Notes: generated by a model from the sequence alone, not told the origin. Counted from the first letter of the stretch, positions 1 through 42,074 are shown. The stretch: DNA of 42,074 nucleotides from Opitutales bacterium (GCA_964202105.1 CAXNHL010000001.1:1-42074); one strand, 5' to 3'. Made by a program: numbers and translations.

Positions 1-68
1 CGGCCGCGCACGGAACGTCCCAGGATCGGGAAGTCCTTGCGGCAGGCGGCGACATCGAACGCGGGCAT
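1..68 (-). CDS. cysteine desulfurase (SufS/CsdA-like), first 22 codons only; continues past the window start
   Basis: A minus-strand ATG at 68..66 reads MPAFDVAACRKDFPILGRSVRGR. This fits the typical SufS N-terminus pattern R-x-DFP-[IV]-L-x-[RQ]-x-V-x-G. Only 22 aa are visible and the ORF is too short to appear in the ORF track. Confidence 0.4.
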   Translation of the reverse strand, partial: MPAFDVAACRKDFPILGRSVRG

Positions 69-117
69 AGGGCCGAACGTAGGAGGACCGGGGCGGGGCG
101 CAACCGGGAAGCGAACT

Positions 118-1248
118 TCAGGGCGCCGGCGGCAGGCGCACGGCCTTGCGGATATACGCGGGCACGTCGACGTCCTGGCCGTCGATGAACGTCATGGGCG
201 TGCCGCCGAACAGGCCGCGGCGCATCGATTCCTCCGTCGCGAACTCGAAGATCGGCTGCGCGGGGTCCTCGCCCTTGCCGCCCTTCTTCGTCTTGGCGGG
301 GGGCTTGGGCGCGGGCAACGAAGCACCGAGCACCGAGACTTCGATGCGATCACCGAGCGCAGGTTCGACGCGCGCGCAGAGGATCGTGGAGGTCTCGCCG
401 CCGAAACGCGTGCGGACCGCGGCGACCGCTTCGAAGGCCTCGGTCGAGGTCATGGCGGTACCGCCGGCGACGTGCACGAAAAGCGAAGCGACCTTGGCCA
501 CGGCGCCGGGCGCGTGCGCCAACGGACATTCGATGGCGGCGCGCGCGGCCTTCATCGCGGCGCCTTCGCCCTCACCCAAGCCGAAGGCGAAGAGCGTCGG
601 CGAACCGGGCGTCGAGAGCAGCGAGCGCAACGCGGCGGGATCGACGGCGATGAGCGCGCCAGGCGCGAACGCACTGGCAAGTCCGCGCAGGGCTCCGCCC
701 ACCCACGCATCGGCGGCGGCGAAGGATTCCGACAACGGGGCGTCGGGCGCCACCTGCTGAAGGAGAAGGTCGTTATGGACCATCACGAGGCCATGGCACT
801 TCTGTCCCAGTTTCACCGCGGCTTCGTTGGCCTGACGCATGCGCCGTTCGCCTTCATGCGAGAAAGGCATCGTCGCGAAGGCGAGCACCGTGGCGCCGGT
901 CTCGGCGGCCAAACCGGCGACCGTCGCGGCGGCGCCGCTGCCGGTACCGCCACCGAGGCCGGTCACGAGCACGACCACGGGAATTCCAGTGAAGAGCCGA
1001 CGCAGCGCCGGTTCTTCTGCTTCGGCGGAAGCCAGGCCGAGAGCGGCCTCGCCGCCCGTACCCATCCCGCGCGTCTGCGCGCGACCGAGCTGCAAGCTCG
1101 CGCCGGGGCCGCCGGCGGCCAGGGCGCGCGCATCGGTGTCCAGCAGCGCGACGGAGACCTCGGCCGGGAGTTGCGCCGAAAGGCGGGTGACCATGGCGCA
1201 GCCCGCGCCGCCGAGGCCGACGAGGAGGATGGAGGCGGGCGTGGCCAT
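118..1248 (-). CDS. ftsZ: cell division GTPase FtsZ (divergent)
   Basis: Tubulin signature GGGTGSG, DTDARAL, MPFSHEG and HNDLLL motifs. C-terminal FtsA-binding-like peptide DVDVPAYIRK. Last gene of the dcw cluster. Confidence 0.9.
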   Translation of the reverse strand: MATPASILLVGLGGAGCAMVTRLSAQLPAEVSVALLDTDARALAAGGPGASLQLGRAQTRGMGTGGEAALGLASAEAEEPALRRLFTGIPVVVLVTGLGGGTGSGAAATVAGLAAETGATVLAFATMPFSHEGERRMRQANEAAVKLGQKCHGLVMVHNDLLLQQVAPDAPLSESFAAADAWVGGALRGLASAFAPGALIAVDPAALRSLLSTPGSPTLFAFGLGEGEGAAMKAARAAIECPLAHAPGAVAKVASLFVHVAGGTAMTSTEAFEAVAAVRTRFGGETSTILCARVEPALGDRIEVSVLGASLPAPKPPAKTKKGGKGEDPAQPIFEFATEESMRRGLFGGTPMTFIDGQDVDVPAYIRKAVRLPPAP

Positions 1249-1249
1249 C

Positions 1250-2485
1250 TTAGAAGCGGAAGAGCGCCTTGAGCTGGGCGAGGAAGCCGCGCGGACGGGC
1301 GACCGCCGGCGGGGCGTCGGCCAAGGCCGCGGTCATGAGGCCGACGACGCCCGCATACTCGGGCTTGCGCAGGGATTCGTTCTCGAAGTCAGGCACGCCG
1401 ACGCGGGCCGAGACGCCGGTCACGAGCTGGACCGCTTCGGCGGCGTCGGCGAGATTGGCCGAACCACCGGTGAGGATCACGCCCGAGGGGATCATGTTCT
1501 GATCGAGGCGCACGGCGTGGCCCGGGAAGATCTGTTCGAGGCGACGGAGCACGTCCTTGCGGACGAACTCGATCGTCTCCTGGTAACGCAGCGAAAGCAC
1601 CTGGGTGATCGTCCCGCGGTTGAACTGCTGGTCGCCCACGCCCTTGTCCCCGTCCTTCCAGATGGTCTGGTTGACGTCGGTCTCGCGGTGGAGCGCCGAG
1701 CCGAAGCGCTGCTTGAGGTCTTCAGCCGTCTCGCGGCTGATGCGCAGCGCGACGCTGAGGTCATTGGTCAGGTGCTCACCGCCCACGGGGATCGAGCCCG
1801 CGCAGAGGATGTGCTCCTTGTAGTAAAGGATCCAGTCGGTCGTGCCGGCGCCCATGTCGATGACGAGCACCCCGCCCTGCTTGTCGGCGTCGCTCGCCGT
1901 CGCGCAGGCGGCGGCGTGGCTGGCGAGGATGAAGTCGCGGACGCGGATGCTCAGGCCGTTGACCATGCCCACGCGCATGCGCATGTTGCCCTCCTCCATC
2001 GTCACGCGCCAGAAGTTCACCTCGAGGCGCTTGCCGGTCATCCCGACGGCGTTGCCGACCGCGCGGTTGTCCAGCATGGTCGGCTGGCGCATGTAGAGCA
2101 GCGTGCTGCGGCCCGCCGGCGGCTCGAGGCGCTTGGCCGAGGCGATGGCGTCCGCGACGTCCTTGGCGGTGACCTTGCCGTCGTGCGCGGGCACGGCGAT
2201 GAAGCCCTTCACACGCTCGCCTTCGGCGGCGGGACCGGACAACGAGAGATAGACCTGTTCGACCGCGCGGCCGGAACCGCGTTCGATGTCATTGACGACC
2301 TCATGCACGCATTGGGTGAGCTTCTCGAGGTCGGTGACGGTGCCTTTCACGACGCCGTCGGTGCGGCGTTCACTGAAGCTGAGCATGCGGGCCTTGCCGT
2401 CGATGACCTGTCCGAGGAGGCTGGCGGTCTTGTGCGTGCCGATGTCGATGACGGCGATGAGGGATGGAAGGGGCTTAGGGGTCAT
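1250..2485 (-). CDS. ftsA: cell division protein FtsA (actin-like ATPase)
   Basis: N-terminal phosphate-1 motif VIDIGTHKT, VIDMGAGTTD and ILTGGSANL motifs. C-terminal amphipathic helix LAQLKALFRF. Lies between ftsQ and ftsZ. Confidence 0.9.
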   Translation of the reverse strand: MTPKPLPSLIAVIDIGTHKTASLLGQVIDGKARMLSFSERRTDGVVKGTVTDLEKLTQCVHEVVNDIERGSGRAVEQVYLSLSGPAAEGERVKGFIAVPAHDGKVTAKDVADAIASAKRLEPPAGRSTLLYMRQPTMLDNRAVGNAVGMTGKRLEVNFWRVTMEEGNMRMRVGMVNGLSIRVRDFILASHAAACATASDADKQGGVLVIDMGAGTTDWILYYKEHILCAGSIPVGGEHLTNDLSVALRISRETAEDLKQRFGSALHRETDVNQTIWKDGDKGVGDQQFNRGTITQVLSLRYQETIEFVRKDVLRRLEQIFPGHAVRLDQNMIPSGVILTGGSANLADAAEAVQLVTGVSARVGVPDFENESLRKPEYAGVVGLMTAALADAPPAVARPRGFLAQLKALFRF

Positions 2486-3471
2486 CGGAGAGGGGTGGTG
2501 ACGGGAGTGGTGACGGGGACGAGACGAGGTTCGGGAATCGGCGAAGCGGCGTTGGTCCGGTTCTGGATGGACATCTTGAGCACGTAGGCCGACGCGGTCG
2601 TGCCGGGCCGGCGCAGGAGTTCGTCGACGTTGATGCGCCCCAGCAGGATGAGCTCATTACGCCAGTTGGCGGTGGAGAAGACGATCTCGACCAAGGCCGG
2701 CCGGTCCATCGGCTGCGTCCCGGGGCGGACGGTCACGCGGAGGTTCGAGCCGGGCGAATCTTCCTGCGCGCCGAAACAGTCGCGGAGCGAGACGGCCGAC
2801 CACTGCTTGAAGAGGTGCGGGTAGGTCGTGCGCACGGTCAGCAGGAAGGGCGCGGCGATCTCGATGCCTTCGATGAGCAGGCCGTCGTCGGCGCCGGTCG
2901 AGCGGAAATGCTGGATCTCCGGCAGGTTGCGGACCGCCTGCTCGGGATAGCCGACGCCGGCGAAAGTCCGCCCGTCGGCGGCCACGAGGCGCACCTGCAT
3001 CGACGTGCCCTTGTCGGGCAGGCTCACGATCTTCGCGACCGCGAGCCGCTCGCGCAGGTTGATTTCCAAAGTGCCGTCGCCGCGTCGGCGCACGTCGGCC
3101 GCGACGACCTGGTTATCGGCCTCGAGGTCGGCCTTGATGGCACGGACATCGCGCGCGAAACCTTCGGGGCCCGCGGCGATGACCTTCTTCACGAAGGCTT
3201 CGGACAGGAAGCCGTCCGTCTGGAAGCGCACCTTGGCGGCGGGGGCGGCGGCCGCGGATTCGTCGACGGCCCACCAGATCAGCGCGCCGAGCACGAAGAG
3301 GAAGAACGCCGCGGCGACGGTCGGCAGCTTGGAGCGCACGACGCGCTTGCGGCCGAGCTCGCCGGCGGGCACGCGCTGGACGTCCTGCGGCACGAGGGCG
3401 CGCCAGTCACGGTCGGCCTGGCCGCGGAAAGCGTCGCGGCGGCGGCCGAACAAAGAATCGAAGAGGCCCAT
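2482..3471 (-). CDS. ftsQ: cell division protein FtsQ/DivIB-like (single TM + POTRA-like region)
   Basis: One N-terminal TM helix (VAAAFFLFVLGALIWWAV) followed by a POTRA-like segment (TLEINLRERLAVAKIV). Canonical position between ddl and ftsA. 4-nt overlap with ftsA. Confidence 0.6.
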   Translation of the reverse strand: MGLFDSLFGRRRDAFRGQADRDWRALVPQDVQRVPAGELGRKRVVRSKLPTVAAAFFLFVLGALIWWAVDESAAAAPAAKVRFQTDGFLSEAFVKKVIAAGPEGFARDVRAIKADLEADNQVVAADVRRRGDGTLEINLRERLAVAKIVSLPDKGTSMQVRLVAADGRTFAGVGYPEQAVRNLPEIQHFRSTGADDGLLIEGIEIAAPFLLTVRTTYPHLFKQWSAVSLRDCFGAQEDSPGSNLRVTVRPGTQPMDRPALVEIVFSTANWRNELILLGRINVDELLRRPGTTASAYVLKMSIQNRTNAASPIPEPRLVPVTTPVTTPLR

Positions 3472-3473
3472 GG

Positions 3474-4397
3474 TCAGCGTTGGTCGGTGCGGGTGGCGCG
3501 CGCGAGGGCCGGAGCGGCCATGCGGCGCACGAGCGCGGGAAAATCGAGCCCGACGCAGGAAGCGCTCTTGGGCATCAGGCTGGTGGCGGTCATGCCGGGC
3601 ATCGTGTTGATCTCGAGGAAATAGAAGCGGCCGTCCGGCTCAAGGAAGACATCCGCGCGGGCGAAGTCCCGGCAGCCGCAGGCGGCGAAGAGGCGCGCGG
3701 CGGCCTCGCCGATGGCGACGGTGAGCTCGGCGGGGATCGGCGCGGGGAAAAGGTATTCCGAGGCGCCCTTGGAATACTTGGTCTGATAATCGTAGACGCC
3801 GGTGAGCGGGACGATCTCGACGAGGCCCATGGGGCGGCCGTCAAGCAGACCGATCGACATCTCGCGGCCGCGGAGGCGGCGCTCGGCCATCCACTGCCCG
3901 GAAGCGGGAATCTCCGCCAGGGCCTTGGCCACGGCGGCCTCCCCTTCCAACATATAGAGACCGACGCTGCTGCCCTGGTCGGACGGCTTGATGACGAGGT
4001 GTTCGCCCAAGGCGGCGATGAGCGCGGCGGCCGTCGGCTTAGCGGCGCCGGCGAAGGCGACTTCGGGAATCGCGGGGACGTCGGCGGTGCGCATGGCGCG
4101 CTTGGTCGCGACTTTGTCCATGCAGAGCCGGTTGGCGGCCGAACCGCAGCCGGCGAACGCGACGCCGCGGGCTTCCATTTCAGCCTGGGCGCGGCCGTCT
4201 TCACCCCAACCGCCGTGCAGGACCGGGAAGACGACGTGCCGGGCGGCGTCGAGCCACTCGGGCAAGGCGTCGGCGGTGAGTTCGACAAGCCGGGCGCCGG
4301 GCAGGACTTCGGATACGGCCTTGCCGGAACGCAGCGAGACCTCACGTTCGGAGGAAAGACCGCCGCAGAGGACGATGATCTCGCGGGCGTCGCTCAT
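3474..4397 (-). CDS. ddl: D-alanine--D-alanine ligase
   Basis: MSDAREIIVLCGGLSSEREVSLRSG start, ATP-grasp motifs and C-terminal EINTMPGMT. Start chosen at the ATGA overlap with the murC/B stop. The Arg-rich 197-aa upstream extension of the ORF overlaps murB in another frame. Confidence 0.9.
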   Translation of the reverse strand: MSDAREIIVLCGGLSSEREVSLRSGKAVSEVLPGARLVELTADALPEWLDAARHVVFPVLHGGWGEDGRAQAEMEARGVAFAGCGSAANRLCMDKVATKRAMRTADVPAIPEVAFAGAAKPTAAALIAALGEHLVIKPSDQGSSVGLYMLEGEAAVAKALAEIPASGQWMAERRLRGREMSIGLLDGRPMGLVEIVPLTGVYDYQTKYSKGASEYLFPAPIPAELTVAIGEAAARLFAACGCRDFARADVFLEPDGRFYFLEINTMPGMTATSLMPKSASCVGLDFPALVRRMAAPALARATRTDQR

Positions 4398-6670
4398 AGG
4401 AGTTCCTTCCATTCGCGGCCGAGCGCGACGATCTCCGGCTGGAGCTCGACGCCCTGACGGGCCTTCACTTCGGCGCGGACCGTGCGCATGAGCGCAAGGA
4501 AGTCGGCGGCCTTGGCCTCGCCGGCGTTGACGAGGAAGTTGGCGTGGGTCGGTGAGACCGAGACGGGGCCGACGGCGCGGCCCTTGAGCCCGCTGAGGTC
4601 GATGAGCCGGCCGGCCTTGTCGCCTTCGGGATTCCGGAACACACAGCCGGCGCTCGCTTCGCGGGGCTGCGAGGCGCGGCGACGAGCGGCCATTTCGTCC
4701 ATACGTCCGCGGATGGCGGCGGAGTCTTCGGCCGAAGCCGAGCGGAGGACGGCGGAAAGGACGACCGCCCCGTGCAGCTGCGGGCAATCGCGGTAAAGGG
4801 CGTCGAAACAATCGCGGCGCGCGGCGCGCACGCGTCCCTGCGGGGTGAGCCACTCGATGGATTCGACGACGTCGAAGATCCAGCCGCCCATCGCGCCGGC
4901 GTTCATGCGCAAGGAGCCGCCGACGGTCCCGGGGATGCCTTCGAGGAATTCGAAACCGGCGCGGCCTTCGCGCGCAGCCACGCCGCACAGTTCCTTCAGG
5001 CGGGTGCCGCCGCCGACGCGGAAGCGGCCTTCACCAAGGTCGGTCACCGCGCCCCAGCGGGCGGTGTCGAGATGCAGGATGAGTCCGTCGTAACCTTCGT
5101 CGGGCACGAGGAGATTGGAACCGCGGCCGAGGACGAACCAACGGAGGTCGAGCTCCGCCGCCGCGCGCAGGAGCGTGACAAGGTCGTCGACCGACGCGGG
5201 TTCGGCATACCAGCGGGCCGCACCGCCGAGTCCCAGCGTGGTGCGACGGGCGAGCGGTTCGTTGGCGCGAAGGACGCAGTCCTTGGAAAGACGGCCGGCG
5301 ACGAGATCCGGGAGATCCGCGGAAAGGACGCCCTCGCCACGGCGGCGCAGCACCTTCGCGTAGGCCTCGGCGTCGCGCTCGATGTCGCCCGCGCCCACGA
5401 AGGCCACCACCGTGTCGGCCCCCTCGGCGAGCGTGTCGAGCAAGGCCGGCAACGCGCGACGGTCCTCGATGAGGCGGTGCGCGGAACCGGCGACGATCGC
5501 ATCGGAACCGCCGCCTTCGACGGCGGCTTCGCCGGCGGAATAGACCGGGAGCACGAGCGCCTGGTCGGCCACGGCGAGCGCGTCGCGGAACTCGCGCGCA
5601 TACTGGCGCGTGCGGGTGTGACGGTGCGGCTGGAAGACGACGAGCAGGCGGCCGGCATGCGTCTCGCGTACCCACTGGAGCAGCGCGGCGATCTCCGTCG
5701 GGTGATGCGCGTAGTCGGCGAGCACGCGCAGGCCGGTGCGTTCGAAGAGGACGTCCTGCCGGCGACGGATACCGCGCCAGCGCGCCAGCGGTTCGGCGAC
5801 GAGGCCGCCGGTGATGAAGTGCGTGACCGCGAGCGCCAGCGCGGCGTTCGAGCGGTTGAAGGTGCCGGCGACGGGGAGATTGAACTGGCCCGCGGGGAAA
5901 CGTCCGCCGAGCGCGACGACCGACGAGGAATGCCCGCCCTGCACGAGCCGGCAGGAATAGTCACCGTCTTCGCCCACGCGGATGACCGGCACCTTGAGGC
6001 CTTCGACCAGGCGCTCGAGGCGCGCATTGCCGACCGGGATCACCACGGCGGAACGGGTGCGTTCGAAGAGCGCGCGGAAGACGGCCTCGAGCGCGGCTTC
6101 GTCGCGGTAATAGTCGGGATGGTCCCAGTCGAGGTTCACCGCCACGGTGACGTCAGGCGAGAACGCGCCGATCGTGCCGTCGCTCTCGTCGACTTCCGCG
6201 ACGACCCAGGGCGAAGTCGCCGAAGCGCGCGCGGGCGGGAAAGCCGGGTCGCGGAAAAGGCCGCCGAGGACGTACCCGAAATCGGCGCCGGCGCTGGCGA
6301 GCGCGGCGACGAGCAGGCCGCAGGTGGTGGTCTTGCCATGGCTGCCGCAGACGGCGACGAACCGGCGTTCGGCGACCGCTTCGGCGAGCAGCTCGCCGCG
6401 GCGCAAGGTGCGCACGCCGTGGCCTTCGGCGAGCGTGAGGGCGGGATGGCCGGGCTTGACCGCGCTGGAGCGGCCCACGACGGAAGGATGGCGGCCGGCG
6501 GCCCAAGGATCGCGCAGGAGCGGCACTTCTCCGTTGGCAAGCTGGAGCTCCATCGGACTGCCGGTCGCGTCGTCCCAACCGGAGACGTCCCAGCCGTCAC
6601 CTTTGAGATAGAGCGCGAGCGGACCGACGCCCATGCCGCACGCCCCGAGCATCCAGGCGGAACGGCTCAT
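4394..6670 (-). CDS. murC/murB: bifunctional UDP-N-acetylmuramate--L-alanine ligase / UDP-N-acetylenolpyruvoylglucosamine reductase (MurC-MurB fusion)
   Basis: The N-terminal ~450 aa is a Mur ligase (GMGVGPLALYL, P-loop CGSHGKTTT). The C-terminal ~300 aa is a MurB FAD-binding fold (RTTLGLGGAARWY, LGRGSNLLV). Single uninterrupted frame. Start at the ATGA overlap with the murG stop. Confidence 0.9.
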   Translation of the reverse strand: MSRSAWMLGACGMGVGPLALYLKGDGWDVSGWDDATGSPMELQLANGEVPLLRDPWAAGRHPSVVGRSSAVKPGHPALTLAEGHGVRTLRRGELLAEAVAERRFVAVCGSHGKTTTCGLLVAALASAGADFGYVLGGLFRDPAFPPARASATSPWVVAEVDESDGTIGAFSPDVTVAVNLDWDHPDYYRDEAALEAVFRALFERTRSAVVIPVGNARLERLVEGLKVPVIRVGEDGDYSCRLVQGGHSSSVVALGGRFPAGQFNLPVAGTFNRSNAALALAVTHFITGGLVAEPLARWRGIRRRQDVLFERTGLRVLADYAHHPTEIAALLQWVRETHAGRLLVVFQPHRHTRTRQYAREFRDALAVADQALVLPVYSAGEAAVEGGGSDAIVAGSAHRLIEDRRALPALLDTLAEGADTVVAFVGAGDIERDAEAYAKVLRRRGEGVLSADLPDLVAGRLSKDCVLRANEPLARRTTLGLGGAARWYAEPASVDDLVTLLRAAAELDLRWFVLGRGSNLLVPDEGYDGLILHLDTARWGAVTDLGEGRFRVGGGTRLKELCGVAAREGRAGFEFLEGIPGTVGGSLRMNAGAMGGWIFDVVESIEWLTPQGRVRAARRDCFDALYRDCPQLHGAVVLSAVLRSASAEDSAAIRGRMDEMAARRRASQPREASAGCVFRNPEGDKAGRLIDLSGLKGRAVGPVSVSPTHANFLVNAGEAKAADFLALMRTVRAEVKARQGVELQPEIVALGREWKELL

Positions 6671-7746
6671 GCGGTGGCGCCGCCGGCGAGGGCGACGGTC
6701 TCCGTGGCGAGGGCGTCCCAACGGTTGGCCGCGTCGGCCAGCGCGAGCGCGTCGCGCATGACGGAGAGCGCGGCGTTGTCATGGAGGCGGTCGAAGACGA
6801 CGACGGCGAGACGGTTCAGCTCCGCCTCCGGCAGGAGGATCGCGGCGCCGGTCCGCTCGCTCTCGCGGGCGTTGGCGGTCTGATGGTCGTCGGCGGCGGA
6901 AGGCAGCGGGATGAGGACCGCGGGCGTCCGGCAGGTCGCGAGCTCGGCGAGCGTACCGGCGCCGGCGCGCGCGACGGCGAGGTCGGCGGCGGAATAGGCC
7001 GCGGCCATCTGGTGGCAGAACGGCAGGAACTTCACCACCGACTGCGGCGAACGTACCTCGTCCTCGCGGCCGCCGGGACCGGTGAGGCAGAGCACGTGCA
7101 CGCCGCGCACGGCGAACTCCTCGAGATTATCTTCGACCCAGCGGTTGAGGCGGGTCGCGCCCTGGCTGCCGCCGACGACGAGCACGAGCCGGCCCGAAGG
7201 AGGGAGACCGAGCGCGCGGCGCGCGGCCTCGCGGGCCTCCGGGCGGATCTCCGCGCGCACGGGATAGCCGGAATCATGCTGCCGCTCCGCCGCGACGCCC
7301 GGCAGGCGCACGCCCGTGGGCAGATGGACCGAAGTCGCGAAACGCGCGATGAGCCGCACGGCTTTTCCGGGACGGCGGTTCGCCTCATGCACCAGCACCG
7401 GCACGCCGGCGAGCCGGCACGCGAGCGCGGGACCGAGGCTCATGAAGCCGCCGAAGCAGACGAGGACCGACGGACGGAACTCCCGGAGCAGCCGCCACGA
7501 AGACCAGACGGCGCCGAGGAGCGCGGGAAAGAACAGCAGACGGCCGAGCAGGCCCGGACCGAAGCCGCGGCCCTTGCCCGGCACGAAGCTCAGGCGAGGG
7601 TAATGCGCGGTCATGCGCGCGTCGACGGCCTTGCGGCTGACGATCAGCCGGCATTCGTGTCCGTCCTCGGTGAGCCGCTGGGCGAGGGCGATGCCGGGCG
7701 CGAGATGGCCGCCGGTACCGCCGCAGGCGAGCAGCACGCGGCTCAT
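6667..7746 (-). CDS. murG: undecaprenyldiphospho-muramoylpentapeptide beta-N-acetylglucosaminyltransferase MurG
   Basis: MSRVLLACGGTGGHLAPGIAL (GGTGGH motif) and a GT28 C-terminal domain. Start at the ATGA overlap with the ftsW stop. Confidence 0.9.
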   Translation of the reverse strand: MSRVLLACGGTGGHLAPGIALAQRLTEDGHECRLIVSRKAVDARMTAHYPRLSFVPGKGRGFGPGLLGRLLFFPALLGAVWSSWRLLREFRPSVLVCFGGFMSLGPALACRLAGVPVLVHEANRRPGKAVRLIARFATSVHLPTGVRLPGVAAERQHDSGYPVRAEIRPEAREAARRALGLPPSGRLVLVVGGSQGATRLNRWVEDNLEEFAVRGVHVLCLTGPGGREDEVRSPQSVVKFLPFCHQMAAAYSAADLAVARAGAGTLAELATCRTPAVLIPLPSAADDHQTANARESERTGAAILLPEAELNRLAVVVFDRLHDNAALSVMRDALALADAANRWDALATETVALAGGATA

Positions 7747-8957
7747 GCGCGCGCCTCCTTCGGCACGAAGGCCGGTTGGGCCGAGGCGCGGACGCAGTTG
7801 AGGATGAGGCCCACCATGCAGGCCATGATCACGAGATTGGTGCCGCCGTAGCTGATGAACGGCAGCGAGATGCCCTTGGTCGGCAGCAGCCCGGTCACGA
7901 CACCCATGTTGATGAGCGCCTGGAAGACGAGGAAGAGCGTGGCGCCGAGGCAGACGTTGAAACGGTAGAGGTCGGCGGTGTGGCGCATCGCGCGGTAGGC
8001 GCACCAGAAGATGCCGAGGTACGCCAGCGCCACGAGCGTGGTGGCGACGAGGCCGTATTCCTCGCCGATGACCGAGAAGACGAAGTCGGTGTGGGCTTCC
8101 GGCAGGTAGGCGCGCCCCTGCAGTCCGTTCGCGGCGCCCTTCCCGGTCAGGCCGCCGACGCCGAAGGCCACCATGCCTTCGAAGAGCTGGTAGGCCTCGT
8201 CGCCGCGTTTCTCCCACGGCTCGAGGAACGAGGTGAAACGACGCAGGCGGTTGGGCCAGTTGAGGATGAGGATCGTGAAGCCGCCGAGGCCGAGCAGGAA
8301 CGAGGGGATCACGTAGGCCCAGCGGACGCCGGAGACGAGCATCATGGTGCCGCCGACGGCGCAGCAGAGGAGGATCGTGCCGAGGTCGGGACCGAGCGCG
8401 ATGAAGCCGGCGATCAGCAGCAGGATGCCGAGGGGCTTCGCGAAGCCTTCGCGGAAGTCGATCCACCCGCGCGGGGTGAAGAGATACGGCGAGCGGGAGC
8501 TGAACTGATAGAGCGCGAACTTGTTCGGCAGCGTGTGCCTCTGCATGCGCGCGAGGAAGTCGGCGAGGACGATGACCAGGGCGAGCTTGCCGAGGTCGGA
8601 CGCCTGCAGGCGGAAGACGCCGAAGTCGATCCAGCGCCAGGAGCCGTTGACGGAGACGCCGATGCCGGGCACGCGCGCGAGGAACATCAGGCCGCACGCG
8701 ATCCACAGGATGCGCACGCGCCAGGCGCGGGCCTTGTCGAGGTCGAGCCGGTAGAAGGCGAACCCGGCGAGGAAGGCGATCGGGACGTACGCCAGCTGGC
8801 GATAGAAGGCGGCGGTGCGATTACTCGCCGAGAGCGAGATGCCCGCGCTGTATTGCACCATCAGGCCGAACAACGCCAAGGTCACCGCGAGCACGAAGAT
8901 GCCGAGGGCATACCCACCCAGGGCGCCCGGCTCCTCCTGCTTGACCTTGATGACCAT
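7743..8957 (-). CDS. ftsW: SEDS-family peptidoglycan glycosyltransferase FtsW
   Basis: Polytopic membrane protein with SEDS motifs (PEAHTDFVFSVIGEEYG, LPTKGISLPFISYGGT). Located upstream of murG. Confidence 0.9.
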   Translation of the reverse strand: MVIKVKQEEPGALGGYALGIFVLAVTLALFGLMVQYSAGISLSASNRTAAFYRQLAYVPIAFLAGFAFYRLDLDKARAWRVRILWIACGLMFLARVPGIGVSVNGSWRWIDFGVFRLQASDLGKLALVIVLADFLARMQRHTLPNKFALYQFSSRSPYLFTPRGWIDFREGFAKPLGILLLIAGFIALGPDLGTILLCCAVGGTMMLVSGVRWAYVIPSFLLGLGGFTILILNWPNRLRRFTSFLEPWEKRGDEAYQLFEGMVAFGVGGLTGKGAANGLQGRAYLPEAHTDFVFSVIGEEYGLVATTLVALAYLGIFWCAYRAMRHTADLYRFNVCLGATLFLVFQALINMGVVTGLLPTKGISLPFISYGGTNLVIMACMVGLILNCVRASAQPAFVPKEARA

Positions 8958-8978
8958 GACGTGCGGCGGCGCGACGGC

Positions 8979-9512
8979 TTACTTCTTGTCCGGAGCGGCG
9001 ACCGGAGCGGGCGCGCTGCCGGTGAGCGGCACGAGCTTGAGCGGGGCGAAGGTCGGGGCGGGCGCCGGCGCGGCCTTCGGAGCGGCGGTCTTAGGCGCGG
9101 CGGACGAAGCGGAAGCCGACGGGATCGTCAGGACCTGGCCGGGCTTGAGCACGGCGTTGAGCGTGAGGCCGTTGGCCTTGACGAGCGCGGTGATGGAGAC
9201 GTTCTCGCTCCGGGCGACGCTGAAGAGCGAGTCGCCCTTGACGACGGTGCGCTTGCCGCCGGGGCCGACCGGACCGTTCGCGGAGAGTTTGGTCGGCGCC
9301 GGGGTCGGCAGACGATCGGAAGGCACGGCGGCCGGAGCTGGCGCGACGGCCGACGGCGCGGACGCGACCGGGCGGGCGCCGCCGGAGAAGGCGGCGGTGT
9401 CGCCGGGCTGCTCGAAGCCGCTGGTGCTGCGGCAGCCGTTGACGCCGACGAGGACGGCGATGACGCAGAGGTGCACGAGCACGACGGCGGTGACGGTGAT
9501 GATGGGACGCAT
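8979..9512 (-). CDS. LysM-domain lipoprotein (inserted between murD and ftsW)
   Basis: Signal peptide with lipobox LVGVNG|C. Pro/Ala-rich linkers. One LysM repeat (TVVKGDSLFSVARSENVSITALVKANGLTLNAVLKPGQVLTIP). Confidence 0.75.
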   Translation of the reverse strand: MRPIITVTAVVLVHLCVIAVLVGVNGCRSTSGFEQPGDTAAFSGGARPVASAPSAVAPAPAAVPSDRLPTPAPTKLSANGPVGPGGKRTVVKGDSLFSVARSENVSITALVKANGLTLNAVLKPGQVLTIPSASASSAAPKTAAPKAAPAPAPTFAPLKLVPLTGSAPAPVAAPDKK

Positions 9513-9554
9513 GGGTGGGGTGGGTGTTGGCTGGGTGGGTTTGGTGTGAGAAAA

Positions 9555-10829
9555 TCAGGAACGCTGGGCGAGGGCCGTGGCCGCGCGTTCGAAGACGAGG
9601 CCGCGCTCCGCGTAGCCGCGGAACTGGTCGAAGCTGGAGAAGCCCGGGCTGAGCAGGATCACGGCGGGGCCGTGCGCGTCCTTGGCGGCGCCGACGACGG
9701 CGTCCTGCAGGGCGGGATAGCAGCGGGCGGACTTGCCGAGCTCGTCGAAGTGGCGCTTGAGCTCCTCGGCGGTCTCGCCGATCAGGTAGGCGGAATCGAT
9801 GAGCGGGGCGATCCGGCGTACGAACCGGCCGAGGTCCCCGCCCTTCCACTTGCCGCCGCCGATCCAACGGACCGGGACGCTGAACTGCGAGAGCGCGGCT
9901 TCGACCGCATGGAAATTGGTGCCCTTGGAGTCGTTCCAGAACTCGACGCCCTTGTTCTCCGCGACCTTGCGGAGGCGGTGCGGCGGGATGCGGAAGAGGC
10001 GGGCCGCTTCCTCGAGCTGGCGGAGCGGCAGGCCGCGGGCCTGCCAATATTTCACGAGCAGGGCCCAGTTCTCGCGCTGCGGCCAGCTGTCGAACACCGA
10101 ACCGGCCGGCACGGTGTCCGTGACTTCGGCGCGGGTGGCCACGAGGGTCTCGGCGGGCAGCTCGATGCCGAAGGCGCGCGCGGCGGCGACGACGGATTCG
10201 CCGACGACGAGGATGCCGCCCGGCATCATGCGCTCGATGAGGCGATACTTCGCCCGGAAATAACTCTCTAGCTCGCCGTGACGGTCGAGGTGGTCCTCGT
10301 CGAAGTTGGTCCACAGCACCGCCTCAGGCGTGAAGTGACGGAGGTCCTCCGCCTGGAAGGAACTGACCTCGACGACCGCGAGGAAGGAACCGTTGGAGAC
10401 GGTGCGATGCAGCGAGGTGAGCGGGAGTCCGACGTTGCCGCAGGCGATGGCGTCGAGGCCGGCGCGCTTGAACGCGAAGGAAAGGAACTCGGTGATGGTC
10501 GTCTTGCCGTTGGTGCCGGTCACGGCCACGGCCGGACCCGTCCAGAGGAGCGCGCCGAAGTCGAGCTCGGTGAGGCAATGCAGGCCCGCGCGGCGGGCGG
10601 CGAGCAGCCACGGGTGCGTCTGCGCGAAGCCGGGGCTGTAGACGAGCAGGTCGTGACGCGCGGCCTCCTCGGGTCCGAACACGCGGTTCTCCCCGCGCTC
10701 GTCGTAGATGACCGAGGCGAAACCGCCCGCGGCGAGCGAGTCGGCGACGGAACGGCCGCTGACGCCTTCGCCGAAGACGGCGGCGGGCCGGGCGAGCCGG
10801 CGGCGGAGGGACTCGGGGAACTCGCTCAT
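9555..10829 (-). CDS. murD: UDP-N-acetylmuramoylalanine--D-glutamate ligase MurD
   Basis: P-loop VTGTNGKTTITEFL and Mur ligase middle and C-terminal domains. Start MSEFPESL at the ATGA overlap with the mraY stop. Confidence 0.9.
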   Translation of the reverse strand: MSEFPESLRRRLARPAAVFGEGVSGRSVADSLAAGGFASVIYDERGENRVFGPEEAARHDLLVYSPGFAQTHPWLLAARRAGLHCLTELDFGALLWTGPAVAVTGTNGKTTITEFLSFAFKRAGLDAIACGNVGLPLTSLHRTVSNGSFLAVVEVSSFQAEDLRHFTPEAVLWTNFDEDHLDRHGELESYFRAKYRLIERMMPGGILVVGESVVAAARAFGIELPAETLVATRAEVTDTVPAGSVFDSWPQRENWALLVKYWQARGLPLRQLEEAARLFRIPPHRLRKVAENKGVEFWNDSKGTNFHAVEAALSQFSVPVRWIGGGKWKGGDLGRFVRRIAPLIDSAYLIGETAEELKRHFDELGKSARCYPALQDAVVGAAKDAHGPAVILLSPGFSSFDQFRGYAERGLVFERAATALAQRS

Positions 10830-11938
10830 CGCAGCTTGAGGGAGAGCAGGCCGAGCAGGCCGCAGAGGAGCGAGAGGATCCAGAAGCGCGCCACGACCTT
10901 CGTGGCGGGCCAGCCCTTTTTCTGGAAGTGGTGATGGATGGGCGTCATCAGGAACAGCCGCTTGCCGCCCGTGCGCTTGAAGTAGGCGACCTGCAGGATG
11001 ACCGAGACGGCTTCGACGACGAACACGCCGCCGACGATGGCGAGCAGGAAGGGCTGACGCATCAGGCACGCGACCGCGCCGAGCGCGCCGCCGAGGCCGA
11101 GCGCGCCGACGTCGCCCATGTAGATCTCCGCCGGCGCCGCGTTGTGCCAGAGGAACACGAGGCTGCCCCCGAAGAGCGCCGCGCAGAAGACCGCGAGCTC
11201 GCCGGCGCCCGTGACGTGGCGGATGCGCAGGTAGGAGGCGAATTCCGCGTGGCCGGCGAGGTAAGCCACCACGCCGAGGATCGCCGTCGTGATGAGCACG
11301 CACCCGATGGCGAGGCCGTCGAGGCCGTCGGTGAGGTTCACGGCGTTCGAGCAGCCGACGCAGACGAGGACGAAGAACGCGCCCGCGACGGTGAGGCAGG
11401 CGGCGAGCGGCCAGCCGAGCGAGCCGGCGGACCACAGCGGCTCCTTCAGGACGGGCAGCCAGACCTCGGCGAGGCCGGTGCGGTAAGACGGGTCGAGCAG
11501 CACGATGCCGAAGGCGGTGAGCGCCACGAAGCCCTGGCCCGCGAGCTTGAAGCGGGCGGAGATGCCGTCGGAGCTGCCGTGACGGACCTTGAGCCAGTCG
11601 TCGTAGAGTCCGACGAGGCCCATGCCGACGAGGCACCAGAGCGAGGCGAAGACGAGGACGCCCGGACGCGCCCACAGGAGCACGGCAGGGATGGTCGCGG
11701 CGGCGATGATCAGCCCGCCCATGGTCGGCACCTTGCCGCCTTCCTTGGCGAGATCACCCATGAGGGCCTTGGAACGTTCGGGCTGACGCAGGCGCGCGAG
11801 CACGCCGATCAGCCGTCCGGAGAAGAGCATGCCCAGCAGCAGGGCCGTGACGCCGGCGAGGATCGCGCGGACGGTGATGTAGTCGAAGAGGCGGAAAGGC
11901 CCCCAGGCGTGGACGAGTTCGCTGAGACGGTAAAGCAT
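10826..11938 (-). CDS. mraY: phospho-N-acetylmuramoyl-pentapeptide transferase MraY
   Basis: 10-TM protein with NAVNLTDGLDGLA and MGDVGALGLGGALG signatures. The start MLYRLSELV lies 1 nt after the murF stop. Confidence 0.92.
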   Translation of the reverse strand: MLYRLSELVHAWGPFRLFDYITVRAILAGVTALLLGMLFSGRLIGVLARLRQPERSKALMGDLAKEGGKVPTMGGLIIAAATIPAVLLWARPGVLVFASLWCLVGMGLVGLYDDWLKVRHGSSDGISARFKLAGQGFVALTAFGIVLLDPSYRTGLAEVWLPVLKEPLWSAGSLGWPLAACLTVAGAFFVLVCVGCSNAVNLTDGLDGLAIGCVLITTAILGVVAYLAGHAEFASYLRIRHVTGAGELAVFCAALFGGSLVFLWHNAAPAEIYMGDVGALGLGGALGAVACLMRQPFLLAIVGGVFVVEAVSVILQVAYFKRTGGKRLFLMTPIHHHFQKKGWPATKVVARFWILSLLCGLLGLLSLKLR

Positions 11939-11939
11939 C

Positions 11940-13313
11940 CTAGTGGAAGGTGAGCGCGGCGCGCAGGTTCGGAGGCAGGCAACGTTCGAGCGCGAACGAG
12001 CGGCTGCCCTTGAGGAAGACATGGCCGCGATGGGCGGCCACGCGGGCGGCGGCCTCCTCGATCGTGGCGGCGACGAAGCCCGCCTCCGGGTGCGCGACTC
12101 CCTGCAGGAACGCCGCCGCATCGCCGCCGAAGACGACCACGCGGTCGTCCGGACGGAGAGGTAGCTGCGCGCCGCAGTCGCGGTGGAGTCGCGCGGAGGT
12201 GGGGCCGAGCTCGGCCATGCCGCCGAGCACGAAAAGACGAGGTTCCGCCGAAGCCCGGCTGCGGCGATCGAAGGCCTGCGCGGCGTCGAGCAGCGAAGCC
12301 GGGCTGGAATTGTAGCAATCGACGGTGAAGGTGCGCGCGCCGTCGACGTGCACGCTGCCGCGACCGGCCGGCGGCGCCCAGGCCGCGAGCGCGGCGGCGA
12401 GTTCGGCGGAGGTGCGGCCGGCGAGCTGCGCGGCGACGACGGCGAGCGCGGCATTGCGCGCGAGGCCGTCGGAGAGCGGGCCGAGCGGGAAGGTCTCGCC
12501 ATCGAGCACGAGCGTGCGTCCGCCGTCGGCGGCGACGCCGAAGGCAGCGCGGACGAGACGCGCGGGCGCGACCGCCGGCAGCGGCTCATCACCGAAGGCC
12601 ACCGCGACCGAGCGGTCCGCGTGGGCGGCGAAATCCGGCCAGGCGAGCAAGGCCGCGGGCAGCACGGCCTGACCGCCGGGAGCGAGGGCGCCGACGAGCG
12701 AAGCCTTCTCGCGGGCGATGCCGGCGAGCGAACCGACGCCTTCAAGGTGGACGGGCGCGACGGCGGTGATGATCGCGATATCGGGGCGGACGACTTCCGC
12801 CGAGACGCCGAGTTCGCCGGGCAGGCTCATGCCCGCCTCGATCACCGCGTAACGGTGGCGGGCCGGGTCGGCGCGTAGCAGCATCAGCGGGACGCCGATG
12901 GTGTTGTTGAGGTTGGCTTCGGTCGCGAAGGCTTCGGCGCCGAGCAACGCGGCGAGGAGCTCCTTGGTCGAGGTCTTGCCGACGCTGCCGGTGATGCCGA
13001 TGACGACGCCGGGGAAAGCCGCGCGGGCGCGGGCCGCGACGCGGCGCAACGCGGCGAGCGGATCGGCGACGACGAGCTGCGGGAGAGGGTCGGCGACGGG
13101 ACGGCCGACCAAGGCGCCGGCGGCGCCCGCGGCGCGGGCGGCGGCGAGGAAATCATGGCCATCGCGACGCTCGGTGCGCACGGCGACGAACATCTCTCCT
13201 GCGCGCAGGGCGCGGGTGTCGATGCCGAAACCGGCGACCGGTCCGGCGGGCGCGGCGGTCCAGCGTCCGTCCGCGCAGGCGGCGAGGTCGGCCGCGGCGT
13301 AAGCGGGGCTCAT
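11940..13313 (-). CDS. murF: UDP-N-acetylmuramoyl-tripeptide--D-alanyl-D-alanine ligase MurF
   Basis: P-loop GITGSVGKTSTKELL and Mur ligase domains. Start MSPAYAAADL at the ATGA overlap with the murE stop. Confidence 0.88.
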   Translation of the reverse strand: MSPAYAAADLAACADGRWTAAPAGPVAGFGIDTRALRAGEMFVAVRTERRDGHDFLAAARAAGAAGALVGRPVADPLPQLVVADPLAALRRVAARARAAFPGVVIGITGSVGKTSTKELLAALLGAEAFATEANLNNTIGVPLMLLRADPARHRYAVIEAGMSLPGELGVSAEVVRPDIAIITAVAPVHLEGVGSLAGIAREKASLVGALAPGGQAVLPAALLAWPDFAAHADRSVAVAFGDEPLPAVAPARLVRAAFGVAADGGRTLVLDGETFPLGPLSDGLARNAALAVVAAQLAGRTSAELAAALAAWAPPAGRGSVHVDGARTFTVDCYNSSPASLLDAAQAFDRRSRASAEPRLFVLGGMAELGPTSARLHRDCGAQLPLRPDDRVVVFGGDAAAFLQGVAHPEAGFVAATIEEAAARVAAHRGHVFLKGSRSFALERCLPPNLRAALTFH

Positions 13314-14830
13314 GCGGAGACGCCCCTCCGGAGCTCGAGGATCTCGCGGACGACCTGACGGTCGTCGAACGGGACCACGGTGTCGGCGAATTCCTGGGTC
13401 GTCTCGTGGCCCTTGCCCGCGATCACGACGCAATCGCCGGCCTTCGCGGCGGCGAGCGCGCGGCCGATGGCGTCGCGGCGGTCGGCGACGAATTCGACGG
13501 TCGGCAGCGGGCCGAGTCCTTCGCGCATATCGGCGAAGATGCGGTCGAGCGGCTCCTTGCGCGGATTATCGGCGGTCGCCCAGGAGAGGTGCGCGAGGTC
13601 GGCGACGGCCTGGGTCATCGCGGGGCGCTTGCCGCGGTCGCGATCGCCGCCGCAACCGAAGACGCAGAGCACGCGGCCGGGCGTGATGTCGCGGAGCATG
13701 CGCAGGGCGTTGCGGAGCGCATCGTCGGTGTGCGCGTAGTCGACGAAGACGGGGAAAGCCTGGCCGGCTTCGACGCGCTCCATGCGGCCGGCGACGCCGG
13801 GGAAGGCGGCCAGCGCCGACGCGAGGGCGAGCGGGTCGCGGCCGAGCGCGGCGGCCATCGCGAGGGCGCAGAGGACGTTGGAGACGTTGTAGTCGCCCGG
13901 GAGGGTCGACTTGAAGACCGCGGCGCGGCCCGCGTGGCGGACGGTGAAGACCGCGCCACCGGTATCGAGGGCGAGGTCCGTCGCGCGGACGTCGGCGTCG
14001 GCCGAGAGACCGAAGGTGAGCACCGCGCCGCGGCGCCGGCAGGCCTCGGCGAGCACGCGGCCGGACGGGTCGTCGACGTTGATCACGCAGACGTCCGGCA
14101 CGGCGCCGTTGCGGCCGTCGAAGAGCATCGTCTTGACGTCGAGGTAGGCGGCGAGGTCGCCGTGGTAGTCGACGTGGTCGCGGGTGAGGTTCGTGAAGGC
14201 CGCGACCTCGAAGCGGAAACCATGGACGCGTTCCTGGTGGAGCGCGTGGGAGCTCACCTCGAGGCAGGCGCCGGCGCAGCCCGCGTCGGCCATCTGGCGG
14301 AAGAAGGCGGCGAGGTCGGCCGAATCGGGCGTCGTCTTATAAGAAGGGATGGTGCGCCGGCCGAGGTGGTAGCGGACCGTGCCGACGAGGCCCCACTGCG
14401 AACCGTCGTCCTGGAGCAGATGGCGCAGCAGCGTCGAGACCGTGGTCTTGCCGTTGGTGCCCGTCACGCCGACGAGGCGCAAGGCCTCCTCAGGACGGCC
14501 GTAGAAACGGCGGGCGATCTCGGCGAGCATCCGGCGCGGGTCGGCGACCTGGGCGGCGGCGACGGCGGGCAGGCCGGCGACCGGCTCACCCGAGATGATC
14601 GCGGCGGCGCCGCGGGCGATCACGTCGTCGAGGAAGGCGTGACCGTTGGAGCGCAGGCCCGGGAGGGCGAAGAAGAGCGCGCCCGGGATCACGCGGCGGC
14701 TGTCCGTCACGATCGTGGTCACGCGCACCGAACCGTCGCCCGTCCGGCCGAGCACGGGCAGCCCTTGGAGCAGCGCGTTGAAGGTCGGACGTTCCATCGA
14801 GGCGGGCATCATCGCGGGCGGAGGCGTCAT
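13310..14830 (-). CDS. murE: UDP-N-acetylmuramoyl-L-alanyl-D-glutamate--2,6-diaminopimelate ligase MurE
   Basis: P-loop GVTGTNGKTTVSTLL, a DNPR motif (ATADNPRKE) and HVDYHG. Start at the ATGA overlap with the ftsI stop. Confidence 0.9.
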   Translation of the reverse strand: MTPPPAMMPASMERPTFNALLQGLPVLGRTGDGSVRVTTIVTDSRRVIPGALFFALPGLRSNGHAFLDDVIARGAAAIISGEPVAGLPAVAAAQVADPRRMLAEIARRFYGRPEEALRLVGVTGTNGKTTVSTLLRHLLQDDGSQWGLVGTVRYHLGRRTIPSYKTTPDSADLAAFFRQMADAGCAGACLEVSSHALHQERVHGFRFEVAAFTNLTRDHVDYHGDLAAYLDVKTMLFDGRNGAVPDVCVINVDDPSGRVLAEACRRRGAVLTFGLSADADVRATDLALDTGGAVFTVRHAGRAAVFKSTLPGDYNVSNVLCALAMAAALGRDPLALASALAAFPGVAGRMERVEAGQAFPVFVDYAHTDDALRNALRMLRDITPGRVLCVFGCGGDRDRGKRPAMTQAVADLAHLSWATADNPRKEPLDRIFADMREGLGPLPTVEFVADRRDAIGRALAAAKAGDCVVIAGKGHETTQEFADTVVPFDDRQVVREILELRRGVSA

Positions 14831-16623
14831 CGGCCGAGGTCGGCCACGGGGCCGCGCGGGAGGGTGGAGACGGGCGGGAGGTCGAGCCAGCGGATGCACT
14901 TCTCGGCGACCTCGCGGAAGATCGGCGCGGAGACCTTGCCGCCGTAGCCGACGCCTTCGCCCTGCGGCTCGTCGATGATCACGGTGATGGCCAGCTTCGG
15001 GTCGCCGACGGGGAAGAAGCCCGCGAACGAGGCGACGTGGTGGGCGGAGGAATAGCGGCCGTTGACGATCTTCTGCGTCGTGCCCGTCTTGCCGGCGACC
15101 TCGTAGCCCGGGATGTCGGCGATCGGGGCGGTGCCGCCCTTGCCGCAGACGGCGCGCAGGAGCGTGGCGAGCTGCGTGGCGGTCGCGGGCGAGACCGCGC
15201 GGCCGCGCGAGCGCGGGGCGTAGTCGAGCACGGTGGCCTTGGTCTTCGGATCCTCGACGCGGAGCACCAGCTGCGGCTGCATCAGCAGGCCGTCGGCGGC
15301 GACGACCGACATCGCCATGTGCATCTGCATCGCGGTGACGCTGACGGAGTGGCCCATCGGGACGCGGGAGATCGTGAGCCCGTCCCAACGCTTGGGCGGG
15401 ATGAGCAGGCCGGGCACCTCGGCGCCGGTGATCAGGCCCGTCGGGGCGCCGAAGCCGAACGACTTGATGAGGCCGAAGAAGCGGTCCTCGCCCAAGCGTT
15501 CGGCGTACTGCATGCCGACCTGGACCGTGCCGCGGTTCGAGGACTCGCGGACGATCTGGCGGATGTCGGCGGAACCGATGGCGTGCGAGTCGGCCGGGAG
15601 CGAGACCATGCGGCCGCGGTAGGGGACGCTCGTCGCGCCGCAGTCGTAGACGGAGTTCGGCGTGATCAGGCGTTCTTCGAGCGCGCCGGCGACGGCGACG
15701 ATCTTGAACACCGAGCCCGGCTCATAGACGTCGGAGACCGCGCGGTTGCGCTGGCTGTCCATCGGCGCGGCCTGCGGGTCGAAGAAACGGTTCAGGTCGA
15801 AGGTCGGCCAGTTCGCGAGGCCGAGGATGCGGCCGGTACGCGGCTCGCTGACGATGATGACCGCGCCTTTGGGATTGTAGCGGGCCGCGGCGGCGGCGAG
15901 CGCCTCCTCGCAGGTCTTCTGGATGAGGCCGTTGATCGTGAGCACGACGGTGCTGCCGTCGACCGGGGAGACCTCGCGCAGGCGGATGCTCGTGAGCTCG
16001 CGGTGGCGGCCGTCGCGTTCGGATTCGATCCAACCCTTCTGGCCTTCGAGGAGCGAGTTCATCACGCTCTCGATGCCGGCGGCGGGGACGCCCTCCTTGT
16101 TGACGTAACCGAGCACGTGCGCGGCGAGCTGGCCCTTGGGGTAGCTGCGGCGGTATTTCAGTTCGGCGCGGAGCGCCTTGATGCCGAGCGCCCTGACGCG
16201 CTTGACCACGTCCTCGCCGGCCTCGCGCGCGAGCACGGTCCAGCGGATGACATGCTCCTCGCCGGCGGAATCGGTGCGGACGGTGGTGTCGAAGGCCTGG
16301 CGGACCTTCAGGGCGGGCAGGCCGAGCGCGACCGCGACCTCGGCCGCGCGTTCGCGGTCGGCCTTGGTGAGCACGTCGGGGTCCACACCGATGTCCCAGA
16401 CGTCCTCGGACAGCGCGAGCAGGTTGTCCTGCGCGTCACGGATGTCACCGCGGCGGCACGGCTTCTCCTGGAGCACGCGACGGGCCTGCAAGGCCTCCGC
16501 GCGCAGACGAGGGGCGTCGACCCAATGCAACCAGACCAGCCGTGTGACCACGGCCAGGAAGCAGAAGGGGACGACCCATGCCAGCAAACGGTAGCGCGTT
16601 CGCCTGGCGTGGGGCAGGCTCAT
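14827..16623 (-). CDS. ftsI: class B penicillin-binding protein / peptidoglycan D,D-transpeptidase FtsI
   Basis: N-terminal TM anchor, SxxK (GSVFKIV) and KTG (GKTGTTQK) motifs, and a PBP dimerisation domain. Position between ftsL and murE. Confidence 0.88.
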   Translation of the reverse strand: MSLPHARRTRYRLLAWVVPFCFLAVVTRLVWLHWVDAPRLRAEALQARRVLQEKPCRRGDIRDAQDNLLALSEDVWDIGVDPDVLTKADRERAAEVAVALGLPALKVRQAFDTTVRTDSAGEEHVIRWTVLAREAGEDVVKRVRALGIKALRAELKYRRSYPKGQLAAHVLGYVNKEGVPAAGIESVMNSLLEGQKGWIESERDGRHRELTSIRLREVSPVDGSTVVLTINGLIQKTCEEALAAAAARYNPKGAVIIVSEPRTGRILGLANWPTFDLNRFFDPQAAPMDSQRNRAVSDVYEPGSVFKIVAVAGALEERLITPNSVYDCGATSVPYRGRMVSLPADSHAIGSADIRQIVRESSNRGTVQVGMQYAERLGEDRFFGLIKSFGFGAPTGLITGAEVPGLLIPPKRWDGLTISRVPMGHSVSVTAMQMHMAMSVVAADGLLMQPQLVLRVEDPKTKATVLDYAPRSRGRAVSPATATQLATLLRAVCGKGGTAPIADIPGYEVAGKTGTTQKIVNGRYSSAHHVASFAGFFPVGDPKLAITVIIDEPQGEGVGYGGKVSAPIFREVAEKCIRWLDLPPVSTLPRGPVADLGR

Positions 16624-17000
16624 CGCGCGCCGGGTCCTCCCTGCCCTCCCGAACCGAGGAAGGCGATTTCGCGGGCCGTCATCCGGGGGCTCGCGGAGAA
16701 AAGGGTGACCGGGGACGCGGCCGAAGGGTTGATACGGATCCAGACGACCTGCTCGGGCACCGGCGGCTTGAGGGCGTCGCCGATGCGCTGCTGCAGGTAG
16801 AGGATGTCGACGGTCTGCTGGGCTTGCCGGCGGGCGCTGTCGTACTCCTTCTTAGATAGGGTGGTGTCGCGTTCGAGGCGCTGGATGCGGCTGCCGATCG
16901 TGTCGGCCTCGACGCGCAGGCGCATGATGTTGATCGTGCCCACGGCGAAGGCCGCCACGGTGGCGAGGAGGCAGGCCCAGGTGAGGAGGCGCGGGCTCAT
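16620..17000 (-). CDS. ftsL: FtsL-like small bitopic cell-division protein
   Basis: 126 aa with one TM helix (LLTWACLLATVAAFAVGTI) followed by a coiled-coil-like segment. Canonical slot between rsmH and ftsI. 4-nt overlaps on both sides. Confidence 0.5.
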   Translation of the reverse strand: MSPRLLTWACLLATVAAFAVGTINIMRLRVEADTIGSRIQRLERDTTLSKKEYDSARRQAQQTVDILYLQQRIGDALKPPVPEQVVWIRINPSAASPVTLFSASPRMTAREIAFLGSGGQGGPGAR

Positions 17001-17914
17001 GCGGCGAGGCGGCGCACGGCGCGGAGGCGCGCCGAGCGGCTGCGGGGGTTGCGGAGCTGTTCGTCCTCGGAAGGCTGGACGGCCTTGCGGGTGAGGAGGT
17101 CGGCCTGCTTGACGCGGTCGTCCTGGTTGCGGGCGTCGTCGCGGTCGACGGGGCGGCCGGCGACCTCGTTCATGTAGCGCTTCACCATCCGGTCCTCGAG
17201 GGAATGGAAGGAGATGACGGCGAGCACGCCGCCGGCGTTGAGCTTGCCGAAGGCGAGCGGGAGGGCGTCGGCCAGGGCACCGAGCTCGTCGTTGACCGCG
17301 ATGCGGACGCCTTGGAAGGTGCGGGTGGCCGGGTGCGGGCCGCGGGGGCCGGGCGCGGGGGGCGCGGCTTCGGCGACGAGTTCGGCGAAGCTGGCGGTGC
17401 GGGCGAGGCGGCCGGTGCCGCGGGCGGCGACGATCGCGTTGACGACGCGGAACCAGCGGGGCTCCTCGCCGTAGTCGCGGACGGCGCGTTCGAGTTCGGC
17501 GCGGTCGCCGCGCTCGAGGAACTCGGCGGCGCTGCGGCCGACGCGCGTGTCCATGCGCATGTCGTTCGGCGCGTCGAAGCGGAAGGAGAAACCGCGTTCC
17601 GGGACATCCAACTGGTACGAGGACACCCCAATGTCCATCAGAACACCGTCGAATCGCCCCGGGACGCGGTCAAGGTGGCGGAAATTTTCGGAATGGAAAC
17701 GCAGGCGGCCGGCATGGGCGGCGAGCAGCGCGGCGGAACGTTCGCCGGCCGCGGGATCGCGGTCCATCGCGTCGACCGAGCAGCCCGGCGCCCGCGCGAG
17801 GATCGCCGCGGTATGGCCGCCGCCGCCGAAGGTGCAGTCCAGGTAGGCGCGCCCGTCCAGCGGAGCGAGGAGCGTCAGGCACTCCTCGAGCAGGACTGGG
17901 ACGTGGCTGGTCAT
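16997..17914 (-). CDS. rsmH: 16S rRNA (cytosine1402-N4)-methyltransferase RsmH (MraW)
   Basis: HVPVLLEE, DCTFGGGGH, DIGVSSYQLD and SFHSLEDR motifs. Confidence 0.92.
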   Translation of the reverse strand: MTSHVPVLLEECLTLLAPLDGRAYLDCTFGGGGHTAAILARAPGCSVDAMDRDPAAGERSAALLAAHAGRLRFHSENFRHLDRVPGRFDGVLMDIGVSSYQLDVPERGFSFRFDAPNDMRMDTRVGRSAAEFLERGDRAELERAVRDYGEEPRWFRVVNAIVAARGTGRLARTASFAELVAEAAPPAPGPRGPHPATRTFQGVRIAVNDELGALADALPLAFGKLNAGGVLAVISFHSLEDRMVKRYMNEVAGRPVDRDDARNQDDRVKQADLLTRKAVQPSEDEQLRNPRSRSARLRAVRRLAA

Positions 17915-17966
17915 GCGGCGGTCTGTGAATAAGGTGTGAGCAGTGTAAGTAACTTCCGGATACGCA

Positions 17967-18419
17967 TCACAGGCCGAGCTCGCGCAGGGCGCGGAGGATC
18001 TCCTTGGCGTACTCGGAATCGCGGTCGGCCTTGGGCGGCGTCGGCGAGACGAGCTGGAACGTGGTGAAGGCGCCGCGGAAGATCACTTCGCGCTCGAGGC
18101 GCGCTTCCTTGACGATGTGGTCGTTGAGCGTGATGCGGCCGGCCTTGTCGCACGTGACCTGGATGCTGTTCGCGCCGAGCAGGCTGAGCGCGTCCATCTT
18201 CACCGGATCGCTGACGGTCACCTGCAGCGCGGCGTCGTGGATGCGCGCGGCCATCGACGGCGGGAACACCACGATCGCGGCGACCGCGGGGTGATACATC
18301 GCGAGGAAGGTGGATTCCGCGTCAAAACGCCAGGCCGCCGGGATGGTGACACGGTTCTTCTCATCCAACTTTCCGTTGTGGATGCCGGTGAAGAGACCGT
18401 TGTTGGCGCCAATAGACAT
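17967..18419 (-). CDS. mraZ: transcriptional regulator MraZ
   Basis: 150 aa with two MraZ/SpoVT-AbrB repeats carrying DxxxR motifs (DEKNRVTIP, DKAGRITLN). First gene of the dcw cluster. Confidence 0.9.
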   Translation of the reverse strand: MSIGANNGLFTGIHNGKLDEKNRVTIPAAWRFDAESTFLAMYHPAVAAIVVFPPSMAARIHDAALQVTVSDPVKMDALSLLGANSIQVTCDKAGRITLNDHIVKEARLEREVIFRGAFTTFQLVSPTPPKADRDSEYAKEILRALRELGL

Positions 18420-18435
18420 TGCGTATGGGGGAGTT

Positions 18436-18471
18436 CCCCCAGTTCACCCACTTTTCCCCACGACTCCCCAC
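18436..18471 (-). promoter_or_regulatory. candidate MraZ operator: four direct (G)TGGG repeats with ~10-bp phasing
   Basis: The minus-strand sense reads cagTGGGGagtcgTGGGGaaaagTGGGTgaacTGGGGG. It lies 17-52 nt upstream of the mraZ ATG. The E. coli MraZ operator is a set of direct TGGGN repeats with 5-nt spacers. Confidence 0.5.
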
Positions 18472-18478
18472 TGGTCAA
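18450..18478 (-). promoter_or_regulatory. candidate sigma-70-type dcw promoter overlapping the TGGG repeats
   Basis: In minus-strand sense there is TTGACC (18478..18473), a 17-nt spacer and AAAAGT (18455..18450). The -10 is weak, so this is tentative. A perfect TATAAT (minus, 18559..18554) further upstream in the AT-rich island is an alternative. Confidence 0.3.
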
Positions 18479-18800
18479 GAATTTAGCCCCCGATCCCGCC
18501 ATTTTCTTGTTCACAGCGCGGCCAGGGTGTTTAAACGACTGATTTCAGTCTTAATTATACACAAGTGACTCTATTTCAATGTTTTGTGTATTTTATTGGC
18601 CGAAATCAGCTTTTCGCCACTTCCGGCCCCCCTGCCCGGCCGCCCCTGGGCGATCCGGCCGCGCCGGTCCAGGACCGGGCTTGTAATGACATTTACACTA
18701 CGATTTCGGCCGACGCGGGGCCGCGAGGCGAGGGCGAAACTGTTTGCCAACGGCCGCCGGCTGTGTTTTGTGTCCAACCACTCAACCACGTCCTTTGCAC

Positions 18801-19217
18801 ATGAAAACCGCCCTCGCCCTCCTCGCCGCCCTCGTCCTCGCCGGATGCTCCACCCAGATCGGCGTGGACAACTCCCAGAACCGCGAAGCTTCCTACTCCA
18901 ACGTCACCGGCGTGCTGACCACCCGCTACACCTCCGACACCGAGGCCGTCTTCAACGCCGTCAAGCGCACCATTGACGCCATGCCCGGCACCCTCCGCAC
19001 CGGCGAGACCGACGACCGCGGCGCCAACAAGGAGCTCAACAGCGTCATCGTCTACGCCCGCACCATCGGTGACCTGGAGATCAAGATCACCATCGAGAAG
19101 GCCGAGGACGAACAGACCAAGGCCGTCTTCACCCAGGTGAAGGTCAAGTATGGCGCCTTCGGCAACCTGCCGGAGAGCCAGCAGCTGGTCTCTAAGATCA
19201 CCTCCAACCTGCGCTAA
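18801..19217 (+). CDS. small lipoprotein of unknown function (possibly DUF3568-like)
   Basis: MKTALALLAALVLAG|CSTQ lipobox, 138 aa, followed by a clear intrinsic terminator. The start is chosen at the Met preceding the signal peptide, not the ORF-track start at 18744. Confidence 0.65.
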   Translation: MKTALALLAALVLAGCSTQIGVDNSQNREASYSNVTGVLTTRYTSDTEAVFNAVKRTIDAMPGTLRTGETDDRGANKELNSVIVYARTIGDLEIKITIEKAEDEQTKAVFTQVKVKYGAFGNLPESQQLVSKITSNLR

Positions 19218-19242
19218 GCGCCGGGGCGGAACCGCCAAACGG

Positions 19243-19282
19243 ACGCCGCCCAGCCACCCGGCTCGGCGGCGTTCATTTTTTA
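19243..19282 (+). terminator. rho-independent terminator after the lipoprotein gene
   Basis: GC-rich stem gacgccgcc/ggcggcgtt (19243-19251 / 19266-19274) with an inner agcc/ggct extension, followed by TTTTTT (19277-19282). Confidence 0.75.
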
Positions 19283-19295
19283 ACACCTTCACCAC

Positions 19296-20405
19296 ATGGG
19301 CAACATCCACGGACACAGCTTCCGCATCACCACCTTCGGCGAGAGCCATGGCCCCGCCCTCGGCGTCGTCATCGACGGCTGCCCGCCTCGCGTGCCCTTC
19401 GACGCGGCCTTCCTGCGCAGCGAGCTCGACCGCCGCCGCCCGGGCCAGAGCGCCCTCACGACCCAGCGCAAGGAAGCCGACGCGCCCGAGGTGCTCTCCG
19501 GCGTCTCGCCCGACGGCCTCACCCTCGGCTCGCCCATCGCCATCGTGATCCGCAACGGCGACCAGCGCCCGCAGGCCTACGCCGAGATGAAGGCGGCCTA
19601 CCGTCCTTCCCACGCCGACTACACCTACGACGCCAAGTATGGCATCCGCGCCGTCGAAGGCGGCGGCCGTTCCTCCGCCCGCGAGACCGCGGCGCGCGTC
19701 GCCGCCGGCGCCGTCGCCAAGACGGTGCTCAAGCACGCCTGCGGCGCCCGCATCATCGCGTGGGTCGAAAGCGTCGGCGACATCCGCATGCCCGCCGCGC
19801 CCAAGGCGCCCACGCTGAAGCAGGTCGAGGCCACGCCCACGCGCTGCCCCCACCCCGCCACCGCCGCGAAGATCGACGCGCTCATCCGTGAGGCGCGCGC
19901 CGACGGCGATTCCGTCGGCGGCGTGATCTGCTGCGTCATCGAGAACCTGCCGGCCGGACTCGGCTCGCCGGTCTTCGACCGTTTCGAGGCCGACCTCGCC
20001 AAGGCCATGCTCTCCCTGCCCGCCACCAAGGGTTTCGAGATCGGCAGCGGCTTCGCCGGCACGGTCCTGCGCGGCAGCGCGCATAATGACGTGTTCGTCC
20101 GCAAGGGCGGCCGCATCCGCACCGCGACCAACCGCTCCGGCGGCACGCAGGGCGGCATCACCAACGGCGAAGACGTCGTCTTCCGCATCGCCTTCAAGCC
20201 CACCGCGACCGTGCTCAAGCCGCAGAAGACCGTCCGTCCCGACGGCCGCGCCACCGAGCTCAGCGCCAAGGGTCGCCACGATCCGTGCGTCCTCCCGCGC
20301 GCCGTGCCCATCGTCGAAGCCATGGCGGCCCTGGTCGCCGTCGATCACTGGATCCGCGACCGCGGACAGAACGCTCCCTTCGGCCGCTGCGGACGCAAGG
20401 CATGA
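19296..20405 (+). CDS. aroC: chorismate synthase
   Basis: [32 protein letters not shown]-terminus, with [10 protein letters not shown] and RHDPCV motifs. Confidence 0.95.
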
Positions 20406-21133
20406 CGCCCCTCGTCATCATCCTCGGGCCCTCGGGCGCCGGCCGCGCCGACGTGGTGAAAGAACTCGTCGCCCACGCCTGGCCCGAAGGCCGCAAGGTG
20501 CGCGTCCTCCGCGAAGTCCGCGAAGGCGGCGTCGCGCCGGACGCCTGGGAATTCAAGGACGGCCACGCGATCGTGCCCGCGCCCGGCGACGAAGACGCCG
20601 CCATCCTCGTGACGCACGGCGCGCTCCACGTCATCGACCAGATGGAGGCCCTGCACCGTACGGTCCGCCCGATGCAGCCCGACGCCGTCTGGCGCGTGGC
20701 CCGCATCCTCACGGTCGTCGACTGCCCGCTCACGATGAAGCACAAGGCCGTCGAGGAATGGTACCGCCCCTGCGTGCACTTCTCCGACGCGGTCGTCATC
20801 AACCGACGCTGGGAAGTCCCGGGCCAGTGGGTCAGCAAATTCCTCGAGCCCTACGAGAAGGAGTTCTATCCCTGCCTCTTCTTCAACCTCACCAAGGTCG
20901 GCGCCATCAGCAACCCGCCGGCCGTCATCGACGGCGAGCCGCTCCGTCTCTCGCACATCTTCGACGACATCGACGCGGTCGACGAGATGGAGTTCGACGA
21001 GGACAACCTCCCGGACGAACCGTTCGACCTCATCCGCCAGGTCGACAGATACTTCGCGCGCGACGAACTCGGCCGCCGCAACATCCTCGTGCCGGAGATC
21101 GGCGAGATCCTCCGCCAGGAGGGCCGCGCCTGA
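20402..21133 (+). CDS. CobW/G3E-family-like P-loop protein with a degenerate Walker A (GPSGAGRA)
   Basis: The start ATG overlaps the aroC TGA (ATGA). The layout resembles the COG0523 N-domain: [16 protein letters not shown] compared with GFLGAGKTTLL, and ILTVVDC...SDAVVINR compared with the xVD...ADxxLLNKxD block. The Walker lysine, the NKxD motif and the CxCC motif are all absent. Confidence 0.45.
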
Positions 21134-21141
21134 CCCGGACC

Positions 21142-22014
21142 ATGCGGCCGCTGCTCGCCACCTACGCCTGGCTGCTGGCCCGCCTCCCCGAGGCCTTCGC
21201 GCGGGCGAACGCGGCGCTGCTCGGCGAGCTGCTCTGGCTGATCCGCGGCAAGGTGATCCGCCGCAACCTGACGCGGGCCTTCCCGGAAAAGGACGCCGCC
21301 TGGGTCCGCCGCATCGGCCGCATCTCCTGCCGACGCACGACCGAGATGGCCCTCTTCTCCCTCGTCTCACCGATGCTCTCCGACGCGGAGCTGCGCGACC
21401 GCATCCAGGTCGACGACAGCGTGACGAGCGCCGAACACGGCCTGGCGCCCAAGGGCGCCGGCACGGTGCTGTTCGTCCCCCATTTCGCGCTGATGGAGAT
21501 GATGACCGTGACGCCGCTCATCCGCCCCGAGCTCGCGAAACGCGATTGGGCCGTGATCTACCGTCCGCTCGACCAGCCGGTCGCCGAACGCTGGGTGCGC
21601 GAGAGCCGCGAGCGTTTCGGCATGAAACTCGTCTCGCGCCGCGAAGGCTTCGGACGCCTGATGCAGACCGTGCGCAACGGCCACATCGCGGCCGTGCTCT
21701 TCGACCAGACCACGCAGACGGGCTCGCTCTGGCGCTTCATGGGCTCGCCCTGCGCCGTCACGGAACTCCCCGGCATCATCGCCCAGCGCTTCAAGTGCGC
21801 CGCCCGCATCTTCTGGGCCGAACGCACCGGCTTCTGGCGCTGCCGCCTCCGCATGGAGGCGCTCCAGGCCACCGATTCCATCGGGCTCACCATCGAATCC
21901 AACGCCTGGCTCGAACGCCAGCTGCGCTCCGGCGACGACGTCTGCGCGAACTGGCTCTGGGCCCATGACCGATGGAAGCACGGCGAGGCCGACTTCCGTC
22001 CGCTGGGCGGCTGA
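21142..22014 (+). CDS. LpxL/HtrB-family (lysophospholipid / lipid A) acyltransferase
   Basis: 290 aa. The N-terminal hydrophobic anchor, RRNLxxAFPEKD, the FVPHFALMEM (H-x4-[DE]-like) motif and the overall length are typical of PF03279-type late acyltransferases. Confidence 0.7.
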   Translation: MRPLLATYAWLLARLPEAFARANAALLGELLWLIRGKVIRRNLTRAFPEKDAAWVRRIGRISCRRTTEMALFSLVSPMLSDAELRDRIQVDDSVTSAEHGLAPKGAGTVLFVPHFALMEMMTVTPLIRPELAKRDWAVIYRPLDQPVAERWVRESRERFGMKLVSRREGFGRLMQTVRNGHIAAVLFDQTTQTGSLWRFMGSPCAVTELPGIIAQRFKCAARIFWAERTGFWRCRLRMEALQATDSIGLTIESNAWLERQLRSGDDVCANWLWAHDRWKHGEADFRPLGG

Positions 22015-22017
22015 GCC

Positions 22018-22572
22018 TTACTGCTTCACGGGAGCGCCGGGAGCTTCGCCCTCCGGCGGCTTGCGGCGCTTCGGCGCGCCGGGCGGTCCGGGCGGTCCGT
22101 CCTTCGGCTCGCCGCCCTTCGGCCGCTCCTTCGCGATCTCGGGTCCGTATTTCTCGGCGAGCTGGCGGATGAATTCGAGGCGCTGTTCGGTCGTGAGCGC
22201 CTGGATGCGCGCCCGCTCGGCCTTGGCCTCGTCCTTGCTGAGGCGCTTGAAATGGTGCTCGAGCACGCGCGAGCCGTAGCCGCCGCGTTCGCGCATGTCC
22301 TTCATGATCTTATGGCGCTCCTCGGGCGTGGCGGATTCGTAACGGACGAGGCTGGCCACGAATTCGCGACGCGATTCCGGCGACATGCGCTCGATCTTCT
22401 CGATGGCCGAACGCATGCGCTGCAGGCGCTCCGGGGAGAGTTCGAGGATCTTGCGGATGGTCTGGATCTCTTCGACGGTCGGGTCGCCTTCGGACGGACG
22501 CGGACCGGGCGTCTGGGCGGAGACGGCGACGGCTCCGAGGAGGAGCAGCAGGCGGAGGAAGGCGCGGGCCAT
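22018..22572 (-). CDS. secreted helical-repeat protein (DUF3106-like), last gene of the ECF sigma module
   Basis: Signal peptide (LLLLLGAVAVSAQT). Repeated xSPExRxxF / TTEQRLEF helical motifs. Lys/Pro-rich tail. The stop-start gap to the upstream gene is 2 nt. Confidence 0.5.
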   Translation of the reverse strand: MARAFLRLLLLLGAVAVSAQTPGPRPSEGDPTVEEIQTIRKILELSPERLQRMRSAIEKIERMSPESRREFVASLVRYESATPEERHKIMKDMRERGGYGSRVLEHHFKRLSKDEAKAERARIQALTTEQRLEFIRQLAEKYGPEIAKERPKGGEPKDGPPGPPGAPKRRKPPEGEAPGAPVKQ

Positions 22573-22574
22573 GG

Positions 22575-22937
22575 TCAGGAGCCGGCGGCGACGAAGGTTT
22601 CCACGACGGTCGGGCGCTCCGTCACCGGCGCGAGCAACGAAAGGTCGTCCGCGGCGCCGAAGAGATCGGTGAGCTGGGTGGACTCGTCGCGGGCGACGAG
22701 GGCGAAGGTCTGGCGGTTCAGGGCCTCCTCCGAAGTGGCGGGCAGCGTGAGCAGCGCGACGAAGACGGCGGCCGAGGCGGCGAGGGCGGAGCTCCAGCGG
22801 ATGATGGTCCGGCGACGGCGCTCGGCGCGGACGGCCCCGACGACGCGGTCCGCGAACCCGGCGACGGCCACGGCGCGGCCGCGACGGAGCGTCGCGGTGA
22901 GCTCCTGGTCGAAAGGCGTCTGTTCCGGGTTATCCAT
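22575..22937 (-). CDS. putative anti-sigma factor (single-pass membrane protein)
   Basis: 120 aa with a cytoplasmic N-terminus, one TM helix (ALAASAAVFVALLTL) and a short periplasmic tail. Immediately downstream of the ECF sigma gene. No zf-HC2 motif is visible, so the call rests on context. Confidence 0.45.
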   Translation of the reverse strand: MDNPEQTPFDQELTATLRRGRAVAVAGFADRVVGAVRAERRRRTIIRWSSALAASAAVFVALLTLPATSEEALNRQTFALVARDESTQLTDLFGAADDLSLLAPVTERPTVVETFVAAGS

Positions 22938-22985
22938 GGCTGGTTACACCCATATAACACCGGGTGCGGGGGGAAGTTGCGGGGT

Positions 22986-23558
22986 TCATTCTTGGGCGTA
23001 AAAATCTTTGAGAAGTTCGCGCAGGCGGGCGCGGGCGCGGTGGATCCAGGTCTTCACGGAGGAGACCGGGGCGTCCATGATCTCGGCGATCTCCTCGTAG
23101 GGGAGCTCCTGCTGCACGACGAGCAGGATGGCCGTACGCTGCTCGGGGGGGAGCTGGAGGATGGCGCGCTGGAAAGCTTCGTCGAGTTCGGCGACCCGCC
23201 GGACCGACCCCTGGGACTGGTCGCCGGGCTCAGCCGCGAACTCCAGGGCGGTGGTGGGCTTGCGGCCGCGCCGCCGCCACTCGTTGAGGACGAGATTGCG
23301 GGCGATGTGGATCAGGTAGGTGCTCAGCTTGGCCTCGGGACGCCAGCGGGACGCCGCCCGATGCAGCCGGATGAAGACCTCCATGGCCAGCTCTTCGGCC
23401 GTCGCCTGCGAACCGACCTCACCCCGCAGGTAACCGACGAGCCGGGCATGGTGCCGGTGCACGAGCAGGCGCAGGGCGTCGTCGTCACCGGCGGCGACCA
23501 GGCCCATCAGGCGCTTGTCGTCTTCGTCGTCGGGGAGCAGCGGCTCTTCCTGGGACAT
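22986..23558 (-). CDS. ECF (group 4) RNA polymerase sigma factor
   Basis: Sigma-70 region 2 (EELAMEVFIRLHRAASRW...STYLIHIARNLVLNEWRR) and region 4 (PPEQRTAILLVVQQELPYEEIAEIMDAPVSSVKTWIHRARARL). Confidence 0.9.
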   Translation of the reverse strand: MSQEEPLLPDDEDDKRLMGLVAAGDDDALRLLVHRHHARLVGYLRGEVGSQATAEELAMEVFIRLHRAASRWRPEAKLSTYLIHIARNLVLNEWRRRGRKPTTALEFAAEPGDQSQGSVRRVAELDEAFQRAILQLPPEQRTAILLVVQQELPYEEIAEIMDAPVSSVKTWIHRARARLRELLKDFYAQE

Positions 23559-23587
23559 CTGAGTGGAACTCCGGAAGGAAGGAGGAG

Positions 23588-24523
23588 TTACGCCGACCGG
23601 GGGCGCAGGGCGAAGGCCCGTAGCGTCCGCAGCAGGAACTGCTCGAAGGCGGCGAGCACCTGATAGTTCAGCTCCATACGCCGGCGGGCGTCCTCGAGAT
23701 GGCCGACGGCCTCGGCGACCTGGCCGGCGCAGCCGGGGTTGGCGCGGCCGACGAGGCGGAGTTTTTCCTCGACCGAGACGAGCATGCGGGCGCGGACGCC
23801 GCGGCGGACGGACTCCTCGTAGGCGAGCTCGGCGTCATCCTCGTCTTCGTCGGTGGGGGGCGGGGGCGGCGCGGCCTCCAGGGCCTCCTCGACGAAGAGC
23901 TCGAGCAACACCTCGAAGCGGGCGCACAGCGCGTAGAGCGGGATGAAGACCTCGGAGACGCGCGCCTGGGGCGAGGCCGGGCCTTTCACCATGCGCGTGA
24001 GCAGGCGCTCCATCTCGCGCAGCCAATCCTGCCAGGAAGGGTCGGCGATCACCGGCGCCTCGCCACCCACGTGGAAGCGCAGGCAGCGGCTGAGGATCGT
24101 CGGCAGCACGCGATAATAGTGCGTCGTCTGGAGGATGATGAGCGTGCCGGGCGGCGGCTCCTCGAGCGTCTTGAGGAACGCGTTGGCCGATTCGGAGAGG
24201 AACCGGTCGGGCTCGTTGACGATGACGACGCGACGCGGCGTGAGGGACGAGAGGCGCAGCGCCGCGACGACTTCGAGGGTGTTCTCGATGACGATACGGC
24301 GCGATTTCTTGGCCGGCCGCAGGACGCGGCAGTCGGAGTGCGCCAGCGGGTCGGCCTCGCCCAGATGCATGGCCGCGAGCTGTTCGGCCGCGCGGGCGAG
24401 CACGGCGCCGTCGTTGCCCGTCAGCAGCACCGCGTGCGGCATGCGGCCCTCGGCGCGGGCGCGGGCCAGCACCTTGAGCACCGGCAGCTCGAGGACGTCA
24501 GCGGAAGCGGCGGACGACTTCAT
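23588..24523 (-). CDS. holB: DNA polymerase III delta-prime subunit
   Basis: RMPHAVLLTG, NAFLKTLEEPP and TILSRC motifs. Follows tmk as in many bacteria. Confidence 0.85.
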   Translation of the reverse strand: MKSSAASADVLELPVLKVLARARAEGRMPHAVLLTGNDGAVLARAAEQLAAMHLGEADPLAHSDCRVLRPAKKSRRIVIENTLEVVAALRLSSLTPRRVVIVNEPDRFLSESANAFLKTLEEPPPGTLIILQTTHYYRVLPTILSRCLRFHVGGEAPVIADPSWQDWLREMERLLTRMVKGPASPQARVSEVFIPLYALCARFEVLLELFVEEALEAAPPPPPTDEDEDDAELAYEESVRRGVRARMLVSVEEKLRLVGRANPGCAGQVAEAVGHLEDARRRMELNYQVLAAFEQFLLRTLRAFALRPRSA

Positions 24524-25127
24524 GCCAGATCTCCTCCTCGATGGCTTCGGGCGGACGCGCGGCGTCCACGACGAAGAAACGCCCGGCCTCCTCGCGGGCG
24601 AGCGTGTGATAAAGTTCGCGGACGCGCCGATGGAAAGCGTCGCCGAGGAGTTCGAAACGGTCCGCCTGGCCTTGGTCCCGCACGGCGGCGCGGCCGAGGC
24701 CGCGGCCCGGATCGAGGTCGAGCAGGATGGTCAGGTCGGGGCGCACGGGACCGCAGGCGAGGCGGTTGGCACCTTCGATCAAGGCCCGGTCCAGGCCGCG
24801 GCCGCCGGCCTGGTAGGCGACGGTCGAATCGATGAAACGGTCGCAGATCACGACCTGTCCGGCGGCGAGGGCCGGGGCGATGACGTCGGCGACGAGCTGG
24901 GCCCGGCAAGAGGCGAAGAGCAGCGCCTCGGCGGCCGGCGCCAGCGAGGTGCCCGGCTGCTTGAGCACGTCGCGCATGCGTTCGCCGTAAGGCGTGCCAC
25001 CCGGCTCGCGCAATCCGAGCACGGTCGCGCCGTCCGCGCGGAGACGCTCCGCGAGGCGGGCGAGCTGCGTGGATTTGCCCGCGCCCTCCCCTCCTTCGAA
25101 CGTGATGAATCTGCCCGCGATCGGCAT
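24498..25127 (-). CDS. tmk: thymidylate kinase
   Basis: FITFEGGEGAGKSTQ P-loop, REPGGTP, DRFIDSTVAYQG. Start MPIAGRF. Overlaps the holB start by 26 nt. Confidence 0.92.
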   Translation of the reverse strand: MPIAGRFITFEGGEGAGKSTQLARLAERLRADGATVLGLREPGGTPYGERMRDVLKQPGTSLAPAAEALLFASCRAQLVADVIAPALAAGQVVICDRFIDSTVAYQAGGRGLDRALIEGANRLACGPVRPDLTILLDLDPGRGLGRAAVRDQGQADRFELLGDAFHRRVRELYHTLAREEAGRFFVVDAARPPEAIEEEIWHEVVRRFR

Positions 25128-25180
25128 CCGCCCAAGATGCCCTCCGTCGCCTTCAAAGCGAGCGAGGAATGGCGGGCACG

Positions 25181-25208
25181 CAAAAGGCCCGGCGTTCGCC
25201 GGGCCTTT
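25181..25208 (-). terminator. intrinsic terminator-like hairpin after the FecR-domain gene
   Basis: aaaggcccggcg / cgccgggccttt stem of about 11 bp, GC-rich. In minus-strand sense it is followed by UUUUG. Lies 24 nt after the stop at 25232. Confidence 0.65.
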
Positions 25209-25231
25209 CACCGAGGAGACGCGCGCGGCGC

Positions 25232-26287
25232 TCAGCTCGTGGGCGTGGGGTTGACCTGCTTCTGTTCGACGGAACGGTTCACGTTGTCCGAGATCTTCTT
25301 CAAGTTGTCGTCCATCGTGGTGCCGCCGCCGCCGTTGCTGTTGGAAAGCGGAGCGCCCGGGGCGCCGACCTTGCTCTCGGCCAACTTCTGTTCGGTGTCG
25401 GGGCTGTCGGTGATGACCTGGCCGAGGGACTTCGCCGGCTCGGTCGCGCCGTTCGGGAAGATGGCCTGACGGGAAGGGGCGGTCTGCGCCATGGCGTTGA
25501 TGGTCGCGGCGACTTCGGCGGGCAGCGAGGAAACGGCGGCGAGGATGGCGGAGAGCTCGGCGAGTTCTTCGGCCGGAATCGGGTAGACGAGCACCTTGAT
25601 CGGCGCCAGGGCGGCGGCGGCGGCACCGGCCGGAGCCGCGGCGGCGGAGCGGGCGACGCTGTTGATCAGCGCGGCAGACGGCACGGAGCTGGCGGTCTGC
25701 ATGCCGGGGTCGACGGCGACGGGGCCGACGTTGGCGCTGTAGACGGTGGTCTCGACGGAACCGCGGACGCAAGAGACGACGATCTTGCCGATGCCGTCCG
25801 GACCGACGCGGTATTCGACGGAGAAGACGGTGCCGCGGATGCGCACGAGGCCGGCGGGCGTCTTGACGGAGAAGGTGGAGAGAGCGTTGAGCTTGCGGAC
25901 CTCACCGATGACCTTGCCGCGCGGGACTTCGACTTCGGTCACGGACGGGCTCGGGTCTTTTTCGATCTGGCGATAAGGATCGGTGATGCCGGCCGAGGGT
26001 ACCTGACGGAAAGTGCGCAGTTCGAGCAGGGTGCTGGGCGTGAGCACGAGCGAAGCGCCGTTCGAGAAGACCAGTTCGGCGGTGGAATCGACGCCGGTCT
26101 CGACGCGGGAGCCTTCTTGGAAGACCGCGCCGGACTCGAGCGGCTTACGCTGCGACTTGGCGTCGATGAGGGTGGCGGTGCCGGTGACCTTGCCGACCTG
26201 CACCTTGCCGGACTGCAGCGCGGCGGAAGAGACGAGCGGGAGGAGCGCAAAAGCGACCATTCCCAGGTACTTGAAAAAGGAAATCAT
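25232..26287 (-). CDS. secreted FecR-domain protein
   Basis: Start MISFFKYLGMVAFALLPLVSSA (signal peptide). A FecR-like beta-rich block (GKVTGTATL...GAVFQEGSRVETGVDSTAELVFSNGASLVLTPSTLLEL...VKTPAGLVRIRGTVFSVEY). Ala-rich, low-complexity C-terminal half. Confidence 0.6.
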   Translation of the reverse strand: MISFFKYLGMVAFALLPLVSSAALQSGKVQVGKVTGTATLIDAKSQRKPLESGAVFQEGSRVETGVDSTAELVFSNGASLVLTPSTLLELRTFRQVPSAGITDPYRQIEKDPSPSVTEVEVPRGKVIGEVRKLNALSTFSVKTPAGLVRIRGTVFSVEYRVGPDGIGKIVVSCVRGSVETTVYSANVGPVAVDPGMQTASSVPSAALINSVARSAAAAPAGAAAAALAPIKVLVYPIPAEELAELSAILAAVSSLPAEVAATINAMAQTAPSRQAIFPNGATEPAKSLGQVITDSPDTEQKLAESKVGAPGAPLSNSNGGGGTTMDDNLKKISDNVNRSVEQKQVNPTPTS

Positions 26288-26342
26288 GGGGGGACTGCGG
26301 GGAACCACTAAACTAAGGCCGCCCCCCACGGAGGCAACCCCT

Positions 26343-26377
26343 TTAAAACAAAAAGACCCCCAGAAACGGGGGTCTTT
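26343..26377 (-). terminator. rho-independent terminator after pfp
   Basis: Stem aaagaccccc/gggggtcttt (26352-26361 / 26368-26377) with a 6-nt loop. In minus-strand sense it is followed by TTTTTGTTTT. Confidence 0.85.
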
Positions 26378-26400
26378 GTTCACAGTCAGAACGGTCAGAT

Positions 26401-27702
26401 TCAGGCCGTGACGTACTTCTCGAGACGGCGCTGGACGGCGATGGCCGAGAGCTGGGCGTACTTCGGAAGGCCCTGATCGTAAGGAAGTTGCATTTCTCCC
26501 TGGATGAGCGGGAGGGCGTAGCGCACGAAGTCCGGGTGAATGGACATCTTGTCTTCGCCGATCCACTTCTCCGGGAAAACCTTCACGCCGTTGGCGATCT
26601 GGTCGAGCGGGGCGAGCATGGTCTGGACGGCGTAAGCCTCCTTCTCGGAGCGGGTCAGGATCACCATCTTGCCGGACTCGCCTTCGAGGGCGGCCTTGAC
26701 GGCGGCGCCGCCGCAGAGTTCGGCTTCATCGACGTCGGTCTTCGAAGCGTTGTGCGAAGCGGCGCGCTGGGTGATGCCGAGCTTGGAGGAGCGGGCCTTG
26801 ACGCCGTCGAAGCGGGATTCGACGAGCGTGCGCAGGTATTCGCCGGCACCGCCGAGGACGGCGTGACCGAAAGCGTCGGTGCTCGAGGTGTCGGCTCCGA
26901 GGTAGTTACCGGTGGCGTCCTGGACGCCTTCGGAGACGACGACGAAGCAGTGACCGTTGCTCTTGAGGACTTCTTCGACGCGGCGGATGAAGGCGTCGGC
27001 GTTGAAGGCGACTTCCGGCAGCAGCACGATGTGCGGGGCGGAGCAGGAGTAGTGGGTGTTCTTGACGGCCTTGTCGTCGTTCTTGTCGCGGCGCTGGGCC
27101 AGGACGGAAGAAGCGGCGAGCCAGCCGGCGTTGCGGCCCATGACTTCGAGGATCGAGACGAAGTCGTTCTGGCCCATGGCGGCGTTGTCGAGAGCGGTCT
27201 CGCGGATGGTCACGCCGATGTGCTTGGCGACGGAGCCGTAGCCGGGGCAGTGGTCGGTGAGAGGCAGGTCGTTGTCGATCGTCTTGGGCACGCCGACGAC
27301 GCGGAGTTCGTAGCCGCGCTCCTTGGCGAGGGCGTCGATCTTGGCGGCGGTGTCCTGGGAGTCGTTGCCGCCGATGTAGTGGAAGTAACGGATGTTGTGG
27401 GCTTCGAACACCTGGAGGATGCGGTCGAAGTCTTCGGCCTTCTTCACCTTGTAGCGGCAGGTGCCGAGGGCGGCGCCGGGAGTGTGGCGGAGGGCGCGGA
27501 GGGTCTGCTGGGATTCGGCCGCGAGGTCGACGAGCTGCTCATGGAGCACGCCCTGGATGCCGTTGAGGCCGCCATAGATTTCGACGATCTCGTCCTCATG
27601 CTTGAGGGCTTCGGAGATCACCCCGGCGAGGCTGGCGTTGATGACAGGGGTCGGACCGCCGCTCTGCGCGACGAGAAGGTTGCCAATGAGGGGAGAAGAC
27701 AT
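26401..27702 (-). CDS. pfp: pyrophosphate-dependent 6-phosphofructokinase (PfkA family)
   Basis: QSGGPTPVIN, the GGNDS motif (Asp at the E. coli Gly104-equivalent) and PKTIDND (Lys at the Gly124-equivalent). These are the residues classically associated with PPi rather than ATP use. Confidence 0.85.
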   Translation of the reverse strand: MSSPLIGNLLVAQSGGPTPVINASLAGVISEALKHEDEIVEIYGGLNGIQGVLHEQLVDLAAESQQTLRALRHTPGAALGTCRYKVKKAEDFDRILQVFEAHNIRYFHYIGGNDSQDTAAKIDALAKERGYELRVVGVPKTIDNDLPLTDHCPGYGSVAKHIGVTIRETALDNAAMGQNDFVSILEVMGRNAGWLAASSVLAQRRDKNDDKAVKNTHYSCSAPHIVLLPEVAFNADAFIRRVEEVLKSNGHCFVVVSEGVQDATGNYLGADTSSTDAFGHAVLGGAGEYLRTLVESRFDGVKARSSKLGITQRAASHNASKTDVDEAELCGGAAVKAALEGESGKMVILTRSEKEAYAVQTMLAPLDQIANGVKVFPEKWIGEDKMSIHPDFVRYALPLIQGEMQLPYDQGLPKYAQLSAIAVQRRLEKYVTA

Positions 27703-27795
27703 GGGAGTGAACGAGTTGAAAAGTGGGTTGTGGGAAGCCCTCCCCCCCTTGGCAACACGGAAAACCCTCCCCTACCCGCACCCCCCGACTTAGGC

Positions 27796-29226
27796 CTACA
27801 AAATGCGTCCGGCTTTGACCTGGGCGGACTCCGGAACCTTCCGGGTCCAGTCCGCGGCCTGGCGGACGAACACGTCGACCTGCGCCCCGGCGGAACCGGT
27901 CAGTTCGCCGGCCTTGGTGACGGCGTCGAGGAGGACGGACTTGGGCAAACGCAGGCGCGCGTCGGCGGCGAGGCGGTCGACGAGGTCGTTCCGCTCGATC
28001 TTGCCGGTGCGGAGCTCCTTGGCGACGGCGACGGCGTGTTCCTTGATGGCCTCGTGGGCCTCTTCGCGGCCGGCACCGGCCTTGACGGCTTCCATGAGGA
28101 AGGTGGTCGTGAGCAGGAACGGCAGGTAGTGACGCGACTCGCGGTCGATGACGGGGCGGTTGACCTCCATCTGGCCGAGCACGGTGAGGAAAGCTTCGAA
28201 CAGGCCGTCGATGGCGAGGAAAGCGTCGGGCAGGAGCACGCGGCGCACGACCGAGCACGAGACGTCGCCTTCGTTCCACTGCTCGCCGGAAAGCGAGGCG
28301 GCCATCGCGAGGTGACCGCGCAGGATCACGTGGAAGCCGTTGATACGCTCGCAGGTGCGGGCGTTCATCTTGTGCGGCATGGCGGACGAACCGACCTGGC
28401 CGGGCAGGAAGCCTTCGCTGGCGAGCTCGTGGCCGGCCATGAGGCGGAGGGTCTTGGCGAAGGACGACGGGCCGGAAGCGGCGGAGAGCAACGCGGCGAC
28501 GACTTCCATGTCCATCGAGCGCGGGTAGACCTGGCCGACGGCGCCGAGGGCGTGCGGGATGCCGAGGTGCGCGAGCACGCGGGTCTCGAGCTGGGCGACC
28601 TTGGCGATGTCGCCGGAGAAGAGCGTGAGCTGGTCGAGCTGCGTGCCGACGGCTCCCTTGAGGCCGCGGGCCGCGAAGGCCGCGAGCGCGGCGTCGACCT
28701 GCGCGATGCCGCGGAGGCATTCCTCCCCGAACATGGCCCAGCGCTTGCCGACGGTGGTGGGCTGCGCGGCGACATTATGCGTGCGGGCGGCGATCAGGAC
28801 GTCGCGGTCGGCCTGCGCGCGGCGGGCGAGCGCGGCGAGCGCGGCCACGCCCTTGGCGCGGACGAGCTGGAGCGAACGGAAGACCTGCAGCTGCTCGACG
28901 GATTCGGTGAGGTCGCGGCTGGTGAGGCCCTTGTGGACGTGCTGATGGCCGGCGAGCGCGCAGAACTCGTCGATGCGCGCCTTGACGTCGTGGCGGGTCT
29001 CTTCTTCGCGACGGCGGATGGACTCGAAGTCGACCTGGTCCTTGACCTGCTCATAGGCGGCGAGGGCGGCGGCGGGGATGTCGAGGCCGAGGTCGCGCTG
29101 GGCCTTCATGACGGCGATCCAATACTCGCGCTCGAGGACCACGCGGCCGCGGGTGGACCAGACGGCCTTCATCGCCGGGGAGGCGTAGCGGTCGGCGAGG
29201 ACGTTAGGGACGTTGTCGGATTCCAT
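27796..29226 (-). CDS. purB: adenylosuccinate lyase
   Basis: Fumarate-lyase superfamily signature GSSAMPHKMNARTCE, with length and N-terminus typical of the long PurB type. Confidence 0.93.
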   Translation of the reverse strand: MESDNVPNVLADRYASPAMKAVWSTRGRVVLEREYWIAVMKAQRDLGLDIPAAALAAYEQVKDQVDFESIRRREEETRHDVKARIDEFCALAGHQHVHKGLTSRDLTESVEQLQVFRSLQLVRAKGVAALAALARRAQADRDVLIAARTHNVAAQPTTVGKRWAMFGEECLRGIAQVDAALAAFAARGLKGAVGTQLDQLTLFSGDIAKVAQLETRVLAHLGIPHALGAVGQVYPRSMDMEVVAALLSAASGPSSFAKTLRLMAGHELASEGFLPGQVGSSAMPHKMNARTCERINGFHVILRGHLAMAASLSGEQWNEGDVSCSVVRRVLLPDAFLAIDGLFEAFLTVLGQMEVNRPVIDRESRHYLPFLLTTTFLMEAVKAGAGREEAHEAIKEHAVAVAKELRTGKIERNDLVDRLAADARLRLPKSVLLDAVTKAGELTGSAGAQVDVFVRQAADWTRKVPESAQVKAGRIL

Positions 29227-29247
29227 CGGGATGAAGTAAGGTTTATA

Positions 29248-30372
29248 TCAGGCGGGACGCTTCACGGCAAGCGCTCGGAGGAACATCGCGCGGACGGAGG
29301 ACTCGTCCTCGCCGCGGTTGGAGGCGTCGAAACAGTCCGCGCACGCGAGCTGGAGGTCGACGAGCTCGGCCAGGGTGTAGCGGGCCGCCGCCGGGGCGAC
29401 CTTGTTGCTGACGTACCAGGCGTTCTGGGAGAAGAGGTTGGCCGAGGACTTGGCGGCGGAGCCGAAGGTTGGTCCGTGGCGGCCGCTGGCGGCCTCGAAC
29501 TGGCCCTTGGGCAGGCCGGCCTCGCTGACGCGGAAGTCGCCGGAGTCGACGAGGCAGCGGATCTGGATGAGCAGGCGCAGGCGGTTCTGGAGCGCGCTCA
29601 GGAGCGGGCGGCTGGAATCCTCGTTGAAGAAATAGCGGTCGAGCGAGGCGAGGCCCCAGGCGAGGTCGCGCGCGGCGAGCGCTTCGATGGGCTCGAAGAA
29701 ATCACCTTCGCCGAAGGTCGGGACGAGCAGATGCACGTCGGCTTCCTTGATGGTGCCGCCCGGTCCGACGTAGGTGGCGAGCTTCTCGCATTCGCCCAGC
29801 ACGAGGCGCGTGGACTGGCCGACGCGGCCGACGATGACTTCCGGGACGCCGCGGTCATACTTCACGCCGAGCGCCTTGAGGCGGTCGAGCGCGAGGGCGA
29901 CCTGATTGTCAGCCTGGGCGTCGCCCTTGTCGAACGGGCTCTTGGACGGCGAGGCGTGGAGGATGAAGTCCTGCGCCGCGGACTTGAGCGAGCTGAGGTC
30001 CTTGCGCCGGCCGTCGTAAGGCGTGGCGGAGATGATGATCGAGACGGAGGGATCCGCCGAGGTCGCGACCTCGAGGATGTTGGCGAGGTTCTTCTTCACC
30101 TCCTCCGACTTGGCCTGGACGGTGTCGGCGACGAGGTTGAGGTTACGCAGCCAGATGACGCGCTTGCCACCGAACATGGACAGCGTCTTGACCGACTCCG
30201 CGAACTGGAGCTCGAGCACGCGCGCGTCATCGACCCGCAGGATCTGCGCGGAGATGATCTCGGCTTCGGCGTCAGGGCCCGCGGCCTTCCGGGCCTTGTC
30301 GTAACAGGCACGGCCGTCCTGATCGACGAGGTATTCGTCCTTACCAGCGATGATGGCGAGATAGCCGGGCAC
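29248..30372 (-). CDS. holA: DNA polymerase III delta subunit
   Basis: Delta-subunit-like N-domain (YLAIIAGKDEYLV...MFGGKRVIWLRNLN) and a helical C-domain. The start is uncertain. GTG at 30372 is preceded by GGGAGA 8 nt upstream. The ORF-track ATG at 30435 would add 21 poorly protein-like residues. Confidence 0.7.
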   Translation of the reverse strand: MPGYLAIIAGKDEYLVDQDGRACYDKARKAAGPDAEAEIISAQILRVDDARVLELQFAESVKTLSMFGGKRVIWLRNLNLVADTVQAKSEEVKKNLANILEVATSADPSVSIIISATPYDGRRKDLSSLKSAAQDFILHASPSKSPFDKGDAQADNQVALALDRLKALGVKYDRGVPEVIVGRVGQSTRLVLGECEKLATYVGPGGTIKEADVHLLVPTFGEGDFFEPIEALAARDLAWGLASLDRYFFNEDSSRPLLSALQNRLRLLIQIRCLVDSGDFRVSEAGLPKGQFEAASGRHGPTFGSAAKSSANLFSQNAWYVSNKVAPAAARYTLAELVDLQLACADCFDASNRGEDESSVRAMFLRALAVKRPA

Positions 30373-30446
30373 GCGCCTAATCTCCCGCCCTCCCCTCTCG
30401 TGGCAATCCTTTGTGCGTGCGGCGTGGAGCCGCACGCAGGGACAGA

Positions 30447-30512
30447 GCTAGGACTAGGGCTAGGGACAGGCCAAACCTGGAAACCGATCCATGGCCCTGA
30501 CTCTAGCCCTAG
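30447..30512. repeat. CTAG-rich inverted repeat built from tandem CTAGGN / CTAGCC hexamers
   Basis: ctaggactagggctagggacagg (30448-30470) and cctgactctagccctag (30496-30512). The arms 30454-30470 and 30496-30512 pair at 15 of 17 positions around a 25-nt loop. Five CTAG tetramers occur within 65 nt. Confidence 0.6.
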
Positions 30513-30534
30513 CCTCGGCGGGCGCCGCCTGCCG

Positions 30535-31815
30535 TCAGGCCCCGTGGATCAGGTCCTCGACGCGGTACTTGTTCAGCTTCCGGCGCATGAAATCGAGGGC
30601 GGTGTTCACGGCGCGCTGCTTGATCTGGCGGCGGTCGCCGGGCAGGGCCATGCGCTGGGACCAGACGCCCGTCGGGGAGGCGTAACCGAAATAGACGGTG
30701 CCGACCGGGTCGGCGTCGGTGCCGCCGCCGGGTCCGGCGTAGCCGGTGACGGCGATGGCGTAATCGGAGCCGAACTTCTCGATGGCGCCCGTCGCCATGG
30801 CGGCGGCGCACTCGGCGGAGACGGCGCCATGCTGGGCGATGAGGCAGTCGGGGACGCCGAGGATGTTCACCTTGGCGTCGTTGGCGTAGCAGACGGCCGA
30901 ACCGGCGAAGACCTTGGAGGCGCCGGGGACGTCGGTGAAGGCGTTGGCGAGGAGGCCACCGGTGCAGGACTCGGCGAGGGCGACGGTCTTCTCAAGGCTG
31001 CGCAGCTGCTCGACGACGAGCGTGGCGAGACAGGCGTGGCCGGTGGCGACGAAATCTTCGCCGACCGCGTCGCGGATCTTGCGGGCGACTTCGCAGAGCT
31101 GATCGGCCGTGGCGCCGCCGCCGGCGGACGAGATGCGGGCGTCGACGACGCCGGTGTGCGTGCCGAAACTGAGGGCCATGCCCGGCGCGAGGAGCGGACG
31201 GACGATCGACTCGAGGGGCACGGCGCCGATACCGAAGGTGCGCACCTGCACGTAGGCTTCGCCTTGGCAGGCGCAGCCGACCTGACGGAGACGGGGCACG
31301 ACTTCGTCTTCGAACATCGGACGGAGTTCGAGCGAAGGACCGGGGAGCATGACGAGAGCGCGGCCGTCGCGATGCAGGAAGACACCGGGCGCGGTGCCGC
31401 GCGGATTGGGCAGCGAGTCGGCGCCGGCCGGGACATAGCACTGGCTGAGATCCGCGGCGGCGACCTTGCGTCCGATCATCTTGAAACGATCACGTAGGGC
31501 CTGCTCGGCGGCGGGCACATGCGTGAGGGAAAGTCCGAGGGCGCCGGCGACGGCTTCGCGCGTATGGTCGTCAGAAGTCGGTCCGATGCCGCCGGTGGTG
31601 ACGATGAGGTCGTAGGCGCCCCAGGCTTCGCCGACGGCGCGGGCGATTTCGGCGGCGTCGTCACGGACGACGAGGGAGCGGGTGATGGGCAGGCCGCGGC
31701 GGGCGAGGTGCTCTCCCAGCCAGAGAAGGTGGCCGTTCTCGCGGAGGCCGTCGAGGAGCTCGTCGCCCACGTTGATGACGAGGACCTGTCTGGGTCGGCT
31801 GTTGCAGGAAAGCAT
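30535..31815 (-). CDS. cinA: CinA-family protein (MoCF-biosynthesis-like domain + nicotinamide-nucleotide amidohydrolase PncC domain)
   Basis: TTGGIGPTSDDHT motif in the N-domain and LAESCTGGLLA in the C-terminal CinA domain. Confidence 0.88.
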   Translation of the reverse strand: MLSCNSRPRQVLVINVGDELLDGLRENGHLLWLGEHLARRGLPITRSLVVRDDAAEIARAVGEAWGAYDLIVTTGGIGPTSDDHTREAVAGALGLSLTHVPAAEQALRDRFKMIGRKVAAADLSQCYVPAGADSLPNPRGTAPGVFLHRDGRALVMLPGPSLELRPMFEDEVVPRLRQVGCACQGEAYVQVRTFGIGAVPLESIVRPLLAPGMALSFGTHTGVVDARISSAGGGATADQLCEVARKIRDAVGEDFVATGHACLATLVVEQLRSLEKTVALAESCTGGLLANAFTDVPGASKVFAGSAVCYANDAKVNILGVPDCLIAQHGAVSAECAAAMATGAIEKFGSDYAIAVTGYAGPGGGTDADPVGTVYFGYASPTGVWSQRMALPGDRRQIKQRAVNTALDFMRRKLNKYRVEDLIHGA

Positions 31816-31861
31816 TTGCGGAAACGGGGCGTGCCAGCAGGGTTAGGGGCTCAGGCCCAAA

Positions 31862-33331
31862 ATGCAAACCGACCGGGAAGAACTTTCGCCCAAGGCCAAG
31901 GCCCGGCGTGCCCCCCATACCCCGGGCGTCTACCTGATGAAGGACGCCGCCGGGCTGGTCGTCTACGTAGGCAAGGCCAAGGACCTCAAGAAGCGCCTGG
32001 CCTCCTATTTCGTGCCCCGCCAGCGAATGACCCCCAAAGTGGCCGCGATGATGGACACGGTGGCGGACATGGAATGGCACGAGGTCCGGTCCGAGACCGA
32101 AGCCCTCCTTCTAGAAGGCAAGCTGATCAAACGCTGGCGCCCCCGCTGGAACATCCTCTTCCGCGACGACAAGCAGTTCCCCCAGGTCCGGGTCGACCTC
32201 GCCGACCCCCTCCCCCGCTTCCGCATCGTCCGCGCCCGCACGACCGATGCCTGCCGCTATTTCGGTCCCTTCCCTCATCAGCAGGCGGTCCGCCGCACGC
32301 TCAACGAGATGCGCAAGAAATTCGGCATCCTGCTCGCCGACAGCAACCCGGTCGCTCAGCCCGACGGGACATGGAAACTTTACGACGACGCCCGCGCCGA
32401 AATCCAGAAGCACGGTAACGTGATCACCGCCGAGGAATACGCCGTGCGCGTGACCGAGGCGTGCGCGTTCCTCGAAGGCAAGGTCGAGAGCTGGGCCGAA
32501 CAGGTCGAGGTCGACATGCGCAAGGCCGCCGCGGAGCGTGATTACGAGAAGGCCGCGAGCCTGCGCGACCTGCTCGACGCGCTGAAGCGCACGACGGAGA
32601 AATCGCGCCGCTTCCTCCGCGAGAATCCCCTGCCCCGCCGCGACGAAGCCGGCGCCCTCGCCTCGCTCGCCGCCGCCCTCGGCCTCGAGCGCCCGCCCGC
32701 CACGGCGGAGTGCTTCGACATCTCGCACATCTCCGGTACGCTCGCGGTGGCGTCGATGGTGCGCTTCGTCGACGGCCAGGCCGACAAGTCCGGCTACCGT
32801 CGCTTCAAGATCAAGTCCTTCGAAGGCAACGACGACTTCCGCTCGATGCAGGAAGTCGTCGGCCGCCGCTACACGCGCCTGCACGAAGAGCACCGCGCCT
32901 TCCCCGAGCTCGTCATCATCGATGGCGGCCTCGGCCAGGTCGGCGCCGCGCTCGCGGCCTTCAAGGAACACGACCTCGCCCCGCCTCCGCTCATCGGCCT
33001 CGCCAAGCGCGAAGAGACGATCGTCTTCCCCGACGGCCGCGAGCTGAAGCTGCCGCGGCACGACGTCGGTCTCGCCCTGCTCATGCGCATTCGCGACGAG
33101 GCCCACCGCTTCGCCAACGACTTCAACGCCGAACTCCGCAGCCGCAAGCTACGCGAGTCGCTGCTCGACGAGATGCCCGGCCTCGGGCCCAAGCGGAAGG
33201 ACGCGCTGCTCGAACATTTCGGCAGCATCCAGAAGCTGCGCAAGGCCACCGTCGAGGAGATCGCCGAAGTTGCCGGCCTCAGCGACAAACTCGCCGGCGA
33301 AGTGAAGGCGTATCTAGAGGCGAGAGGGTGA
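31862..33331 (+). CDS. uvrC: excinuclease ABC subunit C (compact, 489 aa)
   Basis: GIY-YIG (GVYLMKDAAGLVVYVGKAKDLKKRLASYF), UVR motif (ERDYEKAASLRDLLDAL), endonuclease core (ECFDISHISG) and C-terminal (HhH)2 (MPGLGPKRKDALLEHFGS). Confidence 0.92.
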   Translation: MQTDREELSPKAKARRAPHTPGVYLMKDAAGLVVYVGKAKDLKKRLASYFVPRQRMTPKVAAMMDTVADMEWHEVRSETEALLLEGKLIKRWRPRWNILFRDDKQFPQVRVDLADPLPRFRIVRARTTDACRYFGPFPHQQAVRRTLNEMRKKFGILLADSNPVAQPDGTWKLYDDARAEIQKHGNVITAEEYAVRVTEACAFLEGKVESWAEQVEVDMRKAAAERDYEKAASLRDLLDALKRTTEKSRRFLRENPLPRRDEAGALASLAAALGLERPPATAECFDISHISGTLAVASMVRFVDGQADKSGYRRFKIKSFEGNDDFRSMQEVVGRRYTRLHEEHRAFPELVIIDGGLGQVGAALAAFKEHDLAPPPLIGLAKREETIVFPDGRELKLPRHDVGLALLMRIRDEAHRFANDFNAELRSRKLRESLLDEMPGLGPKRKDALLEHFGSIQKLRKATVEEIAEVAGLSDKLAGEVKAYLEARG

Positions 33332-33336
33332 GGGTA

Positions 33337-33357
33337 GGGACGCGATGACATCGCGTC
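33337..33357 (+). terminator. perfect 9-bp hairpin just after the uvrC stop (possible terminator, no U-tract)
   Basis: ggacgcgat-gac-atcgcgtcc, 6 nt after the TGA. Only GTT follows, so its function as a terminator is uncertain. Confidence 0.35.
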
Positions 33358-33400
33358 CGTTCGCCGAAAGACAAAGGGAGACCGGAAACCAGAAAGGATG

Positions 33401-33457
33401 CTTGGGCTATGATGTCCCCAGCCAATCATCCGGTCTCCGGTTTCCCTTTGAGTTATG
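33401..33457 (+). repeat. copy 1 of a ~55-nt repeated intergenic element
   Basis: 33416-33456 matches 35653-35693 at 40 of 41 nt (ccccagccaatcatccggtctccggtYtccctttgagttat). A further ~15 nt upstream is similar (ttggg(g)ctWtgatg). Confidence 0.85.
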
Positions 33458-33558
33458 CGTCACTGTCTTGGGTAGGGTTGAGCGCCCTCGCTCGACCGTG
33501 GCTGACCAAGGGTGGTCAGCCCTACCCCGACCAACCAGGGCAGCACGCGGTGCCGCCC

Positions 33559-34647
33559 CTACCTCTTCACCGCCATCTCCCGCTCCACCAGATCTGCCAC
33601 GCGGTCGGCGCCGCCGGCATCACCGAGTCGGTCGACCGAGGCTTTCCACCTCTTCCAAAGAGCCCAGTCACCGGTGAAAGCTTCAGCGATGATCTTACGC
33701 GCCGAGTCAGGCGTGAGGCCGTAGGCGCCGGCGTGATGCTCGGCGATGAGGCGGCCATTGCCGGCTTCCTGGCCGGGAATGACCTGAGTGATCACCATCG
33801 GCACGCCGGCCGCGACGCACTCATGCGTGGTCGCGCCGCCGGCCTTGCTGACGACGAGGTGGCTCGAAAGCATCAGCGCCGGGATCCGGTCCGTCCAGCC
33901 GAGCACTTCGGCACGGCCTTCGACGGCGCGCTCGACGGCTTCCTTGAAGGACGCATCCTTGCCCACGGTGATCGTGAGCTCGAGCCCGAGCGTGGATAGG
34001 GCCGTGGCGAGTTCGACGGCGTCGCGCTTGCCGGGATTAAGCATCAGGAGCACGCGCGGGCGTTCGCCGACCTTGGCCGAAGAACGCGGGGCGAGGCGCG
34101 ACGAGACGGGGAAACCGTAAGGCAGGACCTTCGCGGCGGGCACGCCCTGGCGGATCATGACGTCGGCGGTCGCCTGGTTCGGGGTGACATACCAGTCGGA
34201 GTGCGCGCGATGCCAGGCGCGGTTCACGGAAATGGAATCAGTGACGACGGTGATCAGGCGCGGGCGGGCGGGATCGTCGCGATGCCAGCGCCGGCCCATC
34301 ATGTAGTTATAGAGCGGGTAAGCCGAGACCACGACGGGCGGCTGCGTCGCGTCGAGCATCGCATTCAAGGTCTTCTCGACCGGACGCACGAACGGCAGCG
34401 AAGCGCGCACAAGCGGCAGGCGATCGAGGGCCGTATACAGGCAGCCCCAGAGACGCGGATACTTGTTCGCGACGCCGATATAGTTGTCGCGCTGGCTCCG
34501 TGCCTTCTCCGCGCCGTAGGCTTCGAGGAAGAGGTCGTGCAGTTCGCCGGTCAGGCCGGGCTTGCGGGCGAGCGCTTCGATGATCGAACGCGCGGCGGCG
34601 TTGTGGCCTTCGCCGAAACCGGCCGTGAGGACGGGGATGACGCTCAT
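33559..34647 (-). CDS. UgtP/MGDG-synthase-like diacylglycerol glycosyltransferase (GT28)
   Basis: N-terminal MGDG_synth-type domain (VLTAGFGEGHNAAA, VVSAYPLYN, VVTDSISVNRAWH..SDWYVTPN) and a GT28-type C-domain (LVVSKAGGATTHECVAAGVPMV). The start ATG overlaps the upstream stop (TGATG). Confidence 0.8.
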   Translation of the reverse strand: MSVIPVLTAGFGEGHNAAARSIIEALARKPGLTGELHDLFLEAYGAEKARSQRDNYIGVANKYPRLWGCLYTALDRLPLVRASLPFVRPVEKTLNAMLDATQPPVVVSAYPLYNYMMGRRWHRDDPARPRLITVVTDSISVNRAWHRAHSDWYVTPNQATADVMIRQGVPAAKVLPYGFPVSSRLAPRSSAKVGERPRVLLMLNPGKRDAVELATALSTLGLELTITVGKDASFKEAVERAVEGRAEVLGWTDRIPALMLSSHLVVSKAGGATTHECVAAGVPMVITQVIPGQEAGNGRLIAEHHAGAYGLTPDSARKIIAEAFTGDWALWKRWKASVDRLGDAGGADRVADLVEREMAVKR

Positions 34648-35516
34648 CAGGCGACGAAGGAGATCGTGGCGCTGGCCTCGCCGGCGGGCGCGGGCGAACC
34701 AGTCTTGGCGGCCTCGAAGGCGGCACGGCGTTCGGCGATGCGGCGGAGGAGTTCCGGGCGTTCGACGACGCGGATGGTGCCGTCGTCTTCTTCGACCACG
34801 GCGGTCAGGGATTCGACCCAGTCGCCGGAGTTGATGTAGCGGACGTTGCCGATCATGCGGTCCTCGGCCTTGTGGATGTGGCCGCACATCACGCCTTCGC
34901 AGCCGCGGCGCGCGGCCAGGGTCTGCAGGTGTTCCTCGAAGCTCGAGATGAAGCTGACCGCCGACTTGACCTTGGCCTTGATGGCCTGCGAGAGGGAGAA
35001 GTACTCCTTGCCGCGCCAGGCGCGCCACTTGTTGTAGACGCGGTTCAGGTCGAGGAGGATCTGGTAGCTGATGTCGCCGATCACGGCCAGCCAGCGCATC
35101 TTGACGGTGACGGTGTCGAACGCGTCGCCGTGGATGCAGAGGTATTTACGGCCGTCCTGAGCGACGTGGATGTGTTCTTCGGCGAGCTCGATACGGTCGA
35201 GCACGAGCGGGATCAGCCGGCGGATGAAGTCATCGTGGTTGCCGCGCAGGTAGACGACCTTCGTGCCGTCCTTCTCCGCCATCTTCATGATGCGGCGGAT
35301 GACGGCCGTATGCGCCGGGCTCCAATGGTTCTTCCGCTGCAGCGACCAGAGGTCGATGATGTCGCCGTTGAGGATGAGCTTGTCGCAACGGATACCGCGC
35401 AGTACGTCGAGGAGCTCGCGCGCCTGGGCGTCCTTGGTGCCCAGATGGAGATCCGAAAGGACCAACGTCCGGAAGTGGATCTTATGCTGCCCAGGGACCT
35501 TGGTGGTTTCTTCCAT
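34647..35516 (-). CDS. LpxH/PlcP-family calcineurin-like metallophosphoesterase
   Basis: LVLSDLHLG, LNGDIIDLW, YLRGNHDDF, IHGD and CGHIH metallophosphoesterase motifs. Has GNHD rather than the GNRD of E. coli LpxH. 289 aa with a C-terminal extension. Confidence 0.8.
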   Translation of the reverse strand: MEETTKVPGQHKIHFRTLVLSDLHLGTKDAQARELLDVLRGIRCDKLILNGDIIDLWSLQRKNHWSPAHTAVIRRIMKMAEKDGTKVVYLRGNHDDFIRRLIPLVLDRIELAEEHIHVAQDGRKYLCIHGDAFDTVTVKMRWLAVIGDISYQILLDLNRVYNKWRAWRGKEYFSLSQAIKAKVKSAVSFISSFEEHLQTLAARRGCEGVMCGHIHKAEDRMIGNVRYINSGDWVESLTAVVEEDDGTIRVVERPELLRRIAERRAAFEAAKTGSPAPAGEASATISFVA

Positions 35517-35637
35517 GGGACCAAAGATTACGTGACGATGGTGTCAGTCCCGCGTCAGATGCGTCTTAATAAGGTAACAGAAAGACAAGGTATTGGCGGT
35601 CAGCGATTAGCGGTTGGGAAGTGACCAAGCGCGCAAG

Positions 35638-35693
35638 TTTGGGGCTTTGATGCCCCAGCCAATCATCCGGTCTCCGGTCTCCCTTTGAGTTAT
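35638..35693 (+). repeat. copy 2 of the ~55-nt repeated intergenic element
   Basis: See copy 1. It has the same orientation and lies 122 nt upstream of the phosphoesterase start codon. Confidence 0.85.
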
Positions 35694-35707
35694 CCTTCTT
35701 CTCTTCC

Positions 35708-35741
35708 CGCCACCTGCCACCCGGGGCTGCCACCCGCCACC
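35708..35741. repeat. 34-nt perfect mirror repeat of YGCCACC heptamers
   Basis: cgccacc-tgccacc-cggggc-tgccacc-cgccacc. The sequence reads the same in both directions on one strand, so it is a mirror repeat and not a reverse-complement repeat. Confidence 0.8.
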
Positions 35742-35755
35742 TGAATTCATGCGTT

Positions 35756-35900
35756 CTGTCCTCTGTCATCCACTCAGTCCTCCACTCAGTCCTCAACGCA
35801 GTCCTCCATTCAGTCCTCTATTCAGTCCTCCGTGATCGATTCAGCCCTCTGTCCTCTGTCATCGATGCAGTCATCGACTCAGCCCCCCACCCTCTGTCAC
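35756..35900 (+). promoter_or_regulatory. array of same-orientation CWGTCMT heptamers, including exact Pho-box half-sites CTGTCAT; candidate response-regulator (PhoB-type) binding region
   Basis: Heptamers start at 35756, 35763, 35775, 35787, 35799, 35811, 35823, 35849, 35856, 35868 and 35894. Degenerate copies start at 35842 and 35880. The 15-mer ctgtcctctgtcatc occurs twice (35756 and 35849). Confidence 0.45.
35771..35830 (+). repeat. five tandem 12-nt repeats NNNYCAGTCCTC
   Basis: cactcagtcctc, cactcagtcctc, aacgcagtcctc, cattcagtcctc, tattcagtcctc. They are contiguous and in phase. Confidence 0.9.
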
Positions 35901-35905
35901 CTAAT

Positions 35906-35943
35906 CGTAACAATCGTAATGGCCTGATGTTACGATTGTTACG
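35906..35943. promoter_or_regulatory. perfect 14-bp inverted repeat (candidate operator or leader hairpin) upstream of DUF47-pit
   Basis: cgtaacaatcgtaa (35906-35919), a 10-nt spacer, then ttacgattgttacg (35930-35943). AT-rich in a GC-rich genome. Ends 67 nt upstream of the ATG at 36011. Confidence 0.5.
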
Positions 35944-36010
35944 GAATGGTGTCGAACTGGGCTTGCCCCCCTCCCCCTGCCCCACCTTGAACGGACTCAC
36001 CCAAACACCC

Positions 36011-36652
36011 ATGAAAGACTTCCTCAAGAAGGTCCTCGGTAAGGATGAAAAGTTCTACGAACTCCTCGAAGCCAGCGCCGACGAAGCGCAGAAGAGCGCG
36101 AAGTCGCTCTCGAAGCTCTACGCCCAGGTCGGCAAGCCGGACTTCGAGCAGTGCTTCACCGAGCTCGTCGTCGCCCGCCGCGTCGACAAGCGCATCGGCC
36201 TCTCGATCACCCAGGAACTCTGCCAGACCTTCGTGACCCCGCTCGAGCGCGAGGACATCGAAGCCCTCGCCAACGCCCTTTATAAGATCCCGAAGACCTG
36301 CGAGAAGATCGGCGAACGCCTCGCCATCTGCCCCTCCCAGTTCTCGACCGACATCGTCGACAAGCAGGTGCGCATGCTCGAGCAGGCCACCGAAGTCACC
36401 GCCTCCCTCGTCCGCAAGCTGCGCAAGCTCTCGAACGTCGAGGAGATCCAGGACGATTACGAGACCCTGCAGACGATCGAAGGCGACGCCGACCGCCTGA
36501 TGGTGGGCCTCCTCCGCGACCTCTACCAGGGTAACGTCGATGCCAAGGAAGTCGTCGTCCTGAAGGACATCTACGAACTCCTCGAGCGCGCGATCGACCA
36601 TTGCCGCGACGCCGGCAAGGTCGTGTTCCAGATCGCCCTCAAGTACGCCTAA
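36011..36652 (+). CDS. DUF47-family (PhoU-like) phosphate transport regulator
   Basis: 213 aa, all-helical. MKDFLKKVLGKDEKFYELLE start and an EGDADRL motif. Directly precedes a PiT transporter, as in the known orfA-pit / ykaA-pit pairs. Confidence 0.85.
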   Translation: MKDFLKKVLGKDEKFYELLEASADEAQKSAKSLSKLYAQVGKPDFEQCFTELVVARRVDKRIGLSITQELCQTFVTPLEREDIEALANALYKIPKTCEKIGERLAICPSQFSTDIVDKQVRMLEQATEVTASLVRKLRKLSNVEEIQDDYETLQTIEGDADRLMVGLLRDLYQGNVDAKEVVVLKDIYELLERAIDHCRDAGKVVFQIALKYA

Positions 36653-36673
36653 GCCCGCGCCCCGTCTCCGGCT

Positions 36674-37801
36674 ATGGATCCCTTCCTGCTGATGGTGATG
36701 GTCATCGTGGTGGCCGTGGTGTTCGAATACATCAACGGCTTCCATGACGCGGCCAACGCCATCGCGACCGTCGTCTCGACGCGCGTGCTGACGCCCCGCC
36801 AGGCGATCATGCTCGCGGCGGTGACCAACCTCTTCGGCGCCTTCTGGGGCACCGCGGTGGCGAAGACGATCTACTCCGGCTACATCGACATGGCGGGAGG
36901 GCACATCGCCATCGAAGGCATGCAGCTCGCCATCGCCTGCGGCCTGATGGGCGGCATCGTCTGGAATCTCATCACCTGGTGGTTCGGCATCCCCTCCAGT
37001 TCCTCCCACGCGCTCATCGGCGGTCTTTGCGGCGGCGTCCTCGGACTGACCCACCTGAACTGGAACAGCCTCATCTGGTCCGCGACGGATTCCGCCGGCA
37101 AGACGGTCGGCCTCTGGCCGAAGCTCATCAAGCCGATGATCATCTCGCCTTTCGTCGGCTTCACGCTCGGCGTGATCTTCATGATGCTCCTGACGATGCT
37201 CATCGTACGTCTTTCGGTCCGGCCCAGCATCGTCAGCAAGGTCTTCGGCAAGCTGCAGCTGGTCTCCGCCGGCCTGATGGGTTTTTCGCACGGCTCCAAC
37301 GACTCCCAGAAGACGGTCGGCATCATCACCTTCGCCCTCATCGTCGGCGTCGGCGCCGGGGCCTTCGATCCGGCCCACGCCCCGTCCTGGGCCCAATGGT
37401 TCAAACCTACCTTGAACGCCAAGAACGGCGTAGACCAGGTGCCGCTCTGGATCATCGCCCTCTGCGCGGTGACGATGGCCGCGGGCACCGCCGCCGGTGG
37501 CTGGCGCATCATCCGCACGATGGGCCACAAGATGGTGAAGTTGCAGCCGGTCCACGGCTTCGCGGCCGAGACCGCCGCCGCGATCACGATCACCGGCGCC
37601 TCCGAACTAGGCATCCCCCTTTCCACGACGCACGTCATCTCGACCTCCATCCTCGGCGTCGGCGCGTCGAAGCGTTTCGACGCGGTGAGATGGGGCCTGG
37701 TCGGACGTATCGTCTGGGCTTGGGTGCTGACCATCCCGATTACGTTGACGCTCGGCTATCTGTTCTTCCGAGGCTGCGTGCTGGTCGGTTGGGCGAAGTA
37801 A
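36674..37801 (+). CDS. pit: inorganic phosphate transporter, PiT family
   Basis: PHO4/PiT signatures GFHDAANAIAT and GSNDSQKT. Polytopic membrane protein. Confidence 0.92.
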   Translation: MDPFLLMVMVIVVAVVFEYINGFHDAANAIATVVSTRVLTPRQAIMLAAVTNLFGAFWGTAVAKTIYSGYIDMAGGHIAIEGMQLAIACGLMGGIVWNLITWWFGIPSSSSHALIGGLCGGVLGLTHLNWNSLIWSATDSAGKTVGLWPKLIKPMIISPFVGFTLGVIFMMLLTMLIVRLSVRPSIVSKVFGKLQLVSAGLMGFSHGSNDSQKTVGIITFALIVGVGAGAFDPAHAPSWAQWFKPTLNAKNGVDQVPLWIIALCAVTMAAGTAAGGWRIIRTMGHKMVKLQPVHGFAAETAAAITITGASELGIPLSTTHVISTSILGVGASKRFDAVRWGLVGRIVWAWVLTIPITLTLGYLFFRGCVLVGWAK

Positions 37802-37816
37802 GTCAGGGCTAGGGCC

Positions 37817-39469
37817 TTAGCGGGAACTGAGGTCTACGCCGGCCTGCTTGGCCCACGCCATCCAAGCCTCCGCGAGCTCCTTGAGCTTGGCGGGGTGCGT
37901 GGCCGCGAGGTCGTGCTGCTCGGACGGATCCTTCGAGAGGTCGAAGAGCTGCCAGGTGACGGGCGCGTTCTGGCGCTTGCCCCAGACGATCTTCCACTGG
38001 CCGAGACGATAGCCGCGCGCGCCTTCATGGGCGGTCGGGATGCCGCGCTCAGACGTCGGTTCGCCCCGCAAGTCAGGCAATAACGAACGACCGGAGACCG
38101 GGCGGATGGGCTTCCCGGCCCGTTCCCGCGGATACGTGGAGCCGGTGGCCGCAGCAATGGTGGGCAGGAGATCCATGACGTGCGCGGGCGAGCGGATCCA
38201 TTCCGTCGCAGGTTTCAGGTTCGCCGGCCACGAGACGAGCAGCGGCGCGCTAACACCGCCTTCGTGGCAGAAGTGCTTGTAGAGGTTGAGCGGCGTGTTG
38301 CCGAGGTTCGCCCAGGCGGATCCGTAGGAAGAATGCGTGCCGGCCTGGCCCATGCCGTCGAGCGCGGCGCCGACATGCAGGTCGGTGCGACCGGCGCGGG
38401 AACGTCCGTCGAAACCGAACGGGCCCCACTCGTAGCAGGCGCCATTGTCGGACGTGAACACGACGAGGGTGTTCGCGAGTTCGCCGTTGCGCTCGAGATC
38501 GGCGAGCAGTCGGCCGACGCCTTGGTCGACGTGCTCGACCATCGCGGCGAAGGTGGCCATGCGACGCGCGAGGTCTTCGCGTCGGTCCGCGGGGAGGCTG
38601 TCCCAGGCGGGGTTCGGCTTACCCGAGAATCCGTTGGCGATGGCGTCGTCCTTCTCGACGGGCACGAGCGAAAGCGGCGGCAGCACCGCGTCCGCAGCGA
38701 CGAGGCCCAGCGTCTTCATGCGGGCGAAGCGCTCGGTGCGTAGGACGTCCCAGCCCCGACGATAAGTCGCCATATGCCGGTCGATCGAAGCCTTTGGCGC
38801 CTGCACGGGGAAGTGCGGGGAAGAGTGCGCGAGGTAGAGGAACCACGGCTTGTCCTTCTGCGTCCGCGCCTGCCGCAGGAACTCGAGGGCGTAGTCAGTG
38901 AAGACATCGGTGACGTAGAACTTACCGGCCTCATAGGCGAGTTCGGCGGGCGTGCCGGCGGGCAGGCGCACGTACTCGTCCGGATTCCACTGGTCGTTGG
39001 AATGGGCCTGCAGGCTCTTGTAGCCGTAATAGGCGTCGAAGCCGCGCTGGATCGGTCCAGGCGAACCCATGTGCCACTTGCCGACCATCCAGGTGCTGTA
39101 GCCCGACTGCTTCAGGAGCTCGGGGATGGTGATGTTGTCGTCGAGCAGGTGTCCGGTGTAAGCGGGGCCGCGTTTCGGCGCGGGCTTGGCGGAGACGAAA
39201 TCACCGATGCCCGCTTCGTGCGGATGCAGGCCGGTGATGAGCGACGCGCGCGTCGGACAGCAACGCGCGGACGTATAGACTTTCTCGAATCGCGCGCCGG
39301 CTCGGGCGAGACGATCGAGGTTCGGCGTCGGAATCTCGCCGCCGTAGGAGCCGAGATCCGAGTAGCCGAGGTCGTCGGCCAGGATGACGAGCACGTTGGG
39401 ACGACGCGTCTCGGCAGCGAGTGCCGCGGCCAGGGTCAAACCGAACAGAAAGAGGAGCCGGCTCATCAC
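37817..39469 (-). CDS. secreted arylsulfatase (S1 formylglycine-dependent sulfatase)
   Basis: Signal peptide, LADDLGYSDLG, formylglycine motif CCPTRASLITG, and GKWHMG. Confidence 0.9.
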   Translation of the reverse strand: MMSRLLFLFGLTLAAALAAETRRPNVLVILADDLGYSDLGSYGGEIPTPNLDRLARAGARFEKVYTSARCCPTRASLITGLHPHEAGIGDFVSAKPAPKRGPAYTGHLLDDNITIPELLKQSGYSTWMVGKWHMGSPGPIQRGFDAYYGYKSLQAHSNDQWNPDEYVRLPAGTPAELAYEAGKFYVTDVFTDYALEFLRQARTQKDKPWFLYLAHSSPHFPVQAPKASIDRHMATYRRGWDVLRTERFARMKTLGLVAADAVLPPLSLVPVEKDDAIANGFSGKPNPAWDSLPADRREDLARRMATFAAMVEHVDQGVGRLLADLERNGELANTLVVFTSDNGACYEWGPFGFDGRSRAGRTDLHVGAALDGMGQAGTHSSYGSAWANLGNTPLNLYKHFCHEGGVSAPLLVSWPANLKPATEWIRSPAHVMDLLPTIAAATGSTYPRERAGKPIRPVSGRSLLPDLRGEPTSERGIPTAHEGARGYRLGQWKIVWGKRQNAPVTWQLFDLSKDPSEQHDLAATHPAKLKELAEAWMAWAKQAGVDLSSR

Positions 39470-40659
39470 GGTGCCAGCAGCTGCAGGCGTTTGCTCCGGT
39501 GATCGGAGTACTCTTTCAGCAACGACTCATAACGGGCATCGCCGGTGGCGCGCGCCGCCGCGCGCAGGACCGGAAGCACGTCATCATCGTTGGTCTCGTG
39601 GATCTGCTGCATCGTCCAAGGCTTGGGATTCTTGCCGAGGTAAGGCACGAGGAAATCCAACGCGACCACCAGGGAACGGCCGTCCGCGGTGCGGTGCTTC
39701 CAGAGATCGACGCCGACATGCTCGCCGAGCACGGCCAGCGCGGAGAGCGCGCGGAGATTGAAGCAGGAATAACTTAACGAGGCCGTACGGACCAGTTCCA
39801 GAGGCTGCTTACCATCCGGCTGGATCTGTACGCCGATGCGGCGCGTGGCCGCTTCTGCGCAGATTTCCTTGGCCTGGTCCTTCCGGCCGAGCAGCAGCGC
39901 CCACTTGACCGCCTGGACGTCATACCACGTGCCGTGGTTGTTCTTGGCGTCCCGCTCGTCCAAGCCGTTCTTGCTCGTGGTCAGCCATTCGAAATAAGCC
40001 GCGGCCCAGGCGAGCAGCGCCTGCTGATCGGCGGCGGACCAATGCTTGGAACCATGGAGCAAGGCGGCGGCATCGGCGGCGTCGGCGAGTCCGCGGGCTT
40101 CGAGGATACCCGTGCCGCGACCGTCGTTCACGCCGGGGATCGCCTGGGCGAAACGGAAGTGCGGCGTCATCTTGGTCGCCGGATCGAGGAACCAGGTACG
40201 CAGGATCTTGGCCGCGTGCTCGGCGTATTTCTGCTCACCGGTGAAATGATAGGCGAGGGCCAGGGTCTCGACGGAGGAGCCGACCAAGCGCGCACGCAAA
40301 GTGTCGTTCGCGGCTTCTTCGCGGGATTCGGGGTTCACCTTACCGTCCTTGCGGAGATACGGCAGCCCGTCCTTCGTGGCCGGGTCAGGCCAGAAATAAG
40401 GGGCGATGCTCATGTAGTCATGCTTGTCGCCGCTCGGCGGCACCTTCGTCTTCTGCGTCACCGAAGGCGGGACCACGGCCAAAGCCTTGTCGGCGTCGGC
40501 GATCAGTTTCTTCAACGCCTTCGCGGCAGACTCATGACCTGAGGCCGCCAAGGCCTTCGCTTTCTCCAAGGCGCCAGGACGGGCGCCATGGAAGACCGGA
40601 ACCGGCTCGGCGGCGAAGAGCGCCGTCGTGGCCAGCAGGAGCATGAGACGAAGGATCAT
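39466..40659 (-). CDS. secreted alginate-lyase-family (PF05426 / PL5-like) polysaccharide lyase
   Basis: Signal peptide, DKHDYMSIAPYFWPDP, the NNHGTWYD motif (NNH..W catalytic region) and the LVRTASLSYSCFNL (R...Y) region. 4-nt overlaps with both flanking sulfatase genes. Confidence 0.7.
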   Translation of the reverse strand: MILRLMLLLATTALFAAEPVPVFHGARPGALEKAKALAASGHESAAKALKKLIADADKALAVVPPSVTQKTKVPPSGDKHDYMSIAPYFWPDPATKDGLPYLRKDGKVNPESREEAANDTLRARLVGSSVETLALAYHFTGEQKYAEHAAKILRTWFLDPATKMTPHFRFAQAIPGVNDGRGTGILEARGLADAADAAALLHGSKHWSAADQQALLAWAAAYFEWLTTSKNGLDERDAKNNHGTWYDVQAVKWALLLGRKDQAKEICAEAATRRIGVQIQPDGKQPLELVRTASLSYSCFNLRALSALAVLGEHVGVDLWKHRTADGRSLVVALDFLVPYLGKNPKPWTMQQIHETNDDDVLPVLRAAARATGDARYESLLKEYSDHRSKRLQLLAP

Positions 40660-42074
40660 GGAGTGGTGACCGCGAGGCCGGAGACGGCGCCCTGCAAGGG
40701 CTTGAGTTCACCGTAGAGCCCGACGGGCTTGCCGTTGTCGTGGCCGACGCAGCAATCCTCGGCCGGCTGGCGCGGCAGCGTGCCCTTGGCCTTGCCGGCC
40801 ACGGCGTCCTGGCCCGCGACGACGAGCTTCATCGCGCCGTCGGCGGCGAGGCTCGCGGTGACGGCGAAAGTTCCTTTCACCTCGGTGGGCGAGAAGATCT
40901 CGACGACTTCGTCGGCACCAAGGCGGACGGCAAAGGCGACGCGGCCGCCCTTGAGGTAGAGCGCGTGGCCGATGAGCCCGCCCTGCGCGAGGATCACGGC
41001 GTCACGCTGCGCGGTCTCGACGGTGACGGCGACGGTGAAGGCCTTCTGACCGACTTGCGGCGCGGAGGCCGAAGCAATCGTGTCGCCGGGTTTCGCCTGC
41101 GCGAGCGCGGCGGACTTGGCGGCCGTCGTCTTCGCCCCCTTCTTCGCCGCCGGCTTCTTGGCGTCTTCCTTCTTCACATCGTTCGGCACGTAATCGGCCG
41201 TCGGATAAAGCGTCTTCGCGCCCTTCACTTCACCGGCTGGGCGACGCGCGGTCGGCGTCTTGCCGCCGATCTCGGCCGCCATCTTGTCGGCGAGCGCCTT
41301 CAGCTTCGCGACGACTTCAGGATGCTGCGCGGCGACGTCGGTCTGCTCGCCGATCTCGGCGTCGAGGTCGTAAAGACGCAGGCCGGCCGCGGTCTTGGCG
41401 GCCTGCTTGCCCATGCCTTCCGGCTGCGGAGAGAGCGCGAGCTTCCAGCGTCCTTGGCGGACGGCCTGCAGGTCGTAGCTAGCGAAATAATAATGCGCTT
41501 CGCGCGCGGACTCCTTCGACTGACCGAGCAGGATAGGCGTGATATCGCGGCCGTCGATGACCGGCGTCGCGGGCACGGTGCCGCCGGCGAGCGAGACAAA
41601 CGTCGGCAGGAGGTCGATCGTCGCGGCGACGGCGTCGTTGACGGATCCCGCGGGCACGCGACCCGGCCACCACGCGAGGGTCGGCACGCGCACGCCGCCT
41701 TCCCACGTCGAGCCCTTGCCGCCGCGAAGCGGACCAGCACTGCCACCATCGGTGCCCTTGGTCAGCCACGGGCCGTTGTCGGAAGTGAAGACCACGAGCG
41801 TGTCCTTATCGAGGCCCTGCGCACGCAGAGTATCGAGCACCTGGCCGACGCTCCAATCGACTTCCTCGACCCAATCGCCGAAGCGACCGTTCTGGGATTT
41901 GCCGGCGAAGGCGGCGCCCGGCCAGATCGGGGTGTGGACGGCGTTATGGGCGAAGTAGAGGTAGAAGGGTTGGTCCTTGCTGCGGGTGATGAAGTCGACG
42001 GCCTCCTTGGTATAGAGCTCCACCATGCGGCGCTGCCCTTCCCCATCCATCAGTTCCGCGACCTTCTCATCCCG
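40656..42074 (-). CDS. sulfatase with a C-terminal LamG/concanavalin-like extension; N-terminus lies beyond the window end
   Basis: Sulfatase C-terminal core (HTPIWP, VVFTSDNGPW, GGKGSTWEGGVRVP), then a Lys/Ala linker and a ~130-aa beta-rich domain. The frame stays open to position 42074 (…RDEKVAELMDGEG…), and the CxPxR region is missing from the window. Confidence 0.85.
   Translation of the reverse strand, partial: RDEKVAELMDGEGQRRMVELYTKEAVDFITRSKDQPFYLYFAHNAVHTPIWPGAAFAGKSQNGRFGDWVEEVDWSVGQVLDTLRAQGLDKDTLVVFTSDNGPWLTKGTDGGSAGPLRGGKGSTWEGGVRVPTLAWWPGRVPAGSVNDAVAATIDLLPTFVSLAGGTVPATPVIDGRDITPILLGQSKESAREAHYYFASYDLQAVRQGRWKLALSPQPEGMGKQAAKTAAGLRLYDLDAEIGEQTDVAAQHPEVVAKLKALADKMAAEIGGKTPTARRPAGEVKGAKTLYPTADYVPNDVKKEDAKKPAAKKGAKTTAAKSAALAQAKPGDTIASASAPQVGQKAFTVAVTVETAQRDAVILAQGGLIGHALYLKGGRVAFAVRLGADEVVEIFSPTEVKGTFAVTASLAADGAMKLVVAGQDAVAGKAKGTLPRQPAEDCCVGHDNGKPVGLYGELKPLQGAVSGLAVTTP

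Follow-up and report, generated by a model that had tools for sequence, protein, structure and literature searches.

A probable PlcP-type membrane-lipid renovation operon with a GT28 glycosyltransferase, facing a phosphate uptake operon in an Opitutales genome

The 42,074-nucleotide stretch of DNA analysed here (hereafter the window) comes from a freshwater Opitutales (Verrucomicrobiota) bacterium and carries two divergently transcribed gene pairs (Table 1). On one side, a plcP-like metallophosphoesterase gene precedes a GT28 glycosyltransferase gene; on the other, a DUF47/PhoU_div gene precedes the gene of a PiT-family phosphate transporter. The TGA of plcP and the ATG of the glycosyltransferase gene share one base (TGATG; GCCTGATGAGC), which couples the glycosyltransferase translationally to plcP. 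We placed the start of DUF47 at the ATG at 36011 (MKDFLKK), since its homologues align from this methionine and the gene calls at two other loci (L015 and L019) also give 213 aa. The intervening spacer is therefore exactly 494 bp long (35517-36010). All the features that the initial annotation had described, namely the open reading frames, the overlap, the divergent DUF47-PiT pair, the repeat-dense spacer, and its heptamers, are present in the sequence.

Table 1. Features of the plcP-GT28 locus and its flanks (positions in the window)
Feature	Position	Strand	Description
Convergent uvrC/GT intergenic region	33332-33558		Dispersed-repeat modules: hairpin module, REP-like double hairpin ending CCCTACC
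GT28 glycosyltransferase gene, MGDG-synthase/UgtP family	33559-34647	-	362 aa; predicted diacylglycerol glycosyltransferase
plcP-like gene	34647-35516	-	289-aa Mn-type metallophosphoesterase, PlcP/LpxH2 group; predicted phospholipase C yielding diacylglycerol
-10-like hexamer TAATCT	35525-35530	-	Putative; between the direct repeat (6 nt away) and the ATG (8 nt away)
11-bp-phased direct repeat CTGACGCGGGA-CTGACAC	35541-35558	-	Candidate Pho-box-like activator site, 21-42 nt before the plcP ATG
Dispersed-repeat modules: hairpin module CCCCAGCCAATCATCCGGTCTCCGGTCTCCCTTTGAG and GCCACC-rich module	35636-35741		Recur in Opitutales MAGs
12-bp tandem array, six in-phase units YTCWGTCMTCCA	35761-35832	+	Contains, with the second cluster, the heptamers first described as Pho-box-like
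Second, degenerate cluster of 12-bp repeats	35841-35902	+	Whole repeat region 35761-35902
GTAAC-rich palindrome AATCGTAACAATCGTAAT N9 GTTACGATTGTTACGG	35903-35945		Candidate bidirectional operator
DUF47/PhoU_div gene	36011-36652	+	213 aa from MKDFLKK; PF01865 37.5 bits
PiT-family inorganic phosphate transporter gene	36674-37801	+	375 aa; PF01384 PHO4 314.7 bits

The translated phosphoesterase contains all six PlcP/LpxH motifs (SDLHLG, NGDIIDLW, RGNHDDF, IHGD, CGHIH, and SGDW) and matches the Pfam Metallophos profile with 50.3 bits. Among 23 homologues, residues D22, H24, G51, D52, N93, H94, D95, H129-D131, H213, H215, and G231-W233 are invariant. The protein is 48% identical to the orthologue of Pseudomonas aeruginosa PA3219 (E 1e-81) and 40-41% identical to that of Sinorhizobium meliloti SMc00171 (E about 1e-62), values that refer to orthologues of these two genetically or biochemically characterised PlcPs (PMC8528852) and not to the characterised proteins themselves; the first is comparable to the 46.6% identity between the two orthologues. 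Identity to E. coli LpxH is 27%, over 122 aa only. LpxH equivalog HMMs are the top NCBIfam matches, though their scores (38.9 for a cut-off of 134 and 26 for a cut-off of 190) lie 3.4- to 7-fold under the cut-offs. LpxH structures are the best PDB fold matches of the AF2 model, in which the lid region (residues 131-190) has a block-mean pLDDT of about 50-77, and a phmmer search against all PDB chains returned no LpxH at E<=0.01. The histidine of GNHD, needed for PlcP activity, is an arginine in LpxH (GNRD), which makes this position a published discriminator between the two. In earlier work, complementation of E. coli lpxH by the LpxH2 of P. aeruginosa failed (PMC3087551), and Opitutus terrae, the sole Opitutae genome in the corresponding table, is listed as LpxH-negative, LpxH2-positive, and LpxI-positive (PMC3087551 Table S1). 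No lpx genes occur in the neighbourhood examined. Considering the identity to the orthologues of characterised PlcPs, the sub-threshold LpxH scores, and the GNHD motif, we classify the enzyme by its sequence as PlcP/LpxH2-type and not LpxH. PGAP and IMG label its homologues 'UDP-2,3-diacylglucosamine diphosphatase/LpxH'.

The glycosyltransferase matches MGDG_synth (PF06925, 56.1 bits, cut-off 25) and Glyco_tran_28_C (PF04101, 29.9 bits, cut-off 22). Among PDB sequences, its best matches are UgtP (9wde, 1.5e-12) and Arabidopsis MGD1 (4wyi, 3.3e-11), and the stretches G12-E-G-H15-N16, K268-AGGA, E276, and P291-GQE-x-GN297 do not vary among 17 homologues. A comparison with P. aeruginosa Agt1 showed no similarity. 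The profile matches thus identify the partner of PlcP as a member of the GT28 MGDG-synthase/UgtP family, unrelated to the GT4 enzyme Agt. The initial annotation had proposed both a PlcP-type phosphoesterase and a GT28 enzyme in place of Agt, and these comparisons bear it out on both; its argument from GNHD against a role in lipid A, offered as a weak one, turns out to be stronger. The top NCBIfam match of the glycosyltransferase, a diglucosyl-DAG synthase (UgtP equivalog), scores 82.9 bits, far under the cut-off of 500, so the family call does not fix the acceptor and the sugar donor. Since close homologues at about 40% identity (in Terrimicrobium and at locus L141) stand alone, the family may include enzymes with constitutive functions as well.

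Adjacency of PlcP and GT28 genes, with an overlap of 1-4 nt or a gap of 3 nt, is found in L001, L002/3, L005-9, L014-19, L131, L142-146, and L224-225, which supports the existence of a conserved, translationally coupled operon across many Opitutales loci. In L002/3 the pair is followed by an OlsF-like gene (Acyltransf_2+Acetyltransf_5). More broadly, the lipid glycosyltransferases that recurrently accompany PlcP homologues come from three different families: about 65 of 80 metagenomic relatives have a lipid-type glycosyltransferase (GT28, Agt-like GT4, or PF13528) beside or near PlcP. There is no adjacent glycosyltransferase beside the homologues at 55-60% identity (Rubellicoccus L004 and L140), and a PhoU or OmpR-type regulator gene adjoins some PlcP homologues. 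The divergent DUF47-PiT pair, first remarked upon in the window, is found again in no fewer than five other lineages (L143, L145, L146, L224, and L225), down to 76% DUF47 identity; several close relatives (L142, L144, and L005-9) lack it.

No other tandem repeat in the window scores as high as the one in this spacer (12-bp unit, 5.9 copies, score 93). The heptamers reported there as Pho-box-like are two copies of CTGTCAT and one of CTGTCAC; window-wide, CTGTCAY is not over-represented (4 found for 5.5 expected). They are variants of the 12-bp unit, with a period of 12 bp or 7 bp and not the canonical 11-bp Pho-box spacing. The array varies in copy number among strains and belongs to a dispersed family, Verrucomicrobiota accounting for 35 of 120 genome matches. 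In many Verrucomicrobiota genomes such arrays separate convergent housekeeping genes or follow tRNA genes, such as that of tRNA-Leu, and they are absent from the orthologous plcP/DUF47 spacers of L145 and L146. Because the family occurs at unrelated loci and is missing from these orthologous spacers, the claim of Pho boxes in the repeat-dense part of the spacer is not supported: judged by their sequence and distribution, the heptamers belong to a family of repeats scattered through intergenic regions. In many Opitutales MAGs, 12-bp arrays are likewise accompanied by the hairpin and GCCACC modules that neighbour the array here. A second copy of the hairpin module lies downstream of the glycosyltransferase gene (33418-33457), strains L015 and L017 carry the GCCACC module in the opposite orientation, and in a close relative (L131, MPE 97%) a 12-bp array occupies the uvrC/GT intergenic position instead of the modules of the window.

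Two other elements of the spacer are better candidates for operators than the 12-bp repeats. The direct repeat upstream of plcP is the only exact match in the window to YTGWCRY-N4-YTGWCRY (0.11 expected), a pattern that was designed after the repeat had been seen. Among 223 loci, the pattern matches the E. coli phoB and pstS promoters and orthologous plcP promoters, as well as a site ahead of the gene for a secreted PTP-like phosphatase in one Opitutae MAG. The first unit lies at a constant offset of 42 nt from the ATG in L002, L008, L142, L143, L144, and L146, and a TAnnnT hexamer stands at the offset of the putative -10 element in L142 (TACTTT), L143 (TAATCT), and L002 (TAGGCT). The GTAAC palindrome has perfect arms of 14 nt (35906-35919 and 35930-35943) and is conserved both between plcP and DUF47 (L143, L145, and L146) and, at other loci, upstream of plcP (L005-7, L001, and L166). 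Its half-site is concentrated in plcP/DUF47 spacers (4 of 11 window matches, P 6e-6), and also in front of a Porin_O_P gene (L096) and of a DUF47-PiT operon that stands alone (L227).

We regard the locus as probably a two-gene PlcP-type membrane-lipid renovation operon, a reading built on the observed family assignments, catalytic motifs, operon structure and conservation, and recurrent pairing of PlcP with lipid glycosyltransferases. The PlcP product would be a cytoplasmic PlcP/LpxH2-group phosphoesterase with a binuclear metal centre (probably Mn2+), and as a phospholipase C it would split bulk glycerophospholipids (PE, PG, PC) into diacylglycerol and a phosphorylated head group. A monotopic GT-B enzyme of the MGDG-synthase/UgtP family would then transfer a hexose from a UDP-sugar to this diacylglycerol, and the resulting mono- (possibly oligo-) glycosyl-diacylglycerol would replace phospholipid and free phosphorus. 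We infer these substrates, as well as an induction of the operon by phosphate limitation. Such induction, if any, would most plausibly act through the direct repeat and/or the GTAAC palindrome and not through the 12-bp repeats. The operon lies opposite a DUF47(PhoU-like)-PiT operon, presumably for low-affinity phosphate uptake, here and in several related lineages.

The most serious competing explanation, which we consider unlikely, is that the pair makes a membrane glycolipid constitutively or under another stress (envelope stress, antimicrobial peptides, or growth phase), PlcP still supplying diacylglycerol, with no Pho control and PiT as a case of coincidental synteny. The stand-alone GT28 homologues in other Verrucomicrobiota would fit this explanation, as would the close relatives without the DUF47-PiT neighbour, the lack of a verified Pho box once the flagged heptamers are recognised as dispersed repeats, and the protection against polymyxin that P. 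aeruginosa glycolipids also provide (PMC8528852). However, PlcP acts under phosphorus limitation in S. meliloti, Phaeobacter, SAR11, P. aeruginosa, and Methylosinus, and a link with phosphate is also suggested by the recurrence of the DUF47-PiT adjacency in diverged lineages, the PhoU or response-regulator genes adjoining some PlcP homologues, and the Pho-box-like direct repeat at a promoter-appropriate position.

It seems improbable that the enzymes have other substrates, for example that the glycosyltransferase adds its sugar to ceramide, polyprenol, or a lipid-linked intermediate instead of DAG and that the phosphoesterase trims a phosphodiester or pyrophosphate lipid of another kind. The glycosyltransferase is indeed distant from characterised UgtP and MGD1, with sub-threshold equivalog scores, but its PF06925 N-terminal domain, specific to DAG glycosyltransferases of the MGDG-synthase/UgtP type, passes the threshold. 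Similarly, the low confidence of the presumed lipid-binding lid in the phosphoesterase model would accommodate another lipid, but PlcP pairs with three unrelated glycosyltransferase families, including the experimentally proven DAG-specific Agt, and the OlsF-like neighbour points to bulk membrane-lipid replacement. It is very improbable that the phosphoesterase is the lipid A enzyme LpxH (UDP-2,3-diacylglucosamine diphosphatase), as the automatic names of homologues, the best NCBIfam models, and the closest solved folds would have it, given the low model scores, the phmmer result, GNHD in place of the LpxH-specific GNRD, the failed complementation by LpxH2, the gene content of O. terrae, and a neighbourhood without lpx genes.

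The proposed lipid-renovation operon can be compared with several known systems. Its phosphoesterase shares with LpxH the metallophosphoesterase fold with an inserted helical lid and five of the six motifs, and differs in the GNHD motif, the short and low identity, the sub-cut-off HMM scores, and the genomic context, LpxI being reported in the one tabulated Opitutae genome. The glycosyltransferase has the PF06925 and PF04101 architecture and the GxGH and KAGG...E...GQExGN motifs of UgtP (the processive DAG beta-glucosyltransferase of Bacillus subtilis) and plant MGD1 (CAZy GT28), its closest relatives of solved structure; the similarity is only distant (E 1e-11 to 1e-12), and UgtP and MGD1 are encoded alone, whereas the window enzyme shares an operon with a predicted phospholipase C.

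The PlcP-Agt pathway, with members in S. meliloti (SMc00171), Phaeobacter sp. MED193, 'Ca. Pelagibacter' HTCC7211, P. aeruginosa (PA3219-PA3218/PA0842), and Methylosinus trichosporium OB3b, resembles the locus in its LpxH2-type GNHD enzyme (40-48% identity to the orthologues of the characterised P. aeruginosa and S. meliloti enzymes), the downstream glycosyltransferase in the operon, and the predicted chemistry from phospholipid to DAG to glycosyl-DAG. The window operon, known from sequence, differs in its GT28 enzyme, in facing DUF47-PiT, and in a Pho-box-like site that is a candidate only. In type Ia methanotrophs (Methylobacter tundripaludum and Crenothrix), PlcP is likewise accompanied by a B. 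subtilis UgtP-like DAG glycosyltransferase and not by Agt (PMC9239053). That pair is only predicted, as is ours, and belongs to Gammaproteobacteria and not to Verrucomicrobiota/Opitutales, the GT28 partners being likened by description and not by sequence. Since plcP beside a UgtP-like gene was thus already noted and PlcP had been reported in Verrucomicrobia (PMC4796936), the novelty of the locus is smaller than first implied. Finally, the two-gene DUF47/PhoU-like and PiT architecture is that of S. meliloti orfA-pit, a PhoB-repressed low-affinity phosphate uptake operon (PMC3131613), and differs from it in divergently adjoining plcP. Because orfA-pit is repressed on Pi starvation, PiT, if regulated by Pi at all, may respond oppositely to plcP: if the window DUF47-PiT behaves as orfA-pit does, it would be off when plcP is on.

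The genes that the initial annotation described, their overlap, their divergence from the phosphate-uptake operon, the 494-bp repeat-dense spacer and the heptamers are all present in the sequence. The TGA of the phosphoesterase gene and the ATG of the GT28 glycosyltransferase gene have one base in common (junction GCCTGATGAGC), and the DUF47 and PiT genes lie on the opposite strand. Homologues and alternative gene calls place the start of DUF47 at the ATG at 36011, which sets the length of the spacer. This spacer carries the strongest tandem repeat of the 42-kb window (12-bp unit, 5.9 copies, score 93), with the heptamers CTGTCAT (twice) and CTGTCAC (once). The remaining window is ordinary chromosome: the dcw cell-division cluster is complete, with ftsZ, ftsA, a fused murC-murB ORF and a LysM protein, and is followed by aroC, a holB-like gene, pfk, a purB-like gene, holA, cinA, and uvrC, while two sulfatases and an alginate-lyase-family gene lie on the far side of the locus. 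Public records name the homologues Verrucomicrobiota, Opitutae or Opitutales.

Features of the window and of the comparison loci (L-numbers, loci fetched from other genomes, strains and metagenomes)
Feature	Position	Strand	Description
dcw cell-division cluster	118-18419	-	
Fused murC-murB ORF	4394-6721		within the dcw cluster
Glycosyltransferase ORF	33559-34647	-	362 aa; MGDG_synth PF06925, 56.1 bits (cut-off 25); Glyco_tran_28_C, 29.9 bits (cut-off 22)
Phosphoesterase ORF	34647-35516	-	289 aa, calcineurin-like; Pfam Metallophos, 50.3 bits
Spacer	35517-36010		494 bp
PhoU_div/DUF47 gene	36011-36652	+	
PHO4/PiT transporter gene	36674-37801	+	PHO4/PiT, 314.7 bits (Pfam)
Dispersed repeat family	35636-35902; 33332-33558		also the Verrucomicrobiota subset of L025-L138
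12-bp tandem array	35761-35832		six in-phase units YTCWGTCMTCCA
Hairpin module, second copy	33418-33457		
Direct repeat, 11-bp phase	35541-35558	-	CTGACGCGGGA-CTGACACCATC; 21-42 nt upstream of the plcP ATG; TAATCT 6 nt on
GTAAC/GTTAC multi-half-site palindrome	35903-35945		14-nt perfect arms
Clusters of the rare GTAACR/YGTTAC half-sites, core (C)GATTGTTAC	window 35903-35945; L096 1150-1342; L227 3572-4000; L166 3800-4000		
Exact direct-repeat match, Opitutae MAG	L123 4997-5014	-	
Acyltransf_2+Acetyltransf_5 gene	L002 10013-11779; L003 7296-9062		588 aa
Four small same-strand ORFs	L005 6291-7902		75, 188, 113 and 148 aa; also in L006 and L007
PF13528 reference, Parabacteroides distasonis record	L012 4753-5907		

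The initial annotation took the phosphoesterase for a PlcP-like protein rather than a lipid A enzyme, and the comparison with reference proteins bears this out. As PlcP references we used the orthologues of P. aeruginosa PA3219 (L010, with its Agt1 neighbour) and S. meliloti SMc00171 (L011, 281 aa), both from PLSDB source records that are mislabelled chromosomal records; LpxH was represented by the E. coli K-12 protein and a PDB set. In a BLASTP-type comparison, the window protein is 48% identical to P. aeruginosa PlcP over 255 aa (E 1e-81) and 40-41% identical to S. meliloti PlcP over 237-255 aa (E about 1e-62). Since the two references are 46.6% identical over 249 aa (E about 1e-86), it is as near to them as they are to each other. 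Its identity with E. coli LpxH is 27% over 122 aa (E 2e-5).

The motifs point the same way. According to a figure legend, those common to PlcP and LpxH are DXH, GDXXD, GN(H/R)D, HGD, GHIH, and GDW (PMC9239053 Fig. S5). All six PlcP motifs are found in the window protein, as SDLHLG, GDIID, GNHD, HGD, GHIH, and GDW, and their residues are invariant across 23 homologues, down to 50% identity. The third-motif residue is a His (H94 of GNHD), where the aligned sequence of E. coli LpxH reads GNRD. The same legend and a passage of an earlier article describe this position as a conserved His in PlcP, on which activity depends, and as an Arg in LpxH (PMC9239053 Fig. S5; PMC3087551), the requirement being drawn from the PlcP mutagenesis cited in PMC9239053.

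The rival identification, LpxH itself, finds an argument in structure: the four best PDB matches of the AlphaFold model (mean pLDDT 79.7) are LpxH structures, with E about 1e-9. Such matches are expected, because the fold with a helical lid is common to PlcP and LpxH. When the protein was compared with every PDB chain by phmmer, LpxH structures included, no LpxH was retrieved at E<=0.01 and the only match was a weak one to TM1076. LpxH is rejected by the equivalog HMMs, whose scores lie far under the cut-offs (NF003743, 38.9 bits against 134; TIGR01854, 26 bits against 190.35), by the GNHD in place of GNRD, and by the greater closeness to PlcP. We thus assign the protein, judging from its sequence, to the PlcP/LpxH2 type and not to LpxH, which can be dismissed more confidently than the initial annotation assumed. 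The gene is also linked to a putative phosphorus-free-lipid gene, since the homologue of GT28 diacylglycerol glycosyltransferases overlaps its stop codon. Previous work found that P. aeruginosa LpxH2 does not complement E. coli lpxH, and listed Opitutus terrae as LpxH-negative, LpxH2-positive, and LpxI-positive (PMC3087551, Table S1 for the latter). Hence, the lipid A step in O. terrae is covered by another enzyme.

The PGAP/IMG label for the whole PlcP-type family is 'UDP-2,3-diacylglucosamine diphosphatase/LpxH', and its members score far under the LpxH equivalog cut-offs. This automatic annotation appears to be wrong for the family, and the naming of its members as LpxH looks like systematic over-annotation. 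Two predicted PlcP homologues, P0107 (428 aa) and P0110 (372 aa), also have the GT4-type domains PF00534 and PF13692; a fusion of PlcP with Agt is one possible explanation, a run-on gene call another.

The closest solved relatives of the glycosyltransferase by sequence are UgtP (9wde, a processive diacylglycerol beta-glucosyltransferase; 1.5e-12) and Arabidopsis MGD1 (4wyi; 3.3e-11). Its N-terminal G-E-G-H15-N and C-terminal K268-AGGA...E276...P291-GQE-x-GN297 align with both, and the motifs GxGH and KAGx...E / GQExGN are invariant in 17 homologues at 37-88% identity. Structural work on MGD1 gives the His of GxGH a catalytic role. The enzyme scores 82.9 bits with NF010135, the NCBIfam model of Firmicute UgtP, against a cut-off of 500; it is thus of the same family and not an orthologue. 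It has no detectable BLASTP similarity to P. aeruginosa Agt1, whose domains, Glyco_transf_4 and Glycos_transf_1, are GT4-type. The initial annotation was correct in describing Agt as a GT4 enzyme (PMC9239053), and its proposal of a GT28 enzyme in the place of Agt holds, as PF06925 and Glyco_tran_28_C pass the Pfam thresholds and similarity to Agt1 is lacking.

The genes plcP and GT28 are neighbours, overlapping by 1-4 nt or lying 3 nt apart, in the strains of the window's species (L014-19) and in relatives at 75-97% PlcP identity (L001, L002/3, L005-9, L131, L142-146, L224-225). More distant PlcP homologues, in Rubellicoccus (56%) and L140 (60%), have no adjoining glycosyltransferase, and a 40% identical GT28 of Terrimicrobium stands alone. 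Among the best 80 metagenomic PlcP relatives, GT28 is directly downstream in 5, and in a further 6 the cluster includes a GT28 of 34-38% identity, in 4 cases alongside an Agt-like GT4. Agt-like GT4 enzymes accompany 19 of the 80, and a PF13528 (Glyco_trans_1_3) glycosyltransferase is downstream in 39 of them, which is a third family partnered with PlcP. Hence, in this survey, nearly every PlcP homologue is accompanied by a glycosyltransferase of lipid type, and these enzymes represent at least three families. Such recurrent coupling is strong guilt-by-association evidence for the predicted conversion of diacylglycerol to glycolipid.

Several of these neighbourhoods have features of their own. 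Four loci (L152, L158, L160, L165) combine an Agt-like GT4 with a GT28 MGDG_synth-like gene beside a PlcP homologue of 52-57% identity, which suggests that two different glycolipids are made from one diacylglycerol supply. In the 39 metagenome loci with PF13528 (within L171-L220), PlcP is about 45-52% identical to the window protein, and at least one of them (L211) matches the glycosyltransferase of the P. distasonis record at 100% identity. Regulator genes adjoin some PlcP homologues, either phoU (L182, L199) or an OmpR-type gene (L201, L202). In one Opitutales lineage (L002/3), the pair is followed by the gene of an Acyltransf_2+Acetyltransf_5 protein, which has the two-domain architecture of the ornithine-lipid synthase OlsF; this would be a three-gene cluster for phosphorus-free lipids.

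The divergent DUF47-PiT operon is present in five relatives (L143, L145, L146, L224, L225; DUF47 76-98% identical) and absent in others (L001, L002/3, L005-9, L142, L144). Its equal arrangement in those five rules out a species-specific insertion. A relative at 85% PlcP identity (L005, also L006 and L007) has four small ORFs without any Pfam match where the window has DUF47-PiT.

In the mechanism that the evidence favours most, PlcP would release diacylglycerol from membrane glycerophospholipids, the GT28 enzyme coupled to it would glycosylate this diacylglycerol, and a glycolipid would take the place of the phospholipid. Considering the PlcPs active in phosphorus-limited lipid remodelling and the conserved phosphate-transport neighbour, we infer that the plcP-GT operon is induced by Pi limitation.

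If so, the control sites should not be sought among the heptamers, which the initial annotation proposed as Pho-box-like. CTGTCAT and CAGTCCT are variants of the 12-bp unit of the array. We scanned one genome per species for three phased 12-bp units and found at least 120 loci; among the 120 matches listed, 35 are from MAGs of Verrucomicrobiota, Opitutae or Opitutales, often several from the same MAG. There, the arrays are found where housekeeping genes, verified with Pfam, converge (CorA/PriA; two genomes with DUF1501/aminotransferase), and also behind the RNase R gene, beside AspRS, directly after tRNA-Leu genes and, in a 97% identical relative (L131), between the GT28 gene and uvrC. They co-occur with two modules that the window spacer has too, one rich in GCCACC/GGTGGC and the other a long hairpin; the second copy of the hairpin is downstream of the glycosyltransferase gene, beside a REP-like double hairpin. 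The modules of this dispersed family in freshwater Opitutales comprise 12-bp arrays (YTCWGTCMTCNA), the GGTGGC/GCCACC-rich module, a hairpin of ~40 nt (CCCCAGCCAATCATCCGGTCTCCGGTYTCCCTTTGAG), REP-like double hairpins ending in CCCTACC, and a CTATGTCGTGACGCGGTCCCGACCCTACC module.

The repeats also vary within the species. When positions 35690-35832 of the window are compared with the strains L014-L019, the array differs by plus or minus one 12-bp unit, and assemblies break, with scaffold gaps, inside the repeats; L015 and L017 carry the GCCACC module in reverse orientation, with different flanks and without the first CTGTCAT block. No array is found in the orthologous plcP/DUF47 spacers of L145 and L146, which are about 200-220 bp long. 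In an E. coli-type Pho box, two direct repeats of 7 nt recur at 11 bp and take the place of the -35 region, whereas the flagged heptamers have a period of 12 bp or 7 bp and lie 240-380 bp from plcP. The heptamers are rejected as Pho boxes because they are phase variants of the 12-bp unit, dispersed at the 3' ends of unrelated Verrucomicrobiota genes, variable in copy number between strains, and absent from orthologous spacers. In our view, a dispersed intergenic repeat family has colonised the repeat-dense stretch of the spacer, and the heptamers there are units of this family and not regulatory Pho boxes. This is a warning that Pho-box-like heptamers in Opitutales genomes can be repeat debris. 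An Rfam search of 33200-36100 returned only a chance miRNA match (E 0.56) and nothing that would indicate a spacer riboswitch or sRNA, and a scan for terminators found none convincing. A sigma-70 scan gave one weak promoter-like site, TCGACA-17-TAACAT (- strand), within the palindrome region.

Two other elements of the spacer are candidate operators. The direct repeat close to plcP, with its TAATCT, has the layout of the E. coli phoA promoter. Its first unit is at a constant 42-nt offset in L002, L008, L142, L143, L144, and L146, and the second unit in L142 is TTGTCATAAAT. Just one site in the window matches the pattern YTGWCRY-N4-YTGWCRY exactly, for 0.11 expected. Across the fetched loci, about 1.6 Mb in all, its matches are limited to the promoters of orthologous plcP genes and of E. 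coli phoB and pstS, the L123 site, and a single site inside a gene. As the pattern was written after seeing the site, this is a lead and not a test. The L123 match is ~25 nt upstream of a signal-peptide-bearing PTP-like phosphatase gene (Y_phosphatase3). A tblastn search with E. coli PhoB, PhoR, PhoU, and PstSCAB revealed no Opitutales pst operon among the fetched loci.

The GTAAC palindrome recurs in every spacer with DUF47 that was inspected in detail (L143, L145, L146), and upstream of plcP also where DUF47-PiT is lacking (L005-7, L001) and in a 52% relative (L166). In L146, the half-sites are kept and their spacers are non-complementary, which favours a protein site over an RNA hairpin. 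The spacer (494 of 42,074 bp) has 4 of the 11 GTAACR/YGTTAC hexamers of the window, with a binomial P of 6e-6 that is optimistic, as it ignores the lower G+C of intergenic DNA. The plcP/DUF47 spacers of L145 and L146 have 4/4 and 4/6 of the hexamers in their loci. Similarly, 3/4 are upstream of a DUF47-PiT operon that is not beside plcP (L227), and in another Verrucomicrobiota MAG (L096) 3/4 precede the gene of a phosphate-selective porin (Porin_O_P). Such clusters are a candidate for a phosphate-responsive operator specific to the lineage.

Operons of the PiT/DUF47 type are low-affinity systems. Pi starvation represses the orfA-pit operon of S. meliloti, and E. coli expresses pit constitutively (PMC3131613). 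Hence, a common operator, if real, may drive the two operons of the window in opposite directions. The fuller scenario, in which the palindrome, perhaps with the direct repeat, is the non-canonical box of a verrucomicrobial phosphate-responsive regulator and serves, from its place between the divergent operons, as one reciprocal switch that turns renovation on and low-affinity PiT uptake off, and also marks phosphorus genes such as the phosphate-selective porin, seems to us rather unlikely.

If the prediction is true, abundant freshwater Opitutales would spare phosphorus by replacing membrane phospholipids with glycolipids. This would extend the lipid-renovation strategy to a poorly studied phylum common in phosphorus-limited lakes, and glycolipid signals in lake lipidomes could be partly attributable to Verrucomicrobiota. 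PlcP was reported in Verrucomicrobia in 2015, in three genomes that have Agt either as its partner or at another site (PMC4796936, Table S2), and plcP beside a UgtP-like diacylglycerol glycosyltransferase gene was noted in 2022 in type Ia methanotrophs (PMC9239053). As both are already reported, the locus belongs to a known kind of system and reveals no new one. What is new is the lineage, with a glycosyltransferase partner family whose role is so far a predicted one: if the prediction holds, PlcP would here be coupled to a GT28 diacylglycerol glycosyltransferase of the plant and Firmicute type, in contrast to the GT4 Agt of the Proteobacteria studied.
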